A stretch of DNA of 64,000 nt, taken from an uncultured Candidatus Saccharibacteria bacterium. Lineage in GTDB: Bacteria > Patescibacteriota > Saccharimonadia > Saccharimonadales > AWTP1-31. The notes below the pieces were generated by a model. It saw nothing but the letters and a program-made list of their open reading frames with translations, was not told where the DNA came from and searched no databases. Positions within the stretch are counted from its first letter, which is position 1. Each line of letters begins with the position of its first letter. Below, piece by piece: positions 1 through 64,000 of this stretch. The position numbers and the translations under genes were made by a program. The stretch is taken from positions 3,898 through 67,897 of the forward strand of contig CALCZR010000003.1 in the NCBI GenBank assembly GCA_937903325.1. Reading direction: 5' to 3'.

Positions 1-63
1 GCACTTACAAACAACGGTACCGAGTCTTGGGGTTGGGACTTCGCAATTCTTCGACCGCTTTAG
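1..63 (+). CDS. 3' end of a gene truncated by the window edge
   Basis: Frame 1 open from nt 1 to TAG 61-63 (ALTNNGTESWGWDFAILRPL*); start lies outside the window. Confidence 0.3.
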   Translation, partial: ALTNNGTESWGWDFAILRPL

Positions 64-72
64 AAAGAGGAA

Positions 73-300
73 ATGATGTTCACTCTCACGGTAAAGATCA
101 AGACTGGAAGTTCATGGCCCCATGACGTAGACAAGGTGGTTTATGGTCCCTTTGAAACTTCCAAGGAAGCTCACGCTTTCTACAGGGATAACCAGAATTC
201 TGATGGTGTGAAGTTTGAAGATGACTTCCACGTTTCTCAGGTGGACTATCTCTGGAACGATCCCACCAGGACGGGTTATTCAAGTAACTACCGTGCCTAA
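73..300 (+). CDS. hypothetical protein (75 aa)
   Basis: ORF with AGAGGA Shine-Dalgarno-like run just upstream of ATG 73. Confidence 0.6.
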   Translation: MMFTLTVKIKTGSSWPHDVDKVVYGPFETSKEAHAFYRDNQNSDGVKFEDDFHVSQVDYLWNDPTRTGYSSNYRA

Positions 301-332
301 CAAGAACTAATAGAGATTCCACGACTCTATTG

Positions 333-355
333 CCAGACTTTAAATAGTCTGGTTT
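333..355 (+). terminator. weak hairpin terminator candidate
   Basis: CCAGACT (333-339) / AGTCTGG (346-352), 6-nt loop, followed by only TTT; 33 nt after the stop at 300. Confidence 0.3.
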
Positions 356-413
356 GAAACTCTTTCCTTACGTGGAGAAAGAGTAAACACAGTGGGACAC
401 GCTAGAACCTCTT

Positions 414-419
414 TAGAAT
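414..419 (+). promoter_or_regulatory. -10-like hexamer TAGAAT
   Basis: TAGAAT about 70 nt upstream of the Fic start at 489; no convincing -35. Confidence 0.2.
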
Positions 420-488
420 TAAATGTTCTGTAACTGTTCTCATCGGAATACAGTAGCGTGCAAACAACAGACTTTAGAAAGGCTGACA

Positions 489-1016
489 ATGGATGTTCAA
501 GAGTACATTGTGAGCGAGTGTGAACGTCAACATACTCTGCTAATAGACGAAATGACTGCAGCGTTTAACTACGCTGGCACTATTACCGCCGATGCTCTCC
601 CCGGTAATGACATTGGACTGTTTGTCCAGAATATCGCAAGGTATGTTGAGCCTGACGTGAATTGTTGGCGTACAGACTTTACAAACCTTCGGGTTTCTCA
701 TGTAGGTTTCATGAATGGTGGTAAAGCCGCTCATGCTTCTGAGGTTCCAGGTCAGTTTGAAAGACTGATGTTCTTCTGGGATCAAGTCTGCAAAGTTGGA
801 GATGTTGGCTCAGACAATGAGCGTCGTCTCACTTTGGAAGTTGACATTTGGATCAAGTCACTTCTGCAAATCCATCCTTTTCAGGACGGAAACGGTCGAA
901 TCGCTAGCATCCTTCGTAATTGGATGCTTGGACAGATGAGTGATCCTGAGCCACTTCCGTTTTACTTTGGTGAGCCAAAGTTCAGTCAAATTGCTGACAT
1001 CGACAAGAATCTCTAG
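489..1016 (+). CDS. Fic/DOC-family protein (putative AMPylase/NMP-transferase)
   Basis: HPFQDGNGRIAS matches the Fic core HxFx(D/E)GNGRxxR. ATG 489 has AGAAAGG upstream; the track start 423 has no SD. Confidence 0.85.
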   Translation: MDVQEYIVSECERQHTLLIDEMTAAFNYAGTITADALPGNDIGLFVQNIARYVEPDVNCWRTDFTNLRVSHVGFMNGGKAAHASEVPGQFERLMFFWDQVCKVGDVGSDNERRLTLEVDIWIKSLLQIHPFQDGNGRIASILRNWMLGQMSDPEPLPFYFGEPKFSQIADIDKNL

Positions 1017-1035
1017 ACTTTGAAAGGCAAGTGAC

Positions 1036-1401
1036 GTGAACTGGCTAGTGATAGATGATGAGCGAACGTTTGACGTTAGCCATGTTCCACCGATCAGTAA
1101 TGAAGTTCCAACAGAACTCAACTATGCCAGAAACTCCAATGATGGACTACTTGCTATCGCTAAGCATTGTGTTGCTTACACTTTGCACTACGGCGAAGAA
1201 CTGATGCTTTACTTGGATCATGACTTGGGTGGTAGCGATACCATTCTGCCAGTGATCAACTTTCTTGTAAGTGTTCAAGTTCCAGGCATTGCTTGGATCA
1301 AAATTCACTCACAAAATCCGGTAAGTGCTGATTACGTACAAGTTCTCAGGCACGCTGGGTATATCTGCGAGAAAGTAAGTCTCCCGAAACTTCAGGGGTA
1401 A
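1036..1401 (+). CDS. hypothetical protein, receiver-like fold (possibly cyclic-phosphate-processing receiver, CPR)
   Basis: GTG start after GAAAGG. N-terminal LVIDDERTF and later LYLDHDLGG resemble the acidic pocket of receiver/CPR domains; assignment by eye only. Confidence 0.45.
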   Translation: MNWLVIDDERTFDVSHVPPISNEVPTELNYARNSNDGLLAIAKHCVAYTLHYGEELMLYLDHDLGGSDTILPVINFLVSVQVPGIAWIKIHSQNPVSADYVQVLRHAGYICEKVSLPKLQG

Positions 1402-1403
1402 TC

Positions 1404-1574
1404 ATGACTGTTCAGAACGTGCAACTAGGTGATGATCTGGTGTGGGATGGTATCAACGCTGGTTTAGTTACCGCAATTGATCGTAAAGATCAGCCAGGTT
1501 TCATCATGGTTCATACAAGTGTTGGTGGCTGGCTTAGAATTGGTCGGCATGAATCAGTAAAGGTAGTGGGATGA
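1404..1574 (+). CDS. hypothetical small protein (56 aa, below track cutoff)
   Basis: ATG 1404 three nt after the previous stop; hand-translated MTVQNVQLGDDLVWDG...VKVVG*; stop overlaps the next start as ATGA (1571-1574). Confidence 0.5.
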   Translation: MTVQNVQLGDDLVWDGINAGLVTAIDRKDQPGFIMVHTSVGGWLRIGRHESVKVVG

Positions 1575-1777
1575 ACAAGCAAGAAGAAGCTCTTAACGTG
1601 ATGGCTGGCGCTATTGCAGGTGGACCACTAGTGACAACTGTTGAATGCCGGGCCGAAACTCCTAGCCGATCGAAAGAATGGTCGCTTTACAGTTCTCTTG
1701 AAACTGGCCAGACGATCTGGCAGCGATGGAATGGTTATGCATACGAGTATCAGACGAAAGGAGCAATCATGATTTAA
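1571..1777 (+). CDS. hypothetical protein (68 aa)
   Basis: ORF; ATGA overlap with the upstream small ORF. Confidence 0.55.
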   Translation: MNKQEEALNVMAGAIAGGPLVTTVECRAETPSRSKEWSLYSSLETGQTIWQRWNGYAYEYQTKGAIMI

Positions 1778-1810
1778 GCCTAAAGGTTAGGCTAGGAATG
1801 AGAGCTTTAA

Positions 1811-2035
1811 ATGAGCAGGACGATCCGTAACAACGATCCGATTGTTTACGGTGGTAAGTGCCACTGTCCAATGTGTGGTATCAACCAGGCTGATAAGTAC
1901 AACCGAAACATTTACTTGCGATACGGTATCAAGCCCGGTGATTACCGCATTTCCTCCGATGAGAAGAAGCAGAACCACAAGAAGCTGCGTAACAAGATGA
2001 AGGCAGCTTTGAGGAACATCTGCAACGAGTACTGA
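1811..2035 (+). CDS. hypothetical basic protein with CxC..CxxC motif (74 aa)
   Basis: ORF; KCHCPMCG cluster, Lys/Arg-rich C-terminus. Confidence 0.5.
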   Translation: MSRTIRNNDPIVYGGKCHCPMCGINQADKYNRNIYLRYGIKPGDYRISSDEKKQNHKKLRNKMKAALRNICNEY

Positions 2036-2042
2036 CTTAATG

Positions 2043-2103
2043 ACCTTGTATGGTAGCTTTGATTGATAATATCAAAGTAGAAGTTCGATTCTTCTCCAGG
2101 GTT
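2043..2103 (+). other. tRNA-like element lacking a D-arm (degenerate tRNA?)
   Basis: Canonical T-arm AGAAG-TTCGATT-CTTCT (2079-2095). Acceptor-like pairing ACCTTGT (2043-2049) / CCAGGGT (2096-2102), 6 of 7 pairs. Central 7-bp hairpin CTTTGAT-TGATAAT-ATCAAAG. No D-arm, no U33, no CCA. Confidence 0.3.
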
Positions 2104-2204
2104 CAAACTAGAAAGGAGAAGATTATGCTCTGATTTCTAACCCTTTTGAAACTTGTATGACTTTGAAAGCAAATTCGTGTCAGATTGTCTGTGTCTGATA
2201 TTTG

Positions 2205-2210
2205 TATAAG
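2205..2210 (+). promoter_or_regulatory. -10-like hexamer TATAAG (TGTATAAGT)
   Basis: In the 290-nt gap, 114 nt upstream of ATG 2324; TATAAG recurs at 3922 and 6199. Confidence 0.25.
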
Positions 2211-2323
2211 TTAACAGACGGCACCCATCTATCATGGCTAGTCTGACAAGAGGTTTAATCGCCTTCGATAGGACTAGAGTAGCTTGTAACTACTATGGGT
2301 GACAAACAATCGAAAGGAAACAA

Positions 2324-2662
2324 ATGGAACTCGGTGAAGTTTGCGATCTTTGTGAATTGACTGCAACAGAAGAAGCACCCGGTGGAATAGCTAGTTACTG
2401 CCGAACAATGGCTATAGATCCATGCCTAGGTAAGTTGCCCGGTGTTCTGGCAGCATGTTGTGGACATGGCACAAAGACTGGTTATATCACTTGGGGAACA
2501 GCCGCTGAGGATGAATCAGCTGTAACCATCAGGTTCGCCAATGTTCGTATCGAACATAAAAAGATCGGTGTTATTGAAGGCGATCTAGGTTTTGACTTCG
2601 ATACCGAAACAGCATACGGCGCAGACATTAAAGATCTTATAGACTTTGTAAGCTACAACTAA
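2324..2662 (+). CDS. hypothetical Cys-rich protein (112 aa)
   Basis: ORF with AAAGGA SD; CDLCE...YC...CCGHG cysteines. Confidence 0.6.
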   Translation: MELGEVCDLCELTATEEAPGGIASYCRTMAIDPCLGKLPGVLAACCGHGTKTGYITWGTAAEDESAVTIRFANVRIEHKKIGVIEGDLGFDFDTETAYGADIKDLIDFVSYN

Positions 2663-2674
2663 GAAAGGAATGCC

Positions 2675-2767
2675 GTGAAGAACCTATATCTCTATTACGT
2701 GCGAGAATTTATCCTTTACGGGATTCCGATTCCGTATGATCTTCTCTCTGATCAGAAGGCAGCATGA
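2675..2767 (+). CDS. possible micro-ORF (30 aa)
   Basis: GTG 2675 after AAGAAAGGAA; stop overlaps the next ATG (ATGA at 2764-2767). Confidence 0.3.
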   Translation: MKNLYLYYVREFILYGIPIPYDLLSDQKAA

Positions 2768-2922
2768 TGCATACTCGTTCTAGTGAGCGATCAAACGAGC
2801 TTAAAGGGTTCGAGGCCGAAATGGGTCGCCTAGCTTTCACTAAACCGAAGTTCACTGGTGAGCCTGGTGCGAGAGAACACAACGAAATGATCCGTCGGGC
2901 ACAAGCATACTTTGGAGACTGA
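2764..2922 (+). CDS. hypothetical small protein (52 aa)
   Basis: Hand-translated MMHTRSSERSNELKGFEAEMGRLAF...AYFGD*; chained to neighbours by overlap or 1-nt spacing. Confidence 0.4.
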   Translation: MMHTRSSERSNELKGFEAEMGRLAFTKPKFTGEPGAREHNEMIRRAQAYFGD

Positions 2923-2923
2923 C

Positions 2924-3079
2924 ATGCACGCTATCACGCTAGAACAGTACAAGCGAGTCAACGAGAATCTGCCAGCAGTTCATCGTGTAAAGAATATGCG
3001 TGAACGTGGAGTAGCCCGTGACAGTGGACATAATGACAGTCCTAGTTGGCAGAATGCTGAGAGAGCCAGAGAGTTATGA
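2924..3079 (+). CDS. hypothetical small protein (51 aa)
   Basis: Hand-translated MHAITLEQYKRVNENLPAVHRVKNMRERG...AREL*; ATGA overlap at 3076-3079. Confidence 0.4.
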   Translation: MHAITLEQYKRVNENLPAVHRVKNMRERGVARDSGHNDSPSWQNAERAREL

Positions 3080-3249
3080 AGTTTCGTCGGCACCACTTCC
3101 TTATTCATCTACATAGGCTAGGTCTAGGTAATCATTTCGGGGCAGTACCTGAAACTCTTACTCTCTATCAAATCTATCGTATCTATATTGAACCGCAGTT
3201 TCTCAGGGAATTGCGCTATGACATCAGGAGAAATCATGGTCGACACTGA
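3076..3249 (+). CDS. possible small protein (57 aa)
   Basis: ATG 3076 overlapping the previous stop; competes with minus-strand track ORF 3124-3333, which breaks the strand pattern. Confidence 0.3.
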   Translation: MKFRRHHFLIHLHRLGLGNHFGAVPETLTLYQIYRIYIEPQFLRELRYDIRRNHGRH

Positions 3250-3450
3250 GCGAGAGATGGCTATTTGGAAGGCTGTCCGTGAAGCTGAGAAGAAGAGGCG
3301 AAACAAGTAGTAGTTAATCGGGAAAGAGCACAATACTAGGGAAGATGCTCAATAGCGTGAGTGTACGGCTCGAATGAAACTATCTTCGGACAGTTAGTAA
3401 GAGTGGGTTTAGGCGCTACACTTAATAATCGATCTAACAGAAAGAAACAA

Positions 3451-3834
3451 ATGAACAAACGAATCAAGATGATTGTAGCAGGACTTGCTTTCCTTACAAT
3501 CATGTCTGGATGTAGTACAGACGCTGATATTGTGTCGGAGAATCTGTCAAAGGATGCCGAGAACTTTAACATCGTCCGGCGAGTTGTATTCGTAAACGGT
3601 ATCACCGACAGTTATCTTCTTTCGATTGAAGGTAGGTGTTCGATCGAAGATGCTAACAATCAACTGGAAGTTACCTGTAAGACAGGTAAGGATCAGTACA
3701 AGAAGCATTTTCTCGGTCTATCCGACAACGTTTCGTATTTCGTTGAGCAGCTTGACTCAGCTAGTGTGAGTTCGAGTCGCTATAAGGTTATTTTCCGTCC
3801 TTCGGAGATTATCCCAGACGTTGATGTGAAGTAA
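3451..3834 (+). CDS. predicted lipoprotein (127 aa)
   Basis: Internal ATG 3451 gives MNKRIKMIVAGLAFLTIMSGC: signal peptide plus lipobox (IMSG|C). The upstream 30 codons of the track ORF look non-coding. Confidence 0.65.
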   Translation: MNKRIKMIVAGLAFLTIMSGCSTDADIVSENLSKDAENFNIVRRVVFVNGITDSYLLSIEGRCSIEDANNQLEVTCKTGKDQYKKHFLGLSDNVSYFVEQLDSASVSSSRYKVIFRPSEIIPDVDVK

Positions 3835-3921
3835 CGAACCCATGTTAAACCTCTGGGCAAGGTAATACTGCCCTCATGCTGGATGTTTCCGAGAGTTTAC
3901 AAACTCTGCGGAATTAGAAAC

Positions 3922-3927
3922 TATAAG
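3922..3927 (+). promoter_or_regulatory. -10-like hexamer TATAAG
   Basis: 72 nt upstream of ATG 3999, in a 164-nt gap that also holds a 10-bp bulged hairpin (about 3891-3913). Confidence 0.25.
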
Positions 3928-3998
3928 TAAGTGTACATAGCTTATAGGATCTATCAGGTCGCTCCTGACTTCCGGCTCAAACTAAGAAAGGAAAACTT

Positions 3999-4247
3999 AT
4001 GGCTGCATCACGCCAAACGATTATGGACTGGTTCAATGGTTCATATATCGAGAATGCTACTCATATGATTGTTGTCTGTGACGAGTATGATTGGGACGAC
4101 TACCCAGTCTATGTCTCAGCAGAACAGGATGTGCGTGAAGTAGAAGCAGAGTATCGTGCTAAGCCGATGCAACGAGTCATGGAAGTTTACAAGCTTTCTA
4201 TGAGTCTTGATGAGCAGATGGCTCAACATCGAGCCTTTAACTATTAG
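3999..4247 (+). CDS. hypothetical protein (82 aa)
   Basis: ORF; AAGAAAGGAAAA SD upstream. Confidence 0.6.
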   Translation: MAASRQTIMDWFNGSYIENATHMIVVCDEYDWDDYPVYVSAEQDVREVEAEYRAKPMQRVMEVYKLSMSLDEQMAQHRAFNY

Positions 4248-4256
4248 GGAGATATA

Positions 4257-4589
4257 ATGACTGACTACTATCCTGACAAGTTTCTCCTAGTAGAGATCGA
4301 GTATCAAGAAGAAACACTTATGAAAGTGTTTGGTACTTGGGCGGGTGGCTACACTACTGGTGATAGCTGGAAGTTGAATTCTGGTATCAGTGGTGTAACT
4401 GTTGACGATGACACGATTCATTTCAGCGGTTACAGTGGTTCCACATACCATTGCCACGCTGACATGTATGGTAGTGTCATGTCTGTCTACGGTGTAATTC
4501 TGAATATGGTTGAGAAGGCAACAGTGCCAGCTCGTATTCTTACTGAGGAAGAAATGCTGGCCTATGTGAAGGAAAAGACTGATGCGTAA
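4257..4589 (+). CDS. hypothetical protein (110 aa)
   Basis: ORF; GGGAG SD upstream. Confidence 0.6.
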   Translation: MTDYYPDKFLLVEIEYQEETLMKVFGTWAGGYTTGDSWKLNSGISGVTVDDDTIHFSGYSGSTYHCHADMYGSVMSVYGVILNMVEKATVPARILTEEEMLAYVKEKTDA

Positions 4590-4848
4590 AATTCTTGCAG
4601 TAGCTATCCTAGTTCTAGCTGGTTCTGGATGTGTAGCTCAGAATGGTTCAGGTTGTATCATGCTTGTACCACACACTGACCAAGACCCTGAGGGTATCAT
4701 CTTTGAGCGATTCAGCGAGAAGCGTAGCATCGCTTATGGTAACCATGTTTGGGGTATCGAGAATGGTGAAGTTCTCGGTTTCTCTACAGCTGAGGATGCA
4801 GCTATTTGGAACAAGCCAGAGTGTGTAACTTATTCGGACGATCTCTAA
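4582..4848 (+). CDS. predicted lipoprotein (88 aa)
   Basis: MRKILAVAILVLAGSGC: signal peptide plus lipobox (LAGSG|C); 8-nt overlap with the upstream gene. Confidence 0.65.
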   Translation: MRKILAVAILVLAGSGCVAQNGSGCIMLVPHTDQDPEGIIFERFSEKRSIAYGNHVWGIENGEVLGFSTAEDAAIWNKPECVTYSDDL

Positions 4849-4857
4849 GGAGAAACA

Positions 4858-4950
4858 ATGAGTGCCTGTAACCATACCTGTCCAGTTCACTGTACAGCAG
4901 AGAAGACTGAGAGTCAGATTTATCAATCGAAAGTAAAGGTAGAGAAGTGA
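4858..4950 (+). CDS. possible Cys-rich micro-protein (30 aa)
   Basis: AAGGAGAAACA-ATG 4858; MSACNHTCPVHCTAEK...; stop overlaps the next GTG start (GTGA 4947-4950). Confidence 0.4.
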   Translation: MSACNHTCPVHCTAEKTESQIYQSKVKVEK

Positions 4951-5375
4951 CTGAGTTTAATACAATTACAATGCTAGAGTGGGTTGAGGCCCTAGAGTCT
5001 GGTCAGTACGGGCAAAGTAAATACGTGCTCACTAATCAGTATGGACAGCATTGTTGTCTAGGTGTCGCCTGTGTTGTTGGTAATGCTCCTTCGAAGAAAG
5101 ATGGAGATGACTACCCGACTGTTTATCTTATGACAGGTCATCCTCTAGGTGAGGATAATTGGGCTGAAGAGATCGTCAGTGGAGTAACCGCTGAGGATAT
5201 CAACGCAGCATTCTCCGCCACTTGGGAAGATCCTAATGGCGAGGGTCGTAAGCCCGTAGGTTACCTAACTCATCTGAACGATCAGCTTGAATATCCATTC
5301 AAGGAGATTGCACGGTACTTGCGAGATAACTGTAACCTGGAAGCAACGATCAGGTTCGTTAAGGGAGAAGAGTGA
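4947..5375 (+). CDS. family-A paralogue (WxEALxSGQY ... CCLGVAC motif), unknown function
   Basis: MLEWVEALESGQYGQSKYVL..HCCLGVACVV; paralogous to 7161-7535 and 30863-31285. Confidence 0.65.
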   Translation: MTEFNTITMLEWVEALESGQYGQSKYVLTNQYGQHCCLGVACVVGNAPSKKDGDDYPTVYLMTGHPLGEDNWAEEIVSGVTAEDINAAFSATWEDPNGEGRKPVGYLTHLNDQLEYPFKEIARYLRDNCNLEATIRFVKGEE

Positions 5376-5593
5376 TGCGTAAGATTGCAGTCGTGGTTTG
5401 TCTACTCGGTTTGACCGCTTGTGGACAGACTGATCCTCCAACCACTAACGATATCAAACAGAATATCGAGTACTTTAACATCACTTCCCCAAGTGGAGTG
5501 AATCTAGAGTGTGTTAAGTACGCAACAGAATCGTCCATGACTAATGATAGCAAGTCTTGGTTTTCATTCTCCTGTTGGAAGATCGAACTCTGA
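5372..5593 (+). CDS. predicted lipoprotein (73 aa)
   Basis: MMRKIAVVVCLLGLTAC: signal peptide plus lipobox (GLTA|C); start GTG 5372 or ATG 5375. Confidence 0.6.
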   Translation: MMRKIAVVVCLLGLTACGQTDPPTTNDIKQNIEYFNITSPSGVNLECVKYATESSMTNDSKSWFSFSCWKIEL

Positions 5594-5805
5594 TGAAGCA
5601 ATTCATTCTGAATCGTGACGTAACAGTCGAAGAATGCCATTGGCTCAGTCAGGATTTTAAGAAAGGTGAAGTGGTGTACGAGTTCTACGGTCCAACCTAT
5701 GGTTGTATCTCTTTCGTTGGCATTGCTTGTTCTGATGAGAATGGCATCGGTCCTTTCTTTGAGCTTCCAACAGATGCTCTTACAGTTCAGGACCCACCAC
5801 GATGA
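5593..5805 (+). CDS. hypothetical protein (70 aa)
   Basis: ATG 5593 shares one nt with the upstream TGA (TGATG); the track start 5557 would overlap 37 nt. Confidence 0.5.
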   Translation: MKQFILNRDVTVEECHWLSQDFKKGEVVYEFYGPTYGCISFVGIACSDENGIGPFFELPTDALTVQDPPR

Positions 5806-6077
5806 ACTATGAAGATGAAGCTATCCGAGAAGATGTCAAAGAAGGGGCAACTTGGCTTGACATTGTTATTCCTGATGGATGGGCGCATCTAATTGATGCT
5901 AGTATCCTTCGCATGGAATCTTTGAACGACTGTATCTTTGGCCAGTTATTTGGCAGTGATCTTTACGATGATATTCTCTACAGTCCTGGTCCTGAAGGAA
6001 TTATGTGGACTCAAACTCATGGATTTAGTGTCTATGGCCGAGAATTTTGGCTAGAAGAAATCGAGAAGAGACTATAA
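5802..6077 (+). CDS. hypothetical protein (91 aa)
   Basis: ORF; ATGA overlap. Confidence 0.55.
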   Translation: MNYEDEAIREDVKEGATWLDIVIPDGWAHLIDASILRMESLNDCIFGQLFGSDLYDDILYSPGPEGIMWTQTHGFSVYGREFWLEEIEKRL

Positions 6078-6198
6078 GATCTTGGCGTTTCTGAGTGCAA
6101 CGTGCGGCAAATAAAACCAGGCACAGCACTACAGATTACTATGCTAAGTTAGGTAGGACAGCGCCTTAGAGCGATGGTGGCCAAGGACTCTGGGTAAG

Positions 6199-6204
6199 TA
6201 TAAG
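6199..6204 (+). promoter_or_regulatory. -10-like hexamer TATAAG
   Basis: 59 nt upstream of ATG 6263, inside a 185-nt gap with strong secondary-structure potential. Confidence 0.2.
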
Positions 6205-6262
6205 ATAAAGGCCGGTCCAGCTGGGCCTCTTATCGCCACCAATTAACTGAAAGAAGATAGTT

Positions 6263-6472
6263 ATGATGAGTGATTTTGCAGCAATGCCAGCTAACTGGGA
6301 ATCTCCATCGGTTAGTCTAGGCCCAGTTCTATTCCTCGACAGGAATAAGCTCGTTCAAGTTACCGAGCACCTAATTGTGCATGAGTATTCAGGCATGGGT
6401 GCTATACCTTATCGCAGTCGTGATGATATCGGTCCCCTAGCACTAGCTACAATGTTTTCTACATGCTCATGA
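6263..6472 (+). CDS. hypothetical protein (69 aa)
   Basis: ORF; GAAAGAAG upstream. Confidence 0.5.
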   Translation: MMSDFAAMPANWESPSVSLGPVLFLDRNKLVQVTEHLIVHEYSGMGAIPYRSRDDIGPLALATMFSTCS

Positions 6473-6771
6473 GTTATCATCATATCTTTATAGATGAAGA
6501 ATGCCAAAAGACCCTTTGTGGGGCGAATGCTAGTGGTGATACTCATTCAGAAAACTGTGACCAGTATCACATTCCTTGTCTTACATGTAATATGATTGCA
6601 GATAAGCAGAATCTATGTGCAGAATGCGACCATCCTAAGAGTGAGCATCCTGTAGACTACGGTGGTTTCACTGCCTGTAATCGTGATTTTGATGCTGACT
6701 GGGATTATGAAGCTGAACGATACTTTAAGTGTGGCGGTTGTGACTGCCCCGAATTCATAGAACGGACGTAG
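6463..6771 (+). CDS. hypothetical Cys-rich (zinc-binding?) protein (102 aa)
   Basis: 12 Cys including CLTC, CAEC, CGGCDC. Confidence 0.55.
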   Translation: MLMSYHHIFIDEECQKTLCGANASGDTHSENCDQYHIPCLTCNMIADKQNLCAECDHPKSEHPVDYGGFTACNRDFDADWDYEAERYFKCGGCDCPEFIERT

Positions 6772-7010
6772 TGATGACTGACACAGTAACTATTCCAGTT
6801 GTCACAGAAAAGATCGAGCTAGAAGATACACTGGATCACTATTACTGTTCACATGATCGAGATACCGGATTTTGTGGTACAGATCTTACAGGTTTTGACG
6901 AAGAGGATTTTGACACGGCTAATTGCGTTGTTTGTGGACATCTAGCAGAACTGTACCATCAAGGTATCTGTCCTAGAACCGGTAAAGAATGTGACTGCAA
7001 CGAAGAGTGA
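6771..7010 (+). CDS. hypothetical Cys-rich protein (79 aa)
   Basis: YYCSHD..FCG..CVVCGH..ICP..ECDC; start GTG 6771 or ATG 6774. Confidence 0.55.
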   Translation: MMTDTVTIPVVTEKIELEDTLDHYYCSHDRDTGFCGTDLTGFDEEDFDTANCVVCGHLAELYHQGICPRTGKECDCNEE

Positions 7011-7164
7011 ATTCAGAACACTGAAAGATTCTACAGCCTACGATATCTGGCACTATGTCGAACTCGTAGGTATTGACAAGGTAGTGGCTATTGCTCACTA
7101 CACCGATCATTCAATTAAAATTCATTGCTTCGGATTCGGAGCACGAAAGGACATAAGGATATGA
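6991..7164 (+). CDS. possible small protein (57 aa)
   Basis: Open frame from GTG 6991 to TGA 7162-7164, whose stop forms ATGA with the next gene's ATG 7161. No ATG, weak start. Confidence 0.25.
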   Translation: MTATKSEFRTLKDSTAYDIWHYVELVGIDKVVAIAHYTDHSIKIHCFGFGARKDIRI

Positions 7165-7535
7165 ATACAAGTACGATTACCGTAGGGCAATGGATCGACG
7201 CTCTACGTTCAGGGCAGTACGAGCAGGGTCAAAAATGGCTTACTACAATTATCGATGGACGAGAGAAGTATTGTTGCCTTGGGGTGGCTTGTGTAGTGGC
7301 AGAAGTTCCTTTCACTCTTCGAGGGAATGGTCGCTGGTACGGCGTCGGAGATGCCCTTAACACTGCTGGGCTTCAATATCTGGTCCCTGATTCTTTCTGG
7401 GATCCTGTCGGCCATCAAGCGGCCATTTGGAATTGGAATGACAATGAAGGTTTGACCTTTAATCAAATTGCCGACAAGCTAGAAGAGGCTTACGGTCGAG
7501 ATACGGAAATGGTTTTCACCTGGGAGGATCAGTGA
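7161..7535 (+). CDS. family-A paralogue
   Basis: ATG 7161 after AAGGA; VGQWIDALRSGQYEQGQKWL..YCCLGVACVV. Confidence 0.65.
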   Translation: MNTSTITVGQWIDALRSGQYEQGQKWLTTIIDGREKYCCLGVACVVAEVPFTLRGNGRWYGVGDALNTAGLQYLVPDSFWDPVGHQAAIWNWNDNEGLTFNQIADKLEEAYGRDTEMVFTWEDQ

Positions 7536-7732
7536 GAACCTTTATGACTATTCTTAGTATAGTGCTAGGAATTATTGCACCATTGCAGTTTCTAGTTACG
7601 ATTTGGATTATTGCCTTTCTGGCTGCTAGTCGAGATATGGAACCAGTATTTTGGACGAGTTTTAGCACTATGATTATTCTTGGTACCGGTTCAGCTTTTG
7701 CTGGGTCGAATCGTGATGCGTTCTCTAACTAG
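7532..7732 (+). CDS. small membrane protein (2 predicted TM)
   Basis: Hydrophobic stretches ILSIVLGIIAPLQFLVTIWIIAFLAA and FSTMIILGTGSAFAG. Confidence 0.55.
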   Translation: MRTFMTILSIVLGIIAPLQFLVTIWIIAFLAASRDMEPVFWTSFSTMIILGTGSAFAGSNRDAFSN

Positions 7733-8165
7733 AGCAGAAGAGCTAGCTGTACGACCAGAGATGAACCAGCGAGTAGAGCTCGTTCTTATGGCGAGACGCT
7801 TGCATCCAAGTACTACTATTGAATTCAGTTTCAGTACGCCTGACACTTCAGGTAACAATTACTGTCTAAATGATGATGCTGTCACTTGGCAATGGTCACT
7901 GAGCGGCGATACGCTGAGGCTGCTCGGCCTAGAGTTTACCTATCGTGGCGGTGATCTCGACTCTTGGGCATTCACCACTGTTCGACTCAGTTCTACTTTG
8001 AACCGTTTCAAGTGTCGGTACATGGAGTTCTACAAGAACCCTGAGAAGCTCGGAGCCACACTTTCTGTGCTACCTGAGTCAGAGACAAGTGAACGTAAGC
8101 TAGAGCTACGGATTCCCGATACTCTCTTTAACTATGGACTAAAAAAGGAAACAGAAAATGCGTAA
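7716..8165 (+). CDS. hypothetical protein (149 aa)
   Basis: ATG 7716 chosen; the track start 7680 (TTG) overlaps the membrane ORF more heavily. Confidence 0.5.
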   Translation: MRSLTRAEELAVRPEMNQRVELVLMARRLHPSTTIEFSFSTPDTSGNNYCLNDDAVTWQWSLSGDTLRLLGLEFTYRGGDLDSWAFTTVRLSSTLNRFKCRYMEFYKNPEKLGATLSVLPESETSERKLELRIPDTLFNYGLKKETENA

Positions 8166-8586
8166 TACACTTCTATTCAAGCAGATTGCCGATGTTATCC
8201 AGACTTGGCCTGAGCGATGGGATCAGAGTAACTTTGCTCGCACTTGGGATGATGATCTTAACCCTATTCCACTCGAAGACTGCGTAATCAATTTCGAGTG
8301 GGACGGTCAAGCAGAAGTTACGTGTGGCACTACTCAATGTGTTGCAGGTTGGGCTGTAGCCATCTCTGATAAAGAGAGGTTCGTTAAAAATGTCAATAAC
8401 GATACGACAGGGCTCAATTGGACCGAAGATGGTCGAGATGCTCTTGGTATTACCGGTGATGAAGCTGACTGGCTTTTCTGGAACACCTTTAGAGCAGATC
8501 TTAACACTATGTGTGCGATTCTTTGGCTCTTCGCCGCAGGTGCTAAGCTCGAAACCATCAAGAGTGTCTACAAGGAGCTTTCATGA
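8158..8586 (+). CDS. family-B paralogue (CGTxQCxAGWAVA motif), unknown function
   Basis: 142 aa, collinear with 8866-9294 (also 142 aa): MRNxLxxKQIAxxIQ..RW.Q..F...CGTTQCVAGWAVAI. Confidence 0.65.
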   Translation: MRNTLLFKQIADVIQTWPERWDQSNFARTWDDDLNPIPLEDCVINFEWDGQAEVTCGTTQCVAGWAVAISDKERFVKNVNNDTTGLNWTEDGRDALGITGDEADWLFWNTFRADLNTMCAILWLFAAGAKLETIKSVYKELS

Positions 8587-8873
8587 TTGATTATCTTGAA
8601 CTTGGACCCGTTCCAGCAGAAGAGGCTTGCCAGCAGGTCGGAACATCAGATTATGATGATAGTCTTGCACTAGCTGAATGCCAGCGTTACAAGGCTATGC
8701 TAGAGGCTAAGTTTCCTCACTGTTTATTCGGCATTAAGCGATTCGATCATGACTTTGGTCCGTACCGTGAAGTTGTTGTATATATCTCTGAGGAAGCGCC
8801 CGAGAAGGCATTTGAAGTTGAAGCCCACTTGCCAGTCTATTGGACTGATGTTGAAATGAGGACTAATGCGTAA
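8583..8873 (+). CDS. hypothetical protein (96 aa)
   Basis: ORF; ATGA overlap upstream, 8-nt overlap downstream. Confidence 0.55.
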   Translation: MIDYLELGPVPAEEACQQVGTSDYDDSLALAECQRYKAMLEAKFPHCLFGIKRFDHDFGPYREVVVYISEEAPEKAFEVEAHLPVYWTDVEMRTNA

Positions 8874-9294
8874 TGTACTACGGTTGAAGCAGATTGCAGA
8901 GATTATTCAGGTTGATCCCAGTCGATGGAATCAGGATCATTTCACTGAAGACTCTGACACTATGACCTTTCACTACAAGTTTGATTGGGATGGTGAAGTC
9001 GAGGGTGTTTGTGGCACGAGTCAGTGTATCGCTGGTTGGGCAGTTGCTATTGATGATCAGGAATTGTTTAAGAATCTCAGCAATGATGACGTTGAAGATG
9101 GAGAAAAATGGGATTGGACCGAAGAGGCCACTCGTATTCTTGGCCTAGAGTGGGACGAAGGCCAGTTTCTTTTCTGGCAGACTGTAGGCGCTCTCGTTAA
9201 CCCCGATCATGCCTCAGCTATTCTTTATATGTTTGCAGCAGGTTGTAGTCTTGAAACGATTGAAGCCGCTTTCGAAGAAATGATTTCGCAATGA
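8866..9294 (+). CDS. family-B paralogue
   Basis: CGTSQCIAGWAVAI; same length and architecture as 8158-8586. Confidence 0.65.
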   Translation: MRNVLRLKQIAEIIQVDPSRWNQDHFTEDSDTMTFHYKFDWDGEVEGVCGTSQCIAGWAVAIDDQELFKNLSNDDVEDGEKWDWTEEATRILGLEWDEGQFLFWQTVGALVNPDHASAILYMFAAGCSLETIEAAFEEMISQ

Positions 9295-9653
9295 AGACCC
9301 TAGAAGATGTTATCAAGGCAGCCCGCCAGGTCATCGTCGAGAACCCTAATAATGTAAATCCGATGGACGAGGATGGTCAGTGTCTCTATAATGGTCCTGA
9401 TAACCGCCATTGTATTGCAGCCACAGTGTTCATTAAGCTTGGTTATGACATCAGTAGCGCTGATGAAGGGACAAATGCTAGCGATGTCGTTAAGCAGCTA
9501 GGTCTAGATATTAACAAGCCTAGTGCTGATTTTCTTGACAGGCTTCAGTGCGAAGCAGATGACTTTGCTACTAGCCCTGAGCAGGTACAAGGTTGGTCTG
9601 CTCTAAAGTTTACTGACGAAGGCAAGATCATTTACCCTAAGGACGAGACGTAG
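9291..9653 (+). CDS. hypothetical protein (120 aa), possibly distant relative of families A/B
   Basis: ORF; NRHCIAATVFIKLG resembles the Cys-hydrophobic-Gly core of families A/B. Confidence 0.55.
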   Translation: MKTLEDVIKAARQVIVENPNNVNPMDEDGQCLYNGPDNRHCIAATVFIKLGYDISSADEGTNASDVVKQLGLDINKPSADFLDRLQCEADDFATSPEQVQGWSALKFTDEGKIIYPKDET

Positions 9654-9905
9654 ATGGACCCTGAGGCGACTCTCAGGAAAGCGCTTGACGGCGACCGCTG
9701 GGCTAGACTAGATTACAACCTGTGGATCGAACGTGGTGGCTTTGCAGCGAAAGCAAAGGTTTTTGTTCATGGTGACACAATGCCAAGACTCGTAGAAGTC
9801 AGGTATCTAGGTCCGAAACTAGTCCGATGTCTGACTGGTCTAGTGCACCCTAAAACTGAATACATCAGGTACGAGAATGTCATCGCAGGTTCAGTGCATA
9901 TGTAG
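9654..9905 (+). CDS. hypothetical protein (83 aa)
   Basis: ORF starts directly after the previous TAG. Confidence 0.55.
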   Translation: MDPEATLRKALDGDRWARLDYNLWIERGGFAAKAKVFVHGDTMPRLVEVRYLGPKLVRCLTGLVHPKTEYIRYENVIAGSVHM

Positions 9906-9999
9906 AGAGAATTACCGAGTTGTAGATGAAGGACAAGAAACTGTTCTTCTAGCCTGTAACTGCGGTAGATCACTAGTTCTTCTACGAGAACGACTTAGG

Positions 10000-10005
10000 T
10001 ATAAT
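10000..10005 (+). promoter_or_regulatory. consensus -10 hexamer TATAAT
   Basis: 42 nt upstream of ATG 10047; preceded by inverted repeat GTTCT-TCTACG-AGAAC (9976-9991). Confidence 0.3.
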
Positions 10006-10046
10006 ATCTTAAGATCAGGAAGTAATCCTAGATAAGGAATGGGAGA

Positions 10047-10271
10047 ATGCTCGAAGTACTTTGGAGTACATGTAAGTGCTCAGTGTGGCCGCTAGTAGCC
10101 AGTGAATCCTACGGCTCTTGTGGAAGATGCCACGAGCGACCCGTTCTATCAGAGATTAACTCTAAAGAAGGTGCGCTAGCAGAATTCGAGGCTCGTGAAG
10201 GTCACTTGCCTGAACCTATTATTGACCTAGGTCATGCTAAGAGATGGAGTGAAAATGAGTCAGAAATTTAA
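10047..10271 (+). CDS. hypothetical protein (74 aa)
   Basis: ORF; GGAATGGGAG upstream. Confidence 0.5.
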   Translation: MLEVLWSTCKCSVWPLVASESYGSCGRCHERPVLSEINSKEGALAEFEAREGHLPEPIIDLGHAKRWSENESEI

Positions 10272-10938
10272 AGCTGGAGATCGTATTCGGTGCATTAATA
10301 TTCCCTACGAAACGGACGACCTCACCGTAGATGCTATTTATACAGTTACTCAAGTTGGTAACTCTATGGATGCTAATGCACCATATATGATTATGAATAA
10401 CGGTGATCAATTGTGGACTAGTGGATGGAAAGAGATGTTTGAACTAGTGGAGAAGGAAATGAGTTTCAAGGACAAGGTTTTCGAGTATGCAAGTAGCGAT
10501 AGTCGATCGGTTGACAACAGTAACCTGATTACTAGTCTTGCACAGGCCGGTGTTTTCACTAGTGATGATGAGGAAGCTAAGGCTAGTCTCATCGAGTGGA
10601 TCGATCAGAACCCTGAGGATTACTGTGACGCAGGTCTAGAGAAGGTGCGTAAGCATTTTGAGCTAGAGCCGCCTAAGCCGCCAGAGCCTAAGTTTAAGGT
10701 TGGAGATCTTGTCCAGAATTGGGGCGATCTTCCTCTAGGTACCCATCTTGAGTATTACACGGATAGTGACGATCCTTCTGAGATCGTGGTTATTCCTGAT
10801 CCGAGCCGAACAGGTCAACTCGCTCATCTGACTGTTAAGAAGGGGGCATGTGGTTATGAGGTCGGGCATATCAGTCCGATCTTCGGTCTACACGTTGGTG
10901 GTCGAATCATTGTACTGCCAGGAGTAGATAATGTCTGA
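10255..10938 (+). CDS. modular protein of the 'KxGD / LPxG(S/T)' family (227 aa)
   Basis: ATG 10255 after GGAGTG. KFKAGDRIRC and KFKVGDLVQNWGDLPLGTHLEY modules. Central WIDQNPEDYCDAGLEKVRK matches YLDENPRAFCQEGIERARK of 16790-17215. Confidence 0.6.
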   Translation: MSQKFKAGDRIRCINIPYETDDLTVDAIYTVTQVGNSMDANAPYMIMNNGDQLWTSGWKEMFELVEKEMSFKDKVFEYASSDSRSVDNSNLITSLAQAGVFTSDDEEAKASLIEWIDQNPEDYCDAGLEKVRKHFELEPPKPPEPKFKVGDLVQNWGDLPLGTHLEYYTDSDDPSEIVVIPDPSRTGQLAHLTVKKGACGYEVGHISPIFGLHVGGRIIVLPGVDNV

Positions 10939-10962
10939 TTTCAAAGTTGGCGATAGAATCAA

Positions 10963-11454
10963 GTGTACTATAGGAGAAATGTGCAGCGATCCAGTGCACT
11001 AGATGGCTTTGCAGAAGTTGTCATCGACAACGGAAAGAACTACAATAACCTTGGTACAATCTGGCGTACAGCGTTTAATCTTGGTGCAGCAGCAACAGGA
11101 CAGATTGGTCAGAGGTACAAGCGTCAAAGCTCTGATACTCTAGATGCCTGGCGTATCTTGCCTCATCGAGTCTATCTTGACAGTGACGAATGGTATCAGA
11201 CAATGCCTTACGGTGCTCAGGCTGTTGCTGTAGAGATCACTGAGGGTGCTACAAGTCTCTATGAGTTCGAGCATCCTAAGCAGGCAGTTTATGTTTTCGG
11301 GCCGGAAGATGGCTCGGTTCAGCCACGTATTCTAGAGAAGGTTCAGCATACCATTTACATTCCGACAGATCATTGTATGAATCAGGCTGTTACTGTAGGT
11401 GTTGTGCTAGGTCACCGAGCAAATCAAATAAAGGAACGTAATGGCTCAGTTTGA
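10963..11454 (+). CDS. SpoU/TrmH-family RNA 2'-O-methyltransferase
   Basis: NLGTIWRTAFNLGA, VYVFGPEDGSV and IYIPTDHCMNQAVTVGVVL fit the three SPOUT (SpoU_methylase) motifs. GTG start. Confidence 0.75.
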   Translation: MYYRRNVQRSSALDGFAEVVIDNGKNYNNLGTIWRTAFNLGAAATGQIGQRYKRQSSDTLDAWRILPHRVYLDSDEWYQTMPYGAQAVAVEITEGATSLYEFEHPKQAVYVFGPEDGSVQPRILEKVQHTIYIPTDHCMNQAVTVGVVLGHRANQIKERNGSV

Positions 11455-11611
11455 AGATGATTGGCGTGACACTGAAATTGACCAGCTACAAGCAGAAATT
11501 GAACGTCATCATCGAGACTTTGCTAAGATCAGTCAAATCTGTGACAACTGGCGCAATGCTGGTCTTAAAGGTGATGATGCCATGATCCTTATCCAGAACA
11601 TTGTAGGCTAA
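11441..11611 (+). CDS. hypothetical small protein (56 aa, below track cutoff)
   Basis: AAAGGAACGTA-ATG 11441; hand-translated MAQFEDDWRDTEIDQLQAEIERHHRDFAKI...QNIVG*. Confidence 0.5.
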   Translation: MAQFEDDWRDTEIDQLQAEIERHHRDFAKISQICDNWRNAGLKGDDAMILIQNIVG

Positions 11612-11617
11612 ATTCAT

Positions 11618-11694
11618 GCCCCTGTAGCTCAGTGGTAAGAGCGGCCTGGCTTATATCCGGTGCGTCGAAGTTTCAATTACTTCCAGGGGTACCA
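11618..11694 (+). tRNA. tRNA, most likely anticodon UAU (Ile, AUA), with a non-canonical anticodon arm register
   Basis: Acceptor GCCCCTG/CAGGGGT; D-arm GCTC-AGTGGTAA-GAGC; T-arm GAAGT-TTCAATT-ACTTC; encoded ACCA 3' end. The anticodon stem pairs only if two nt (GG) separate it from the D-stem, giving loop CTTATAT. Confidence 0.8.
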
Positions 11695-11708
11695 TTGAAA
11701 GGAAAGAT

Positions 11709-11954
11709 GTGAAGTACTCTAACTATCGTAAAATTGGTGGACCTAACGGTCATCTGGCTAAGCGAGAAGAGTTTCGTGGGAATACTATGGGCGGTCGCAT
11801 CTGTACTCAACAGGAACGACGGCTTTATGAAGTGTATTCATATAGGACAGTGATTGCATTCGTTGATGAGTTTGGTCGGGTCCATGTACCGCCAGACCAT
11901 TACTCTGTTACTACTACTCGACACCAAAATATGTGTCTGGCTTGGATGAAATAA
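11709..11954 (+). CDS. hypothetical protein (81 aa)
   Basis: GTG start after GAAAGGAAAG. Confidence 0.55.
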   Translation: MKYSNYRKIGGPNGHLAKREEFRGNTMGGRICTQQERRLYEVYSYRTVIAFVDEFGRVHVPPDHYSVTTTRHQNMCLAWMK

Positions 11955-11956
11955 GT

Positions 11957-12142
11957 ATGACTCGCAGACAACAAAAAGAAGTAGACAGACTTCTCCGTGA
12001 TGTTTCAACCGTTTGTCCGCCTCATCTATTGGGAATCGATTCGATGAACAGACCGGTAGTATCAGGTGGTAGAAAAACTGTAGCTATTACTTCTAAAGGA
12101 AAGCAAGTTATGCCAACCTGGCCAATGAAGGAATACTACTAA
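11957..12142 (+). CDS. hypothetical protein (61 aa)
   Basis: ATG 11957 just after the upstream stop; track start 11933 overlaps. Confidence 0.5.
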   Translation: MTRRQQKEVDRLLRDVSTVCPPHLLGIDSMNRPVVSGGRKTVAITSKGKQVMPTWPMKEYY

Positions 12143-12288
12143 TGGATATCTACACTAGAGTACGAGTTACAGCAAGAACTCCCTCACCTGAAGACCAAAT
12201 GAAACTTGATTCTGTTGCTGAGCAAATTAACAAGGCACTGAAAGGACAAGATGAAAAAGTTACTGACCAAGATCCTTTTTCTGACTAA
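12142..12288 (+). CDS. possible small protein (48 aa)
   Basis: TAATG junction at 12140-12144; overlaps 12251-12448 in another frame, so only one 3' end may be real. Confidence 0.3.
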   Translation: MDIYTRVRVTARTPSPEDQMKLDSVAEQINKALKGQDEKVTDQDPFSD

Positions 12289-12448
12289 GCTCGTAGCTTT
12301 CATAGTCTATACTACGCTAGCTTTCCTGGCGCTGCCTTGGTGGCTAGCAATTGTTCTGACCTTTATCCTGCTTGGATGTATGCGAACTGAGAGGAAGCAG
12401 AAGATTGACAAGTCGGAAGAGGTTTCTCTGCAAGGGTTAAGCCTCTAG
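12251..12448 (+). CDS. small membrane protein (65 aa)
   Basis: AAAGGACAAG-ATG; hydrophobic LVAFIVYTTLAFLALPWWLAIVLTFILLGC. Confidence 0.5.
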   Translation: MKKLLTKILFLTKLVAFIVYTTLAFLALPWWLAIVLTFILLGCMRTERKQKIDKSEEVSLQGLSL

Positions 12449-12943
12449 ATATGCGATAGCTGCTTTGAGGTAGTCAGTGTTATCTCGATAATTACCGAGC
12501 CCTTGGTTGCATTGAGCACAGAGCAGCCCTCGTACTTTGCCTGTGGTGTGACAGTGATCGACGGCTAACCATTTAATAACGCCCGTACGATCTTTCTCAG
12601 TTTCGGGGTTACGACAGATTTGGCAGAGGCCGTCAAGAGCTTTAAACATTTCGTCATACTCTTCAACGGTGAGATTATACTTACATTTAAGACTAGACTT
12701 ACGAGCGATACTACGTCCGTCATACTTCAAGCGTCTTTCTTGGTGCCATTCAGCCGGTTGACGACTATAGTAATCCTTATAGTTATTAAGGATATTCGTA
12801 TTGCAGTAAAACCCATACTTGTTGCCATGCTTTTTGCGTGTAAGTTTTGTAGGACCGCAGATACGGCATACCGCAGTTCTAGCGTCATAGTCTATCTCAG
12901 TAAGATAGTGCTCACGATTCTTGCCCTGTTTTGTAATTTCCAT
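12437..12943 (-). CDS. recombination endonuclease VII-family nuclease (free-standing, opposite strand)
   Basis: CQICRNPE...LAVDHCHTTGKVRGLLCAQCNQGLGNYRDN matches the Endonuclease_7 signature; N-terminal CRICGP zinc knuckle. Confidence 0.8.
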   Translation of the reverse strand: MEITKQGKNREHYLTEIDYDARTAVCRICGPTKLTRKKHGNKYGFYCNTNILNNYKDYYSRQPAEWHQERRLKYDGRSIARKSSLKCKYNLTVEEYDEMFKALDGLCQICRNPETEKDRTGVIKWLAVDHCHTTGKVRGLLCAQCNQGLGNYRDNTDYLKAAIAYLEA

Positions 12944-12995
12944 TTCAACTCCTTAGGTGTTTCTATGCATTTAACGACAGAAAATACAGAGCAAG

Positions 12996-13259
12996 ATGTC
13001 AAGTAGACTTAAATTCAGATGCTTAAACTGTCTCTGTGACACTGGTAGAATCTACGAACATTACATGCTGCGAGATGAGATTTGGGCGTTGATCCACCCC
13101 TCTCCCGTAGGCATGTTCTGTATAGGTTGTGCTGAAGAAAGACTTGGACGTAGACTCGTCCGTTCAGACTTTAATGATTCGTTTGTGAACAATCCGAAAT
13201 TACACCGTATGTCAGATAGATTGAGAGATCGTCTTAAAGCAGATTGGGAAGAAGTATGA
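12996..13259 (+). CDS. hypothetical zinc-ribbon protein (87 aa)
   Basis: CLNCLC ... CIGCAEERLGR. Confidence 0.55.
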   Translation: MSSRLKFRCLNCLCDTGRIYEHYMLRDEIWALIHPSPVGMFCIGCAEERLGRRLVRSDFNDSFVNNPKLHRMSDRLRDRLKADWEEV

Positions 13260-13426
13260 ATGAGAGAGTTCTCAGCCAGTATGAACACGTTGAATTGATC
13301 AAGCTTAGTGATCATGACCATAGCATCTTGACAAGTTTTGGTAGTCGAGTCATTCTTCTAGACGATCCCCGTAACGATTGGGCGCTAGAGAAGCTACGAG
13401 AGATTAGAAAGCGATCATTTCAATGA
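13256..13426 (+). CDS. hypothetical small protein (56 aa)
   Basis: ATGA overlap at 13256-13259; track start 13244 is upstream in frame. Confidence 0.45.
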   Translation: MNERVLSQYEHVELIKLSDHDHSILTSFGSRVILLDDPRNDWALEKLREIRKRSFQ

Positions 13427-14025
13427 CTAATTGGTACAGTTCAGATATCCATTTTGGACACGCTAACATTCTGAAGTACACTGACCGTGGAGAGACTTTC
13501 GATACGGTTGACGAGATGAACGCAGAATTTGTCGAGAATTTCTCGTGCATCGAATCTGGTGACAATCTTCTCATTGATGGTGATGCTGTCATGGGTGATC
13601 GTGCGTTTAATCTGCGATTCTTCGATTGGATCAGCGGCCGTAAGACTCTGATTAAGGGTAACCACGATAACAACCATCCTTTGAATGGCGAGAAGAAGGT
13701 CGAGAAGTTTGAGCCGATCTACGCTCAATTCTTTGATGAGATGCATCTGGAACTCGACGCAGAGATTGGTGGATTCCTCGTCAAGTTCACTCATTTCCCT
13801 ATCATTGGCGATTCTCACGATGAGCCTCGACATGATAACTGGCGGGTGAAGGATGATGGCAAGACGGTGATTATCCACGGCCATACTCATGCCAAGGAAA
13901 TCTTTAGTGACCATCCTCGGCAGATTCATATTGGGATTGACAGTGACTGGCGGGCGTATGAAGTGCCCAGGTATCACCCAATTCCTGAATCAGCCCTCAT
14001 TCAAGCGATTGCAGATCTATCATAG
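13423..14025 (+). CDS. calcineurin-like metallophosphoesterase
   Basis: SDIHFGH, GDAVMGD, GNHD, HGHTH: the ordered metallophosphoesterase metal-ligand motifs. Confidence 0.85.
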   Translation: MTNWYSSDIHFGHANILKYTDRGETFDTVDEMNAEFVENFSCIESGDNLLIDGDAVMGDRAFNLRFFDWISGRKTLIKGNHDNNHPLNGEKKVEKFEPIYAQFFDEMHLELDAEIGGFLVKFTHFPIIGDSHDEPRHDNWRVKDDGKTVIIHGHTHAKEIFSDHPRQIHIGIDSDWRAYEVPRYHPIPESALIQAIADLS

Positions 14026-14041
14026 CACGACACGTCAAGTT

Positions 14042-15457
14042 ATGGTTGTACTCCGGGATCTGGCGATGCCAGTGGGGAAGATTGCTACTTTAAGGAAACT
14101 AATGCCCGACTATATTGAAGTTACCGAATCCGGCGACTATAAGAAACAGTATCCACCTCAACCTCGTAAGACAGGTTACTATGAGCGTGATGTTGAAGGT
14201 AACGAAACCACCAAGACCCAGCAGTGGGAAGACGATAAGGAAGAAGAGTCAGTGACTAATAATGAGATCGAGCTTGCTTCGGCGCAGCGAGAGAATCTAC
14301 AGGGTCTTGCAAGGGTTCTAGTGCCCGCAACTAAGACTCCCAAGCGACACCTACAGTTCACCGATGAGGAAGACCCTTTCAATCTTCTCGATGTTGCTGA
14401 TACCTACGAGCTTCAGGTTGCACGGCTTTTCAATGCCTGCGAGGCTTTCGTCAGTATCATTCTGAACCGTGATGGTAACAAGCCTCTGGTGAAGCAGTAC
14501 AATGCTCGTCAGCCTATTGCGATTGATCAGAAGATCACTGAAGTCTATACTTTCGTGCTTGTTCGTACGATGGTTGGTGAGAACGTCCAGTTTGCTTTCC
14601 GCCGCAAGGGTGATAAGATCAATGCGACTGGCTTTAATCTTGTTCAGGGCCACGATGGTCATATCGTGCTGAAGAACAGTGGTGATACTGCTGTCGAGAA
14701 CGACGAGAAGTACTATGATCTTATTCATCGTGCCAAGGGTCTACTCGGTGAGTTTATGACCGCTGCAGGTACTGATCCTGATGTACTTGCTACTATGACG
14801 CCGAAGGCTATTCCTGGCAAGGTCAGTGTTCCTAATCCGGTGAAGAACGCTGCAAGTAAGGGAGGTAAGCTCTCCAAGGCGTATTTTTTTCCTCGGGGAA
14901 AAGGCGAAATTCAGCGTGACCGACACGGTGATCCTATTGGACGTATCCAAGGTGAGCGCAAGTTCTCCAGGGGACGTGCTCTAGCTATTCCCGTACTTAT
15001 CTTCAGTCTTTGGGGCACGACTGCTGTTGCTGACAACTTTGTCTTCAATTCTAGTGAGCGTTCCCGAGAGGTTTTCGACCAGGCCGGTCATTCTCTTCCC
15101 GATGTGAAGAGTTTCAGTGCTGATGGTGAAGAGCATAAGTTCCAACTTGCTTCTGTCAGTCGTGATATTGCAGCGTGGTCGCCGCGAGTTGAACTGAGTG
15201 ATTCTACCCAGAATCTCAAGGGTGTTCGTGCTCTGACTTCTGCTGGTACTGCTATTGATCTTGGAGAGAATGCCTGTGAGACAAGCTTTGTTGATCTTGG
15301 TAAGGACACGAAGCTGAAGGCTGTTACCGATAGTGATCTTATTGCTAAGAACCTGAATGTCACGATGACCAAGGTTGGTTCTGATACGAAGCTTGAAGTT
15401 TGTACGACTGGCCCTATTGGTGATACCCATAATCATGTTTGGCTGGAGGCAGTCTGA
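14042..15457 (+). CDS. hypothetical protein (about 471 aa)
   Basis: Long ORF. First in-frame ATG after the upstream stop is taken as start; the track start 13889 overlaps the phosphoesterase by 137 nt. No motif recognised. Confidence 0.6.
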   Translation: MVVLRDLAMPVGKIATLRKLMPDYIEVTESGDYKKQYPPQPRKTGYYERDVEGNETTKTQQWEDDKEEESVTNNEIELASAQRENLQGLARVLVPATKTPKRHLQFTDEEDPFNLLDVADTYELQVARLFNACEAFVSIILNRDGNKPLVKQYNARQPIAIDQKITEVYTFVLVRTMVGENVQFAFRRKGDKINATGFNLVQGHDGHIVLKNSGDTAVENDEKYYDLIHRAKGLLGEFMTAAGTDPDVLATMTPKAIPGKVSVPNPVKNAASKGGKLSKAYFFPRGKGEIQRDRHGDPIGRIQGERKFSRGRALAIPVLIFSLWGTTAVADNFVFNSSERSREVFDQAGHSLPDVKSFSADGEEHKFQLASVSRDIAAWSPRVELSDSTQNLKGVRALTSAGTAIDLGENACETSFVDLGKDTKLKAVTDSDLIAKNLNVTMTKVGSDTKLEVCTTGPIGDTHNHVWLEAV

Positions 15458-15672
15458 TGCCGACTTATGAAGCTGACTGTGAGACTATGAATTCTGCTTA
15501 TCATTGTAACGGTAGTCTAGTTGTAAAGGCTGACTCTGAAGATGATGCACGAGTGCTTTTCAATGAGTACCTTGATTCTCAAGGATTTCCTCGCCTAGAG
15601 GATCAAGAATCTAGAGTGACGAAACTGGTCAAGGAAATTGTGTACGCCTATCCTGATTCGGGGTGTTGTTAA
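15457..15672 (+). CDS. hypothetical protein (71 aa)
   Basis: TGATG junction at 15455-15459. Confidence 0.5.
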   Translation: MPTYEADCETMNSAYHCNGSLVVKADSEDDARVLFNEYLDSQGFPRLEDQESRVTKLVKEIVYAYPDSGCC

Positions 15673-15854
15673 TGACAGAAGAAAACATTCTATCACAGCA
15701 ACGAGAGTTCCTAGAGAAGTTTATCGAAGATAACTCTCCACGTCCAGGGCCAAATTACTACAGCTTCAATCAGCATCGAGTTATCGCTGAATCAGGACCT
15801 ATGGTATATTTGGTTAATCTAGCTAAGAAACGATTGGAAGAACTAGGTGCATAA
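15672..15854 (+). CDS. hypothetical protein (60 aa)
   Basis: TAATG junction at 15670-15674. Confidence 0.5.
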   Translation: MTEENILSQQREFLEKFIEDNSPRPGPNYYSFNQHRVIAESGPMVYLVNLAKKRLEELGA

Positions 15855-16077
15855 TTCTTTCGCACAGTGGCAACAGGAGGTCAGTCATGAACTATATGTT
15901 ACTGAAGGCTTTCTTCTTGAAGAACTACCAGATTTTCACTGGTGGATCTTTTTTAACAACGGTATGTCGCCTGCGGAAGCGGTGCGCAGATATAATCGAT
16001 GGGAGGAACCAGATGAAAACTCTACAGCAAGTTCATTGTCCACATTGCGAGAAGGAGCAGATGCGATCTTGTCGTGA
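15847..16077 (+). CDS. hypothetical protein (76 aa)
   Basis: GTG start overlapping the previous stop. Protein-like sequence (ELPDFHWWIFFNNGMSPAEAVRRYNRW). 65-nt overlap with the next gene. Confidence 0.45.
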   Translation: MHNSFAQWQQEVSHELYVTEGFLLEELPDFHWWIFFNNGMSPAEAVRRYNRWEEPDENSTASSLSTLREGADAILS

Positions 16078-16339
16078 CATGGTTGTTTTCAGTGTAAAGA
16101 TACATTGGTGGGTTGAAGTTCAATGTATCGGTTGCGGGGGCTGGATCAGTTCTAGTGTCTTGTACAAGTACGGTCTACAGCTTATCCGATACGGTGCCGA
16201 GTATCGTCAGGTTACAATGCCAGTTGAGAAGCTGAATTGTACCGGCCCTATTACTGAAGGTTATGTATCTGATTGGGAATGGGAAGCCGATGACGATATG
16301 AGATATGTCGCAGTACTAGAAAGTGAAAAGTATGATTAA
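16013..16339 (+). CDS. hypothetical zinc-ribbon protein (108 aa)
   Basis: GGGAGG-N5-ATG 16013; CPHC...CIGCGG. The track ORF begins at 15887, which also has an AGGAGG SD. Confidence 0.55.
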   Translation: MKTLQQVHCPHCEKEQMRSCRDMVVFSVKIHWWVEVQCIGCGGWISSSVLYKYGLQLIRYGAEYRQVTMPVEKLNCTGPITEGYVSDWEWEADDDMRYVAVLESEKYD

Positions 16340-16775
16340 AGTAGGAGCAAAGCTCTCGGATTTCGACCGAGGTAAAGTTCCGTCAGGTACTATTGTAACG
16401 TGGCAATCAGAGTTCGGAAACTCTGAGCGTCGTATTGCTATCGTTCGAGAGGACTACACCGAGGGGGAAGAGAAGATTTTTTCAGATAAAGAAAAAAATG
16501 GTGAAGTGCTCGGTTATCTACCAGCCTTTACTGTTGTGTATCTTCCACCAGAGTTGCCTAGAGTTGGGGAGAAAATTAAGCTAGGTCAACTACTTAATCT
16601 CCCGCCTGGTTCCCTAGCAGCCAATAATTATTGGCGATACTGGTCCCTGGAAGATGGCCATTGTATCGAACAAAGCATCATTGACGGGCGCACTTCTGGT
16701 TCGTACAACAGAACTAAATGGCATATGTCAGAATATGCAAATGAAACCCTTACACTAATTTACATCAATAACTAA
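16332..16775 (+). CDS. 'KxG / LPxGS' family protein (147 aa)
   Basis: IKVGAKLSDFDRGKVPSGTIV and VGEKIKLGQLLNLPPGSLA modules. Confidence 0.55.
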   Translation: MIKVGAKLSDFDRGKVPSGTIVTWQSEFGNSERRIAIVREDYTEGEEKIFSDKEKNGEVLGYLPAFTVVYLPPELPRVGEKIKLGQLLNLPPGSLAANNYWRYWSLEDGHCIEQSIIDGRTSGSYNRTKWHMSEYANETLTLIYINN

Positions 16776-16789
16776 CAAAGGAAATAACA

Positions 16790-17215
16790 ATGAATAATAC
16801 ACAGCTTACGTTTACTAAGTACATTACTGACCCTGCTCGAACCCGAGTTCCCCAGATGATGGAGGATCTTACTGGTCGAGGTTTCTTCCAGACTGCAACT
16901 GACAAGACTTCCGAGGAGATTCTTGTCAAGTACCTGGATGAGAACCCTCGTGCTTTCTGTCAGGAAGGTATTGAGCGTGCCCGCAAGGCTAATAACATCG
17001 TGCCTAAGCCTGTCTGGAAGGCTCGTACCGAGAAGGAAGAGGGTAGCAAGGTTACTGCTAAGGACTTTGCGAACATTCCTGTCGGCTCAGGTGTTGAGGC
17101 TAAGGGCAAAAATCACATGATCCTGAAGGACGGTAAGATTGCTTCGCAGGTTGATGGCAGTCACCCTGACTATGCTTCTACTGAGACTTTCGAGATTGTC
17201 TATTTGGCGGACTGA
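16790..17215 (+). CDS. 'LPxGS' family protein (141 aa)
   Basis: AAAGGAAATAACA-ATG; YLDENPRAFCQEGIERARK plus FANIPVGSGVEAKG. Confidence 0.6.
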   Translation: MNNTQLTFTKYITDPARTRVPQMMEDLTGRGFFQTATDKTSEEILVKYLDENPRAFCQEGIERARKANNIVPKPVWKARTEKEEGSKVTAKDFANIPVGSGVEAKGKNHMILKDGKIASQVDGSHPDYASTETFEIVYLAD

Positions 17216-17883
17216 TGGTAGCCGAAGCTAAGCCAAAGGTAGGGACTTATCATAACGGTGTAGGTCATCTGTGTCAGCACAAGGGGCTTGTCATTCGTGC
17301 TTTTGATGGCGTGCGATATCGTGCAATAGGTAAATCTTGGTCGTCGCTTGGCGAAGTCGGTGACACATTTCCTTTAAGTAAAGGGGAATATATTATTGAA
17401 AGTGTTCCGTGGAATGAAGAGCCTGAGTACACTTTCAATAAGGTTCAGCGTCAGATCCTGAAGTGGGTGCGTGAACTAGATTCTACAATAAATACTGGCA
17501 CTATGATGGGACAGCTTACCCAGTATCGTGTCTTTCATAAGAGTCAAACAGATGCAGATATTCGAGAGGGTTTCCGTAACGCTTTCTATTCTATGTTTGT
17601 AACTTGGTCTGAGAAGGACAAGGCTAAGGCCCAGAAGATCATCAATGGAGGTAAGAAGCCTGCGAGGGAGGGGGGCCTGCATAAGATCGGTGATGTTCTG
17701 AATCGAGATCAGCTTAAGGAGCTTCCTGCTGGTTCTATCGTAGATTTAGTCTCTAGACCGGATAGTACTGACGTTCGTCGTCTTGTAAGAGAGGACGGTC
17801 GCCTACAAAGGACAACGGGCTCGTGGACTTTCAGTCAGTATAATGATTCATATAGATTTGTGGTGAAGTACATTCATCAGTGA
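17215..17883 (+). CDS. 'LPxGS' family protein (222 aa)
   Basis: TGATG junction; IGDVLNRDQLKELPAGSIVDL module. Confidence 0.6.
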   Translation: MVAEAKPKVGTYHNGVGHLCQHKGLVIRAFDGVRYRAIGKSWSSLGEVGDTFPLSKGEYIIESVPWNEEPEYTFNKVQRQILKWVRELDSTINTGTMMGQLTQYRVFHKSQTDADIREGFRNAFYSMFVTWSEKDKAKAQKIINGGKKPAREGGLHKIGDVLNRDQLKELPAGSIVDLVSRPDSTDVRRLVREDGRLQRTTGSWTFSQYNDSYRFVVKYIHQ

Positions 17884-17985
17884 GAATCTAGCCGAGGGGG
17901 ATGGACTACCCAGCCGATGGTTCTAACATTGGCGTTCCGATTTCGATTATCGGTCTCGGCTCTACAAATTAACCTAGGAGAAAAT

Positions 17986-18420
17986 ATGCTAGTAACAGGT
18001 AAGCGATATAATTATGATGAAGTAGACTCTGCCCCTGCAGGATCTATTGGCCTAGTTTACTATAGCGGTGAGCGTAAGCCAGAGTTTGATTTCATCATTA
18101 AGGATGATGGTAATATTATCCCCAAGAATTATCCTCATGAATGTAATTATACAGTTAAAAGTTATTTTTTCAGGGAATACAATATTGAATTTGCTTATAT
18201 CCCTGAGCAGCCTTTTGTGCCGACTCTTGGACCGATTGATGTTAAGAATATCAACAAGCTACCAGTAGGTGCAATTCTGAAGTGGACATACGGGTCCACT
18301 AAGATGCGCTGGGTCCGTGAAGAGAATTGCAAGTGGCTTAACCTTCAAGATCAAGATACCCTCTATGAAAATTGGAAGTGGGACCAGTCAGGCGAATATA
18401 CAGTTATTGATCTGCCATGA
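17986..18420 (+). CDS. 'LPxGS' family protein (144 aa)
   Basis: AGGAGAAAAT-ATG 17986; VDSAPAGSIGLVY and NINKLPVGAILKW. Confidence 0.55.
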   Translation: MLVTGKRYNYDEVDSAPAGSIGLVYYSGERKPEFDFIIKDDGNIIPKNYPHECNYTVKSYFFREYNIEFAYIPEQPFVPTLGPIDVKNINKLPVGAILKWTYGSTKMRWVREENCKWLNLQDQDTLYENWKWDQSGEYTVIDLP

Positions 18421-18623
18421 TTGCTCTAGTACTTGGATGGGTCATCATCTTTCTTGCCACGAGACATTATCTGGCAGAGATTTTGAGCCGTGCAGAACAG
18501 TGGCGTAACCTAGGATTTGTTGAGCGTGAAGCTCTAGCAGTAACGGCCGGGATCTTCTGGCCTGTGCTGCTTGTTTTTCTACTAGTCTATGGGGTACAGT
18601 ATGCCCTAGAAATGAGAAAGTAA
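18417..18623 (+). CDS. small membrane protein (2 TM)
   Basis: ATGA overlap; MIALVLGWVIIFLA and AGIFWPVLLVFLLVYGV. Confidence 0.55.
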   Translation: MIALVLGWVIIFLATRHYLAEILSRAEQWRNLGFVEREALAVTAGIFWPVLLVFLLVYGVQYALEMRK

Positions 18624-19012
18624 TGGAAATCGGCGACGTTGTTAATATTGGCTCTGGTTATAATGGTGAACTAAAAATTGGAGACACTTTTGTAATTAGT
18701 GCTATTGAGAATCCTTCACTTGGTCATTGCGAAATGCGGCTTACTAATCGTAAGCCTGAACCCGTTGTTCTTAGTGAAGGCAGCCGTTTTACTGATCCGA
18801 ATTACTTTCTGCGGATTCCAGAAGGAACAGTTATTGATCGTGATGGTATTCGGTGTTATCTTGGCGATTATAACGGTTATGATGCGCTGATCGCTGTCGT
18901 GTCGATCCAAGATACAAATAATGTCTGGTACGTATCTAACGAGCGTAAAGATAATGTGACCTATACTGTGAGGCTTCTACCGCCCGGTGTTGATGAGGTC
19001 AAGATTCCGTGA
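18623..19012 (+). CDS. hypothetical protein, possibly same modular family (129 aa)
   Basis: MEIGDVVNIGSGYNGELKIGDTFVI, RIPEGTVIDRDG. Confidence 0.55.
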   Translation: MEIGDVVNIGSGYNGELKIGDTFVISAIENPSLGHCEMRLTNRKPEPVVLSEGSRFTDPNYFLRIPEGTVIDRDGIRCYLGDYNGYDALIAVVSIQDTNNVWYVSNERKDNVTYTVRLLPPGVDEVKIP

Positions 19013-19695
19013 AGTACAAGAATTCTCGACACCAAGACATCTGCGTCTCAATTATCCTCGGATCTTTTCTGACAGCGCTCTCGTACGTCACTGCGGCATT
19101 ATTCCATTGGATTGATCACGTTGACTGGCTAGAAGCCTTTGCAGTGTTCACCAGTTACTCTTGCACATATCTTTGTGTCAAGCAGCGACGAGTGAACTAC
19201 ATCATTGGCGCTCTAAGCACCCTAGCGTTCTCTCTGCTGTTCTATCGGGCCGATCTGCTAGCAAGTGCCCTACTGAACCTTTATCTGACCCCACAGCTTC
19301 TCTACGGCTGGATCAGATGGAACCGTGATGAGATCACTAGGCCAGTAACAAATGTCACCTGGAAGTCAGTGCCAGCCTATCTTGTAGTTACTGGTCTGTT
19401 CTGGTTCGGTGCATATAATCTTGTGAAGCTCTTTGATGGTCAGATGGCCGGATGGGATACAGCTATTCTTATCGGCAGTATTCTTGCACAGTTTCTTCTA
19501 GATAACAAGAAGCTTCAGACATGGATCGTATGGGCAGTGGTGAACGTCATTGCTATCATTCTCTACGCTAAGAATGGTCTACAGATTACTGCTTTTCAGT
19601 ACGTCTTTTTTCTGCTATCAGCTACATGGGGTTACAGATCATGGAGTAGATCTACCAATGGCACACATCTTTCTGCTACGACATCAGGTTTCTGA
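19009..19695 (+). CDS. pnuC: nicotinamide riboside transporter PnuC
   Basis: Multi-TM protein whose YxxxxxGWxxW-type segment (LYLTPQLLYGWIRW) and overall hydrophobic pattern fit PnuC; sits directly upstream of a NadR homologue. Confidence 0.75.
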   Translation: MKYKNSRHQDICVSIILGSFLTALSYVTAALFHWIDHVDWLEAFAVFTSYSCTYLCVKQRRVNYIIGALSTLAFSLLFYRADLLASALLNLYLTPQLLYGWIRWNRDEITRPVTNVTWKSVPAYLVVTGLFWFGAYNLVKLFDGQMAGWDTAILIGSILAQFLLDNKKLQTWIVWAVVNVIAIILYAKNGLQITAFQYVFFLLSATWGYRSWSRSTNGTHLSATTSGF

Positions 19696-19825
19696 CTCAA
19701 AGAAAACACACTGTCCTCAAGGACATGAATATAATGAACAAAATACTTATATAGACAAAATCGGTCGCAGACATTGTAGACCATGTGCACTAATAAGATA
19801 TCATAAAAACAAAGGAAATAAATAA
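19658..19825 (+). CDS. small zinc-ribbon protein (CPxGHxY...CRxC motif)
   Basis: HCPQGHEYNEQNTYIDKIGRRHCRPCALIRY. Only in-frame start is ATG 19658, overlapping the pnuC 3' end. TAATG junction with nadR. Confidence 0.45.
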   Translation: MAHIFLLRHQVSDSKKTHCPQGHEYNEQNTYIDKIGRRHCRPCALIRYHKNKGNK

Positions 19826-21705
19826 TGTCGCTTACATGGGTGTTGATGACGTGCTTGCCGCCAACTAAAGGCCATGCTGATATTGTAAAGTTTGCTGAAT
19901 CACTCGGGAATACACATGTAAGAATTCTGCTGTGTACACAACCTGACGAACCAATGACCTCTGAGCGACGAAGGGCTGTAATGGATCTCACAGTGTCATC
20001 ATACTACACACAGATACTTTACTATGATAGCCCTATCCAACAGGTTCCTAAAGATGATAAGGATACTGCTTTTTGGCAAACGTGGAGACGTATTCTGCAA
20101 AATAAAGGTTTCCGTGAAGGCGATACTATTGTAGCTTCTGATTCATACGGCAAGAAACTTGCTGAAGTGATGAACGCCCAGTTTATGCCGTATGACCCTG
20201 ATCGTTCAATGCGACCAGGTTGTGCAACGGATGTAAGGAAAGATCCGCTCAAGAATTTCTCTTACATTCTACCATCATTTCAGGGCTTTCTTCGTAAGAA
20301 GATTACGATTTTCGGTGCAGAATCCTGCCTAGATGCAGACACTTTTATTAATTTTGAAAAGCGCACAAAGAAAGGTCGCCGTCAAAATTCTAAGGGTGGG
20401 TCCATCGAAACTCTTTGGTACAATTTTCATAACAAATTGCAACCAGGGTCGGGTAGATATCTCCGACCTCAAACACTTGAATCTGAGTACTTCGCACCCT
20501 GTATGAACGATGAGGGTCGCATCTTTATGAACCAGATTACCGATGTGGTCGACACTGGGTTGAAAAATTGTTTTACAGTGACTACATCGCTAGGATATGA
20601 AATTACGGGAACGGCAGATCATAAATTTCACTCGGCCGGACAGTATGTTTGTCTAAGTGATCTCGATGTTGGTGATGAAGTTTCCATCCACAATGGAACT
20701 CGCTACGAGTGTGATGGCAGAGCAGACAACAATAAGTATGATGGCAGACTAGAGATTACACTAGAACCTATTCATCCTAAGGCTGGCCTTAAAACTGTCA
20801 CTGAAAATGGCATCGAGTACCGATACTCTCGAATTCGTAGGAATAGAGCCGTATACGAAGCTCATATGAATGGGCTAACCTTAGAAGAATATAGAGCAAA
20901 ATTTAAAAATCATGATATTGCAGGAATGATTTTTCTGGATACAGAAGATCACATTCATCACCTAGATGAAAATCCCCTGAATGATGACATCAATAATCTA
21001 GAATTGATCTCTGCATCAGAACACGGTAGGCTCCATGCCCTAGAACGTCATAACAATTTACGGTTTACAGTGGTTACGGATAAAATTACAAAAATTCAAG
21101 CTGTAGGTGAGCGTCATACTTACGATATCAAAATGTTAACACCATATCATAACTATGTAGCTGACAAATTTGTTGTTCATAACTGCGGTAAAACCACTTT
21201 GGCAAATGCACTAGCTACCGCACTAGACGGCATTGCTATTCCAGAGTATGCTAGACCTTATCTCGAAATGGTTGGCTCGGATATCACTGTAGCCAAGATG
21301 AAAAGTATTCATCGAGGTCAGAAAGTTCTCCAGAAGCAAGCCACGGATCTAGCGCTGGACAAGCCTTTCATCTTTCAAGATACTGACCTGTTCAGTACTC
21401 TAGGTTACTGGCATCTCTGGAACGATGGCCCTGAAGATCTGAGCCTGATGTCTGACGCAAGGTCTAGTAAATCAGACCTCTACATCGTCTGTCCAAGTAA
21501 TATTCCTTTCGAACAAGATCCGCTGCGTTATGGTGGCAAGGTTCGTGAAAGTACAGATGACTATTGGATCAATCTGTGTAAGAATTTCGACCTTAACTAC
21601 AAGGTTTTGACAACGAAGTCCAAAAAGGGTAGACTAGAAGAAGCGACGAAACTCGCTGTTGATCTGTTTAATCCGAGTCAGCTAGCATATGAAAGAGTAA
21701 AATGA
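19825..21705 (+). CDS. nadR: NadR-like NMN adenylyltransferase / ribosylnicotinamide kinase, interrupted by an intein
   Basis: Collinear with E. coli NadR as recalled: PPTKGHADIV (HxGH-type), DVRKDPLKNFSYILP, ITIFGAES[286-aa insert]CGKTTLANAL (Walker A), FQDTDLFST. Confidence 0.8.
   Translation: MSLTWVLMTCLPPTKGHADIVKFAESLGNTHVRILLCTQPDEPMTSERRRAVMDLTVSSYYTQILYYDSPIQQVPKDDKDTAFWQTWRRILQNKGFREGDTIVASDSYGKKLAEVMNAQFMPYDPDRSMRPGCATDVRKDPLKNFSYILPSFQGFLRKKITIFGAESCLDADTFINFEKRTKKGRRQNSKGGSIETLWYNFHNKLQPGSGRYLRPQTLESEYFAPCMNDEGRIFMNQITDVVDTGLKNCFTVTTSLGYEITGTADHKFHSAGQYVCLSDLDVGDEVSIHNGTRYECDGRADNNKYDGRLEITLEPIHPKAGLKTVTENGIEYRYSRIRRNRAVYEAHMNGLTLEEYRAKFKNHDIAGMIFLDTEDHIHHLDENPLNDDINNLELISASEHGRLHALERHNNLRFTVVTDKITKIQAVGERHTYDIKMLTPYHNYVADKFVVHNCGKTTLANALATALDGIAIPEYARPYLEMVGSDITVAKMKSIHRGQKVLQKQATDLALDKPFIFQDTDLFSTLGYWHLWNDGPEDLSLMSDARSSKSDLYIVCPSNIPFEQDPLRYGGKVRESTDDYWINLCKNFDLNYKVLTTKSKKGRLEEATKLAVDLFNPSQLAYERVK
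20326..21183 (+). mobile_element. HNH-type intein (286 aa) inside the NadR P-loop
   Basis: Starts Cys (TGC 20326) CLDADTFINF. Block B GTADHKF. HNH core HIHHLDENPLNDDINNLELISASEHGRLH. Ends VVHN (AAC 21181-21183) followed by the +1 Cys of CGKTT. In frame, no stops. Confidence 0.85.
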
Positions 21706-22031
21706 GCTATTACGATAATGTCTATCATAGTCCAGAGAAATTTGGATTGACTTTGATTGATCAACTAGATCTTGCCGGAGGATATGAATACGATACAGTC
21801 CTAGTCTTTGAAAAGGAAGGTAAACTTTATTGGGCTCATGACTCAGGATGTTCCTGCCCTATTCCTTTCGAAGGTTATAGATCTATAGAAGATTTAGATA
21901 TTCTTGACTGGAAAGAGTTCGAGGCATTTGTAGATAATTGGTCAAACTGGGATAAAAGCTCTAGTGATGAAGCCGATAAGGCCGACTTGAAGCGAACCGT
22001 AATCAACAAGATGAAAGAACTAAACCTATGA
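21702..22031 (+). CDS. hypothetical protein (109 aa)
   Basis: ATGA overlap; HDSGCSCPIPFEGY motif. Confidence 0.6.
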   Translation: MSYYDNVYHSPEKFGLTLIDQLDLAGGYEYDTVLVFEKEGKLYWAHDSGCSCPIPFEGYRSIEDLDILDWKEFEAFVDNWSNWDKSSSDEADKADLKRTVINKMKELNL

Positions 22032-22219
22032 TTAGTGAGATTGAACTTATCCTCGATGAAATTGAGGCGCTTGGTCCTGATGACATTATCAGTGATAAGG
22101 CTGCAGGCTTTATTGTCTGGTACATGAACCAGCTGGGCGACCGGCCCAAGAATGACTATGAAACTCTGATGTACGATCACTGGGTGGATTACATGCTACA
22201 CCACGGCAGCACTGTCTAA
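22028..22219 (+). CDS. hypothetical protein (63 aa)
   Basis: ATGA overlap. Confidence 0.5.
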   Translation: MISEIELILDEIEALGPDDIISDKAAGFIVWYMNQLGDRPKNDYETLMYDHWVDYMLHHGSTV

Positions 22220-22244
22220 TTTAACAAAAGAAAAGGAAAATAAA

Positions 22245-22451
22245 ATGAAAGTTATTGGATTTATCATTGGAGTACTAGTAGCAGTTGCTCTTGGGGCAGC
22301 ATTCTGGGGATGGCTTGTTATGCTTGTCGCCGGTATTCTCTATAATGAGGGTATCACGGGTGCTCCGCTAGGGTTTTTCCCGGCATCTTTTGCAATTGGT
22401 TTTCTGCTCAGCATTCTTCTGGGCGGCAGTGCGAAGGCGAGTGCTAACTGA
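22245..22451 (+). CDS. small membrane protein (2 TM)
   Basis: AAAAGGAAAATAAA-ATG; VIGFIIGVLVAVALGAAFWGWLVMLVAGIL. Confidence 0.55.
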   Translation: MKVIGFIIGVLVAVALGAAFWGWLVMLVAGILYNEGITGAPLGFFPASFAIGFLLSILLGGSAKASAN

Positions 22452-23095
22452 TGCCAGCAGCAACTATTAAGCCATCAGATCTTAAGCCAGGTCATCCTGC
22501 CGTTACTAAGTCTGGTCGTTGGACCGCTCAGGCTAGGCGTGTCCTTAACCGACCGATTCTCCGCAGTCGTTACCGGACGGGTGATGATGAGTTCAGAAAG
22601 AACCCTATTCGAAATACTCCGCTTCTGAATCAGATTGCAGATTATCTTGAAGTTTTCCCTGAAGCTTGGAACCAAACTGTATGGGGCGCTCCGAAGGAAA
22701 AGACTCCTTGTGGAACGGCTTTCTGTATTGCCGGTACCGCAGTTCATGAGACAAACTGGAAGCCAACGTATTCTGATACCGCATGGTTTGATGAGATCAC
22801 AGATCGATGGATGCCTGGGGATAACTGGGAAGAAATTACCAGAGGTAATGACGCTGTTGTTCTCGTCAATGTAGCGGCAGCTATTGAACTTGGTCTGACC
22901 AAGGCTGAGTCAAACTATCTTTTTGATGCTGAGTGGCGTCCTAAGAAAGGCCAGTCTGTCTCAGAGGTTCTACGTCTTATCGGCCAAGGTGCTCAAATCG
23001 AAACTCTTGGTCTTGGGGATGGAGCCTACGCCGAAGATATCGAAATTGAATATGAAGATGGCCATAAGATTCGAGTATCAGGAGTGAAGCCATGA
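22451..23095 (+). CDS. family-B-related protein (214 aa)
   Basis: LLNQIADYLEVFPEAWNQTVW...PCGTAFCIAGTAVH: same motif order as 8158 and 8866, with an N-terminal basic extension. Confidence 0.6.
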   Translation: MPAATIKPSDLKPGHPAVTKSGRWTAQARRVLNRPILRSRYRTGDDEFRKNPIRNTPLLNQIADYLEVFPEAWNQTVWGAPKEKTPCGTAFCIAGTAVHETNWKPTYSDTAWFDEITDRWMPGDNWEEITRGNDAVVLVNVAAAIELGLTKAESNYLFDAEWRPKKGQSVSEVLRLIGQGAQIETLGLGDGAYAEDIEIEYEDGHKIRVSGVKP

Positions 23096-23179
23096 CTAAA
23101 GGGAGTCACCGAGTTTCCTCGGTTTCTACAACTAGCTGTTAAGATTGCAGAAAGTAATGAGTATTATCCTAAGTGGAGG

Positions 23180-23491
23180 TTGGCTTCGATTGCTGTGAAA
23201 GGTGGGTCTGTTCTCAGTGTAGGGCAGTCACGTCTTAATAGTGATCCAAGTCAGTGCGACTTCAAGGTAGCAGGAGTTAAAGAGCTTATCAGTGTCCATG
23301 CCGAGAAGGATTGCCTATCAAGATGTGGCAATCCTTCTCGGGCGACCCTGTACCTGGCTAGAGTCGGTAGAAACGGGCTCCCAAGTATGGCAAAACCTTG
23401 CGTCAATTGTCAAAGAATGCTCAGAATAGCTGGCGTGCGACGGGTCATATATACCGTAGACGAACATACCTTCGCTACCTGGATACCTTGA
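23180..23491 (+). CDS. CMP/dCMP-type zinc deaminase domain protein, start codon unresolved
   Basis: SVHAEKD (HxE) and KPCVNCQRML (PCxxC) are the cytidine-deaminase-fold zinc motifs. Homology-like sequence extends upstream to 23096 in the same frame with no ATG, GTG or TTG. Confidence 0.6.
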   Translation: MASIAVKGGSVLSVGQSRLNSDPSQCDFKVAGVKELISVHAEKDCLSRCGNPSRATLYLARVGRNGLPSMAKPCVNCQRMLRIAGVRRVIYTVDEHTFATWIP

Positions 23492-23522
23492 CAGTCGCTA
23501 GTTTTTCTGCTAAAATAAGAGG

Positions 23523-23852
23523 ATGGCAGATTTACTAGAAAAAATTAATCAACGCTTAGATAAAACGAGCGACAATCCACCGTGTGTCAACCCTGGCCAT
23601 CTTTTTCTTGGTACGCCTAAAGATAACATGATAGATAAAGTCAATAAAGGTAGACATCTTTGGGGCGAAAAAGTGGGAACCAGCACACTATCAGATAGTC
23701 AAGTTTTTGAAATTTATAAACTTAGAGAAGAAGGACTTAGGGTAAATATAATTGCCGCCCAATTTGATGTTACTCCTGCTCATATTTCTGATATAGTGGG
23801 TGGAAGGGCACGCAAAAGAAACTATACAGATTATCATAATAAGTCCAGGTGA
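23523..23852 (+). pseudogene. N-terminally truncated HNH homing-endonuclease remnant
   Basis: CVNPGHLFLGTPKDNMIDK...LSDSQVFEIYKLREEG aligns with the C-terminal half of the intact HNH at 53131-53718 (CFNPKHLSWKTSAQNKEDK...LTEQDVMDIREKY). The catalytic N-terminal half is missing. AT-rich. Confidence 0.5.
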
Positions 23853-23867
23853 CATGAAAGAAGAAGG

Positions 23868-25952
23868 ATGATTCCACTTAAGAAAGATGTTGAAGTAGTT
23901 ATCAGCGACGAGTTTGATACGTCAGACTACTCAATGAATGCTACCGCTGAAGCATTCGCAGCAACCATTGATACTCTCTACACAGATAAAGTTCTGAGTC
24001 CTCTACGAGAGTACATGACGAATGCTGCTGATGCCCATGTGGAAGCAGACCATACAGAAGATTTCGAGGTTAAGCTTCCGACGGCACTAGAGCCGACCGT
24101 TACTATCCGTGACAAAGGTCCAGGTCTGAGCCACGAGCAGATTCTCAGTCATATGACCTGCTTGTTTAGTTCATCTAAAGGCCAGACTAACAAGCAGACA
24201 GGCTATCTTGGTCTAGGCTCTAAGTCAGTCTTTGCTTATACTGATGCAGCTACATTGAAGTCTCGTCACAAGGGCACTGAGCGTACATACTTTATCAGTC
24301 GTGCAGATTCTGGTACACCGAGAATTACTCTGACAAGTGAGAACCCCACTACTGAGCCTGATGGATTTGAGATCAGTTATGCTGTAAAACCCACAGATGT
24401 TAATGCTTTCAAGGAAGCAGCTTCATGGTTGAAGTTTGGTTTCAAGGGCTTTCCTGTGCAGCCTAAGTTCAATATGGCTATCGAGCCAACTTATGCTGCT
24501 AGCAGTCTGAAGTATTCAACCGATCAGGTTGAACTCTACCAGGGTTGCGAAAAGACTGGTGTATATGTTCGTCAAGGACCAGTCCTCTATCCTATCTCTG
24601 TTCGACCTGAATGGTTGGGCTACTACGGTACACTACTGGTGATTAATGTACCTATTGGTACCGTTGCTGTAGCTACATCCCGAGAAGCTCTTTCGATGGA
24701 TGATAAAACCACAGCTAAGATCAATAAGATCATCGCAGATACTAAACAGCACATTATTGATTCAATGGAGAAAGAGGTTGCCCAGGCAGCTTCTTTTGCT
24801 GAAGCTTGCATGAAATATCATGGAAAATATACTTTCTTTCGTGGTATTCAGCCGAAATATCAAGGTAAAGACCTTACTAGCTACGCTTACGTCGATCTAT
24901 CTGATGGTCTAACATATCACGATTCACCATCAAGTGGTTACCATGCTTACAGTAGAATGACATGTTATTGGAATCAGTTTGATAATTATCGTTTCTACTA
25001 CTTTGAAAAAGATGAAGAGACGCCTATTCGTAGCAAGAAACGGTGGGATGAAGAACTGGAGCGCCTGCGAGTCAGTCACCCAGAGGCAATCTGTCGCATC
25101 CTACGTGGAGCTACTAAAGCTAACCTGGCTAAGATGCAGAAAGAGCCTGGCTTCAGTAAAGATCAGTTCATTAAGTTCAGTTCTATCCCCGATCCTGGTC
25201 CTACACCACGTAAGCCATCTCTACGACCGAAAGTTCCGTTGAACACCAGTAAGCAGCTAAAGCCGTACGTGATCGAGAAGCACGGGTTTAGTGCTGCTGC
25301 ATGGTCCCAGGTGGACGTTCCTGCCGATGGCGAATATTACTGGTTGCCAGTGAGCAAAAAGTGTGGTAGTATTGAATGGAAGACAGGGCAACCCGGTGTC
25401 GGTCATGGTACCGATTGGTTCTGCAGTACGCTACAGTCGATGGTTTCGTATCTCAGTGCCGCTTATGTAAGTAAGCCGATGGCGGTGAAGCCGATTCTAT
25501 TGATGACAGCTACAGTACAGAAGCAGATCAAGCCTGAAGAATCTAAGCGTCTCGACAAGGCGATAAGCGTAGCAATTAAAGCTAATCTCGATGAAATGAA
25601 AGGCTACTATTTGAATCAATTCCTTCAGTATGGAACTGGTGCCGGTCTTTCATATGATGCACGCTCGATTCTCTTAACGGAAAATCTTCTTGTCATAACC
25701 CCGTTGAAACGTCCCCAGGACCACATGGGTGGTTATGGCAACCACAGTCATCTAGCCCAAATGCTAACTATGGTAGATGCTCTAGATGATACAGTCAAGG
25801 CTAACGAAGCGTTTCTAGAGCAGCTTCGTAAAGACTACCCTCTTCTCTTCAGTGCACCTTCTGAAAGAGAGCTATTGAAGAATTACATTCTTCTCGTTAA
25901 AGAAGCTAACAAGCAAAAAACAAGAAAAGGAAACACCCGTGTCAAAATTTAG
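23868..25952 (+). CDS. rIIA: rIIA-like protein with N-terminal GHKL (HSP90/histidine-kinase-like) ATPase fold
   Basis: REYMTNAADA (ExxxNAxDA), IRDKGPGLS (DxGxG), GYLGLGSKS (GxxGxG). About 700 aa and followed by an rIIB-like gene. Confidence 0.65.
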   Translation: MIPLKKDVEVVISDEFDTSDYSMNATAEAFAATIDTLYTDKVLSPLREYMTNAADAHVEADHTEDFEVKLPTALEPTVTIRDKGPGLSHEQILSHMTCLFSSSKGQTNKQTGYLGLGSKSVFAYTDAATLKSRHKGTERTYFISRADSGTPRITLTSENPTTEPDGFEISYAVKPTDVNAFKEAASWLKFGFKGFPVQPKFNMAIEPTYAASSLKYSTDQVELYQGCEKTGVYVRQGPVLYPISVRPEWLGYYGTLLVINVPIGTVAVATSREALSMDDKTTAKINKIIADTKQHIIDSMEKEVAQAASFAEACMKYHGKYTFFRGIQPKYQGKDLTSYAYVDLSDGLTYHDSPSSGYHAYSRMTCYWNQFDNYRFYYFEKDEETPIRSKKRWDEELERLRVSHPEAICRILRGATKANLAKMQKEPGFSKDQFIKFSSIPDPGPTPRKPSLRPKVPLNTSKQLKPYVIEKHGFSAAAWSQVDVPADGEYYWLPVSKKCGSIEWKTGQPGVGHGTDWFCSTLQSMVSYLSAAYVSKPMAVKPILLMTATVQKQIKPEESKRLDKAISVAIKANLDEMKGYYLNQFLQYGTGAGLSYDARSILLTENLLVITPLKRPQDHMGGYGNHSHLAQMLTMVDALDDTVKANEAFLEQLRKDYPLLFSAPSERELLKNYILLVKEANKQKTRKGNTRVKI

Positions 25953-26976
25953 TTACGTAGATGGCGTAGATGCACTCGTAATTGTTTCGACTCATCCTGA
26001 TTCGATGGGTCGGCAGTTCGTTGTAGATAAGTCAAGCGTCAATTATCCGAAGGTCAAGGAAGCTCTGAAGAAGTCTGATACGACTGTTCAGGAAATCGAA
26101 GACCTTATCACCCCTGCACGAGCAATTCAGAAGCAGATTGACAGTGAAGATTACCACGGTATCGAGATTATCGATGGTGTGCTTTACTACGAAGAGGAGC
26201 CTGTCATCGGCAGTCTTGCTACTCGTATTGTTCGGCTTCACTCCGAGGGTTTTGAGCTTGAACCTCTAGCGCTTTTTGCTGAGCGTCTCTGGCGTAACCC
26301 TGATCCTCGGGTTCGTGCAGAACTCGATCTCTTCCTAGAGGCTTGTGATCTTCCTATCACCCCTGATGGGTTCTTCCTGGCTTACAAGAAGGTCCGAGAT
26401 AATTACAAAGATATTCATTCTGGTACCTTTGATAACTCTGTTGGTACCACGCCGAGTATGCCACGAGATAAGGTCGATAATGACCGTAACCGTACCTGCT
26501 CGACTGGACTTCACTTCTGTTCGAAGAGCTACCTTCCGCAGTTTGGTGGCAGTTCTGGCTATCGTGTGATGATCGTCAAGGTTAGTCCTGAGGATGTTGT
26601 TGCTATTCCTTCCGATTACAAGAATGCTAAGGGCCGTGCCTGTAAGTATGAGGTTGTCGGTGAGATCGGTCACGAAGCTGCCCAGTCTCGTCAGTGGCCT
26701 GCGGTCAGTTCAGAATATGGTGCTCCACAGCCTGCAAAGATTGTCGGCGTCAGCAAGGCAACGAAGGCGGCTCCTAAGCCCGAGAAGAAAAAGGGTCCGA
26801 ACTCTGGTATTTACATTAATACTGTAGAGCTAGGCAAGCTTAGCCCCGTTTACTACGCTAATGGCGTGAAGAAGCACGGGACAGCCAAGGCTTGGGCCGA
26901 CTCTCATGGTTGGAGTCCTAGTACGGTACGTAATTGGAAGACTCGTCTTCTTCGTGCTGGCGCTAAGTTCGACTGA
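25939..26976 (+). CDS. rIIB: rIIB-like protein
   Basis: ITPDGFFLAYKKVRDNYKDIHSGTFDNSVG...CSTGLHFCSKSYLPQFGGS...VSPEDVVAIPSDYKNAKGRACKYEVV matches my recollection of the conserved T4 rIIB core; GTG start. Confidence 0.65.
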   Translation: MSKFSYVDGVDALVIVSTHPDSMGRQFVVDKSSVNYPKVKEALKKSDTTVQEIEDLITPARAIQKQIDSEDYHGIEIIDGVLYYEEEPVIGSLATRIVRLHSEGFELEPLALFAERLWRNPDPRVRAELDLFLEACDLPITPDGFFLAYKKVRDNYKDIHSGTFDNSVGTTPSMPRDKVDNDRNRTCSTGLHFCSKSYLPQFGGSSGYRVMIVKVSPEDVVAIPSDYKNAKGRACKYEVVGEIGHEAAQSRQWPAVSSEYGAPQPAKIVGVSKATKAAPKPEKKKGPNSGIYINTVELGKLSPVYYANGVKKHGTAKAWADSHGWSPSTVRNWKTRLLRAGAKFD

Positions 26977-27040
26977 TTCGGTAGACAACTGCAAGCCTGG
27001 GTATGCTTTTAACTGCCCACACTCTAAAGGAGAGTAAATT

Positions 27041-27262
27041 ATGAGCCCTTATTGCTGCTACAATTTCCCTGGTACAGAAAATCGTTGCCCAAATGACGCA
27101 ACTGTAGAAATTATCACGGTCAGAGACGGCGGTCGGCCGGGTGGGCCAGATCCGTACTGTGATGATACACATAGTTGTGATGACCACGTAGGGCTTTTAC
27201 TGGGTCATCAGCCTGAAGCTGTTAACCCAGAGCAAATCTATTGGGAAGTACATTCACTATGA
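27041..27262 (+). CDS. hypothetical protein (73 aa)
   Basis: AAAGGAGAGTAAATT-ATG. Confidence 0.6.
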   Translation: MSPYCCYNFPGTENRCPNDATVEIITVRDGGRPGGPDPYCDDTHSCDDHVGLLLGHQPEAVNPEQIYWEVHSL

Positions 27263-27549
27263 GTAAGAAACAAATCAAAGAGGATCTTCAGGGCGCTAGA
27301 GATCTGATCGAGAAGCACGGTTGGCGACAAGGTGACCTCGGTACGATTACCGAAGGATTTTGTATCCTTGGCGCTCTCGACTACCATCTTGTAGTAGTTG
27401 AGCATGATGCGAGTGTTGCTCGTGGTGAACGAGTCCTGCAGTACTTAGAATCATTTACTGGAGGCGATGTTGTCAGTTGGAATGACCTTGAAGGTCGCAC
27501 TAAGGAAGATGTTCTAGACCTCTTTGACCGGGCTATCGAATCACTATGA
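27259..27549 (+). CDS. hypothetical protein (96 aa), distant family A/B-like
   Basis: ATGA junction; HGWRQGDLGTITEGFCILGALDY. Confidence 0.55.
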   Translation: MSKKQIKEDLQGARDLIEKHGWRQGDLGTITEGFCILGALDYHLVVVEHDASVARGERVLQYLESFTGGDVVSWNDLEGRTKEDVLDLFDRAIESL

Positions 27550-27626
27550 AAATTCAAGATGCCATCAAGGCTTTTAACGCTGCTCGTGATGATCTACAAG
27601 AGGCTATTATAGCCACGGTTAGATGA
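27546..27626 (+). CDS. possible micro-ORF (26 aa)
   Basis: ATGA junction at 27546-27549; MKIQDAIKAFNAARDDLQEAIIATVR*. Confidence 0.3.
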   Translation: MKIQDAIKAFNAARDDLQEAIIATVR

Positions 27627-27639
27627 GTATGCTGATACC

Positions 27640-27921
27640 ATGGATTATCCGTGGATCAAGGATCTAGAGGTTCGGCCTTTAATCAATGAACTCGGAGATT
27701 GGGTAGATATGCGTGACCCTAATCAACCCTATGAGCTAAATGGCGTTGAGAGCAAGATTCTTCTGATGTCAGATGAAGCCTTTATGTCTTGGATGTGTGA
27801 AGAACGCCTCCGTATCGAGAAAGAACAACTAGGAGACGCTGAGCGGCATATTCAGCGTCTGACTCGTGATCTAGAATTTGCAAGAGAACGATTTAAACAA
27901 CTTAAAGGAGAAAAGAAATGA
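27640..27921 (+). CDS. hypothetical protein (93 aa)
   Basis: ORF; coiled-coil-like C-terminus. Confidence 0.55.
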   Translation: MDYPWIKDLEVRPLINELGDWVDMRDPNQPYELNGVESKILLMSDEAFMSWMCEERLRIEKEQLGDAERHIQRLTRDLEFARERFKQLKGEKK

Positions 27922-28313
27922 GTGGTGAATTTTATGTAGAGCCAGTCAGTGATGAGAAACTTGGTGTAACAACCGTGACAATCGCTGGCTATGTTGGATC
28001 TCATGTAGTAACTGGCACTGGCGCTAGCCGTTTGACCGCACCAGATAAGTTTGATGCAGACATTGGTGAGTCTCTAGCAACTGTGCGAGCGCTACGACAG
28101 GCTGCTGATAAGCTAGAGAAGAATACTCGACGGGAGATTGACCGGCGAGAAGCAAGGCGGGCTAAGCAGGCTGCAAGAGATGAAGAGCGTCGAGCTATTC
28201 GTGAAGCGCATAATGCCAAGGTTCGGCAGGAATTGATTGCTAAGGGTATCATTAAAGATCCTGCGGCGGGTTTTTGGGAGAAGTCTGTGGCTGACGCTCA
28301 GGGTCTAGTCTAA
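27918..28313 (+). CDS. DUF1876/Rv2632c-like domain protein with basic coiled C-terminus
   Basis: TGTGASRLTAPDKFDADIGESLATVRALRQAADKL resembles the G.G.A..NP.D...IG.ELA..RAL core of that actinobacterial family; assigned by eye. Confidence 0.5.
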   Translation: MSGEFYVEPVSDEKLGVTTVTIAGYVGSHVVTGTGASRLTAPDKFDADIGESLATVRALRQAADKLEKNTRREIDRREARRAKQAARDEERRAIREAHNAKVRQELIAKGIIKDPAAGFWEKSVADAQGLV

Positions 28314-28349
28314 GATCTCGTAAGAGAAAAATAAACAAGGAGAAATAAA

Positions 28350-28517
28350 TTGAGTAGTACACTAATTAATACAGATACACTAGGTAAACTATCTCGCACG
28401 AAGTTGCGTCGACTAATTAAAGAGAATGGCACCCAGGCTGCTCTGGCACGTTCTATTAATGTCAGTCCTTCAACCGTACGAAATTGGGGTCTACGACTTC
28501 GTAGGGTTAATTCATAG
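28350..28517 (+). CDS. small helix-turn-helix DNA-binding protein (55 aa, below track cutoff)
   Basis: AAGGAGAAATAAA-TTG 28350; GTQAALARSINVSPSTVRNW is a classical HTH. Confidence 0.5.
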   Translation: MSSTLINTDTLGKLSRTKLRRLIKENGTQAALARSINVSPSTVRNWGLRLRRVNS

Positions 28518-28575
28518 TTGCTAGACCTGAATATGTCGATAAACTATTCACTTTCTGCCGCATCAAACGTTTGGC

Positions 28576-28776
28576 GTGCATGTCTGGCACAGTGCAAGCG
28601 CACCTGATGGACGAGTTAATATCGTGGTCCATAGTAAAACAGGATTTGGGCACACTACACTAGATAATTGTGGGTATGACGAGCTAATCGCTATGAGTTA
28701 CCATCTTATCAAATGTGCTTCAGCCCTCAAGCACTATCAACTTACCGGAGAGTACAATGACTTTGCCAACACCTGA
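28576..28776 (+). CDS. hypothetical protein (66 aa)
   Basis: GTG-start ORF, no clear SD. Confidence 0.35.
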   Translation: MHVWHSASAPDGRVNIVVHSKTGFGHTTLDNCGYDELIAMSYHLIKCASALKHYQLTGEYNDFANT

Positions 28777-29002
28777 CTGTGAATACGGCTACACTGTAGA
28801 ACAAGTTAAAGAGATTATGGGCGATGATGTCCAGAAGTTCTATCACTGGATGCGTGGACAAACCATGACTATCTGTGAAGGTAAAGCCTATAACCATGAC
28901 ACTAAAGAGTATGAAGAAGCTTGTGGTGGCGTAAGTCATGGCTATGTTACCTATGGTTATGACATCGAGCGTTTCCTCGCCGGATTACCAGTAATTGACT
29001 AG
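28757..29002 (+). CDS. hypothetical protein (81 aa)
   Basis: GGAGAGTACA-ATG 28757; YHWMRGQTMTICEG motif. Confidence 0.55.
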   Translation: MTLPTPDCEYGYTVEQVKEIMGDDVQKFYHWMRGQTMTICEGKAYNHDTKEYEEACGGVSHGYVTYGYDIERFLAGLPVID

Positions 29003-29009
29003 GAGAATC

Positions 29010-29291
29010 ATGGTTGACACAGCAACAAAGATTTTTACATGTATAAGCTTGATCTTTCTATTTTTTCTGATTGTTGGTGGAATATCTTTAGCCATCCATA
29101 TCGATAATAGTCAGTTTGCTCCATCAGATATGTCACATAATCCTCGTAACCCTTTCCGAAAATGGGATTATTTCCGTAACGACGAGAACCAACGAGTAGT
29201 GCGTAATCGCAAAACTGGCCAAGAAGCCATTGTCCCAGATTTCTACGGTGAAGATATTGCACCTTACGTGGGGAAAAAGGAAGTCGAATGA
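29010..29291 (+). CDS. membrane-anchored protein (93 aa)
   Basis: AGGAGAATC-ATG 29010; TM IFTCISLIFLFFLIVGGISLAIHI. Confidence 0.55.
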   Translation: MVDTATKIFTCISLIFLFFLIVGGISLAIHIDNSQFAPSDMSHNPRNPFRKWDYFRNDENQRVVRNRKTGQEAIVPDFYGEDIAPYVGKKEVE

Positions 29292-29476
29292 GCACCCAAG
29301 ATAATATCGTTCAAGGAATAGAGAATCTTGACCAGGTTATCAATTGGCTGCATTCTCAACGAGAGGCTATTTTAATGGAGTCCGATGATTTTCTCGAATG
29401 TGTCATCAGCGACCTAGATCGTCTATCTAGTAATATTGATGCGCTCGGTGAAAGTCTAACAGACTACCTACAATAG
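29288..29476 (+). CDS. hypothetical protein (62 aa)
   Basis: ATGA overlap. Confidence 0.5.
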   Translation: MSTQDNIVQGIENLDQVINWLHSQREAILMESDDFLECVISDLDRLSSNIDALGESLTDYLQ

Positions 29477-29549
29477 AGCGAAACAAGGTTCGAAATTCAG
29501 GGGGGCGATTTTTGAAATGGCCGTTTTGAGAAACTAAAAAAGGAAAAAT

Positions 29550-30863
29550 ATGTCGTATCAAGCAATCGTAGCAACACTAGAAAACGTCCAGCCACACCCT
29601 AACGCAGATCGACTTCAGATCGCCACTGTTCTGAACGGCTCTCACAATATTGTTGTAGGTCTAGAGAACAAGACGGGTGACGTAGGCGTGTATTTTGCCA
29701 CTGATGGCAAGCTGTCAGAAGAATACTGCATCCAGAATGAACTCTTTCCAATCTATGACCAGTCTGGTGCTAAGATTGGTGGCGGTATGTTCGACCCGAA
29801 GAACCGTCGAGTCCGAGCACAGAACCTCCGTTCAGTCAAGTCTGATGGCTACTTCGCATCGCTAGACAGCGTAGCATTTACAGGAGTAAATCTTGAGGAT
29901 CTGTATGTCGGTTTCCAGTTCGATACTTTACATGATGTTCTGATCTGCGAGAAGTACTACACTCCGCAAACCCTACGTGCGATGAAGGGTGGTACAGCAT
30001 CAACTAAGAAAGTTTGTGCGATGCTTCCAATGCATCAAGATACGAAGCAGTTTGCGTATGAAGCTGATGCTATCCCGGTTGGTTCTATCTGTACTACTAC
30101 TCTGAAGATTCATGGTACTTCTCATCGTCTAGCTAATGCGCTAGTTGATGTGGAGCATCCTCAGAAGTGGCGTCACAAGATCCTCCGTAAGACTCCACGT
30201 ATCACGCAAGAATGGAAGATTGTTCACGGTACACGTCGTGTGATCCTCGGTGAGCATGACGAGAGAATGTCTTTCTACGGTACAGACAAGTTCCGTTACG
30301 ATGCTACAGCTTTCCTAGAGCCTAACCTGAAAAAGGGTGAGGTTATCTACGGTGAGATTGTTGGTTATGTGAATGATACTACGCTTGTCATGGGCGAAGT
30401 ATCTACTAAGGATCTGAAGAAAGACCGAGAGTTCAAGAGTTTCTTCGGAGGTACTATCCCCGAGACAATGAAGTACACGTACAATTGTCTACCTGGACAG
30501 GCTGATTTCTATGTCTATCGTATTGCTATGGCAGACGAAGAAGGTAATCTTGTAGAGCTTTCTTGGCCTCAGGTTAAGAAGCGTTGCCGGGAACTTGGTG
30601 CGAAATTCTGCCCAGACTTTGGTCTACTTCCTTACACTGTTTCGAAGAAGGAAGGTATCCTTGAACTTGAAGAGATCGTAGAGAACTTCAACTATGGTGC
30701 TGATCCTATCGACCCGAGTCATATTCGTGAGGGTGTAGTTGTTCGTGTTGATCAGCCTGATGGTTCAGTACGTTTCTTGAAGAGCAAAAATTATTTCTTT
30801 AAAGTTTTAGAATCTATTATTAAAGCTAATGAAGAATACGTCGATGTTGAAGAGGTTGGCTGA
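29550..30863 (+). CDS. ATP-dependent RNA ligase with N-terminal OB/tRNA-binding-like domain
   Basis: N-terminus VQPHPNADRLQIATV (tRNA-binding OB-like). Nucleotidyltransferase motifs TLKIHGTS (KxxG), REGVVVRVD (EGxxxK/R), FLKSKNYFFK (KxK). Architecture like Rnl5-type (DraRnl-like) ligases. Confidence 0.75.
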   Translation: MSYQAIVATLENVQPHPNADRLQIATVLNGSHNIVVGLENKTGDVGVYFATDGKLSEEYCIQNELFPIYDQSGAKIGGGMFDPKNRRVRAQNLRSVKSDGYFASLDSVAFTGVNLEDLYVGFQFDTLHDVLICEKYYTPQTLRAMKGGTASTKKVCAMLPMHQDTKQFAYEADAIPVGSICTTTLKIHGTSHRLANALVDVEHPQKWRHKILRKTPRITQEWKIVHGTRRVILGEHDERMSFYGTDKFRYDATAFLEPNLKKGEVIYGEIVGYVNDTTLVMGEVSTKDLKKDREFKSFFGGTIPETMKYTYNCLPGQADFYVYRIAMADEEGNLVELSWPQVKKRCRELGAKFCPDFGLLPYTVSKKEGILELEEIVENFNYGADPIDPSHIREGVVVRVDQPDGSVRFLKSKNYFFKVLESIIKANEEYVDVEEVG

Positions 30864-31285
30864 TGAAAACAATTAAGATCAAAGATTGGGTTGCGGCCCT
30901 ACGTTCAGGAGATTACAGCCAGTGTGCGGGTGCCCTTTGTCGTGCTGATGACATTACTGCAACAGTATCGTATTGCTGTCTCGGTGTTGCCGCTAAGGCA
31001 GCGGACGCTCTAGATATTGGTCGTATCCATGTTGAAACAAAAGATGGTGTAACACGCACTATCAACCTAGACCTTGGCCTACCAGAAATTACCACTCCTG
31101 CCCGTACTCTTGAAGAGGCTGCGGTACGATGGGTCAATGATACTGGAGACGTCCGTGGCTCTCTTCAGAAAAGGCTTGTTCTTCTTAATGATGATGGCGC
31201 AAGCTTTAGTGACATTGCTGACGAGATCGAGAAGTATTGTGATCCCGAAGCCGAGATTCAGTTCCTAGAGAAATCAGATTTCTAA
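30863..31285 (+). CDS. family-A paralogue
   Basis: IKDWVAALRSGDYSQCAGAL...YCCLGVAA; TGATG and TAATG junctions with the ligase and kinase genes. Confidence 0.65.
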   Translation: MKTIKIKDWVAALRSGDYSQCAGALCRADDITATVSYCCLGVAAKAADALDIGRIHVETKDGVTRTINLDLGLPEITTPARTLEEAAVRWVNDTGDVRGSLQKRLVLLNDDGASFSDIADEIEKYCDPEAEIQFLEKSDF

Positions 31286-31893
31286 TGCTATACATTCCAG
31301 TTGGTCCGCCAGCTTGCGGAAAATCCACGCTAGCTGATCAGATGGTGGCGTCAGGTATTCTGGATGCAGATGCGATTGTTAGTTCCGATAGACTAAGAGT
31401 TCTTCTTACCGGCGATGTTAATTGTCAGACAGCTAACGGCGAAGTGTTCAGTATCGCTCACAAGATTGCTGCAACAAGACTCAAGTACAATCAGGATGTT
31501 TACCTTGATGCTACTAATCTGGTAGCCAAAGATATCAAAAAGATTCTTGATCTTGCACCTAACCTTGATGATGTAGAGATTATCATCTCAGATACTTCTC
31601 ATGAACTTTGTACTGAGCGTAACAATCGTCGCTCAAGAACTGTGCCACAGGAAGCTATGCAAAAGTTTTACAATCGTCAGAACAACTTTGATCTGATCAG
31701 CCTACTTGCAGAGTATCCTGTTGGTACGATTCTTCTATCAGCCAAGCTTGCAGAGGTCAAGGATACAGTATTTCCTCAGATCTTTCCCCCCGATGAGCCT
31801 GTAGAACCTCGTGAGACGCCCGTGAAGGCCCCTCGCATCCTCAATTCGTTCGTTCCGGCATGGTTACCGCTGGAACCACCGTTCGACGCTTAG
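31285..31893 (+). CDS. P-loop polynucleotide-kinase-like protein (AAA_33 / T4 Pnk kinase-domain-like)
   Basis: MLYIPVGPPACGKSTLA Walker A at the extreme N-terminus, DATN, RNNRRSR lid-like segment; Pro-rich tail. Confidence 0.6.
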   Translation: MLYIPVGPPACGKSTLADQMVASGILDADAIVSSDRLRVLLTGDVNCQTANGEVFSIAHKIAATRLKYNQDVYLDATNLVAKDIKKILDLAPNLDDVEIIISDTSHELCTERNNRRSRTVPQEAMQKFYNRQNNFDLISLLAEYPVGTILLSAKLAEVKDTVFPQIFPPDEPVEPRETPVKAPRILNSFVPAWLPLEPPFDA

Positions 31894-31906
31894 AAAGGCT
31901 TACAGT

Positions 31907-32224
31907 GTGAATGTTTATACCGTTGTGCATATCTATGGCGATGACCATGATACCGAAGAACATCTAACAGATCATTGTGTCTATAATTCTCGGGAGAAGG
32001 CTGAGGCTGTGCGGGATCTTTTTGAGAAACCTTACCGAGATAGTCATGACCGTCGAGAACAAGAACGCTTGGCTCGCCTCAAGGTGCGACATGCAGAAGC
32101 TGCAGTAAACTGGTTGGTCAATGTCGGTCCCGATCCTGGTGAATATATTTCTCCAGACCCGACCCCCTACAAGTCTTCACCATACAACTATTATACAGTA
32201 GTAGAACTTGAGGTACTTTCATGA
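31907..32224 (+). CDS. hypothetical protein (105 aa)
   Basis: GTG-start ORF. Confidence 0.5.
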   Translation: MNVYTVVHIYGDDHDTEEHLTDHCVYNSREKAEAVRDLFEKPYRDSHDRREQERLARLKVRHAEAAVNWLVNVGPDPGEYISPDPTPYKSSPYNYYTVVELEVLS

Positions 32225-32805
32225 GTAAATTCTCAGATAAGATCAAAGCCAAGCAGCGACGAGAAATCAGCAGCTATACACCTGAGTATAAGCAGGCGAT
32301 CTGGACTCTACTGATTGGTTGTGGTGGCGCTGGTCGTAATCAGAATGATGATGACTGGAAGGATAGTTACTGGTCAAGCTATGGGACGAAGGTAGAGATT
32401 TGGTCTTACTACGGTGGACATTTCAATGTTGACCCGAAGTTGACTGAGGGTATTCTTGAAGGTATCCGAGAGCATAGTGTTGACTGGGAGAAATGTAGTG
32501 ACCCTGCTACCAGGGTCAACAGTGAATTCAATGGCACCTTCACAGATACACAGCTTTATCATGAAGGACTCTATGGAAAACTTGTCCTTGGTAACGGTGA
32601 AAGTTACTGGTGGGCTGCTCGTAGCGATGAAGAAGTTGATTCCCACGATTGGGATAAGATCTATGGTGGCTCCGGCCAATTTGCAAACATCCAGGGTCTA
32701 CTGAATCTAGAACTTACTCTTGAAGAAGCTCTCGAAGAACTTGAAGAGCGACTTAAGGGTACATACTTTGAATACACATGTAAGATCCCTTATCTAGGAC
32801 AGTGA
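32221..32805 (+). CDS. hypothetical protein (194 aa)
   Basis: ATGA overlap; Trp/Tyr-rich, no motif recognised. Confidence 0.6.
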   Translation: MSKFSDKIKAKQRREISSYTPEYKQAIWTLLIGCGGAGRNQNDDDWKDSYWSSYGTKVEIWSYYGGHFNVDPKLTEGILEGIREHSVDWEKCSDPATRVNSEFNGTFTDTQLYHEGLYGKLVLGNGESYWWAARSDEEVDSHDWDKIYGGSGQFANIQGLLNLELTLEEALEELEERLKGTYFEYTCKIPYLGQ

Positions 32806-32987
32806 TGACTACTACAACATTTGATCAATCAGAACCTGAAGATGATATTGTAAAAGAACTTCGGACAGCAGCTGACACGGTATTCTATGAAATCCCTGGT
32901 GGTTACGGACATATTGAACATCTTCTTAAAGAAGCAGCTGATGAGATCGAAAGACTAAGACGAGTACTAGGAATGACGAGAAACTAA
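32802..32987 (+). CDS. hypothetical protein (61 aa)
   Basis: Overlapping start (GTG 32802 or ATG 32805). Confidence 0.5.
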   Translation: MMTTTTFDQSEPEDDIVKELRTAADTVFYEIPGGYGHIEHLLKEAADEIERLRRVLGMTRN

Positions 32988-33415
32988 TGGGATTTTTTAG
33001 CAAGACAGATGCACTAGATGAACAGCTATCATTTAAGAGTGCTGCACCTATCGAAGAGCTTCTAGATATTCCTGTCGATGTGGTTGTAGAAGATGAAGTA
33101 GTAGAGACTGAACCTGAGATCGAAGGTGAAGCTTTTACTATTGAAACTTTCTGGGATACGGTTTGGAACGCCCGACTCTATAGAGGTTCCGGTGAAGAGC
33201 AAAAGCAAATTGTTAACCTCCCCTCTTATATCGACGATGATGGAAACAACGGTGAAGTAGGTGGTCATAAGTATATGAATTGCTTCATGGCTAAGTCAAG
33301 GGAAGAGACTATTGACCATGTCAAGGCGTATCTCGTTAAGCGAGTAGCTAATGACCGAGCCGAAGCTGAAGCAAGAGCTAATGGCCAAAAAGAAACTCTA
33401 ACAGTCTACCTTTAA
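32987..33415 (+). CDS. hypothetical acidic protein (142 aa)
   Basis: TAATG junction. Confidence 0.55.
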   Translation: MGFFSKTDALDEQLSFKSAAPIEELLDIPVDVVVEDEVVETEPEIEGEAFTIETFWDTVWNARLYRGSGEEQKQIVNLPSYIDDDGNNGEVGGHKYMNCFMAKSREETIDHVKAYLVKRVANDRAEAEARANGQKETLTVYL

Positions 33416-33423
33416 GGAACAAG

Positions 33424-33756
33424 ATGCAGACAACATTCACAGCTAGAGCAGAAGTAACACCGGATACTGAAGATGGACTGTATCGTATCGCCCTGATGAG
33501 AGTAATTGATGGTAGGAATTTTCCTCTCGTAAATCTTGCTGGTCAGACAGCGGCATCAGTCTACACAACTACGGGAATAAAAGTTGCGGTTCCGCCCGCA
33601 CGACCTGAAGATCCAATCGCCGCAGCTAAGAGCATCCTCAGGGAAGCGCTTGACAATCTCCCCACTTCTGGTGTAGTATCGAGAGATACCGTAGTCGATG
33701 CGTTTCTAGATTCCCTAAGTGAACTAGGCTACGAGAAGGAAGAAATTAATGAGTGA
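33424..33756 (+). CDS. hypothetical protein (110 aa)
   Basis: ORF; AAGGAACAAG-ATG. Confidence 0.55.
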   Translation: MQTTFTARAEVTPDTEDGLYRIALMRVIDGRNFPLVNLAGQTAASVYTTTGIKVAVPPARPEDPIAAAKSILREALDNLPTSGVVSRDTVVDAFLDSLSELGYEKEEINE

Positions 33757-34012
33757 CGTAATCGGTGAAGCAGAAGCACAGCAGGTCGCACTAGGTGTAG
33801 CTTTTGCTATGAAGAACAACGACAAGGAAGGCAGAGAGATTGTCTATGCTGACCTGAACGAGGCAAGCCTTAAGCGTGCTCTGCGATGGCAGACACGATG
33901 GCTTCTACGTCATATGCAGGCACTAGCAGATACTCATGGGATCAATTACGACGAGGCATTCGCAGCCTTCCAGACAAATATCAATCAGCACATTCAGAAA
34001 AACGGAGGATAG
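33749..34012 (+). CDS. hypothetical protein (87 aa)
   Basis: 8-nt overlap upstream. Confidence 0.55.
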   Translation: MSDVIGEAEAQQVALGVAFAMKNNDKEGREIVYADLNEASLKRALRWQTRWLLRHMQALADTHGINYDEAFAAFQTNINQHIQKNGG

Positions 34013-34015
34013 AAA

Positions 34016-35515
34016 GTGACGTTCTTACTACTTGACAAAGAATATGAAATTTATCCTAAAGAACTTGTAGGTGGTAAGGCGTCCAATCTTCACCAGATGA
34101 TCCACGATGGCTTGCCTGTGCCGCAAGCGTTTGTCATCAGTGTAGACGAATGTTTCAAACTCGATTTCACCAGTGAACTCCACGAACATAACTCAGAGTT
34201 TGGATTGAGACTGAGTAGTCACATTCGTTACCTATCAATGATGACAGGCAAGCAGTGGAACAGTGACTATAATCCCCTACTTGTCTCTGTAAGATCAGGT
34301 GCCCCCATCTCCATGCCAGGTATGATGGAGACAGTACTGAACATTGGTCTGACCAGAAATAATCTTGATGCTTTCGTAGAAGCTCGTGGTGCTGACAGAG
34401 CCTTCGGGTTAGACTGTTACCGTAGACTGATCCAGATGTATGGTGTGACAGTTCATGGTATCCCAGCCGAAGCGTTCAGTAGTGTATATAATTCTGCAAG
34501 GATTTTCTACGAGGAACTGGACGAGAAAGCAAACGAAAACCTTGTCCGTCTTTACGAAGGTATTTTCTTTCAGCACGTCGGTATCGTCTTCCCTGATGAT
34601 CCTAACGAACAACTTCTACAAGCATGTAACGCAGTGTTCCGGTCTTGGCACAGCGAGAAAGCCAAGACTTATCGTGACCTAGAAGGTATTCCTCATGATA
34701 TGGGTACCGCTGTCACTGTGCAAGAAATGGTCTTTGGTAACCTTGACCGTCAGTCAGCTACAGGCGTTGTGTTCACTCATGATCCTAATACTGGTAAGCT
34801 CGGATGGTATGGCGACTTTCTTGTCGGGGCTCAAGGCGAAGATGTTGTTGCCGGTACACATAAGGTTCTCCATATCCAAGAGATTCTACAGGACGAGAAC
34901 TTGCGTAAGGCCGGTAAGGATCTACAGGTTACAATCGGTGGACTCTTCCACCGCTACAAGAGTATTCTTGATGTGGAGTTTACTATCGAATCAGGTAAGC
35001 TTTACATCTTGCAGTACCGTCAAGCTAAATGTTCACGTCAGGCAACCATTCGTTCTCTGATGGATATGGCACGACAAGGCGATATCAGTGTGCTAGATGG
35101 CACCAGTAAGATGATGGAACTGCTGCCGCCTATTGACCGTGGTACTCAAGACCCTGGTAACTTGACGCTACTCGGTAAAGGTCTAGGTGCCACTGAAGGT
35201 ATTGTTGTAGGTCAGATTGCGATTGGTCGTGATACTGCACGGGAATACCAAGAGCAAGGTATCAGTTATATCTATGTAGCCCATGAGACTGCACCAGACG
35301 ACGTTGAACAAATGAAGGGTGCCGTAGGTATCCTGACAGCCTCAGGTGGTCTGGTATCTCATGCTGCGCTTATTGCTAGAGGCTGGAACAAGACCTGTGT
35401 TCTAGGATTTGACCGGATCAAAGTACTCGAAGATCATTTCACATTCAATGGTGAGATGTATAAGAATGGGTCTTTGATGAAAATTAATGGCTCCACGGGA
35501 GAAATATTCGCATGA
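34016..35515 (+). CDS. PPDK/PEP-synthase-like dikinase fragment: ATP-grasp plus phospho-His swivel domain, no PEP/pyruvate-binding domain
   Basis: GGKASNL; VSVRSGAPISMPGMMETVLNIGL; AVTVQEMVFGN..ATGVVFTHDPNTG..GAQGEDVVAGT; LDVEFTIESGKLYILQYRQAK; GILTASGGLVSHAALIARGWNKTCVLG (His449 = CAT 35360-35362). Ends 50 aa after the His. Confidence 0.85.
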   Translation: MTFLLLDKEYEIYPKELVGGKASNLHQMIHDGLPVPQAFVISVDECFKLDFTSELHEHNSEFGLRLSSHIRYLSMMTGKQWNSDYNPLLVSVRSGAPISMPGMMETVLNIGLTRNNLDAFVEARGADRAFGLDCYRRLIQMYGVTVHGIPAEAFSSVYNSARIFYEELDEKANENLVRLYEGIFFQHVGIVFPDDPNEQLLQACNAVFRSWHSEKAKTYRDLEGIPHDMGTAVTVQEMVFGNLDRQSATGVVFTHDPNTGKLGWYGDFLVGAQGEDVVAGTHKVLHIQEILQDENLRKAGKDLQVTIGGLFHRYKSILDVEFTIESGKLYILQYRQAKCSRQATIRSLMDMARQGDISVLDGTSKMMELLPPIDRGTQDPGNLTLLGKGLGATEGIVVGQIAIGRDTAREYQEQGISYIYVAHETAPDDVEQMKGAVGILTASGGLVSHAALIARGWNKTCVLGFDRIKVLEDHFTFNGEMYKNGSLMKINGSTGEIFA

Positions 35516-36642
35516 ACTATGAATTGTCTCCTATGGAGAAAAAATATATGAAGCTTTTGGATGAACTCGAAGAGTTAAATCCAGGGGATGTAGTTGAAGC
35601 TAGTCGGATTAGTATTGAGATCAAGAATCTTGAAGACAAGATGTGGCTCGATCAGCAAGGTGAAAATACTGAGGGCATATCAGTTACTTGCCCTGACTGC
35701 TTCAAGACGGATGTTATCCATGTACCATGCGGTGACTATGTATACGATTGTATCTGTGGTGACAGCACAGAAGAATACTACTGTGGATGGTGCGGTCAGA
35801 ACTTTGATCCTGGATCAGAGCCGCTGGAAGTACAAAGCCTAGACGACTGGATGAGCAAGTACCAGGATCAGGTACTAGGTGATCTAGGGTTTACACAAGA
35901 TCCTCTGCCACAGAAGCCGATGAAAGATTGTAACTCCACGAGTAGACATCTTCATCAGCCTGTAACCCTACCTAATGGTGTGATTGTGCATTGCACTGCT
36001 CACCAGAATGCTAACAAGATCAACCAGAAACCAGACTTTGGCCTGTATGCCGATAGTGCTTGGGTCAGGACTTGTAAGTGGCGTAACGAAATCATCAACT
36101 GGCCTGACTTTAATCTCCCGGCAGACCTTGATGTAGCACTCAACCAGATTGAAGATGCCTACAAGCGTTGTGAAGCTGGTGAACATGTTGACATCGGTTG
36201 CCTAGGTGCTCATGGTCGCACAGGAACTATCCTCGCAATTATGGTGCTCTTGGCTACCAAGGGTGACCTCAGTGGACCGAAAGCATGTTCATGGGTATGG
36301 GAAAACTATTGCACTCATGCTATTGAGAACAAGAACCAAGAATGGTATGTTGCTTATGCCGCAGGTTATCTCTTCGGCCATGACATCCCCGATGAACCGG
36401 CGAAGCCAGTATCTAGTCAGGCAAGTATTTGTCTCCCCGTAGAGCATTTTGCTATGTATTCAGGTGGGCGCAGAGTCTGTGTGAATCCGAAGTGCAGTTG
36501 GTGGGAGAAAGATATCATCGAACTTTACAATGACCAGAAGATCGCTGGCGTTCCAGCCGAGACACTTGCAGCAGACAACCGATACCCGACACTACTAGAA
36601 AAGTATCAGGTGAATGATGGATCAAACGATCAAATTAGTTGA
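35512..36642 (+). CDS. Zn-ribbon plus Cys-based phosphatase-fold (WPD loop / CX5R) protein
   Basis: ATGA-coupled to the dikinase. CPDC..PCGDYVYDCICG..YCGWCG (aa 60-94). INWPDFNLP (aa 195-203). 31 aa after the WPD Asp: DIGCLGAHGRTGTILAIMVLL (Cys230 = TGC 36199-36201), resembling HCxxGxGRTGT of small PTPs. Confidence 0.7.
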   Translation: MNYELSPMEKKYMKLLDELEELNPGDVVEASRISIEIKNLEDKMWLDQQGENTEGISVTCPDCFKTDVIHVPCGDYVYDCICGDSTEEYYCGWCGQNFDPGSEPLEVQSLDDWMSKYQDQVLGDLGFTQDPLPQKPMKDCNSTSRHLHQPVTLPNGVIVHCTAHQNANKINQKPDFGLYADSAWVRTCKWRNEIINWPDFNLPADLDVALNQIEDAYKRCEAGEHVDIGCLGAHGRTGTILAIMVLLATKGDLSGPKACSWVWENYCTHAIENKNQEWYVAYAAGYLFGHDIPDEPAKPVSSQASICLPVEHFAMYSGGRRVCVNPKCSWWEKDIIELYNDQKIAGVPAETLAADNRYPTLLEKYQVNDGSNDQIS

Positions 36643-38335
36643 AGATGAACTTAGTAATATCACTCAAGTTTATCAACTTGTTGATGATGAGTGGGTGTGC
36701 ATCGGCGATATAGCTAACGGGTTACCCGACTCGGCATTTGAATCAGCAATAGAAAACATGCAAAAGAAAGCATTTATGGACGATGACTACGAGATTGCAG
36801 ATATCCTTGCGATGCTAGAAGAAGATGATGACCTAGAAATCAATGAGACAGATGAAGATTACATCCTAGACGAGATTAAGAATGCACCAGAGCTACCACC
36901 TAAGTTCAGTAAAAGTGGATTCGATCTGTCATTCCTGCTTGAAGATGAGTACCGTGAACGGTGGCAAGCAAAAGATGGTTGGACTAAAGTATGGCCTGAC
37001 ATCGATCTGAAAATTGATCCTTGTATGGCTGCCGCAGATAATTATCTTCTGTTCGGTATTGCTAACAACTCTTTTGTAGAGATCGTGCCACGATACTTTC
37101 CTTCCGATGAAGAGATTCGTCTAGCTGGTGAACTACTTGAAGCAACCGAGGTAGAGATCGAACAACGTGTTCGTGATGTCATGGTTCTCCGTGACGATGA
37201 TCCTACTTTGAAACTTGAAGAACTGAATCGTGAAGCTGATACACAGTATCGTATCTTGATCGACCATCTCGATGAAAGCTTCCGTCAGTACAGTCACCTT
37301 GCTTGTGGTGGTGAGCTACGATACATGCTGAAGTCTGACCCTTTCTACAGTCAGGAACGACGCTGGGCTTGGACTCAATGGGCTTTTGTCTATGAGAAGT
37401 ATGGCATCAAAGGTCTAGAAACAATGACCAAGATGTTTAACGAGAATGGTTATGGTGCCTTTGGTGGTAAGAAATGGGCAGCCGCATCAGAGATCCTTCT
37501 CGGTCGTGAAGCAGGAACTCTTGGTCCTGATGAACTAACGAACAAGCAGTTATTTATCGACCGTGTGTTCACTCTAGAACATAACACTGGTTCTTTCTTG
37601 AACAAGATGGCCTGGGCCAATAATCGTACAGGTCGTGACGGTGCTAGCGGTCATTGGGCTACTATGAAAAATACTGTTCTTCCCGCTCACTGCTCTAACC
37701 CTGTTGACATTCGGACGATGTATCGTTATGCGAGTGAGAACGTACAGAATCTTCTGATGAAGTATTTCAGTCTTGCTGAACAGTATGGTCTAGCTATCAA
37801 CGGTATTTGGGAAGAAAAGAAACCTCAGAATGAACTTTTGAAAAGTACAACTGTAAAGAATAGTTCTGCTCAAATTCTTGACTGGTCAGATGTTCCTGAC
37901 TTCATCGAAGATGAGATTGAAGAAGAAGAAGCGCCTACTATTTATGAAGGTCCTCTAGATGCTATGATTGCCACCCAGCAAAAATTGCTAGGCCAACAGG
38001 AAGCTTTTCCTTTCTACGTAACGACTGCAGAGGGTAACCACCCAGGCATTGTCGTAGCCAGTGATCCTTATGCCGCCCCAGTCTATGCTACTGCGGAGAT
38101 GCCTAATGGTCCACAGCATGAGCTTACTAAGCCTTACCTAGAGGCAAATTGGACCGGAAAAATGTACACTGAAATAGGTGTACTCGAAACAGGTAATCCA
38201 TGGTTATATTGCTACGCTCCTGGCACGCTCGAACATTTTGATTTTGCAATCTACGATGACTATCCACCTGTGAATTTGATTCATGCTGTAATTGAATGTC
38301 ACCTTAAGACACTGGAGTCTAATGGATCTAAATAG
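36614..38335 (+). CDS. hypothetical large protein (573 aa), acidic N-terminus
   Basis: Long ORF overlapping the upstream gene by 29 nt. Conserved-looking core HLACGGELRYML...FGGKKWAAASEILLG...FTLEHNTGSFLNKMAW; no family recognised. Confidence 0.7.
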   Translation: MMDQTIKLVEDELSNITQVYQLVDDEWVCIGDIANGLPDSAFESAIENMQKKAFMDDDYEIADILAMLEEDDDLEINETDEDYILDEIKNAPELPPKFSKSGFDLSFLLEDEYRERWQAKDGWTKVWPDIDLKIDPCMAAADNYLLFGIANNSFVEIVPRYFPSDEEIRLAGELLEATEVEIEQRVRDVMVLRDDDPTLKLEELNREADTQYRILIDHLDESFRQYSHLACGGELRYMLKSDPFYSQERRWAWTQWAFVYEKYGIKGLETMTKMFNENGYGAFGGKKWAAASEILLGREAGTLGPDELTNKQLFIDRVFTLEHNTGSFLNKMAWANNRTGRDGASGHWATMKNTVLPAHCSNPVDIRTMYRYASENVQNLLMKYFSLAEQYGLAINGIWEEKKPQNELLKSTTVKNSSAQILDWSDVPDFIEDEIEEEEAPTIYEGPLDAMIATQQKLLGQQEAFPFYVTTAEGNHPGIVVASDPYAAPVYATAEMPNGPQHELTKPYLEANWTGKMYTEIGVLETGNPWLYCYAPGTLEHFDFAIYDDYPPVNLIHAVIECHLKTLESNGSK

Positions 38336-39263
38336 ACTAGAGAAACAAGGTATTCCCACTCTAGGTATCCTGACATGGTACTCGGTAGATAATGAAGCTT
38401 CTATTGGCTACACAGAGTTTCGTGATATCATTAAAGAGTATAATGCTCCGCTAACTATTATGAAGGCTCCGAAACCGGAGAATGTTTTCAGGCGAGCATG
38501 TGAAGCCATTGACTTTACTTTCGACACTGCAGATGATACTATCATTACTTTCTCTATGAAAGATGAAGGCTTCCATAAGACCAAGGTTACTCGGTCGCTC
38601 TACGCAGAGTATCAGCGTAAAGATGTGACAGTCAAGGTCAAGGTTGCAACTGCCGTACTAGATAAGAAAACCAAAGACATCGAATGGGAATATCATCCAG
38701 ATACGACAGATATTGGAGGAGATGCTCTACCTGATGCAGCAGCACTAGCAGAGTATTACATCGCTTGTTACATGGAAGAACATGCAGATGCGCTCTACGC
38801 TCTACCTATTCGTGAAAGTATTCGTAAAGCAATCGATGGTTCCCTATGTGGTGTCAGTCTTAAAACTGCTGGCGGGGGTGTCTATTTTATCCCCCGAGTG
38901 AACTTCGAAGAGTTTGAAGCTATGGCTCTAGCCAGTTACGATATACCTATGGTAGTTGTAGAGTATATTCCTTGCCTGGATAACCGTGATAGTCGTAAGA
39001 TGGTAGAAGATTATCTTTTCAACCATCTTCATAAAGAATTACTGACGATGGAGTCAGCTATAGATGATCTACAATTGCTACTCTTTTCTGAAGAGCAAGT
39101 TTCGGCTAAAAAAGTAACCGAGATTCAAGATATGATTGATGCCTACAAGTCAAGACTGGCAGCGTATACATGGATTTCTAGAAAGCATGACCTGTATACA
39201 TCTATTGAAGGTGTACAGCGAGAGTTAGATAGACTAGTAGATGGAGATGAAGAAGATGAATGA
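38322..39263 (+). CDS. hypothetical protein (313 aa)
   Basis: GGAG-N5-ATG 38322, 14-nt overlap; contains GGVYFIPRVNFEEFEAM; no firm family call. Confidence 0.65.
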   Translation: MDLNRLEKQGIPTLGILTWYSVDNEASIGYTEFRDIIKEYNAPLTIMKAPKPENVFRRACEAIDFTFDTADDTIITFSMKDEGFHKTKVTRSLYAEYQRKDVTVKVKVATAVLDKKTKDIEWEYHPDTTDIGGDALPDAAALAEYYIACYMEEHADALYALPIRESIRKAIDGSLCGVSLKTAGGGVYFIPRVNFEEFEAMALASYDIPMVVVEYIPCLDNRDSRKMVEDYLFNHLHKELLTMESAIDDLQLLLFSEEQVSAKKVTEIQDMIDAYKSRLAAYTWISRKHDLYTSIEGVQRELDRLVDGDEEDE

Positions 39264-39828
39264 TGAAGAGGAATACCCAGATCTAGAAGCTCTACTCCAG
39301 GATGAAGAGGAGGTGTTAGAAAAGAAACTCCTAACCGCAATATATGGCGACGACGAGGAAGAGGATGATGAAAATGAAGATGACGTCTACATCCCAACCA
39401 CAGATGACGAGATCGCAGCAGTAACAGCTTTGAAAGAAGCCATCAAGAATGCTAACGTTCAGAAAGTAGCAGCTAACCTGGACTCAGACCTAGCATCTTC
39501 TAATCCTATCGAAGGTTGGCTTGGTCTTATCAATACTCCAGTACAGCCACTGGAACTGACTGAGATCCCCGAGGGTTTCTCTCATCAGACCCTTGTCATT
39601 ATTGAAGTGTCAGCAATGAGTCCTTCTACTTTCATGGAACGAATGAGACGCTTTGTTGGTGGTCTGAATACTCCTGATACGATGAAAGCTAATGTCGTGA
39701 CTGTAACCGATGGTAAGATGTATGCTGGACTTACCTTCACTGGTGATAAGGCTGGCGGACGAGAAGTACCATTCAACAAAAATTTATGGAACGCTGTAAT
39801 CAGAGTTTCAGAAAAGGATATTGTATGA
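39256..39828 (+). CDS. hypothetical protein with extremely acidic N-terminal 55 aa
   Basis: NDEEEYPDLEALLQDEEEVLEKK...DDEEEDDENEDDVYIPTTDDE; start ATG 39256 (or 39241). Confidence 0.6.
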   Translation: MNDEEEYPDLEALLQDEEEVLEKKLLTAIYGDDEEEDDENEDDVYIPTTDDEIAAVTALKEAIKNANVQKVAANLDSDLASSNPIEGWLGLINTPVQPLELTEIPEGFSHQTLVIIEVSAMSPSTFMERMRRFVGGLNTPDTMKANVVTVTDGKMYAGLTFTGDKAGGREVPFNKNLWNAVIRVSEKDIV

Positions 39829-40028
39829 GCGTGGTTCACGATGTGTCACTAGATGGGTTACACGTAACCTGTACTTGTGGTGAACTCGATACCTATATTA
39901 CAGATGAAACATTTTACCTAGCTGTAGCACAGAGACATTCTCTGCATCTAGGTGTATGGCCATTCGAGCAACCTCTCGGTGAGAAGTACGACGGATGGCC
40001 TGAGAACGAAAAGGAGAACGATGACTGA
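39825..40028 (+). CDS. hypothetical protein (67 aa)
   Basis: AAGGATATTGT-ATG 39825, ATGA overlap. Confidence 0.5.
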   Translation: MSVVHDVSLDGLHVTCTCGELDTYITDETFYLAVAQRHSLHLGVWPFEQPLGEKYDGWPENEKENDD

Positions 40029-40950
40029 AGATGAAGCTAAAAAGGGTAACCTTTTCGATGTCCTAGAGTGGGAAAACTATATCGGTCAGGAGAAGATCAA
40101 GGAACGTCTACAAATCAAGATCCAAGCGGCGATGGCTCGATTCGAGCAGATGGATCATGCTCTTATCCTCGGGCAATCTGGTACAGGTAAGACAACTATC
40201 GCCAGACTTATTGCGAAGGAACATAACGCTTCTTTCCTCGACATCATGATCACCCCGAGTTTTACACCTAAGACTCTGGCCAAGATGCTGATTCAATTCG
40301 AAGAGGAAGAGGATGGTGGCATTGTTCTTCTTGACGAGCTTCACAACTTCACCAAGAAAGATCAGCACTACCTTTACTCTATCCTTCTTGATAACTGTAT
40401 CAGTTATGACTCTGGTAAGCGTCATTACTTTACTAAGCCTATCACGATCATCGCTGCAACTACGGACGAGAAGGATCTGACGCCTGCACTCAGAGGCCGT
40501 TTTGGTGCCCCGTATCGCCTCCGTGACTACACCGATAAAGAGATGGGGCAGATCGTAGAACGCATGGCTTACAAGGCCGGTCTAGACCCTACGATCGAAA
40601 CCTGTGTAGCACTAGGTCGTGCAAGTGCTGGCTCCCCAAGACAGGCAGCAGACCTTATCAAGACTGCACGAGATCTAGGAAGCATGGACCCAGGTCCGAT
40701 CCTAGAACTTTCAGAGATCACCAAGGACGGTCTGACCGTAGATCATATTGCTATCCTTGAAAGTCTCCGTAACCTTGGTAACATTGCCGGTCTAGAAAAC
40801 ATCAGTAACCACTCTGGTCGTGCCAGAGAAGATATTGTCACCCTAGAGAAGTTGCTCGTTAAGAAAGGGCTTATCGACATGGGTGGCAAAGGTCGTGAAT
40901 TAACCATCAAGGGTATGAAAGCCCTGAACGAAGCAGTAGGTAAAAAATGA
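40021..40950 (+). CDS. RuvB-like AAA+ ATPase
   Basis: AAGGAGAACG-ATG 40021. YIGQEKIKERL...MDHALILGQSGTGKTTIARLIA (Walker A), VLLDELH (Walker B), IIAATTDEKDLTPALRGRFG (sensor 1 / Arg finger region), collinear with RuvB. Confidence 0.8.
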   Translation: MTEDEAKKGNLFDVLEWENYIGQEKIKERLQIKIQAAMARFEQMDHALILGQSGTGKTTIARLIAKEHNASFLDIMITPSFTPKTLAKMLIQFEEEEDGGIVLLDELHNFTKKDQHYLYSILLDNCISYDSGKRHYFTKPITIIAATTDEKDLTPALRGRFGAPYRLRDYTDKEMGQIVERMAYKAGLDPTIETCVALGRASAGSPRQAADLIKTARDLGSMDPGPILELSEITKDGLTVDHIAILESLRNLGNIAGLENISNHSGRAREDIVTLEKLLVKKGLIDMGGKGRELTIKGMKALNEAVGKK

Positions 40951-41711
40951 GATCATATGTTTCACAGCTAACCATTGAGCTAGATGACATCACAACTGTA
41001 GGTCGGCTCTGGCCTATCCGTCAGAGTGAAAGTAAATTCAAGCTCTGCACGAAAGACTACGATCCAGTTCATCAGATTTACCAAGATGATGAAGACAACA
41101 CTTACCGTAAAGGTGAGCTGATCTACGGTCGGCCTGTTAAGGGTCAGTATAAACTTGATCCGGTTGGTGACATCGAAGAGATCAAAGATGCTCGTACTTC
41201 TACACTAGAGAAAAATCTTCTGGTTCTCAGTGCTCATGATGCAAATAGAGTTAATGAGTATCTCTACCCGGCTGATACACAAGGCTATGTCTTTCAACCA
41301 GTCAGACTGAACTCTTCAGGCCATGTCGTGCCAGATAAGCTCAACGAAATCAGACATAACATCATCAACGTGCTTCTACGTGATGCTAATGTTGTGCTGC
41401 TTGGTAAATGTAACATGCAGAATCATGAAGGTCTATTCCGTCTCGGTCTGTATCGTGGTATGATTACTGTACAGAAGCAGTTGTACCCAGAAGACTTGAA
41501 TGACTTTGATTTCGAAACTCCGATCAGTAACCCTAAGCTAGCGGAGAAAGCCCAGGAGCTAGCGAAAGAACTTGTCCGAGACTTCGAACCTGAAGCCTAT
41601 GAGAACGAGATCAAGCGACGTATCGAAATGATCGCTACAGGGAACTACCAGATTAAGCCTGCTGATCCTGTACTGGATCTAATCAAGGCGATGGAAGAAT
41701 TCATGTCGTAA
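40947..41711 (+). CDS. ku: Ku-like DNA end-binding protein
   Basis: Collinear by eye with bacterial Ku: MRSY..TIEL..., PVKGQYKLDP, VLSAHDANRVNEYLYPADTQGYVFQP (cf. FV....D..YFD..YYL.P), LYPEDLNDFDF, PKLAEKAQELAKELVRDFEPEAYENEIKRRIEMI. Confidence 0.65.
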   Translation: MRSYVSQLTIELDDITTVGRLWPIRQSESKFKLCTKDYDPVHQIYQDDEDNTYRKGELIYGRPVKGQYKLDPVGDIEEIKDARTSTLEKNLLVLSAHDANRVNEYLYPADTQGYVFQPVRLNSSGHVVPDKLNEIRHNIINVLLRDANVVLLGKCNMQNHEGLFRLGLYRGMITVQKQLYPEDLNDFDFETPISNPKLAEKAQELAKELVRDFEPEAYENEIKRRIEMIATGNYQIKPADPVLDLIKAMEEFMS

Positions 41712-41725
41712 CCCAAGGAGACTTG

Positions 41726-41896
41726 ATGAAAAGTTTTAAAGAAATCCTATACAGTGCGTACCTCGGTCTATGTGACGAGCATGACGTAGTTCCTGGCTCA
41801 CAAGAAGCCACGTATCTCTGGAAAGAGTACACCGCAGACATGAATACGCTCAATCTGATCGAGAAGATTGAGGCAACGGGGAGTTTAAGTGAATGA
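41726..41896 (+). CDS. hypothetical small protein (56 aa, below track cutoff)
   Basis: AAGGAG-N5-ATG 41726; MKSFKEILYSAYLGLCDEHDVVPGSQEATYLW...; replaces antisense track ORF 41701-41913. Confidence 0.5.
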   Translation: MKSFKEILYSAYLGLCDEHDVVPGSQEATYLWKEYTADMNTLNLIEKIEATGSLSE

Positions 41897-42077
41897 AGAT
41901 GAATGGGAAGCAATTGAGCCGACAGATCTGGAACTCGAAGAGATCGAATCTCTCGATGATCTAGTGGATGACCCTATCCACTACGCTATATCCAGACTAG
42001 AACTAGAAGATTCGTATGAAGGTCAGACAATCGATCTTCATACACAGATCTCCTTTAAAGGAGTAAGACTTGCCTAA
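41889..42077 (+). CDS. hypothetical acidic protein (62 aa)
   Basis: GTG start, 8-nt overlap. Confidence 0.45.
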   Translation: MNEDEWEAIEPTDLELEEIESLDDLVDDPIHYAISRLELEDSYEGQTIDLHTQISFKGVRLA

Positions 42078-42288
42078 TCCGCTTGAAGACTTACAAAAAC
42101 TAGAGGAAGTTATTACTCTTCTTCTGATTGATCAGGGACTCGAAGTAGAAGAACACTCTCTGCACGTTAGACCTGATGGGGTCATCGCATTCAGAGCTAA
42201 CATTCTACCTGTAGCTATGATCTCTGCAGAAGACTTCAATCAGGAAGAGTATGATAAGATCTTCCTCGATCTGATTGGAGACTTTTGA
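42070..42288 (+). CDS. hypothetical protein (72 aa)
   Basis: TTG-start ORF overlapping the upstream gene. Confidence 0.45.
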   Translation: MPNPLEDLQKLEEVITLLLIDQGLEVEEHSLHVRPDGVIAFRANILPVAMISAEDFNQEEYDKIFLDLIGDF

Positions 42289-42533
42289 TAGTAGAACAAA
42301 TTCTAGAAGCTGATAGCGATGAGTGTATCGCTCGGGCAGCAGAATATATGGTGAAGTTTCACGAGCCAGGACGAGGTAATAGCTGCAGCGGATCATACAG
42401 TTATACTATATCTACCGATGCAGAGAACGCTCAAGTATGGTTACAGCTTGCTGAACTTAAGTTCAGGAAAGAACAACTAGTAAGATCTTACGGTATGACA
42501 GGGCCAACAGGTCCTAGTTATCCATATTATTAA
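42285..42533 (+). CDS. hypothetical protein (82 aa)
   Basis: TTG-start ORF, 4-nt overlap. Confidence 0.45.
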   Translation: MIVEQILEADSDECIARAAEYMVKFHEPGRGNSCSGSYSYTISTDAENAQVWLQLAELKFRKEQLVRSYGMTGPTGPSYPYY

Positions 42534-42541
42534 GGACTGAG

Positions 42542-42724
42542 ATGAAACTAACAGACGAACAATACGTTGCCCTACTAGCAATCCTAGTACCGGCTGAAGA
42601 TTATCAAAGTGAAGATCCGACACCGCATTTCAAGGATCTACGTCTACTTATCGATCATGAGACAGAGTTACGAGGCTATGCTGACTATGGTGTAGCCTAC
42701 TATGAACTAGTGATGGGACTGTAA
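42542..42724 (+). CDS. hypothetical protein (60 aa)
   Basis: ORF; AAGGACTGAG-ATG. Confidence 0.5.
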   Translation: MKLTDEQYVALLAILVPAEDYQSEDPTPHFKDLRLLIDHETELRGYADYGVAYYELVMGL

Positions 42725-42900
42725 TGCTTAACATTGAAGTAGCCGTAGAGGCTGACGAAGAGATCCTAGAAGAAATGGCAATCGATCCTGAAGCAGGATA
42801 CGAACTTCATTTCTACCGGCGAGACGCAACCTATCTCGGTACACCAGATGAATATAGGGATTCTACCGTAGGGTTCCAAGTACGAAAGAAAGAATCATGA
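42724..42900 (+). CDS. hypothetical small protein (58 aa, below track cutoff)
   Basis: TAATG junction; MLNIEVAVEADEEILEEMAIDPEAGYELHFYRRD... Confidence 0.45.
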   Translation: MLNIEVAVEADEEILEEMAIDPEAGYELHFYRRDATYLGTPDEYRDSTVGFQVRKKES

Positions 42901-43022
42901 TGACTAATAGCAAATTTTGGCTTATGCTTAGCTCTATAGCTGCAGGTCTATGCTTTGAAAACATTCAAACCGCAGTGACCCAAGGGGGAAAAATTCTTTT
43001 GGCTTATTCTTCCACTTGGTAA
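42897..43022 (+). CDS. possible small membrane peptide (41 aa)
   Basis: ATGA junction; FWLMLSSIAAGLCF hydrophobic core; last + strand ORF before the inverted module. Confidence 0.3.
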   Translation: MMTNSKFWLMLSSIAAGLCFENIQTAVTQGGKILLAYSSTW

Positions 43023-43063
43023 TATCTGGGGTGTCTGGTCAAGATACCAGGAGGTCATGAATA

Positions 43064-43444
43064 TCAACGATCTTTCAGGACATTCAGACCAGGGCAGCGG
43101 TTCTTGGAGTCAAGATCAGTAGCGTCACGTAGTGACTGACTAGCATCATTGTATGCTTTAGTCTTCACAAGAACAACCTGGGGATTCGGTACACCAGTGC
43201 CAATGTAGAGGTTTAGAAGCTCATTCTGTGCTCGACGTTCTGCTGAGTCACGCTCATTGTAGCAGACGTTGTATTCCATGAAAGGCGTACGACGACTGAA
43301 TGCTGTACTGAGATTGAAATTCATCAGCATAAGAATAGAGAACATAGCTATAACCGCAATACCAAAGCCGATTTTACCTCGGTCGGTCTTGCGGCGTACT
43401 TTAACCTTAGCTTCTTGCTTAATCTCTTCTAGCTCTTTATTCAT
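43064..43444 (-). CDS. N-terminally membrane-anchored protein (126 aa)
   Basis: ATG 43444 (8-nt overlap with the upstream gene) gives MNKELEEIKQEAKVKVRRKTDRGKIGFGIAVIAMFSILMLMNF: basic region plus one TM. Confidence 0.55.
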   Translation of the reverse strand: MNKELEEIKQEAKVKVRRKTDRGKIGFGIAVIAMFSILMLMNFNLSTAFSRRTPFMEYNVCYNERDSAERRAQNELLNLYIGTGVPNPQVVLVKTKAYNDASQSLRDATDLDSKNRCPGLNVLKDR

Positions 43445-43814
43445 TCTTACCCCTACGGACAAGTTGATCAGGGTCACCACCGAGACGACGTATTTCATCA
43501 CGAAGAATGTTAATCTCATGACCTAGCTTCTTGATTTCTTCGTTCTGACTATTGATCTGCATACTTTGATTTGCAATCTGTTCTGCCTGTAATGTCATTT
43601 GATCTGCCTGGATCTTAATTAAGGCTTGAAGTTCAGCAATCTGTGTTCTAAGACCAGTAATTTCCACCTCAAGTCTACCTACGATTCGCTCAGCAGCATG
43701 GGCGATAAGATCTGTAGCTTCAGCGTCAGTCTTTTTGCGTCCCGCATAGGAGACGATCGCTTGTACTAGACCGCCACCTAGAAGTGCGGCGAGAACTGGA
43801 CCCCAAAAACTCAT
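43437..43814 (-). CDS. membrane-anchored coiled-coil protein (125 aa)
   Basis: TM FWGPVLAALLGGGLVQAIVSYA followed by about 90 aa of heptad-like Q/L/I/E-rich sequence. Confidence 0.6.
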   Translation of the reverse strand: MSFWGPVLAALLGGGLVQAIVSYAGRKKTDAEATDLIAHAAERIVGRLEVEITGLRTQIAELQALIKIQADQMTLQAEQIANQSMQINSQNEEIKKLGHEINILRDEIRRLGGDPDQLVRRGKNE

Positions 43815-44185
43815 TTCTCATTACCGTCCTTCTCGTCCTCGATACCCATGCGGAGTAGTACTGCCCGTTCTAACTGATCTCCTAAATCGTCTTGTGCCTT
43901 CATGCCATGTCTTGGTGGGTCACCCCAGACAAATTTCCAACTTAGGAAACCGATACCTTGCATAACAAGTACCCAGTTGGTTACCTGTGCCTCTGAAAAT
44001 AACGGGTAGAGATAAGCTATGAAGTAAAATAAAGCCAAGACTCCTCTCGTAAATCTTGGCTTGAAAAGAATACCTGTATTACTAGCTTTAAAATTCCAAT
44101 ACATAGCATAGATTGTACCAATAATATTCAAGATGATGAAAGCAATTTGAATAACTGGTAAATGTGAATTCAAAAGACTAGTCAT
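43811..44185 (-). CDS. multi-pass membrane protein (124 aa, 3-4 TM)
   Basis: LPVIQIAFIILNIIGTIYAMYW, GVLALFYFIAYLYPLF, WVLVMQGIGFLSWKFVW. Confidence 0.6.
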   Translation of the reverse strand: MTSLLNSHLPVIQIAFIILNIIGTIYAMYWNFKASNTGILFKPRFTRGVLALFYFIAYLYPLFSEAQVTNWVLVMQGIGFLSWKFVWGDPPRHGMKAQDDLGDQLERAVLLRMGIEDEKDGNEK

Positions 44186-44212
44186 ACCTTCTCCAATATC
44201 ATGTCTACCCGT

Positions 44213-44235
44213 GTCGTTCTATAGAACTTAACGAC
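44213..44235. promoter_or_regulatory. palindromic operator candidate in a divergent intergenic region
   Basis: Perfect 12-bp palindrome GTTCTATAGAAC (44216-44227), overlapped by inverted repeat GTCGTT (44213-18) / AACGAC (44230-35), between the starts at 44185 (-) and 44250 (+). Confidence 0.35.
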
Positions 44236-44249
44236 AAAAAGGATTAAAA

Positions 44250-44531
44250 ATGAGCTTAAACAAAGACGAACTTGTCGTCGGTGGGATTTACCAGGTCGAT
44301 GCACGTAATTACTTCGCTGCAATCTGGGATGGTGAGAAGTTTCTCGGCCCTTCTAGGATCGATGGGAACTGGGAACTCGTGCCTGAATGGCACTACTCGG
44401 ATGGTTATCCTAGGGGAACAGTAACTAGTGCCCGCAAGATCGGCCCACTAAACATTACTATCAATACTTATGGTGGTAATTTCATTGCGTTACTAGCAGC
44501 GCTTAGTGAAATTAGTTTCGAGGACTACTGA
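44250..44531 (+). CDS. hypothetical protein (93 aa)
   Basis: AAAAGGATTAAAA-ATG. Confidence 0.6.
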   Translation: MSLNKDELVVGGIYQVDARNYFAAIWDGEKFLGPSRIDGNWELVPEWHYSDGYPRGTVTSARKIGPLNITINTYGGNFIALLAALSEISFEDY

Positions 44532-44866
44532 TGATCCATATCATGTCATTTGGTTACAAGTATACTGACATCCCCGAAGGTTACATGGAGATTGATTGTC
44601 GTAAAATTCGTAACCCATTCACCCATCCAACCTTTAAAGGTAAGACTTGGCTAGATGCTGGTCTACAAGGCTATGTGATCGAAGATCCCAGGACCGCAGA
44701 ACTTCTATGGAAGGCCAGAGATGCTATCGGATCTAACACAGAATTCTCCGTGGCTTTCGGGTGTGTCGGAGGATCTCACCGCTCTGTAATTTTAGCGGAA
44801 CTCTTGAAGGACATATTGCGTGACAGAGAGGTAGAAGTGATACATAGAGATTTGGAGAAACCATGA
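44531..44866 (+). CDS. stand-alone RapZ C-terminal-domain-like protein
   Basis: IMSFGYKYTDIP..IDCRKIRNPF...TFKGKT.LD....Y......FSVAFGCVGGSHRSVILAELL...HRDLEK is collinear with the RapZ CTD (SFGFKYG.P..FDVRFLPNP...TG.D...AIGCTGGKHRSV...HR.LEK). No P-loop N-domain. Confidence 0.7.
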   Translation: MIHIMSFGYKYTDIPEGYMEIDCRKIRNPFTHPTFKGKTWLDAGLQGYVIEDPRTAELLWKARDAIGSNTEFSVAFGCVGGSHRSVILAELLKDILRDREVEVIHRDLEKP

Positions 44867-45264
44867 AGGACTTAGTTAATACAAGAGAAGAAAATGACTA
44901 CTGGTATTTCAGTGGTAGTTATGGTGAACTCATTGATTCATTTGAAATTGAAACTCTTATCGAAGTACATGATCACGATTACCAGGGTGACTCTCGTTAT
45001 CTTTTTAAGAGTGGAGAAGAGTATGGTATCCTGATCTTTGGTTGGGGATCTTGTTCCGGCTGTGATTCACTTGAGGCATGTTCCACCTTTGAAGAAGTAG
45101 TGCGGCTACGTGATGTTCTCTGGGACTCCACCGAATGGCACACCTTCGATGATATGAAGACCTACGTCGAGACTAGAGATTGGGAAGGCCAATACTTCTA
45201 CCATGACAAGGAATCAAAAGAGTTTATCAATGCTGTCAAGAGTTACTTTGGAGTTGAACTATGA
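44863..45264 (+). CDS. hypothetical protein (133 aa)
   Basis: ATGA overlap; FGWGSCSGCDSLEAC motif. Confidence 0.6.
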   Translation: MKDLVNTREENDYWYFSGSYGELIDSFEIETLIEVHDHDYQGDSRYLFKSGEEYGILIFGWGSCSGCDSLEACSTFEEVVRLRDVLWDSTEWHTFDDMKTYVETRDWEGQYFYHDKESKEFINAVKSYFGVEL

Positions 45265-45842
45265 CTAAGCCTGTAATCCTGGTGGATCAAGATGGCGTGC
45301 TAGCTGACTTCGATGCAAGAGCGCAAGAAGTCTGTGCCCAGAATGGTTGGCACCTAGACTTTGGCCATCCTTCTGAACGGCAGAAACGGTTCCTTACCGA
45401 TCACGTTATTGACAAGCACCATCGCAATCAGCTACGTAAACACATTGACTTCACCCCTTATTTTGCAGACCTTCCAGTGATTGAAGGTGCTCTACAAGGC
45501 ATGAAAGAACTTGACAGGGTAGCTGAAGTATGGATCTGTAGTAAGCCTCTCGACAACAACACTTCATGTGCGAGTGACAAAGTTGCATGGGTGAAACGTC
45601 ATCTACCCAAGTTTCATGGTAGACTTATCCTAGCCGGTGACAAGAGCCTAGTCCAGGGCGATGTTCTGCTCGATGATGCGCCTAAACCGAAGTGGTTTGA
45701 ACGAGCTACTTGGCAGCCACTAGTCTATACTCAGCCTTTTAACTCTCATCCAGGTTCAGAACTGTATGATCTACCCCATTTCAAGTGGGGCGATCCAATC
45801 GAAAACATTCTCAATCAAGTAAAGGACAAAGAAAATGCCTGA
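45261..45842 (+). CDS. 5'(3')-deoxyribonucleotidase (HAD superfamily, NT5C-like)
   Basis: ILVDQDGVLADFD (DxDGVLADF nucleophile motif), later CSKP and LLDDAP motifs. Confidence 0.8.
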   Translation: MTKPVILVDQDGVLADFDARAQEVCAQNGWHLDFGHPSERQKRFLTDHVIDKHHRNQLRKHIDFTPYFADLPVIEGALQGMKELDRVAEVWICSKPLDNNTSCASDKVAWVKRHLPKFHGRLILAGDKSLVQGDVLLDDAPKPKWFERATWQPLVYTQPFNSHPGSELYDLPHFKWGDPIENILNQVKDKENA

Positions 45843-46197
45843 AATTACAATCAACCTGACAGACCAGCAGCTAGCCGATATTGCCATGAGTAAATATGGT
45901 GTGCCCGGTGCGGTGAGTGACCTAGTGAAAGCCGAGGCCACTAAAACCATTGAGGCTACCCTGAAGGGTTCTCTAGTGACATCGCTTCTAGAGTCACTGA
46001 AAGACCTCGTACCTAAAGATAAAATTGAGGCTACACTTTATGTGTCGGTGCTTAAGGAAGCTCATACTCTTGTTCAAGACAAGCTAGCTGAAATCGGTCT
46101 AGATTATGAGATCTATGTGACTCTCGCTGATGGACGGTATCTTGACAGATATGATGATTACGGTAAGACTTGGGTCAGTTCATCGGATAATTGCTGA
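45835..46197 (+). CDS. family-C paralogue (terminal ...W[VM]SS..C), 120 aa
   Basis: KLAEIGLDYEIYVTL...YGKTWVSSSDNC*; Cys codon immediately before the stop. Confidence 0.6.
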   Translation: MPEITINLTDQQLADIAMSKYGVPGAVSDLVKAEATKTIEATLKGSLVTSLLESLKDLVPKDKIEATLYVSVLKEAHTLVQDKLAEIGLDYEIYVTLADGRYLDRYDDYGKTWVSSSDNC

Positions 46198-46385
46198 TGG
46201 AACAACCTGAGCCTGGTTCATGGTGGGATCAGAAAGGTGATGATTCCGGTTGGGGTTACTATATTATCGGACCTCATCCTTTCCACCCAGACTGGGTTAT
46301 TTATGTTGGTAGTAGTGCTCATCTAGCAGTCTATACCAACCCTCTAGATAGATTTTACGAATTACATACACCAAGGGAGCAATAA
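46191..46385 (+). CDS. hypothetical protein (64 aa)
   Basis: ORF wedged between family-C copies; Trp/Pro/His-rich. Confidence 0.5.
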   Translation: MLMEQPEPGSWWDQKGDDSGWGYYIIGPHPFHPDWVIYVGSSAHLAVYTNPLDRFYELHTPREQ

Positions 46386-46642
46386 TGGATATTTCAGATG
46401 CAGTAGAACTAATTAAATCACTTGATCCAGTAGATAAAGAAGCAGCAGAGAACGTTGAGAAGGAATTACGCATACTCACTGGTACCCTACAGAATAAGCT
46501 TAGAGAAATCGGCTTGAAGTTTGAGATCGAAGTCTCATTCGGTAATGAATGGCTCTACCTCGATCTAGAAGATGATAGAGAAGAAGATTGGTACGGTAAC
46601 CGAAAAGGTGACTGGGTAAGCTCAGGAGATTTCCCATGCTAA
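46385..46642 (+). CDS. family-C paralogue, 85 aa
   Basis: KLREIGLKFEIEVSF...RKGDWVSSGDFPC*. Confidence 0.6.
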   Translation: MDISDAVELIKSLDPVDKEAAENVEKELRILTGTLQNKLREIGLKFEIEVSFGNEWLYLDLEDDREEDWYGNRKGDWVSSGDFPC

Positions 46643-46977
46643 CAGAAGATATCATCAGTCTCATCGCAGAATTCACAGCAACAGATGAACCTAGTGCCGA
46701 GGTGGCCCTAGATGAACTGAAAAAGATCAAACAAGCAATTGACAACCGTATCGTTGACATTGCTCTTGAGTATGAAGTAAGTTATAAGTATCGACGCATG
46801 GGTAACCTGACGTTAGACCTGGGCGCTGCCGAAGAGCTTAAGGGATTAGTAGAGAATGAAGATGGAGATTGGGTTGATCCTGATCATCCCGAGTACGGCG
46901 TTATCTACGAAGCTTACGAAGTTGAAGAGATGGATAGATACAAGGGCCAGTGGATGTCATCTTCCGCTTATTGTTAA
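46636..46977 (+). CDS. family-C paralogue, 113 aa
   Basis: RIVDIALEYEVSYKY...YKGQWMSSSAYC*. Confidence 0.6.
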   Translation: MLTEDIISLIAEFTATDEPSAEVALDELKKIKQAIDNRIVDIALEYEVSYKYRRMGNLTLDLGAAEELKGLVENEDGDWVDPDHPEYGVIYEAYEVEEMDRYKGQWMSSSAYC

Positions 46978-46985
46978 GGAGAATA

Positions 46986-47939
46986 ATGAAACCACTCGCA
47001 ATTGTAGGTTCAGAAGCAGCAAGTTATCATGGAGTTCATGGTACAGGTTCAGGTTCTTACTATGAGACAGATTACATTTGTTACCCTGATGACTTTAAGG
47101 AACTTGTCCGTAAACGTTCACAAGTACAGGGTTACAACTTGCAGTGGTTGAAGCCTACGGATGCAGGCATGGCTGCAGGATTTACTGTGCGGTCAGGTGG
47201 AGTCCCAGAACATGAAGTGATTCTAGATGCAGAATTTATCGGCAGAGATAATCCGTCTTCGCAGCTAGTCTACGACTATATCCTTCGCACTGGTGACAGG
47301 GAACAGGGCTGGCAGTCAGAGGTTGTCTACGCTAATGTAGATACTCTTTATATGCTGAAGATGAGCCACCGTTACAAGAAAAACTCTCCACACTTTCTGA
47401 AGACAATGAAAGATATTCAGATCTTCAGAGAAGAGGGGGCCTGTATCCCAGATTATGACCTTTACGAGGCTCGTATGGATGCAACATATGAATATGCTCA
47501 TCCTAATCTTCGACGTACCAAGGAAGAGTTCTTCATCACGTCAGGTGAGTTGAAGTACGAATACGATCATGATTCCCTGCACCAGGCTGTAGCTCACCTC
47601 CCCCGACCTATGTACACTTACTACGCTGTAGATGGTGAGCAGGTCCTTAGTGACCGCAGTAAGTTTGAAGCTCTAGAAGAGCCATTAAAACGTTATGGTG
47701 TGCTGGAGGAAGCCTACGTACTCGCTCTTGAGCGATCAGTAATTCCTTTTGGAACCGACGCTGACACGGCGTTCTTCATGGCTTTGGAGAAGGTCTGTAC
47801 GTCGATCACTTCGGGTTGGTTTAGAGAATATGGATGGGAAAATTACGATGAAATCGTAGCGATGTACTACGAAGATGACAGTTATATTCAGAAATTCCAC
47901 GAAGCCGTCAAAAGCGGCGTAGCAAAGAAGGTAACATGA
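46986..47939 (+). CDS. hypothetical protein (317 aa)
   Basis: AAGGAGAATA-ATG 46986; no motif recognised. Confidence 0.65.
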   Translation: MKPLAIVGSEAASYHGVHGTGSGSYYETDYICYPDDFKELVRKRSQVQGYNLQWLKPTDAGMAAGFTVRSGGVPEHEVILDAEFIGRDNPSSQLVYDYILRTGDREQGWQSEVVYANVDTLYMLKMSHRYKKNSPHFLKTMKDIQIFREEGACIPDYDLYEARMDATYEYAHPNLRRTKEEFFITSGELKYEYDHDSLHQAVAHLPRPMYTYYAVDGEQVLSDRSKFEALEEPLKRYGVLEEAYVLALERSVIPFGTDADTAFFMALEKVCTSITSGWFREYGWENYDEIVAMYYEDDSYIQKFHEAVKSGVAKKVT

Positions 47940-48193
47940 GCAAAACAATTGATACAGTAATCGATAATCTAGTAACAGATGTTAAGGATCTACTTGACTT
48001 TGGTGCAGACCTGGCTAAGGATGCTGCTGATCGTGTCATCGATCTCGTTAATCCCCCAGAGAAAACTGATGCAGGAGCCAAGACTGAGCCGACCCCGCAG
48101 GAAAAGATTGCTAATCTGATTGGTCAGCTTGATCCTGAGACGGTAGTGGCAGCGCTTAAACTTCTAGCCAAGACGAAAGGGAGCAAGAAATGA
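47936..48193 (+). CDS. hypothetical protein (85 aa)
   Basis: ATGA overlap. Confidence 0.55.
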   Translation: MSKTIDTVIDNLVTDVKDLLDFGADLAKDAADRVIDLVNPPEKTDAGAKTEPTPQEKIANLIGQLDPETVVAALKLLAKTKGSKK

Positions 48194-48255
48194 TCACACT
48201 TATTGTTGGTATGATTGTTGGTGGCGGTATCGTCAACTACGTAAAGAAGAAGTAA
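48190..48255 (+). CDS. possible single-TM micro-peptide (21 aa)
   Basis: ATGA junction upstream and TAATG junction downstream; MITLIVGMIVGGGIVNYVKKK*. Confidence 0.35.
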   Translation: MITLIVGMIVGGGIVNYVKKK

Positions 48256-48464
48256 TGACAGAAAAAGGTCTACTAGAAACCATGCATGAAACGATTGAAG
48301 CACTAGCTGGAACAGTAGATAGTTTAACCAAAACAGTTGAATCACTTCAGACTCGGTTGCATGAACATATCACAATCAAGTCACCTTGGAATCTGAAGAT
48401 CGAAGATCAGATTACAGAACTTCAGAATAGACTAGACCGAGCAGAGGACCCGAGTTACCCATGA
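48255..48464 (+). CDS. hypothetical coiled-coil protein (69 aa)
   Basis: ORF; TAATG junction. Confidence 0.55.
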   Translation: MTEKGLLETMHETIEALAGTVDSLTKTVESLQTRLHEHITIKSPWNLKIEDQITELQNRLDRAEDPSYP

Positions 48465-49429
48465 AGAAACTAGGCGTCGTCGTAGGACGATTTCAGACAG
48501 AAATTCTGACCGCCACACACGTCGATTTAATCGATACTTCGCTCAGAGAAAATGATCATACGCTTATTGTGGTTGGAGTTGGACCGTTACCAACAACGGC
48601 TCGTAACCCACTCTCTTTCAACATGAGAGCAGCTATGATCGCTGATCATCTAACAGATACCGGGCATAGCACAGACACGCAAGTTAACATCATTGAACAG
48701 TTAGCGGATCATCCTGACGACAGGATCTGGTCAAATAGCCTAGACACTCTTATTTATGGCGCTGCAATGCAGCTAACCAATGAAGAAGTAGAAGTCACTC
48801 TGTACCACGGGCGGGATTCGTTCCGAGAAGTATATAGTGGGAACTACCCTAACTTTCATGAAATTGATGAGCATCCTCTAGACTCTGCGACCAGACGACG
48901 GGAAAATATTGGCAGGTACGATTGGCCCTATGTTCCTAAACGTTTTCGAGAAGGTGTTATCTGGGCTAACCAGAATCGTTTCCCTACGGTCTACTCTTGT
49001 GTAGATGCGGCTGTAGTATGGAACGAGTACTCAGATAAGATGAGACTGACTAACAAATACCTACTTCTTATCACGAAAGATATTGCAGAAGGTTACATGT
49101 TCCCTGGTGGATTCGCCGAGCTTAACTCAACAGATGAGGATGATGCCCGCCGTGAAGTCATGGAAGAAACCGGCATCGACATGTCTTTCGTTCACGCAGA
49201 ATGGCTCGGATCATTTACACAGGATGATTGGCGTTACCGTTCAGAAGTAGATGAAATTCGTACTCGTCTATTCTTATTTGAACCATATGGCCCACTGAGT
49301 GAACGACCTAAAGCGGTAGGTGCTGACGATGCAGCTACGGCACAGTGGGTTAACATTAAAGATCTGAAAGTTGAAGACTTTAACAAGTGCCACCGGGCAC
49401 TATTTGAAAGGCTATTAGAAGAACTATGA
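48461..49429 (+). CDS. bifunctional NMN adenylyltransferase / Nudix hydrolase (NadM-Nudix / NatV-like)
   Basis: N-terminus VVVGRFQTEILTATHVDLI (nucleotidyltransferase GRFxP.H.GH-like, degenerate). C-terminal Nudix box GGFAELNSTDEDDARREVMEETGI (GX5EX7REUXEEXGU). Confidence 0.75.
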   Translation: MKKLGVVVGRFQTEILTATHVDLIDTSLRENDHTLIVVGVGPLPTTARNPLSFNMRAAMIADHLTDTGHSTDTQVNIIEQLADHPDDRIWSNSLDTLIYGAAMQLTNEEVEVTLYHGRDSFREVYSGNYPNFHEIDEHPLDSATRRRENIGRYDWPYVPKRFREGVIWANQNRFPTVYSCVDAAVVWNEYSDKMRLTNKYLLLITKDIAEGYMFPGGFAELNSTDEDDARREVMEETGIDMSFVHAEWLGSFTQDDWRYRSEVDEIRTRLFLFEPYGPLSERPKAVGADDAATAQWVNIKDLKVEDFNKCHRALFERLLEEL

Positions 49430-50784
49430 ATCAAGAACTAATTGACCAGCTAAATCATAACATTATACTCAGTGTCGATTCATACAAGCTTTCACACTGG
49501 AAAATGCAACAGAAGGACCTTGAGAACATGGTCCTCTACTGGGAGATGCGTAAAGGTGCGAAGTATGAAGAGGCTGTTTTCTTTGGACTACAAGCTATCC
49601 TACTGAAGCATTTCACCGGGTGCCGTGTTGACGCTAACAAGATCCGTGAAGCCAAGCAATTCATTAACCCTCACATGGGACCCGGTGTCTTTAATGAGGA
49701 AGGTTGGACCTATATCTCAGAAAAGCTTGGTGGTCGTCTACCCGTACGTATTCAGGCTGTACCTGAAGGTTCTGTAAACCCGATCAACAGCGTTCTTTTT
49801 CACGTACAAGTTACGGATGAAAATTGTGCATGGCTAGCAGAGCCACTAGAAACAATCTTGTCTCACGTCTGGTACACTTCGACAGTAGCTACACTTTCTC
49901 GTGAAGTGAAGAAAGACTACTCGAAGTACATGAATGAGACGCTCGGTGGAGTTACTGGGATTGATTTCATGCTCCACGATTTCGGTGGGCGTGGCGTTAC
50001 CTGCTTTGAACAGATGGGTATAGGTGGTATGGCCCACCTTGTAAACTTCCAAGGTACCGATACTGTGCCTGGTCTGAAGGCTGCGTACGATTACTACGAT
50101 GCCGACCTGTCTACTCTCGGTTTTTCTGTGCCTGCTTCTGAGCACGCAGTCATGACTTCTCTTGGTGCTGACGGCGAGCTTGCAATCATTGAGCAGATCC
50201 TTGATGAGTTCCCTACAGGAATTGTCAGTGTTGTTGGTGATTCCTATGACATTGTGAACTTTGTTAAGAACATTGTTGGCACTCAGCTTCACGACCGCAT
50301 CATGAGCCGTGATGGCAAATTTGTTGTGCGACCTGATTCACCTACAGAAGAGTGGCCGATGGCTGCTGACCAGATGGTTTGGATCTACCAGACTCTATGG
50401 TATGCGTTCGGTGGTACTGAGTCACCTACTGGCTTTAAGATCCTTGATGACCATGTTGGTGTCCTCTGGGGTGATGGTATCGACCGTGGTGGTGTGCATC
50501 ATATCCTTATGGCGCTGAAGAACGCTGGCTTTGCTACGACGAACGTGTCTGGCATGGGCGGCGGTCTACTTCAGAAAGTAAACCGTGACACTCAGCGTTG
50601 TGTTATCAAGTGCTCCGCTCAGAAGCGGTCAGGTGTCTGGCACGATGTTCACAAGGAAACTTTCGGCAAAGTCTCTAAGGCTGGTCGGTTCCTTGAGCTT
50701 GACTTGCCTGTAGTCTTTGAGAACGGTGAACTTGTCCGCCGTTATACATTTGATGAGGTTCGAGAGAACGCTAAACTGCTATGA
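49426..50784 (+). CDS. nadV: nicotinamide phosphoribosyltransferase (NAMPT/NadV)
   Basis: NIILSVDSYKLSHW N-terminal signature, about 450 aa, ATGA-coupled to the NMNAT gene. Confidence 0.85.
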   Translation: MNQELIDQLNHNIILSVDSYKLSHWKMQQKDLENMVLYWEMRKGAKYEEAVFFGLQAILLKHFTGCRVDANKIREAKQFINPHMGPGVFNEEGWTYISEKLGGRLPVRIQAVPEGSVNPINSVLFHVQVTDENCAWLAEPLETILSHVWYTSTVATLSREVKKDYSKYMNETLGGVTGIDFMLHDFGGRGVTCFEQMGIGGMAHLVNFQGTDTVPGLKAAYDYYDADLSTLGFSVPASEHAVMTSLGADGELAIIEQILDEFPTGIVSVVGDSYDIVNFVKNIVGTQLHDRIMSRDGKFVVRPDSPTEEWPMAADQMVWIYQTLWYAFGGTESPTGFKILDDHVGVLWGDGIDRGGVHHILMALKNAGFATTNVSGMGGGLLQKVNRDTQRCVIKCSAQKRSGVWHDVHKETFGKVSKAGRFLELDLPVVFENGELVRRYTFDEVRENAKLL

Positions 50785-51326
50785 ACTTCTATCTAGACAC
50801 AGAATTTATGGCTGACGCTAACGCTTGTAGCGTCAAGCCACTGTCAATAGCTCTCGTGGCAGAGACTGGCGAGTCACTTTACTTGGTAATCTCTGACGCA
50901 CCCAGAGAGGAGGGCAACGAATTCGTACAAGAATTCGTTGTGCCATTTCTAGATATCTCCCCAACTGGCGAGCGTCTGACTGACCAGGTAATTACAGATG
51001 GAATTTATACCTTTGGGTCGGTACTACGAAAAGATGCTGCTGACGTAATCAAATGGTGGGTCACCGCTCTTTCGGCTCAGCCTCAATTTTGGGCTTGGTA
51101 TGCATCATATGATTGGGTATGTTTCTGTGATTTGCTCGGTGGCTTTTTGAATGTACCGGTCAATTGGCCGCAGTATATTCACGATCTTCGTCTCTTCAGC
51201 ACAAGGATGCTAGAATATAAGGGAGATCTTACTGTCCCTGAGCATCATTGTCTAAGAGATGCTTATCAACTGCAACAAACGGCACTTTATATTAAAATAA
51301 AGAGGAAAAATGAAAGATATGTCTAA
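50781..51326 (+). CDS. DEDDh 3'-5' exonuclease (Rv2179c-like exoribonuclease fold)
   Basis: FYLDTEF (DxE), WAWYASYDWVCF (second acidic motif), PEHHCLRDA (Hx4D). Confidence 0.65.
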   Translation: MNFYLDTEFMADANACSVKPLSIALVAETGESLYLVISDAPREEGNEFVQEFVVPFLDISPTGERLTDQVITDGIYTFGSVLRKDAADVIKWWVTALSAQPQFWAWYASYDWVCFCDLLGGFLNVPVNWPQYIHDLRLFSTRMLEYKGDLTVPEHHCLRDAYQLQQTALYIKIKRKNERYV

Positions 51327-51342
51327 AATTTAAAGGATGACT

Positions 51343-51486
51343 ATGAGTAAAGTATTTCAATTGCATTTAGATATCGATGCGACCCTGGCTGTTGAAGAGA
51401 TTTGGCCTGACGGTGAGCTAGAGGAAAAGAAGCAAAGAGTTCTAGATCTAGCTGAAGAACTAGGCATCGAGATTGATTTCCTATGA
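51343..51486 (+). CDS. hypothetical small acidic protein (47 aa, below track cutoff)
   Basis: AAGGATGACT-ATG 51343; stop forms ATGA with the ligase start. Confidence 0.45.
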   Translation: MSKVFQLHLDIDATLAVEEIWPDGELEEKKQRVLDLAEELGIEIDFL

Positions 51487-52607
51487 CAGAATTTCTACCG
51501 ATCCTTTACAAGAAAACCTCCACCGGCGCTACGCAGGTATGGCAGCGTGAAATCGATGGTGATAGATACCGTTCAATCTCTGGTCAGATCGATGGAGTAA
51601 AGCACCCCTCTGGTTGGACAACGGCCACACCTAAGAATGAAGGCAAAGCGAACGCTACCACAGCTGAAGAACAGGCCCGTCTAGAGTGTGAGTCGGCTTA
51701 CAAGATTAAGCTAGCCCAAGGTGGATACCACGAGTCGGTTGATGATATCGATACCACCAAGTTCTTTAAGCCTATGCTTGCGAAAGCTTATGACGAGCGA
51801 CCAATCAAGGACGATGAGTGGGGCGAGATCTATAGCCAACCTAAGCTCGACGGTGTGCGTTGCATCGCTACCTCAGAGGGATTGTTCTCTCGTCAAGGTA
51901 AGCCAATTGATTCGTGCCCTCATATTATTGAGGCTCTTGAAGATTACTTTCATATTCGCCCCGACTCTATTCTTGATGGAGAACTTTATGCTGACCATCT
52001 CAGCGATAACTTCAACGAGATTATTTCACTGGTGCGTAAACAAAAGCCAACAGCAGATCATTTCGCTAAGACAGCAAAAGCCATCAAATACCATGTATAC
52101 GATATCCCCTCCGAAGAATTTGGGTTTCGTGGCCGCTACATGCGTCTCATCGGTACCGAAGGTCTTTGGCCTGTAGATGGACCAGTTGTTCTAGTTGAAA
52201 CAACCGGTGTCGAAAATAGCGATCATCTGGATGCTTTGAACGCTGAGTATATCGAAGATGGTTACGAAGGTCAGATGGTTCGACGTGACGGTCCCTATAA
52301 AAACGGACGTAGCTTTGACCTCCTGAAGCGCAAAGAGTTCCTCGACCAAGAGTTCACTGTAATCTCAGTAGACGAAGGCATTGGTAACCGTGCTGGTATG
52401 GCTGGGTTTATCACCTATGAGCTTGGTGATGGTCGCACTTTCAAGTCAGGTATCAAAGGTAACTGGCAGTATGCTACTCAGCTTCTTAAGGACGCTGATA
52501 TTTATGTCGGTGGACAGGGCACAGTGCGGTACTTTCAGTTGACCCCTGAAGGCAAGCCACGCTTTCCTGTAACAGTAGCCTTGTATGAAGGTAAAAGGGA
52601 CATCTAA
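51483..52607 (+). CDS. ATP-dependent DNA ligase
   Basis: SQPKLDGVRC (motif I KxDG), YHVYDI (III), EGQMVRR (IV), DLLKRKEF (V); C-terminal OB-like region. Confidence 0.85.
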   Translation: MTEFLPILYKKTSTGATQVWQREIDGDRYRSISGQIDGVKHPSGWTTATPKNEGKANATTAEEQARLECESAYKIKLAQGGYHESVDDIDTTKFFKPMLAKAYDERPIKDDEWGEIYSQPKLDGVRCIATSEGLFSRQGKPIDSCPHIIEALEDYFHIRPDSILDGELYADHLSDNFNEIISLVRKQKPTADHFAKTAKAIKYHVYDIPSEEFGFRGRYMRLIGTEGLWPVDGPVVLVETTGVENSDHLDALNAEYIEDGYEGQMVRRDGPYKNGRSFDLLKRKEFLDQEFTVISVDEGIGNRAGMAGFITYELGDGRTFKSGIKGNWQYATQLLKDADIYVGGQGTVRYFQLTPEGKPRFPVTVALYEGKRDI

Positions 52608-52867
52608 TGAAAAGTACTCATTTAAGTTTAGATATCACACACGTAATAGGTGATGGGCCGTCGTTAATTGGGAAAAGTGGTCCCTATACTCTCTTCGGAA
52701 CAACAACTGGAGACGTTGTTGCCATACAAAACAAATTCACTAAGGACCTACTCTGGGACCTAGAGGTCAGAGTACCCGTCCCAATCACGGGCCTGAGATC
52801 CCCACTTGGCAAAGAGATCGAAGAATTCCATGTCTTTGGTGGTCGTCCTGGGCGATGCTATAGCTAG
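52607..52867 (+). CDS. hypothetical protein (86 aa)
   Basis: TAATG junction; last gene of the + strand block. Confidence 0.55.
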   Translation: MKSTHLSLDITHVIGDGPSLIGKSGPYTLFGTTTGDVVAIQNKFTKDLLWDLEVRVPVPITGLRSPLGKEIEEFHVFGGRPGRCYS

Positions 52868-52886
52868 ATAAGATCTAAGTAAATTG

Positions 52887-52911
52887 GGAGGGCTTCGGCC
52901 CTCCTTTTTTT
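52887..52911 (+). terminator. rho-independent terminator
   Basis: GGAGGGC-TTCG-GCCCTCC (52887-52904) followed by TTTTTTT (52905-52911), 20 nt after the stop at 52867. Confidence 0.85.
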
Positions 52912-53090
52912 GTCTCCTCAAAAATAAGAAAACTCACAGGTCCGCCCCAGCGCAGACGCTGTAACTACGCCCGTAGTTTCTGTCCGTCCGTACGCCCGCT
53001 GTCGGCCCGTCTCCCGGCCTCGGGGTCGCATCCGCTATCCGTACACCTGAAGAACCAGAAAGCCGCTTAAACGAGCTTAAAAGGGCATAG
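52912..53090. other. C-rich, GC-rich non-coding spacer between convergent terminators
   Basis: No ORF on either strand. Hand count of 52941-53040: C 43, G 26, T 21, A 10 (69 % GC). Direct repeats TACGCCCG (52966, 52991) and TCCGTAC (52987, 53038). Confidence 0.6.
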
Positions 53091-53121
53091 AAAAGCCCCG
53101 TGGTCTAGATGACCACGGGGC
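53091..53121 (-). terminator. rho-independent terminator of the minus-strand block
   Basis: 11-bp stem GCCCCGTGGTC / GACCACGGGGC (53095-53105 / 53111-53121), 5-nt loop, TTTT on the minus strand (53091-53094), 10 nt after the stop at 53131. Confidence 0.75.
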
Positions 53122-53130
53122 TACATTGCG

Positions 53131-53718
53131 TTATGGAGTGGGTAAGAGATGTTTCCAAGTCTTCCCAGACGTCACTTTCCATATAGTGGTATGAAAAATT
53201 CCATATTCTAGAGCTAGATCCCTAGTAGAGTATTTACCACTACTATATTTTTCTCGGATATCCATAACATCTTGTTCTGTAAGAACAGCGGAAAGAGATT
53301 TGACTCCTATAAGAGCAGTATTATCTCTATATTTATCTTCTTTATTCTGGGCCGAAGTTTTCCAACTTAAGTGTTTAGGATTAAAACATGCTCTATTATG
53401 ACAAGGCCCATGGGCCGCCTCGTATTCTGGAGTGGGAGGATCTCCATGAATTAATTGACAAACCAATCTAGATACGCAAGTATCTTTACCATCCCATTTC
53501 ATACGTCCATATCCACCCACGTCTGTACGATGAGACCATATCATACAGTTTTCAGTATCTTCCTTAAGATATTCTAGAAGTAACTCTGCCTGAGTTACCC
53601 CGAGATCGTCAGGACGGAGGTCCCCAGTGGTGCGCCATCGTTCATAATGCATAGAGCACCACCCTCTGGATTTGACAGGTGAGTCACACTTATCTACAGA
53701 ACAATTTCCTTTATTCAT
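53131..53718 (-). CDS. HNH homing endonuclease (HNH_3-type with C-terminal HTH-like region)
   Basis: CDSPVKSRGWCSMHYERW; GGYGRMKWDGK...LIHGDPP...AAHGPCHNRACFNPKHLSWKTSAQN. ATG 53718 shares one nt with the upstream TGA (TGATG). AT-rich. Confidence 0.8.
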   Translation of the reverse strand: MNKGNCSVDKCDSPVKSRGWCSMHYERWRTTGDLRPDDLGVTQAELLLEYLKEDTENCMIWSHRTDVGGYGRMKWDGKDTCVSRLVCQLIHGDPPTPEYEAAHGPCHNRACFNPKHLSWKTSAQNKEDKYRDNTALIGVKSLSAVLTEQDVMDIREKYSSGKYSTRDLALEYGIFHTTIWKVTSGKTWKHLLPTP

Positions 53719-54185
53719 CAATACCAACCTTTCTGCATTTTCCATTTCTTGGCAGCACAAGGTGTGCCATAGCGGTCGGAGACATAATCCAAGACCCAGT
53801 GGATTTGTGTAGCGGGGTTAGTCAGCCAATCAGCGCCATGGGTTGCCATCTTGGACCCAGGCAAAGCCTGTCCAATCCCGTAAGCGCTACCTCCAGCAGC
53901 ATTCTTTACGTTATACCATGCGGATTCTCGCATTAGGACATAATCTAGACAGGCAAAATCTTCACTCGTATAACCCTCGGCCTTAGCCAGCTGCCATCCA
54001 AGATTACAATTTTCTACATTTTTATTTCCGTTACAAATCTCTGTCGTGCTACTGATGTGTCCAATAACAGCTTGCTGTTGATCTGGTCGTAGCGAATTCC
54101 AAATGTTTTGTTGCTCGGGACTGCAAGCAGTCAGGCCAATAAATGCTAGAATACTGATTAAGATAATACTTACTTTACGTTTCAC
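53718..54185 (-). CDS. secreted lipoprotein with SLT/IsaA-like lytic transglycosylase domain
   Basis: MKRKVSIILISILAFIGLTAC (lipobox LTA|C); LMRESAWYNVKNAAGGSAYGIGQALPG fits the catalytic-Glu plus GxxQ pattern of soluble lytic transglycosylase-like domains. Confidence 0.65.
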   Translation of the reverse strand: MKRKVSIILISILAFIGLTACSPEQQNIWNSLRPDQQQAVIGHISSTTEICNGNKNVENCNLGWQLAKAEGYTSEDFACLDYVLMRESAWYNVKNAAGGSAYGIGQALPGSKMATHGADWLTNPATQIHWVLDYVSDRYGTPCAAKKWKMQKGWY

Positions 54186-54295
54186 AAGTTTCCTTTGTTC
54201 GTGGAATATGACAGAACCCCCGGCGAACCGAGGGTTCTAGGATCGGACTCGCACCGATTCCTTAGTAATATACTACGCCATGTGACGGCTATGTG

Positions 54296-55300
54296 TCAAG
54301 TAGATGAAGAAATATCCTTGATGATCGCCTCAGCGTAGCCATTCATCATGGCTACGTCGATACGGAACCGATCGCAGACACCCGCACGACCCTGAGCCAG
54401 AGACTCGCCCGTAGTAGCGTCAGCAAACCAGGAACCAGACTGTTTGATCAGACCTCGTTCAAGACTCTGATCTAGAATGAAAGCCTCGTTGCTAATACCG
54501 TATTCGTAGTGAATCTCAAACTCGCCAGTCTTGAAAGGCGGGGCAAACTTGTTCTTCAGGATCTTGAACTTGACTTCCTGGCCATAGATGTCATCGCCAC
54601 GAGTCAAGTTACCTTTACGGTTGACTTCAATTCTCGTACTGGCATAATAGGCGAGAGCTTCGCCACCAGTAGGAATGTTAGGGTTCTGATTACCCATCGT
54701 CTGCATACGCTTACGATACTGATTGACGAACGCAATAATTACTTGCGAATCTACCTCGATCATCTTGTTGTTCAGTTTACGCAGACCCTGACTCATCAGT
54801 TTAGCCTGGACACCCATGATACTATCACCGAAATCACCGTTGATCTCAGCAAGCGGAGTCATAGCCGCAACCGAGTCAAGAACAATACAACTGACATCAT
54901 CTGCTTCTAGACAGTTTTCAATCAGTTCTAGAGTCTTCTCAGAAGAACCAGGCTGAGCAATGAACAGACGGTCTGTATCGATCCCGGCACGCTCAAACTT
55001 GCCACGATCAACCGAGTTCTCTAGATCGATATAGACACACTCGCCTTCCTTCTGAGCTTGTGCTGTCAGATAAGTTGCGATAGCGCTCTTACCGCCACCA
55101 GCAGGACCGATAAACTCTGCAATAGTTCCTTTAGGAATACCACCACCAAGTTCGATATCAAGAGCCATAACTCCTGTCGGGATACGATCAACATCTTCTG
55201 GCATCTCATTCATAGTTTTCATGGTGCCAGCATGTTGCTTGTTGATTTCTTCTTGAATACTACTTAGACTTGTTTTTGTTTTTGCCTTGGCCTTCGCCAT
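54296..55300 (-). CDS. recA: RecA recombinase
   Basis: ALDIELGGGIPKGTIAEFIGPAGGGKSAIA (Walker A), CIVLDSVAAM (Walker B), QAKLMSQGLRKL, FVNQYRKRM: collinear with RecA. Confidence 0.85.
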   Translation of the reverse strand: MAKAKAKTKTSLSSIQEEINKQHAGTMKTMNEMPEDVDRIPTGVMALDIELGGGIPKGTIAEFIGPAGGGKSAIATYLTAQAQKEGECVYIDLENSVDRGKFERAGIDTDRLFIAQPGSSEKTLELIENCLEADDVSCIVLDSVAAMTPLAEINGDFGDSIMGVQAKLMSQGLRKLNNKMIEVDSQVIIAFVNQYRKRMQTMGNQNPNIPTGGEALAYYASTRIEVNRKGNLTRGDDIYGQEVKFKILKNKFAPPFKTGEFEIHYEYGISNEAFILDQSLERGLIKQSGSWFADATTGESLAQGRAGVCDRFRIDVAMMNGYAEAIIKDISSST

Positions 55301-55397
55301 AATCTTCTTCCTGTTCTCTGTGATATTCGGCTGTCATCTGTTGACGTCGCTTCTTCGCTGCCTTACGTTGACCGGACCATTTGTTATCTCCCAAGGG

Positions 55398-58300
55398 TCA
55401 TCCCTCCCCTCGGAACTCTACAAATAATGCTTTCAATTCATCCTTCAATTTCTGACTTCCGTTCACTAGATACTGGTTTTCCAGCTTGATCTTAGTAGAC
55501 CTGCTTATATATATATCGGCTGGAATGGTCCCATGGTTCTGTAGCAGCACGCCTTTCAATTTGCTCATATATACTGGCTTCGTATGGAAACCTTTCGGTA
55601 CAAAAATACCGAACTGATCCAGCGTTGCTGTAGCAATTTTGCTTTCGACAGGCTCAGCATATGTCAGTACATAGTTAGGTTGTTCACGGAAATCATCGTA
55701 GCCCTTACGGATCGTAACCCTGACCACGGCACCAGGCTGGAGCACGCTACCATAATCTTCGAAGGACTTAGGGAACGCCACGAGTTCTAGCGCACCAGTC
55801 TGATCTTCAATCAGGACATTAGCCATTGCTTTCTGTGCTTTAGTATATTTTACCACGACATCAGTGACAATAGCAAGCATCTTGACACTAGCTTTTTCCT
55901 CGGCTTCGCTAGCATCCATGATTGATCTACCAGTAGCATGTTCCGTATAATCTTCTAGCGGATGTCCTGAAGCATAGATGCCAAGAACTTCTTTCTCTTT
56001 CGAGAGGAGTTCATGCCAAGAGTATTCTGTCTCAGGAATATGGAAGTTAACGATTTCAGCTGTCTCGAAAAGACTACCCTGGTCAATTTTCTTCGCATCT
56101 TTACGAGTGACTTTAAGAACTTCGTCTACGACGCTTGCAATACCCTGTCGTGTCCCCCAGCCATCTAGTGCACCTGAATAGGCGAGAGATCGTAGCGCTG
56201 GGGCTTTAGGATTTACTCTGATAGCAAGATCGTAAAGGTCCTTGAAAGGTTCCTGCTCACGAATCTCGATCAGTTTCAGAGCAGAATCTTCGCCCATGTT
56301 TTTCAATGTACCCAGGCCGATTCTGATACCATCTTCCTCCACAGTATAATGTAGAGTAGACTTGTTGACATCAGGGGGATAGACCTTTAATCCCATACGA
56401 CGAGCCTCACCAAGATAACGTGCAGTCTTGTCGAGATCATCCATGACATAAGAGCAAAGGACTGACATGTACTCTCGTGGATAGTGAGTTTTAAGGTATG
56501 CTGTCCAATACGTAATAAAAGCATAGCTGACTGAATGTGATAAATTGAAGCCGTAAAGCGAGAAGCCGTCAATAGTATCAAAGAGATCTTTACCAAACTC
56601 TTCTGAGTGTCCTTGACTGACACAACCAGCAATAAACTTACCAGCTTCAGCCTTCATCTCATCGGGCAGTTTCTTACCGATGATCTTACGAAGATTGTCA
56701 GCTTCTGTCAGGCTGTACCCAGCAAAGACCGTGGCGATCTCCATGATTTCTTCCTGGTAGATCATCAGGCCATAGGTGTCCTTGAGGATCTCAGCAGCAT
56801 CAGGATGGAAAACCGTTACAGCTTCACGTCCATTCTTACGGTCAGCGTACATGTTATGCCAGTTAGAAGCCATAGGTCCTGGTCGGAAGAGAGCAAGTAC
56901 CGCAGAGATATCCCTGATATTGTCAGGAGCAAGTCTCTTTAGAAGCTGACGCATACCGCCAGACTCAATCTGAAAACAGCCAAGGCTATTGCCAGTTCTG
57001 AGCATGGAATAAGTTTCAGGATCGTCCATGGGTAGATCATCAATACTGAACCCGTTGCCTATCAGCTTCTGAGTATCACTCAGGATATCAAGGTTTTTCA
57101 AACCAAGATAATCCATCTTGACTAGACCCATATCCTCGATCGTTTTCTTGCCCCACTGCGTAGCTCGTACACCATCAGAGTTTTTCCATGTAGGAACAAG
57201 CTCATCAAGTGGACGGTCACCAATTACCACAGCAGCAGCATGAATACCGAGAGACTTAATCTGACCTTCGATACCTAGTGCTGCATCAATGATCTTTTTT
57301 ACATCAGGATCACGATCATATTCTTCACGCAACCCTTGGGCAGCTTTAAAACCATTCTCATACTTCGGGTTCAATTCCAGACAGGCACTTAGTGGTGTAT
57401 CTACGCCTGAAGCCAGAGGAGGCATCAACTTAGTGATCTTATTACCTACTGCCGGTTCGTACCCAAGAACTCTCGCAGTATCTTTAACTGCTGTTCTTGC
57501 TTTCATGGTACCGAACGTAATGATCTGGGCTACATGGTCTGTACCATACTTCTGGATCGTATAGTTGATCATCTTCTCACGGTAACGCTGCTCAATATCA
57601 AGATCGACATCGGGCAGAGCAATACGAGAAGGGTTCAAGAAACGTTCGAAGATCAGACCATACTCTAGAGGGTCAACTTTAGTGATACCGAGAACATAAC
57701 TGACAAGAGAGCCAGCAGCAGAACCACGACCAGGAGGAGTAAAGATGCCTTCGTTGCGGGCAAACTTCAGCAAGTCCCACAGGATAAGCATGTAGCTAGA
57801 TACGCCCATTGACTGGAATACGCTCAGTTCGTATGCTGCACGCTCATAGACTTCATCGTTAGCATTCGGGTAGAACTTGTCGATTCCCTTCTTAGTTAGA
57901 TGGGTAAGGTAGTCCATATCATCTGAAAAGCCCCAAGGAATAGGAAACTTGGGGAGATGTAGTGACTTGAAATCAATCTGGACATTGCAACGCTCTGCAA
58001 TAACTAGAGTATTATCACAAGCCTCAGGAAGATCTTTGAATAGATCATACATTTGATCAGGAGACTTGAGGTAATATTCATCGTTATGGAAATGAAAACG
58101 CTTTTCATCAGATAGTTTAGAGCCTGTCTGGCAGCAGAGCATTATAGAATGGGCGTGACTCTCTTCTTGATGGGTATAATGCGTATCCTGCGTAGCATAT
58201 ACCTGAGCACCAATGCGCTTAGCAATTTCAATAAGCATCGGGTTAGTCTTCAACTGTTCAGGCAGAAAGTGATTCATGAGTTCGATGTAGAAGTTATCTT

Positions 58301-58835
58301 TACCTACGCAATCCTGCAATCGCTGAGCGACAGCTAGAGCGCCATCAAAGTCACCGTAGAGTAGAGGCTGGAGAACAGGACCACCAAGGCACCCAGAACC
58401 CACAATAAGACCTTTACTATGCCGTTCAAGCATAGCGTAGTCTGAACGTGGTTTATAGTACATACCATTCTCGAACGCATCTGAGCTGAGCTTCAGGAGA
58501 TTCTGGTAGCCGTCATTGTCTGCTGCATAGATACTGAGATGGTAGTACCGCTTGTCTGAGCCGGTGATAGCTCCGTTCGCATCCTCTTGTTGCACAGCTT
58601 GTTTCAGTGTGCGGTCATCACAAAAATAGAACTCTTGTCCTAGAACAGGATGGATCTCGTGCTTCTTGCATTCTTTGTAGAAGTCAATGATACCAGACAG
58701 GTTCCCGTGATCGCTGATACCGCCACTGGTCATCCCCAGCGCTTTCATCTGCTGAACTAATCCTGGGATCTTAGAAGCACCATCTAGCGTACTGAAAGAT
58801 GTATGCGTATGGATCGATGCAAAATCTTTACTCAT
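55398..58835 (-). CDS. dnaE: DNA polymerase III alpha subunit (DnaE-type, N-terminal PHP domain)
   Basis: 1145 aa; FASIHTHTSFSTLDGA (PHP), GSAAGSLVSYVLGIT, PDVDLDIE, FRPGPM, LMIYQEEIM, C-terminal OB region. Confidence 0.9.
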   Translation of the reverse strand: MSKDFASIHTHTSFSTLDGASKIPGLVQQMKALGMTSGGISDHGNLSGIIDFYKECKKHEIHPVLGQEFYFCDDRTLKQAVQQEDANGAITGSDKRYYHLSIYAADNDGYQNLLKLSSDAFENGMYYKPRSDYAMLERHSKGLIVGSGCLGGPVLQPLLYGDFDGALAVAQRLQDCVGKDNFYIELMNHFLPEQLKTNPMLIEIAKRIGAQVYATQDTHYTHQEESHAHSIMLCCQTGSKLSDEKRFHFHNDEYYLKSPDQMYDLFKDLPEACDNTLVIAERCNVQIDFKSLHLPKFPIPWGFSDDMDYLTHLTKKGIDKFYPNANDEVYERAAYELSVFQSMGVSSYMLILWDLLKFARNEGIFTPPGRGSAAGSLVSYVLGITKVDPLEYGLIFERFLNPSRIALPDVDLDIEQRYREKMINYTIQKYGTDHVAQIITFGTMKARTAVKDTARVLGYEPAVGNKITKLMPPLASGVDTPLSACLELNPKYENGFKAAQGLREEYDRDPDVKKIIDAALGIEGQIKSLGIHAAAVVIGDRPLDELVPTWKNSDGVRATQWGKKTIEDMGLVKMDYLGLKNLDILSDTQKLIGNGFSIDDLPMDDPETYSMLRTGNSLGCFQIESGGMRQLLKRLAPDNIRDISAVLALFRPGPMASNWHNMYADRKNGREAVTVFHPDAAEILKDTYGLMIYQEEIMEIATVFAGYSLTEADNLRKIIGKKLPDEMKAEAGKFIAGCVSQGHSEEFGKDLFDTIDGFSLYGFNLSHSVSYAFITYWTAYLKTHYPREYMSVLCSYVMDDLDKTARYLGEARRMGLKVYPPDVNKSTLHYTVEEDGIRIGLGTLKNMGEDSALKLIEIREQEPFKDLYDLAIRVNPKAPALRSLAYSGALDGWGTRQGIASVVDEVLKVTRKDAKKIDQGSLFETAEIVNFHIPETEYSWHELLSKEKEVLGIYASGHPLEDYTEHATGRSIMDASEAEEKASVKMLAIVTDVVVKYTKAQKAMANVLIEDQTGALELVAFPKSFEDYGSVLQPGAVVRVTIRKGYDDFREQPNYVLTYAEPVESKIATATLDQFGIFVPKGFHTKPVYMSKLKGVLLQNHGTIPADIYISRSTKIKLENQYLVNGSQKLKDELKALFVEFRGEG

Positions 58836-59374
58836 TCAAACAATTCTAACTGTGGGTTATCGGACAATTTCATTTCAATTACTTTAGATTCATATTCATC
58901 GGTGACCCAGAAGACCTTGCGAAGTGGGTCTTTCTTCCGCAGATCCTTCAGGCACGATGCGGTGCCGCCCTTAGATTCTAGCACAAGATCGAGAGGATTG
59001 CGAGGGCTAATCACCATTGTAGCATCAGATTCATCAATCATCTGACGATTACGTACAAAGTTATCAGTCCACCATCTTTCTTTGTGCCAGCGTTCACGCC
59101 AGTCATCACAGGTAGGACGCTCTACAGCGTATCTATACTTGAGAAAGTATGTCTTATAACTCTGAGGATATATCTGAGTGTAGTACTGATTTGGATAGAT
59201 TAAATTCAGACCATGACCAGCATCTCTGGTAGCCTCGGCAAAGATAGTGTCAGCACCTTCCGCTCCACCAGCTACGCCAAACTGATAATCATTCCACCAG
59301 AAGAAACTACGGACAGTTTGATATACTTCTTGTGGAAAACTTACTTCTCGATGACCAGTACACATTATGTCCAT
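58832..59374 (-). CDS. SLOG/DprA-LOG-like Rossmann protein (DUF2493/YpsA-like), tentative
   Basis: GVAGGAEGADTIFAEA glycine-rich loop and a later GGTASC segment; ATGA overlap with dnaE. Confidence 0.4.
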   Translation of the reverse strand: MDIMCTGHREVSFPQEVYQTVRSFFWWNDYQFGVAGGAEGADTIFAEATRDAGHGLNLIYPNQYYTQIYPQSYKTYFLKYRYAVERPTCDDWRERWHKERWWTDNFVRNRQMIDESDATMVISPRNPLDLVLESKGGTASCLKDLRKKDPLRKVFWVTDEYESKVIEMKLSDNPQLELFE

Positions 59375-59383
59375 AGCTAATCC

Positions 59384-59776
59384 TTATTTAGGGCGATCGT
59401 CGGTGCCAAGTTTTCTGAGACGAAAGGTGAGTAGACACAATGCGTGCCAGGCAACACAGGCAAGATGGTAACAGTTAGATTCTTCATCGATATCTTCACC
59501 CATCCAAAATTGCATAGCGTGACGCTGAAGAGCATTGTAACTAGAGGTATAGTTATAGCCCTTCATGTAATTGAATCGGCCATCTTCCGTATCTGAAGTA
59601 TACTTACGAGCACCAAATCCAGCGATACGACCAAGCTCCCATAGAGCCTTAGGATCAATATCCCCCAGTTCGCATTCTTTCTGACCTTTAGCTCCACCAG
59701 TCTCGGAGACTACACGGGTTTCTTCAGGAATAATAGTTTGAGCCATCGGTAAGTCGGTAAAATCGTAAGTTGCCAT
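59384..59776 (-). CDS. DUF5664-like putative dNTP pyrophosphohydrolase
   Basis: ETGGAKGQK...IDPKALWELGRIAGFGARKY...ALQRHAMQFWMGEDIDEES..HLACVAWHALCLL follows the pattern of the phage dATP/dGTP diphosphohydrolase N-terminal family. Confidence 0.55.
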   Translation of the reverse strand: MATYDFTDLPMAQTIIPEETRVVSETGGAKGQKECELGDIDPKALWELGRIAGFGARKYTSDTEDGRFNYMKGYNYTSSYNALQRHAMQFWMGEDIDEESNCYHLACVAWHALCLLTFRLRKLGTDDRPK

Positions 59777-60228
59777 CAGCGGTTATCCCCCGATCCGCCA
59801 AGTACGTCTCTCTCACGACGATCTAGGAGCTTGTCTACGTTAGCCTGAGCTACGTCTGAGAGGGTCGTGCCAAGCTCTGCTGCTACTCGGCAGACGTACC
59901 ATAGCGTATCCCCTAGCTCAGCAAGGATAGCTTCACGTTTCTCATCTGTGATAATGAAGTCATCGTCACGCAGAATCTTTTTTACCTTGCCCTGAAGTTC
60001 TCCAGCTTCACCTAGTCCAAGTGCTACATATACGAGGGCAATCCAAGAGCCAGTGCCAGCTTCAGGATAGATAGCTGTTTGATTGAGAATCTCTTGATAG
60101 ATATCAAAACTACCATACACCTGACCGTGTGACACTTGTGATTCTCGAAGTTCCTTTTGAAACTGTTGAAGCTTTTTTACAGCCGGTGAAATATCAATAT
60201 CAGTTTTAACTTCTACATCTTCAGTCAT
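59776..60228 (-). CDS. mazG: MazG-like nucleoside triphosphate pyrophosphohydrolase
   Basis: GLGEAGELQGKVKKILRDD...ILAELGDTLWYVCRVAAELGTTLSDVAQANVDKL: EExGE / ExxD MazG helices. Confidence 0.8.
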   Translation of the reverse strand: MTEDVEVKTDIDISPAVKKLQQFQKELRESQVSHGQVYGSFDIYQEILNQTAIYPEAGTGSWIALVYVALGLGEAGELQGKVKKILRDDDFIITDEKREAILAELGDTLWYVCRVAAELGTTLSDVAQANVDKLLDRRERDVLGGSGDNR

Positions 60229-60718
60229 GTAATCTCTTTTCTAATTGTTCTATAGTTATGTTCTGGTTCTCTACTTCTTGTACCCAAGTTAGCCCAAGAA
60301 GTAAAGGTTGATAGTATTTTTTATTTCCGTGTACTGTCGTAAGATGACAAGGCTCATTACAGAGCGTGATCAGATTCCACGGCTCGTTCTGCCATTCTTT
60401 GTTACGCCAGTCACTACGATAGTTTATATGATGAACCGCAAGGCCATGCGTCCCACCACATAGACGGCAACGGTAGTTATCTCGTTCTAGAATAATCTCC
60501 GGTCGGTAATCCGTGGGTCCGGTAGACTCTGGTACTTTGCTTCGTTTCTTTTTGGGACCAGTAGGCTTTCTAGCCTTGGGGGTACCGGTCTTCCTCTTCG
60601 CTTGCGGTCTTTGATATAGGCACTCATCACTGCAATAACTAACCATTCCACGCCGAACCGCAGACTCTTTTTCAATATACTTTTTACAATTTTTGTTAGC
60701 ACATCTAACCTTGCTCAT
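60221..60718 (-). CDS. HNH endonuclease with N-terminal zinc ribbon and Lys-rich linker
   Basis: CANKNC...YCSDEC; CRLCGGTHGLAVHHINYRS...WNLITLCNEPCHLTTVH. ATG 60718 preferred over track GTG 60742. Confidence 0.75.
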   Translation of the reverse strand: MSKVRCANKNCKKYIEKESAVRRGMVSYCSDECLYQRPQAKRKTGTPKARKPTGPKKKRSKVPESTGPTDYRPEIILERDNYRCRLCGGTHGLAVHHINYRSDWRNKEWQNEPWNLITLCNEPCHLTTVHGNKKYYQPLLLGLTWVQEVENQNITIEQLEKRLHD

Positions 60719-60848
60719 CAAATAGTCCAAGCTGAACACCACTGAGATGTTTCGCTACGAGTTCAATAATATGATCTGCTAGATCAACAGGTTTTTCTGT
60801 GCCAATCTCTCGTTCAATAAGATCAGCAATTCTATCTCTAAGATTCAC
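60705..60848 (-). CDS. possible small protein (47 aa, below track cutoff)
   Basis: GTG 60848 to TAG 60705; hand-translated (M)NLRDRIADLIEREIGTEKPVDLADHIIELVAKHLSGVQLGLFDEQG*; fills the gap between two genes. Confidence 0.4.
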   Translation of the reverse strand: MNLRDRIADLIEREIGTEKPVDLADHIIELVAKHLSGVQLGLFDEQG

Positions 60849-61101
60849 GTTCTAGTCGTCTTTCTACTAGTGCATCCCTGATGAGAAGACGGGCAATATC
60901 TTGGAACTGCTCATAGGCAGCGAGCTTCTCCTCGTTGTTCACCACGATGATAGCAGTGTTACCGAAGGCTAGTGCTGAACCTTGCTCTGTGCGGTCCATA
61001 AAATCTAACTGAATGCTCTCCTCACTGAAAGAAATTGTACTGATGAACCTATCATCGGAATCAATAACTTCGAGGATTCTATCTGAGTAGTCTTCACTCA
61101 T
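60838..61101 (-). CDS. hypothetical protein (87 aa)
   Basis: ORF; ATGA overlap with the upstream gene. Confidence 0.55.
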   Translation of the reverse strand: MSEDYSDRILEVIDSDDRFISTISFSEESIQLDFMDRTEQGSALAFGNTAIIVVNNEEKLAAYEQFQDIARLLIRDALVERRLERES

Positions 61102-61475
61102 TTCATTTCCAAACTTTCAGGATCAAAACCAAAAATATCTTTGGGTTCTAGGGTTGTTACGGTTACAGGATTACTGACGCCAGGCACATACGTGTCCAGG
61201 TTATCGTACATTTTCTTAGCCTTATCAGGGTCAAGTACCTGGATCTCTTCAACATGGAACTGGTTCTGACATTTCAGTTGACCAGATTTCTTAATGTCAA
61301 AGAACTTAGGTACGCCAGTACGAACCGTCACCAGAAGTGTGATCGGGTCGCCATCAGCTAGGCTGATAGCATCCTCTACTTCCATCGGGAACGCACCGGC
61401 GATCTTACCCTCGTAAATTTCGATAGCTCGACCGTGGACGTACTCTACGCCATCTTCGCTCAGTTGCTTGCTCAT
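61098..61475 (-). CDS. hypothetical protein (125 aa)
   Basis: ORF in the replication-strand block. Confidence 0.6.
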   Translation of the reverse strand: MSKQLSEDGVEYVHGRAIEIYEGKIAGAFPMEVEDAISLADGDPITLLVTVRTGVPKFFDIKKSGQLKCQNQFHVEEIQVLDPDKAKKMYDNLDTYVPGVSNPVTVTTLEPKDIFGFDPESLEMK

Positions 61476-61500
61476 GGTTCTATTCTATCAGATCGAGAGG

Positions 61501-63288
61501 TCATTGTCCAGCCTTCTTTTCGTCGCTGTGACGCTCGTCACGCCACACGTATCGTATCTTACCTGCATCATAAATGCGAGTCAGGCCATTTAATTCGGCC
61601 AATTCAGTCTCTGTCATTGTAGCGTCATATATCAAAGATGTGTCATGTGCAAATTTTTCTTTTCTATAGTTAAATTTATGTACTCTTTTTTTACAAGCCT
61701 TATCTAAATAACTATAGTCTGGATCAAGAATTTTATTTAGACTAAATCCGTTAGTTTCATATAAACTACCATTAGAGATGGTCAGGTCCGCAAATGATTT
61801 AATATCTCCTTTGCGATAATTTTTGAAATGACTTAAAATTTTACTAAATCCACCTGGAACACGGACAGAGGTGGCAAATCTAACTAGATCCCATCTCACA
61901 TCCGCCATTGTACCTTGATCTTTGAATGAAGCTAGGGCTACTAATTCGTTATTATACATGAGACCGATATGATGAGTTGCAGGAGAAAATCCTTGAATAT
62001 GATTTTGTTCATAAAATAATTTAGCATCTATTGGTTTAACTTTCATATTTACATCTGTCTTACGAGCATAGATAGATTTAATATTACTTAGATTTAACTT
62101 AGTCAAGATAGATAATTTAACAATATCTTTTTTATAATTCCAATCATCTTCCCAAATTTGAATAAGTTGAACGCCTTGATTCTTACATGCCAAATATTTA
62201 TCGTAATGATAATTTTTAGATTTAAATTTCTCAGAGTGCCAGTAGAGACCATTAAATTCAATTGCAATATTTTTTGATGGAATATAAATATCTAATTCTA
62301 GGGGTGCAATTAAGGTGCGATTGGAACGTTCAATCGGGATGTGAGATTCTATAAAATCAGCTAGATCAGATTCTAAAAGAGAATAACTATTAATTTTTTC
62401 TGTAATCATAGCTTCTTCTAATGACATACCTCGATATAATCTATGTCTAACTGTGTTTTCGTGACCTATAAATCTTGGATCTTTAATCCATTCAGACCAT
62501 TTTTTACTCTCGCCAAAAGCATCATATAAAATATCTTCTATAATATCTGTAGTAATAGCTTTTTCTGATTCCCAATTTAATTTATAAATACGATCTTTAA
62601 GAATATATTTATCTTTGTAGGGACAACGTGCATCTAAGACCCAGTCACTGATCGATTTGAATTCCCCGAATGCTTGTAATCTATTTGGGGTTGTAGAAAT
62701 TTGGGAGATAGCGTCTTCAAGTGTCCATCCTAAGCTAAGTCTAGATCTGAGAAGATCACAATTACCGTGCACACATCGACTATCTTTAGCCCAGTCATAT
62801 AAGATTTTTGTCTCATTAAAAGCTTTATATTTTTTAATATTTTGACGAGGTTCTAAAATGGCTGATTCCGCGTCCCACCCCTGATTAATTCTAGATACAA
62901 TTAATTTTCTATCTTTATGAATACATCTAGAATCTTGTGCCCATTCAACTGGAACTTTAGACTCACCAAATGCAGATATGGGATATTTAATAATATCCTT
63001 TGTAAGAGCTATCTCAAAATCCCAATTCCATTTTACTCGATCCCTAAGAGTGGTAGCTGATTTATGAACACAGCGTTCATCTTTCGTCCACTCCGTTATA
63101 GTCTTCGATTCGCCGAATGCATCGTACTTACGAGAGCCTACAACAGGTTCGTTCATCGCTCGTTCAGGGTCCCAAGCTTTATGTAATCTTCTTTGCAAGG
63201 TTTTGAATGGGACAAGGCAGCGATTGTCCTCCGACCATTCTTTGATAGTTTTCGATTCACCATACGCAATAAATAACTTGGGCACCAT
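61501..63288 (-). CDS. free-standing homing-endonuclease-like protein: six tandem DNA-binding-type repeats plus PD-(D/E)xK (Vsr/DUF559-like) nuclease plus unknown C-terminal domain
   Basis: Six about 49-aa repeats [AFGE(S)KTxxEWxxDxRCxxxxxxLxxRxxxGWxxExA]. Then LELDIYIPSKNIAIEFNGLYWHSEKF (D...ExxG.YWH). Markedly AT-rich (27 % GC in line 62161-62220 against 57 % in 61381-61440, hand counts). Confidence 0.7.
   Translation of the reverse strand: MVPKLFIAYGESKTIKEWSEDNRCLVPFKTLQRRLHKAWDPERAMNEPVVGSRKYDAFGESKTITEWTKDERCVHKSATTLRDRVKWNWDFEIALTKDIIKYPISAFGESKVPVEWAQDSRCIHKDRKLIVSRINQGWDAESAILEPRQNIKKYKAFNETKILYDWAKDSRCVHGNCDLLRSRLSLGWTLEDAISQISTTPNRLQAFGEFKSISDWVLDARCPYKDKYILKDRIYKLNWESEKAITTDIIEDILYDAFGESKKWSEWIKDPRFIGHENTVRHRLYRGMSLEEAMITEKINSYSLLESDLADFIESHIPIERSNRTLIAPLELDIYIPSKNIAIEFNGLYWHSEKFKSKNYHYDKYLACKNQGVQLIQIWEDDWNYKKDIVKLSILTKLNLSNIKSIYARKTDVNMKVKPIDAKLFYEQNHIQGFSPATHHIGLMYNNELVALASFKDQGTMADVRWDLVRFATSVRVPGGFSKILSHFKNYRKGDIKSFADLTISNGSLYETNGFSLNKILDPDYSYLDKACKKRVHKFNYRKEKFAHDTSLIYDATMTETELAELNGLTRIYDAGKIRYVWRDERHSDEKKAGQ
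62398..63267 (-). repeat. six tandem coding repeats (period 49-51 codons)
   Basis: The A(F/Y)GE motif recurs at aa 8, 57, 106, 156, 206 and 257 of the 595-aa ORF. Confidence 0.75.
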
Positions 63289-63327
63289 GATTACTCCTAT
63301 CGTTAATTACCGATTATAACGACAGAT

Positions 63328-64000
63328 TTAGATAGACATATCTAGCGATAATCGCCGTTTTGTAGCCTCAAGCCACGTATCGCCAGCTACAGCGTACGAG
63401 CGTTCCTTGATCGCCAAATCATACAACGGGTCGTCATATGGTACCATCGCTAGTGTCAGCGGGGCGAAGTGATACCGTGCGATAGCACCGGACCCCCCAT
63501 TCTTAGATTTGATGATCTGAGTATAGACGTCACCAGGCTTAACATCAGAATTATCAGGATCTTTCTGAAGCTTCTGTTCTGGTCGCCACAGAGCCATCAT
63601 GATATTAGCTGTATGTTCTACCTCGGCAGCATCAGCAGCCATATCGAAAGACATAGATTCACCAATCTCACCTGTGCGGTTAGCCTGGACTGGTGTCTCG
63701 ATCACTGTATCGAATTCTTTAGCGATACGCTTCAAACCCATGATAGCCTCACTAGTACGTTCCTTAGCGTTACCTGTGAACGAACGGGCATAGTAACCAA
63801 GGTAATCTACGATGATCTTGTTAGCTGGTGACCCAGCTTCGTAGGCGTGCTGTTCAATGCAGTCAATCAGTTCACCTTCACTGATACGGTTCTTATCTAC
63901 AATCAGCAGATTGTTCTTCCAGTATTCCATGACATCAAACACAGATGAACCAGGAAAATAGAAGTTGTGAATGCGATACAGTCGCTCGAAAACTTCATTG
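63328..64000 (-). CDS. replicative DNA helicase (DnaB-like), C-terminal part; 5' end beyond the window
   Basis: IIVDYLGYYARSF, ISEGELIDCIEQHA, TPVQANR (helicase H4-like). The frame stays open upstream of track start GTG 63942 to nt 64000 (hand-checked). Confidence 0.7.
   Translation of the reverse strand, partial: NEVFERLYRIHNFYFPGSSVFDVMEYWKNNLLIVDKNRISEGELIDCIEQHAYEAGSPANKIIVDYLGYYARSFTGNAKERTSEAIMGLKRIAKEFDTVIETPVQANRTGEIGESMSFDMAADAAEVEHTANIMMALWRPEQKLQKDPDNSDVKPGDVYTQIIKSKNGGSGAIARYHFAPLTLAMVPYDDPLYDLAIKERSYAVAGDTWLEATKRRLSLDMSI

Follow-up and report, generated by a model that had tools for sequence, protein, structure and literature searches.

The nadR gene of an uncultured phage carries a class-1 intein with a putative HNH homing endonuclease within the ATP-binding loop of its kinase domain, and I put at roughly 85% the probability that this intein has invaded the gene, splices, homes and was likely derived from RecA, a reading that builds on what was observed of the element: its anatomy and catalytic residues, its fold, its relatives and its signature in the population. 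The window, by which I mean the whole stretch of 64,000 nucleotides that was analysed, belongs to an uncultured large lytic phage, and the element, itself of a known kind, has in NadR a new host protein. The features on which the argument draws are as follows, with a caret marking the insertion point here and throughout.

19009..19695, + strand: pnuC, nicotinamide riboside/NMN transporter, directly upstream of nadR (Pfam NMN_transporter, E 4e-38)
19825..21705, + strand: nadR open reading frame, NadR-like NMN adenylyltransferase/ribosylnicotinamide kinase, 626 aa including the insert
19825..20325, + strand: nadR N-extein (aa 1-167), NMN adenylyltransferase domain and first Walker A half (G-A-E-S)
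20326..21183, + strand: intein, 286 aa, class 1, with nested HNH nuclease (Pfam, phmmer, AF2, Foldseek)
20326..20328, + strand: codon TGC of Cys1, the block A nucleophile, conserved as Cys in all 180 family members
20611..20622, + strand: block B, T96-A-D-H99 (TxxH), H99 invariant, T96 with a conservation of at least 90% (alignment A1)
20950..21036, + strand: HNH motif H209..H237 (H211, H212, N224, H233, H237), string HIHHLDENPLNDDINNLELISASEHGRLH, predicted beta-beta-alpha element
21109..21183, + strand: C-terminal splicing region, blocks F and G, with invariant D267 and terminal H285-N286
21184..21705, + strand: nadR C-extein (aa 454-626 and stop), Cys+1, GKTT and the remaining ribosylnicotinamide kinase domain (AAA_28)
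54296..55300, - strand: the phage's own recA, intein-free, Walker A GPAG^GGKS (Pfam RecA E 1e-68; tblastn and translation)

The host protein possesses both an (H/T)xGH nucleotidyltransferase domain, whose TxGH motif in the N-extein reads PPTKGH, and a C-terminal P-loop kinase (AAA_28). The N-extein, modelled by AF2 at pLDDT 84-96, is aligned by HMMER to the NadR structures 9x6f, 8x7f and 1lw7, the C-extein matches Pfam AAA_28 with 59 bits (cut-off 27), and the top eight fold matches of the exteins among solved structures (Foldseek), as well as the best sequence matches there, are NadR proteins. The AF2 model of the precursor was used for the exteins only, as its low confidence over the intein results from an alignment with just three intein rows. 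TIGR01526 (NCBIfam) covers aa 6-168 of the reading frame in a profile search, with 77 bits against an equivalog cut-off of 341, PRK08099 scores 36 against 201, and the protein begins directly at the NMNAT domain, without the N-terminal HTH repressor domain, so that it is NadR-like and no orthologue of the trifunctional NadR. By this absence and by its intein it differs from E. coli-type NadR, whereas the two-domain fold of NMNAT and ribosylnicotinamide kinase is that of the structures from H. influenzae (1lw7), E. coli-type (8x7f) and L. lactis (6gye), and the Walker A G-x-E-S-x-G-K-[ST]-T is common to known NadR, to intein-free phage NadR-like genes and to the window protein. Purifying selection acts on both exteins as well as on the intein; for the C-extein, dN/dS is 0.12 between the window and the related locus L001, and 17 synonymous changes stand against one non-synonymous change between the window and L010.

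The insert is located between Ser167 and the Cys of Walker A (GAES^CGKTT), with the flanks ...KKITIFGAES ^ CLDADTFINF ... ADKFVVHN ^ CGKTTLANAL. The original prediction, made by reading the sequence, had placed a 286-aa in-frame insertion at 20326-21183 in this loop, which is correct to the base, flanks included, and its statement that removal of the insert restores GAESCGKTT is borne out by the HMMER alignment of the intein-less sequence to GTESSGKTT (9x6f) and GGESSGKST (8x7f) and by the native occurrence of this sequence in the intein-free protein P0005. The hallmarks that it named, Cys1, TADH, HN and Cys+1, could all be located: the last intein codon, AAC at 21181-21183, encodes Asn286, and the TGC at 21184-21186 encodes Cys+1. 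HN is found at the C-terminus of 178 of the 180 family members, and the +1 position is occupied by Ser in 131 of them and by Cys in the other 49. Pfam Intein_splicing (PF14890) scores 43.6 bits, and as this exceeds the gathering cut-off of 35.8 the match is not due to chance; phmmer matches the intein to DnaB mini-inteins, its C-terminal region aligning to the NpuDnaB intein and ending ...VHN; and the AF2 model of the intein (pLDDT 90.7) adopts a HINT fold, for which Foldseek returns NpuDnaB (4o1r) and the M. tuberculosis RecA intein (3igd) with TMt 0.86 and E 4e-9. On all sequence-level criteria the insert qualifies as an intein of class 1, one in which a putative HNH nuclease is nested. Class 3 inteins usually lack a Cys1/Ser1 nucleophile, and this class was reportedly defined by Tori and Perler in 2011 through a Trp-Cys-Thr triplet, with Trp in block B, Cys in block F and Thr in block G; it is ruled out here by the invariant Cys1, by Asp267 rather than Cys in block F and by the end VVHN.

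An HNH motif inside the insert, also part of the original prediction, was found at 20950-21036, where its five residues listed above are all invariant in the family alignment. AF2 predicts strands at 208-212 and 225-229 and a helix at 230-244, which together form the beta-beta-alpha element at 208-244. Pfam HNH_3 scores 24.5 bits on the window intein, 0.3 below the gathering cut-off of 24.8, and is matched at E<=1e-3 by 21 of 34 family members. The stretch that contains this motif together with the C-terminal splicing region has a dN/dS of 0.03 (window vs. L001). The domain is presumably an active endonuclease, which would cut intein-free nadR at the Walker A coding sequence, and repair templated by an intein-bearing copy would then spread the intein (homing).

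The NadR precursor is likewise predicted to be self-splicing. An N-S acyl shift at Cys1 would be followed by trans-thioesterification onto Cys+1, by cyclisation of Asn286 with the assistance of His285 and by an S-N shift, releasing from the 71.6 kDa precursor a 38.7 kDa NadR with restored GAESCGKTT and a free intein of 32.9 kDa; these calculated masses agree with earlier estimates of about 39 and 33 kDa. It is a tentative and rather doubtful extension that splicing is conditional and constitutes a post-translational switch on phage NAD salvage, an idea extrapolated from the P-loop inteins of DnaB and RadA (PMC6195587, PMC4513877). As Cys1 and Cys+1 lie at the scissile bonds in an ATP-binding loop and the intein has four more Cys, control by redox state or metal ions is conceivable; either might then keep the kinase half inactive until the infected cell offers different conditions, and the N-terminal adenylyltransferase could already function within the precursor.

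A search of related phages for intein-free nadR, as had been proposed, returned uninterrupted genes from Microbacterium, Sinorhizobium and Agrobacterium phages, and 81 metagenomic NadR homologues are also uninterrupted at the intein position. None of these NadR homologues has another domain there, and the possibility raised at the outset, that NadR proteins naturally carry a non-intein domain at this point, falls away. The nearest intein-free allele, P0005 (syntenic locus L005), has Cys at +1, and no intein-free nadR allele more than about 60% identical to the window was found among the homologues. P0007, a database protein of 481 aa with a C-extein 98% identical, was rejected as such an allele: in it the C-extein is joined to an adenylosuccinate lyase, and it is probably a chimeric assembly. 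When nadR and recA target sites are compared over their central 36 nt, 24-28 positions agree, compared to 26-30 among recA sites themselves, and on a target-site matrix built from 140 RecA flanks the spliced nadR scores 42.4 bits, with all other Walker A sites in the window at 23.9 or below. One of these other sites, at 31303, likewise has Cys at +1. The recA of the window has Gly at +1, and its target region matches other sites at just 18-21 of 36 nt; with this Gly at +1 the usual host gene, recA, looks non-permissive in this phage.

The closest relatives of the intein are HNH inteins that interrupt Walker A of phage or metagenomic RecA at the same sub-site (GPES^SGKTT; P0003, P0006 and P0008 among others; loci L006-L009), which are 57-61% identical over the full 286 aa. 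They share with the NadR intein the HINT domain, a 40-residue N-terminal insert, the nested HNH, the sub-site G-x-x-x^[S/C]-G-K-[T/S], Cys1 and HN, and their flanking DNA matches nadR to the extent given above; they differ in that their host is a recombinase and not a NAD-salvage kinase, and in a +1 residue that is mostly Ser, where NadR has Cys. The 25 nearest inteins are every one in RecA. In a neighbour-joining tree of about 280 columns, the NadR inteins are monophyletic (100 of 100 bootstraps) and nested in a RecA-only clade (again 100/100), P0003 being the exact sister with 61% support only. Given this nesting, phage RecA genes are the most likely source from which the intein entered nadR, through an extein switch, a direction to which the abundance of hosts (140 RecA-hosted representatives vs. 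2 NadR-hosted clusters) also points, and the RecA Walker A would offer a coding target nearly identical to that in nadR. P0130, in which the intein at residue 166 has a NadR-like placement, is a RecA with a long N-terminal extension.

In the window, L010 and L011, three independent metagenomic alleles, none of the 858 intein nucleotides differ, beside 46 and 69 differences per 1020 nt in the exteins; with differences spread uniformly, a difference-free intein would have P of about 6e-13 and 5e-19, respectively. Identity is sharply bounded at both intein junctions, with diverged flanks, and in L011 the differences resume 3 nt after the intein. Among 12 protein alleles the inteins are 100% identical and the exteins 90-100%. 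In the L001 allele, which is 72% identical to the window, the intein is 85% identical at the nucleotide level (intein dN/dS 0.06), and the extein segments abutting it are 60-67% identical with saturated synonymous sites. The same architecture is observed in 28 sequences that make up two clusters and lie on dozens of contigs, assembled from independent samples; one is identical to the window. An unchanged intein beside diverged exteins indicates, as a pattern in the alleles, a recent homing sweep, although gene conversion or recombination of co-infecting phages, without the endonuclease, could also bring about this identity.

It is quite unlikely that the intein splices but is immobile, with an inactive HNH and inheritance that is vertical or by ordinary recombination. 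An HNH_3 score slightly under the cut-off would agree with this, as would the absence of an empty-site allele among close relatives, as though the intein were fixed, and the mosaicism of these phages within nadR, the last 66 codons of which are 93% identical between otherwise diverged alleles. However, the metal-binding and catalytic residues of the HNH are all invariant, the segment with this motif and the C-terminal splicing region evolves under the strong constraint given above, and an intein without a single difference, sharp junctions and diverged flanks fit homing better than random recombination. I consider it improbable that the transfer was reverse or independent, the lineage stemming from NadR or another P-loop gene and entering RecA later, or NadR having been reached through a third host: other donors do exist, with at least 22 extein families occupied, and the sister relation of P0003 has just its 61% support, but the RecA hosts of the nearest 25 inteins, the RecA-only clade that encloses the NadR inteins and the small number of NadR clusters all speak against it.

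Even less probable is an insert that never splices, be it a retained domain or a disabling insertion, with a dead kinase and a working adenylyltransferase. The NMNAT domain lies wholly within the N-extein, and with NAMPT in the phage the route from NMN to NAD is not strictly kinase-dependent, but a P-loop split by 286 residues is incapable of ATP binding, and both the purifying selection on the C-extein and the splicing residues kept across 180 relatives argue for a kinase that is restored. I give next to no credence to a group I/II intron with an HNH reading frame or to an assembly chimera; phage HNH genes are often intron-borne, and P0007 is a chimera involving nadR, but the reading frame is unbroken across both junctions, the insert has a HINT fold, and its architecture recurs in the 28 sequences from independent samples. 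No intron RNA family was detected in Rfam, even at E<=1. An Rfam match to AdoCbl was sub-threshold and on the opposite strand, and was taken as chance.

The NadR intein has counterparts among known inteins. The classic P-loop inteins DnaB-b (M. smegmatis DnaBi1), P. horikoshii RadA and mycobacteriophage TerL1-a (PMC5050341, PMC6195587, PMC4760082) also interrupt the Walker A of a P-loop NTPase, so that ATP binding must await splicing, but they are located after the invariant Lys (GK^S/T), which makes the Mg-binding Ser/Thr the +1 residue, whereas the NadR intein interrupts the motif two residues further upstream (S^CGK). DnaBi1 belongs to the class-3 mini-inteins, in contrast to the class 1 of the NadR intein, and the HNH nuclease that the latter has is not reported for these three in the descriptions compared. 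The M. tuberculosis RecA intein and the Npu and Ssp DnaB mini-inteins (3igd, 4o1r, 1mi8) share the HINT fold (target-normalised TM-score 0.82-0.86) and align in blocks B, F and G, but are about 11-13% identical, occupy other insertion sites and are without an HNH domain. In-frame HNH inteins of actinobacteriophages, with DNA polymerase, minor capsid protein, terminase and thymidylate synthase as hosts, and an extein switch from terminase to Cas4 were recently described (bioRxiv 10.1101/2025.01.02.630785). These share the rare non-LAGLIDADG architecture, and their switch, like the one proposed here, reached a non-homologous gene with a similar nucleotide-binding-motif target in a phage whose usual host gene had no viable site; it concerned class-3 inteins, unlike that of the window, and NadR and RecA are unmentioned in that survey.

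NadR is unreported as an intein host in the literature searched, where NadR or NMNAT combined with intein gave incidental co-mentions only, and is absent from two large intein surveys in addition to the 2025 actinophage survey. The published host lists searched consist mainly of proteins of replication, recombination, repair and nucleotide metabolism, and a coenzyme-salvage kinase is a new host category. The host had been called unusual from the start, which holds for NadR as a protein but not for the site, as the P-loop is a typical intein location. How inteins come to colonise non-homologous genes has long been asked, very few cases having been documented, and nadR would provide a testable extein switch, with an identifiable RecA donor, an explicit target (about 25 of 36 nt, GxES^xGKTT) and a fresh homing sweep.

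Members of the wider family, which has 2,233 cluster representatives (E<=1e-3), are inserted at this one sub-site of Walker A in P-loop proteins of at least 22 unrelated families. No paper describing the RecA Walker A intein family was found in the literature searched, and the wider HNH-intein group is apparently undescribed; its distribution suggests that this line of homing endonucleases is adapted to the most widespread of all biological motifs. Such a family of P-loop specialists bears on why inteins concentrate in ATPases, and may supply compact Cys1/HN inteins tolerant of varied exteins for protein engineering.

The phage encodes rIIA/rIIB, a DnaE-type polymerase and RecA, and for NAD salvage PnuC, NadR and NAMPT. 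An operon-like pair of pnuC and nadR is present in every related locus (synteny, L001-L005, L010 and L011), and the pairing is shared with intein-free phage NadR-like genes (Microbacterium phage Cece and others). Positions 19000-22500 are without a megablast match in 50,697 phage records, which points to a phage without a sequenced close relative, and the DnaE polymerase is at most 40% identical to those of isolated phages, the best matches including actinophages. An IMG/VR scan with the full protein gave no match, and a scan of GTDB genomes mostly returned distant inteins at other sites (ThyX, DnaE), besides two short binned contigs, in a Sphingobacteriaceae MAG and a Ca. Planktophila MAG, beyond which there is no reliable host assignment.

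With 39.9% GC, the intein is below the N-extein (43.5%), the C-extein (44.3%) and the window (44.6%), at the 2.3rd percentile of all 858-nt segments (about -1.9 SD). The insert had been described as more AT-rich than its flanks, which these values confirm, but the accompanying contrast of 35% vs. 47% was overstated: 35% is reached only in the 3' third, at 20900-21199, where the HNH and the C-terminal splicing region are encoded, and the 5' half equals the flanks in GC. Strong compositional foreignness of the intein was rejected, its AT-richness being confined to this 3' third.

An in-frame insert interrupts the nadR-like gene of this phage, and by its sequence and its modelled fold I identify it as an intein.

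19825..21705, + strand: nadR-like open reading frame encoding the precursor, 626 aa
20326..21183, + strand: intein insert, 858 nt = 286 aa (first codon TGC, 20326-20328; last codon AAC, 21181-21183)

The codon directly after the insert is TGC (Cys), and the junctions read KKITIFGAES/CLDAD...FVVHN/CGKTTLANAL. Calculated masses are 71.6 kDa for the precursor, 38.7 kDa for the spliced protein and 32.9 kDa for the intein. The original prediction had read the insert as an intein with an HNH nuclease, and every motif that it quoted is found at its position in the reading frame. Its reading is corroborated by the Pfam Intein_splicing match (43.6 bits, gathering cut-off 35.8), by the best PDB fold matches of the intein model, which are inteins only (4o1r and 3igd, TMt 0.86, E ~4e-9), and by invariant splicing and HNH residues. 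This AF2 model was built on an alignment of 34 relatives and has a mean pLDDT of 90.7. Throughout the alignments of 34 and 180 relatives, C1, H99 (block B), D267 (block F), H285 and N286 are invariant, and so are the HNH residues H211, H212, N224, H233 and H237. The predicted HNH element (strands 208-212 and 225-229, helix 230-244) sits where a nested endonuclease is normally found, between blocks B and F; Pfam HNH_3 scores 24.5 bits against a cut-off of 24.8. NCBIfam matches on the insert are all intein-type (models of intein-bearing RtcB, DnaB and RNR, plus intein_Nterm and intein_Cterm), and a phmmer search of the PDB retrieves the NpuDnaB and Ssp DnaB mini-inteins, in which ATGNHKF aligns with block B TGTADHKF and ...IIVHN with the C-terminal ...FVVHN. 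A class-3 intein is ruled out by Cys1 and the Asp in block F, and no intron was found in the insert with Rfam. The insert had also been described as AT-rich: its GC content is indeed below that of its flanks (39.9% against 43.5% and 44.3% in the exteins; window 44.6%; 2.3rd percentile among 858-nt windows), but the low value of 35% is limited to its 3' third (20900-21199). Near the N-terminus, intein residues 14-53 (20365-20484) form a conserved extra mini-domain, N..KGG[ST]I..L..F, with a short helix predicted at 27-34; it is outside the Pfam splicing model and may be an added DNA-recognition element.

Removal of the insert restores GAESCGKTT, as anticipated, and over its whole length the spliced sequence can be aligned with solved NadR structures, this motif falling over their Walker A. 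The exteins are modelled with confidence in the precursor (pLDDT 84-96), and NadR structures take the first eight places among the fold matches. The host protein is NadR-like, as in other phages; I use this label because the HTH domain is absent and the scores are far under the NCBIfam equivalog cut-offs. Uninterrupted NadR homologues are the rule. The prediction had proposed a search of related phages for intein-free nadR alleles: among GenBank phage records, the matches of the precursor in isolated Microbacterium, Sinorhizobium and Agrobacterium phages fall in two abutting pieces, and 81 metagenomic intein-free homologues carry the Walker A GAES[T/V/C/I/A]GK[ST]T (T in 70, V in 6, C in 3). 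The closest of these 81, P0005 at the syntenic locus L005, has GAESCGKTT natively. No intein-free nadR allele closer than ~60% identity was found, so the intein may have gone to fixation in this lineage.

19009-19695: pnuC, directly upstream of nadR
49426-50784: NAMPT gene

PnuC, the NadR-like NMNAT/RNK (19825-21705) and NAMPT make up a full NAD salvage set in a phage, and two ligase genes lie near these, one for DNA (51483-52607) and one for RNA (29550-30863). Conditional splicing is a speculation by analogy, prompted by Cys1/Cys+1 and by the P-loop inteins of DnaB and RadA. At 34016-35515 (+) the phage has an unusual auxiliary metabolic gene, whose product combines PPDK_N and PEP-utilising mobile domains (PHROG 'kinase'). 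A single tRNA gene, tRNA-Ile with anticodon TAT, is located at 11618-11694 (+).

In a search of 5.8 billion proteins, NadR with an intein occurred in two clusters only, P0001 (98% identical) and P0002 (80%). Every other strong match to the intein is in a RecA protein, split at GPES/.../SGKTT, in loci that appear phage-like, with 57-61% identity across the whole intein. When the intein by itself served as query in an exhaustive search, 2,233 cluster representatives matched at E<=1e-3, of which 236 reached E<=1e-30. The hosts of 180 intein-bearing proteins are RecA (140), NadR (2) and other P-loop proteins (38; Pfam scan of eight: AAA/AAA_5 four, AAA_24 two, CHC2 zinc-ribbon of primase type one, no match one), and 22 extein families are separable by BLAST. 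The site is exactly G-x-x-x/x-G-K-[ST] in 152 of the 180, with near variants in the others, two residues upstream of that of the 'classic' P-loop inteins, which follows Lys (PMC5050341, PMC6195587). Neighbour-joining places the NadR inteins in a single clade (100/100) inside a larger clade of RecA inteins only (100/100), with the RecA intein P0003 as sister (61/100). On this evidence, a switch of the intein from RecA to NadR is favoured. In a 481-aa ENA metagenome protein, P0007, the N-terminus of an adenylosuccinate lyase is joined just past Walker A to the NadR C-extein; a chimera made in assembly, at the intein junction or close to it, is the most likely explanation.

Within the central 36 nt of the site, nadR and RecA agree at 24-28 positions, as good a match as that among RecA sites (26-30) or among nadR sites (27). 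On a position matrix derived from the flanks of 140 RecA, the spliced nadR scores 42.4 bits; the window's other Walker A sites score 23.9, 17.9 and 5.4.

54296-55300, - strand: the phage's own recA, intein-free, Walker A GPAG/GGKS, 17.9 bits on this matrix

The recA motif GPAGGGKS is unusual compared with GPESSGKT: it has Gly where relatives carry the intein, leaving no Ser, Cys or Thr as potential +1 nucleophile. This Gly could reflect evolved immunity to the intein, or coincidence. An invaded nadR in a phage with such a recA parallels the recently proposed 'extein switching' model, in which a terminase intein is present in Cas4 (bioRxiv 10.1101/2025.01.02.630785). The second-best matrix match in the window (23.9 bits) is a small intein-free P-loop protein (31285-31893, +; Walker A at ~31303, PPA/CGKS) with Cys at the equivalent of +1. 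Inteins in P-loops, inteins with HNH nucleases and extein switching are each known already; neither NadR as an intein host nor this RecA-centred Walker A HNH intein family was found in the literature searched. A search with the whole precursor found no close relative among 50,697 GenBank phage records, and BFVD gave generic intein-fold matches, all in other host proteins and at <=20% identity. The NadR intein offers a tractable case for studying how inteins enter new genes.

Between the window and the related locus L001 the exteins are 72% identical. Nucleotide identity is 85% in the intein (dS 0.87, dN/dS 0.06) and 60-67% in the extein stretches next to it, where synonymous sites are saturated; it shifts abruptly at both junctions. 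Three independent assemblies, the window and the loci L010 and L011, show 46 and 69 extein differences in 1020 positions, many synonymous, and 0/858 in the intein (P ~6e-13 and ~5e-19 if differences were spread uniformly); the first differences in L011 occur 3 nt past the intein. The identical-intein pattern is repeated among twelve protein alleles, one of which, P0268, is identical to the window. Since purifying selection cannot erase synonymous differences, the intein must, on this nucleotide pattern, have spread through diverged nadR alleles in a recent sweep, which is what homing predicts; recombination without cleavage would also yield a shared identical intein, and is the weaker alternative. 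The last 66 codons of nadR (21514-21705) are 93% identical to L001 by nucleotide, the remaining exteins 60-73%; this step marks a boundary of mosaic recombination within nadR and has no relation to the intein junctions.

In the pnuC-nadR gap (19700-19824) the window is ~165 nt longer than L001 and L005. The extra nucleotides encode only a Cys-rich tail (THCPQGHEY...GRRHCRPC) that matches the C-terminus of a complete, free-standing 156-aa HNH-like gene, which L010 has at this position (2534-3004; BLASTP E 5e-10). The tail appears to be what decay has left of a second homing-endonuclease gene beside the intein-bearing one. Another mobile endonuclease gene is probably the 595-aa open reading frame at 61501-63288 (-), which matches PHROG 'homing endonuclease/HNH endonuclease' families and sits in the window's lowest-GC stretch (29.7% around 61986).

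Follow-up and report, generated by a model that had tools for sequence, protein, structure and literature searches.

A truncated PPDK, an all-alpha domain, and a phosphatase in a phage gene block: a candidate split dikinase

What do three proteins of 573, 313, and 190 aa do when their overlapping genes lie between phosphotransfer genes and genes for RuvB-like and Ku-like proteins, and do they act as one unit? The question is raised by a 64-kb stretch of DNA (64,000 nucleotides, here called the window), for which an earlier note had described eight overlapping + strand genes from 34016 to 41711, with junction overlaps, in order, of 4, 29, 14, 8, 4, 8, and 4 nt. The ORFs, the overlap lengths, and the motifs quoted in that description were all confirmed in the sequence, and the genes are as follows.

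34016..35515, + strand: gene 1, truncated PPDK-like protein, 499 aa (Pfam, TIGR01828)
35512..36642, + strand: gene 2, putative Cys-dependent phosphatase of the dual-specificity/tyrosine type, 376 aa (family alignment, profile)
36614..38335, + strand: 573-aa protein with the X domain (family, AF2 model, fusion and linkage)
38322..39263, + strand: 313-aa protein, DUF6744 (Pfam)
39256..39828, + strand: 190-aa protein with an acidic N-terminal tail and a conserved C-terminal domain (alignment A4)
39825..40028, + strand: small 67-aa protein (homologues in a close clade)
40021..40950, + strand: RuvB-like AAA+ ATPase, 309 aa (Pfam, NCBIfam)
40947..41711, + strand: probable distant Ku-like DNA-end-binding protein, 254 aa (TIGR02772, structure profile)

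The overlaps had been taken as a sign of special translational coupling, a view that did not hold up. In a crude ORF chain of the genome window, 65 of 107 + strand junctions overlap, and a second run, of nine overlaps, comes late in that chain, beyond about 44 kb. Since overlaps are the rule in this genome and another such run exists, the run of seven at 34016-41711 is not distinctive. Promoter-like and terminator-like sites show no enrichment over shuffles. A check of neighborhood conservation did bear out the synteny with the phosphotransfer genes, in that the whole eight-gene block is kept in relatives at 25-55% identity. However, the idea that the eight genes form a single functional unit fails on two counts. 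Many phages have the PPDK-PTP-X core with no RuvB, Ku, or DUF6744, and in a distant phage (L021) DUF6744 lies within a block of RuvB-like, Ku-like, ligase, MoxR, and vWA genes, with X, PTP, and PPDK absent from the 16.7 kb examined. The three "orphan" proteins are not one unit. They had also been called the largest unannotatable proteins of the window, a label that fails for the 313-aa protein, which is a member of Pfam DUF6744 (54 bits vs a cutoff of 27). Pfam matches are also lacking for a 595-aa ORF (61501-63288, - strand) and a 522-aa ORF (13889-15457) in the window.

The two upstream genes had been called a dikinase pair, but only gene 1 is of the dikinase type, as a truncated PPDK; gene 2 specifies a CX5R phosphatase. 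The gene 1 product has the ATP-grasp nucleotide-binding and phospho-histidine swivel domains only (Pfam PPDK_N, E=4.9e-37; PEP-utilizers, E=2.6e-15), and its catalytic His lies within GGLVSHAALIARG, with SHAA from aa 448. TIGR01828 matches with E=9e-133 but covers only model positions 14-501 of 865, at 444 bits vs a cutoff of 843; the PEP/pyruvate TIM-barrel domain is absent from gene 1. Siphovirus-type PPDKs have an extra C-terminal region of ~200 aa, without counterpart here, which was counted against the split-dikinase reading. Judged by its sequence, gene 2 is a Cys-dependent dual-specificity phosphatase with an intact CX5R active site (GCLGAHGRTG, Cys at aa 230), N-terminal to which lies a Cys-rich, zinc-ribbon-like region. 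Its own Pfam matches (PTP-SAK, Y_phosphatase) are weak, and homologues in loci L011 and L013 exceed the Pfam cutoffs. Furthermore, the CX5R motif, an upstream Asp, and an E..Q loop are invariant in the PTP family alignment, whose profile matches small DSP/PTP structures (E about 1e-14).

The 573-aa protein contains HLACGGELRYML at aa 228, FGGKKWAAASEILLG at aa 283, and FTLEHNTGSFLNKMAW at aa 319, all within a core, termed X (aa ~125-400, nt ~36986-37813), which AF2 models with confidence as all-alpha (pLDDT about 90 over aa 100-400); neither the acidic N-terminus nor the C-terminal tail that flank this core is conserved. The X family is large (870 clusters) and almost exclusive to phages. Profile- and structure-based searches, as suggested in the earlier note, assigned no known family: neither X nor 32 relatives match Pfam, X matches no PDB entry by sequence or Foldseek, and no similarity to any recognised acceptor domain was found in sequence or structure. 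Foldseek also gave no match in BFVD, and its negatives in both databases are weak in that Vibrio-phage homologues that BFVD might well contain were missed too. Residues E234, R236, W288, D316, H323, N324, and K331 are kept in the aligned members, including two fused-clade sequences. Across 23-55 diverse members, a set of polar and aromatic residues does not vary, as would be expected of a predicted active or binding site. R317 is invariant in the split forms and is His in the fused clade, and the site is therefore not strictly fixed.

What ties X to gene 1 is fusion and linkage. Single ORFs in which an ATP-grasp and His region (PPDK-N) is followed by X were found in L048 and in 18 metagenome loci, making 14 distinct proteins at below 90% identity. 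Here, X sits roughly at the place of the PEP/pyruvate domain of PPDK, with its D[HR]xxxLQHN motif ~230-280 aa past the phospho-His motif in those fusions where the latter was found. Among 80 viral PPDK-like loci, short PPDKs (<860 aa) with 3.5 kb or more of sequence after them number 34, and 33 of these are followed at 0.8-2 kb by an X gene; full-length PPDKs number 31, and only one has an X gene anywhere in its locus, on the upstream side. In 12 of 13 loci (L001-L013, which include lineages below 30% identity; L010 is cut at a contig end), a PTP-family gene is also the direct neighbor of the X gene or is no more than about 300 bp away. Thus, the earlier suggestion that the 573-aa protein acts with the upstream phosphotransfer genes is supported by the fusions and by a near-obligate linkage to truncated PPDK and PTP. 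In the distant loci L006-L012, there is no PPDK gene within 8 kb of X-PTP, so that either the kinase is elsewhere in the genome or X-PTP works without one. In L018, the proteins are minimal (PTP, 150 aa; X, 305 aa; acidic-protein domain, 114 aa), and the tails are therefore dispensable. A PPDK-PTP-X-PTP cassette is present in the isolated phages Vibrio Ares1, Rhizobium RHph_Y1_11, and Rhodobacter RcZahn, and also in Stenotrophomonas phage DLP3 (PMC7326821).

Taken together, these results favor, with moderate confidence, a model in which 34016-38335, probably with 39256-39828, encodes a phage-specific split dikinase and its phosphatase, X being the predicted acceptor domain. Gene 1, a PPDK minus its PEP/pyruvate domain, would use ATP to place a phosphate on the catalytic His, as PPDK, PEP synthase, and glucan-water dikinase do. 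The X core, a separate polypeptide in this phage and fused to the dikinase in others, would substitute for the lost domain, binding the acceptor and receiving the phosphate from His~P. Architecture and linkage are observed, and catalysis by X is inferred from the architecture only. The CX5R phosphatase, always encoded adjacently or within about 1 kb, would cleave a phosphoester, either in the product or in an intermediate of the pathway, and the outcome would be either a cycle of phosphorylation and dephosphorylation or a kinase-activated transfer step. The 190-aa protein may be an accessory, acting via its small conserved C-terminal domain, with the acidic tail dispensable. Given the location of the module, near genes of replication and repair in unrelated phages, the acceptor is most likely a nucleic acid, a nucleotide, or a substrate that is DNA-linked or a glycan. 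A shared substrate is a difficulty for the model, since kinase and phosphatase would form a futile pair if they did not differ in the group attacked or in their timing. If this model is right, truncated PPDK, X, and phosphatase make up a widespread, unstudied phage module for phosphate transfer.

Parts of this arrangement have precedents. Gene 1 is homologous to PPDK and PEP synthase over the ATP-grasp and phospho-His domains, with the catalytic SHAA motif, and the fused relatives keep the same order, with an N-terminal nucleotide domain, the His domain, and a C-terminal acceptor domain. In contrast to those enzymes, the TIM barrel is replaced by an unrelated all-alpha domain, here a separate protein encoded two genes downstream, and pyruvate is therefore not expected as the acceptor. 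Rifampin phosphotransferase (RPH) and the Campylobacter glutamine kinase Cj1418, in which the barrel is likewise swapped for another acceptor-binding domain, show that the PPDK family tolerates such swaps; however, their domain order is different, and neither is known to have a partner phosphatase. Foldseek against the PDB, RPH structures included, gave no match for X. By analogy, the closest known way of working is that of GWD and PWD with the glucan phosphatases SEX4, LSF2, and laforin, where a PPDK-family dikinase adds phosphate to a polymer and its partner, a DSP-type Cys phosphatase, takes it off again in a cycle. The phage module differs in being encoded almost only by phages, among replication genes, and X showed no homology to carbohydrate-binding modules.

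A specific version of the split-dikinase model, with the acceptor named, is DNA hypermodification, in which the dikinase would phosphorylate a hydroxymethyl or sugar group on phage DNA, X would carry out a displacement or transfer, and the phosphatase would tidy up. The models for this are 5-HMUDK, which phosphorylates, and aGPT-Pplase, which performs displacement or transfer onto the activated group; their role in thymidine hypermodification was reportedly set out by Iyer in 2013 and Lee in 2018. This possibility, which we regard as unlikely, draws on the neighbors of the cassette in unrelated phages (DNA polymerase I, SSB, and terminase) and on the all-alpha fold of X, since Iyer et al. are said to have predicted in 2013 that aGPT-Pplases are all-alpha. 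The two systems, each a phage kinase and an all-alpha protein at replication loci, may be functional analogues. However, 5-HMUDK is a P-loop kinase, whereas gene 1 is of the dikinase type, and the missing Pfam match for X and its relatives extends to the aGPT-Pplase models that Pfam-A presumably contains. Nor was a thymidylate-synthase-like hydroxymethylase or a TET/JBP gene found among the scanned ORFs of the window, which covers only 64 kb of the genome. Also in favor of this version, the DNA of cassette-bearing DLP3 resists all 15 restriction enzymes tried, through a modification not identified in that paper (PMC7326821), but glycosyltransferase and sugar-nucleotide genes, which DLP3 and the Rhizobium phages carry, could alone explain the resistance.

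Two other explanations take X or its neighbors out of the chemistry. X might be non-catalytic, serving as a regulatory, targeting, or scaffold subunit, or as a protein substrate, of a kinase/phosphatase pair whose target is a protein of the host or of the phage. Among solved structures, those nearest to the phosphatase are indeed small protein-tyrosine and dual-specificity phosphatases, and acidic tails, present on X, the 190-aa protein, and the DUF6744 protein, would suit protein-protein contacts, for which such tails are used in phage replisomes. Yet the 14 distinct fusions place X roughly at the position of a substrate domain, its invariant E, R, D, H, N, K, and Trp are more what one expects of a binding or active site than of a scaffold, and the minimal versions lack the acidic tails, so that this reading is decidedly improbable. 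The other explanation treats the phage "PPDK" as an auxiliary metabolic gene with unrelated neighbors, whose product would boost glycolysis in the host through interconversion of pyruvate and PEP. Over its first 500 residues the protein is indeed highly similar to bona fide PPDK, and the gene has been annotated in this way in several phage papers (PMC12038007, PMC9229204, PMC10141217). It is scarcely credible for gene 1, which has no PEP/pyruvate domain; among short viral PPDKs, linkage to X and PTP genes is almost without exception (33/34) and fusion to X is seen in 14 distinct proteins, whereas full-length PPDKs are unlinked. The truncated phage PPDK has probably been misread as a glycolytic gene.

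The 190-aa protein had been compared with DNA-mimic anti-restriction proteins of the Ocr/ArdA kind, and its first 58 residues, with DDEEEDDENEDD at aa 32, are 43% Asp/Glu (pI 4.1 for the whole protein). This comparison is unsupported, and such a role very unlikely, because the acidic tail is lineage-specific and is missing from its counterparts in L002, L005, and L018 (103, 139, and 114 aa, respectively), which keep the non-acidic C-terminal domain. In addition, all eight cassette proteins are acidic (pI 4.1-6.0), and the protein has no match in Pfam, PHROG, PADLOC, or the PDB. Unlike Ocr and ArdA, its acidity is confined to a non-conserved, dispensable stretch, and what is conserved is a neutral domain of ~100 aa (aa ~90-190, nt ~39523-39825), with T112, L113, E128, R129, R132, N138, K144, and G158 invariant in alignment A4; the sequence pattern suggests an alpha/beta fold. 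A similar domain directly follows the PTP gene in L006, L009, and L008 (E of 3e-6, 4e-5, and 0.017), and no RuvB-like or Ku-like gene was found within these loci as examined. The 67-aa protein next to it gave no match in family searches; its homologues (L001, L003, L002, L017) show conservation limited to a close clade.

The 313-aa protein, whose length is counted from ATG and equals that of its relative P0023, carries GGVYFIPRVNFEEF at aa 185. Its AF2 model (pLDDT 88) divides into an alpha/beta domain at the N-terminus, where conserved basic motifs lie (PKPxNVFRRA, PIRESIR, GGGVYFIP), and a three-helix coiled coil at the C-terminus; the PDB gave no match by sequence or Foldseek. The RuvB-like, Ku-like, and ligase genes are likelier partners for it than the phosphotransfer module is, a tie made through co-occurrence only. 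The 309-aa ATPase resembles RuvB in all three domains (RuvB_N, E=5e-25; AAA_lid_4; RuvB_C, E=1.9e-9), but at 158 bits it falls under the NCBIfam RuvB equivalog cutoff of 282, and RuvA was not recognised. Similarly, TIGR02772 (Ku_bact) matches the 254-aa protein with E=1.2e-6 but only 28 bits vs a cutoff of 150. Its family profile matches the bacterial Ku structures 8v53, 9i91, and 9vnq (E 0.02-0.1), and, as in Ku/LigD systems, an ATP-dependent DNA ligase gene adjoins the Ku-like gene in relatives; this protein is probably a distant Ku-like DNA-end-binding protein.

Eight ORFs occupy the plus strand between positions 34016 and 41711, with successive overlaps of 4, 29, 14, 8, 4, 8, and 4 nt. These are exactly the values reported in an earlier note on this DNA, and all of the motifs quoted there were found in the ORF translations.

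Genes of the overlapping run
34016-35515, plus strand: truncated PPDK of 499 aa (gene 1)
35512-36642, plus strand: CX5R phosphatase (PTP) of 376 aa (gene 2)
36614-38335, plus strand: 573-aa protein; its conserved core is the X domain
38322-39263, plus strand: 313-aa protein (DUF6744)
39256-39828, plus strand: 190-aa protein with an acidic N-terminal tail
39825-40028, plus strand: 67-aa protein
40021-40950, plus strand: RuvB-like protein of 309 aa
40947-41711, plus strand: Ku-like protein of 254 aa

It had been proposed that this run looks like one translationally coupled operon. Yet in a crude ORF chain of the window, 65 of the 107 junctions along the plus strand overlap, and nine consecutive overlaps, a longer series, occur late in that chain, past about 44 kb; overlap is thus no distinguishing mark of the run. 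Nor do promoter-like and terminator-like sites exceed their frequency in shuffled sequence. The 67-aa protein yields nothing useful in Pfam, NCBIfam, PHROG, or PADLOC.

Genes 1 and 2 had been taken together as a dikinase pair. Gene 1 carries an ATP-grasp nucleotide-binding domain (Pfam PPDK_N, E=4.9e-37; TIGR01828, E=9e-133) and a phospho-histidine swivel domain (PEP-utilizers, E=2.6e-15), and its catalytic His motif is GGLVSHAALIARG (SHAA from aa 448). TIGR01828 covers it only at model positions 14-501 of 865 and scores 444 bits, where the cutoff is 843; the PEP/pyruvate-binding TIM barrel is absent, with no Pfam match to PEP-utilizers_C. Gene 2 is not a dikinase, but has the phosphatase loop of the CX5R type, GCLGAHGRTG. 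Fifteen members of its family share without exception the Cys and Arg of CX5R, the E..Q loop, and an upstream Asp in the general-acid position; the family profile matches structures of the small tyrosine or dual-specificity phosphatases ShufPTP, SsoPTP, and DUSP23 (E 1e-14 to 1e-9), and several homologues exceed the Pfam cutoffs for PTP-SAK or Tc-R-P. The window's PTP protein also matches PHROG 17568 (phrog_17568), which is labelled 'thymidylate synthase'. The gp141 protein of phages DLP3 and DLP5 is likewise a 'thymidylate synthase' in the DLP3 gene table and a protein-tyrosine phosphatase by the CD-search of the same paper (PMC7326821). The label of PHROG 17568 and gp141 looks like a propagated misannotation.

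The third gene belongs to a large, unannotated family. A word-indexed search with the 573-aa protein returned 22 proteins only; a profile search of 1.84 billion representatives recovered 870 clusters at 50% identity with E<=0.001, 212 of them with E<=1e-30. In an AlphaFold2 model and family comparison, the conserved part (aa ~125-400) is all-alpha with a pLDDT of about 90, flanked by an acidic N-terminus and a C-terminal stretch of 170 aa that show neither structure nor conservation. Residues Y226, G233, E234, R236, R249, W253, W288, D316, R317, H323, K331, and W334 are invariant among diverse members, and the polar set that is kept comprises E234, R236, D316, H323, N324, and K331. In the clade of PPDK-X fusions, His replaces the Arg of the 'DR' motif that is otherwise invariant. 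A two-motif pattern was searched for in one genome from each of 185,579 species of bacteria and archaea. As far as that search shows, the family is essentially confined to phages: the single locus found, with the whole eight-gene cassette, lies on a 149-kb contig binned as Coxiellaceae, which may itself be phage DNA.

Known families offer little guide to X. Nothing useful was found for it in Pfam, NCBIfam, PHROG, or PADLOC, and 10 long relatives gave no Pfam domain. The cores of 23 diverse members shared no weak Pfam match at a reporting limit of E=10, although HMMER filters remove most matches above about 0.1. Profiles from two alignments gave no significant match among PDB sequences. Foldseek searches of the PDB and BFVD with the X model returned nothing below E=0.05, with TM-scores of about 0.1, a result of doubtful sensitivity because the BFVD search missed Vibrio-phage homologues that BFVD might hold. 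Readings of the motifs as HEPN (R-x5-H), Fic/Doc-like (HxFx[DN]GNxR), HD, or heme-oxygenase-like diiron sites were rejected: by eye the spacings do not fit, the His of ExxH is Tyr in the 573-aa protein, and no such model matches.

The company that X keeps is far more informative. The X gene adjoins a PTP homologue, or lies within about 300 bp of one, in 12 of 13 related loci (L001-L013); the thirteenth, L010, stops at a contig edge directly past X. This linkage extends to lineages with <30% identity, where the order is X followed by PTP. In phages Vibrio Ares1, Rhizobium RHph_Y1_11, and Rhodobacter RcZahn, the order is PPDK and small genes first, then PTP and X, then one more gene, and finally DNA polymerase I and portal; the additional gene encodes a second PTP in the phages of Rhizobium and Rhodobacter. 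The gene table of Stenotrophomonas phage DLP3 gives an identical order (PMC7326821). Linkage to PPDK was assessed in 80 viral loci with PPDK-like genes, where short forms (<860 aa) were counted if they had at least 3.5 kb of downstream sequence. An X gene lies 0.8-2 kb downstream of 33 of the 34 short PPDKs, with one or two PTP genes as well; among 31 full-length viral PPDKs, one has X in its locus. In that sole case (L101:5693-11550), X and PTP are followed by an apparently full-length 870-aa PPDK, in which a PEP-utilizer C-terminal motif can be seen by eye.

In addition, X and PPDK occur as a single chain. L048:8932-11286 is one reading frame in which a truncated PPDK continues at its C-terminus into the X domain, and a metagenome scan seeded with this variant yielded 18 more such loci (e.g., L107:4336-6729 and L116:4177-7206). 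The fusions (L048 and L106-L124) represent 14 distinct proteins at <90% identity, of 715-1010 aa, and most have a PTP gene behind them. Where the phospho-His motif was found, the D[HR]xxxLQHN motif of X lies about 230-280 residues past it, approximately the position of the PEP/pyruvate domain in PPDK. No fusion of X to PTP, DUF6744, Ku, or the 190-aa domain was seen in 159 family members. One further protein, L129:1-2145, is a possible fusion in the reverse order, having a weak match to the X motif (aa 159-201) on the N-terminal side of a PPDK-like region (aa 275-678).

Siphovirus-type cassettes (L041-L104) have additional conserved genes, for proteins of ~105 and ~119 aa (the latter a Zn-ribbon) between PPDK and the first PTP and for a ~285-aa protein after the second, none of which has a counterpart in the window; nor does any window protein correspond to the extra ~200-aa C-terminus of siphovirus PPDKs. 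The 285-aa protein is not DUF6744 (hhalign probability 0.25%); its C-terminus weakly resembles the post-PTP gene of fusion-type loci (probability 46%).

Phage PPDK has repeatedly been published as a glycolytic auxiliary metabolic gene (PMC12038007, PMC9229204, PMC10141217). For the short forms, such a role is very unlikely; the results indicate instead that these proteins are not PPDKs but the ATP/His half of another enzyme, whose other half is the X family. Judged from sequence, the enzyme is probably a PPDK-family dikinase in which a novel, almost phage-only domain, often a separate protein, takes the place of the pyruvate domain, and which is always accompanied by a Cys phosphatase. The suggestion that the 573-aa protein acts with the phosphotransfer genes is supported by the fusions and by the 33 of 34 linkages.

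Because of the in-frame fusions and the linkage to short PPDKs, we take X to be the acceptor-substrate domain in a split dikinase of the His-swivel type. On the established precedent of PPDK, PEP synthase, glucan-water dikinase, and rifampin phosphotransferase, ATP would load phosphate onto the His of gene 1, and X is predicted to present the acceptor for phosphoryl transfer from His~P. An intact CX5R phosphatase implies that gene 2 would hydrolyse a phosphoester, either in the product or in an intermediate. The cycle of glucan-water dikinase with SEX4/laforin is the closest known precedent for such a mode of action. If so, a widespread dark-matter family (870 clusters) gains a concrete, testable assignment, two propagated annotations (phage "PPDK" and the "thymidylate synthase" of PHROG 17568) are corrected, and the module points to unexplored phosphotransfer chemistry at phage replication loci. 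Experiments are feasible because the module is carried by isolated, culturable phages: Vibrio Ares1 and VHS1-like phages, Stenotrophomonas DLP3/DLP5, Rhodobacter RcZahn, and Rhizobium RHph_Y1_11.

The window is a portion of a large phage genome and encodes a DnaE-type polymerase III alpha, RecA, a DnaB-like helicase, DNA and RNA ligases, NAMPT plus a Nudix protein, a PnuC transporter, and tRNA-Ile. DNA and protein BLAST against 50,697 phage records gave no match to the region, X, the DUF6744 protein, or the Ku-like protein.

Other features of the window
423-1016, plus strand: Fic-domain protein
3361-3834, plus strand: Phage_VG64 family protein (name from a mycobacteriophage)
10963-11454, plus strand: SpoU-type RNA 2'-O-methylase
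11618-11694, plus strand: tRNA-Ile, anticodon TAT
13889-15457, plus strand: 522-aa ORF without Pfam match
19009-19695 and 48461-50784, plus strand: PnuC NMN transporter, 322-aa Nudix-domain protein, and NAMPT
19825-21705, plus strand: 626-aa AAA_28-type ATPase with intein splicing domain and HNH endonuclease
25939-26976, plus strand: 345-aa ORF without Pfam match
29550-31893, plus strand: RNA ligase and AAA_33 (PNK-like) kinase, just upstream of the cassette
44531-45842, plus strand: RapZ C-terminal-domain protein and NT5C 5'-nucleotidase, downstream of the cassette
61501-63288, minus strand: 595-aa ORF without Pfam match

The splicing and HNH domains mark the ATPase gene as intein-interrupted. 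The relatives L001 and the P0014 contig likewise have an RNA ligase upstream of the cassette. The cumulative GC skew has its maximum near 50-52 kb, where genes flip from the plus to the minus strand (window ~50000-54000), and the minus strand carries the RecA, Pol III alpha, and DnaB-like genes.

In unrelated phages, the neighbours of the cassette are genes for DNA polymerase A, SSB, terminase, RuvB-like and Ku-like proteins, and ligase. DNA of the carrier DLP3 resists all 15 restriction enzymes tried, by a modification not identified there (PMC7326821). Both observations fit a DNA-directed role without proving it. DLP3 also carries glycosyltransferase and sugar-nucleotide genes; among the window ORFs scanned there is no hydroxymethylase or thymidylate-synthase-like gene. 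Pfam-A presumably holds models of aGPT-Pplase, an enzyme of thymidine hypermodification, and no Pfam match to them was obtained with X, the 10 long relatives, or the 23 diverse cores. The window is, on the other hand, rich in genes for RNA repair and NAD salvage, functions that counter host defences in other phages, so that an anti-defence substrate is equally open. PnuC, the Nudix protein, and NAMPT constitute an NAD salvage or reconstitution set of the NARP2-like type, which has been described as phage counter-defence. It is conceivable, if rather unlikely, that PPDK-N, X, and the DSP phosphatase form an unrecognised class of phage macromolecule dikinase with its own phosphatase, phosphorylating phage or host DNA, a DNA-linked sugar, or another polymer at replication; this would amount to a new route of DNA hypermodification or a new counter-defence chemistry, with X as a new enzyme fold. 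A literature search on dikinases plus hypermodification in phages found nothing.

The three proteins grouped in the earlier note as orphans appear to divide. Nor are they the sole large unannotated proteins of the window, given the 522-, 595-, and 345-aa ORFs. X and the 190-aa protein look like members of the phosphotransfer module, the latter as an accessory. Only the C-terminal ~100 aa of the 190-aa protein are conserved (T112, L113, E128, R129, R132, N138, K144, and G158 are invariant), and its homologues in the related loci L002, L005, and L018, of 103-139 aa, lack the acidic tail; the idea of a DNA mimic of the Ocr/ArdA type, which was built on that tail, is consequently unsupported. The protein has no match in Pfam, PHROG, or PADLOC, nothing useful in NCBIfam, and no significant match in a PDB profile search. 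A similar domain directly follows the PTP gene in L006 (E=3e-6), L009 (4e-5), and L008 (0.017), distant loci in which no RuvB-like or Ku-like gene was found.

The 313-aa protein, which had been called unannotatable, matches Pfam DUF6744 (54.0 bits against a gathering threshold of 27, aa 13-277), and PF20529 is found in 9 of 9 homologues. Its AlphaFold2 model (pLDDT 88) has an alpha/beta domain with basic conserved motifs and then a three-helix coiled coil; against the PDB there was no significant match by sequence profile and nothing below E=0.05 in Foldseek (TM-scores about 0.1), and a literature search on DUF6744 returned nothing. Of its neighbours, the 309-aa protein is soundly predicted to be RuvB-like at the domain level, with the RuvB_N AAA+ domain, lid, and C-terminal winged helix all matched in Pfam; orthology to RuvB is not demonstrable because it scores 158 bits with NF000868, under the equivalog cutoff of 282. 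The Ku assignment is weak but consistent (TIGR02772, 28 bits against a cutoff of 150, E=1.2e-6, aa 120-228; PDB Ku structures, E 0.02-0.1). Outside a close clade, DUF6744 occurs only in L021, a viral contig of 137 kb and high GC, of which 16.7 kb contain neither X, PTP, nor PPDK. There it stands in a block (L021:1-13809) with genes for RuvB-like and Ku-like proteins, an ATP-dependent DNA ligase, MoxR AAA+, vWA, RNA ligase, and RlaP, by its predicted content a nucleic-acid repair supermodule. Tentatively, the DUF6744 protein thus belongs with the DNA-end and branch-processing genes.
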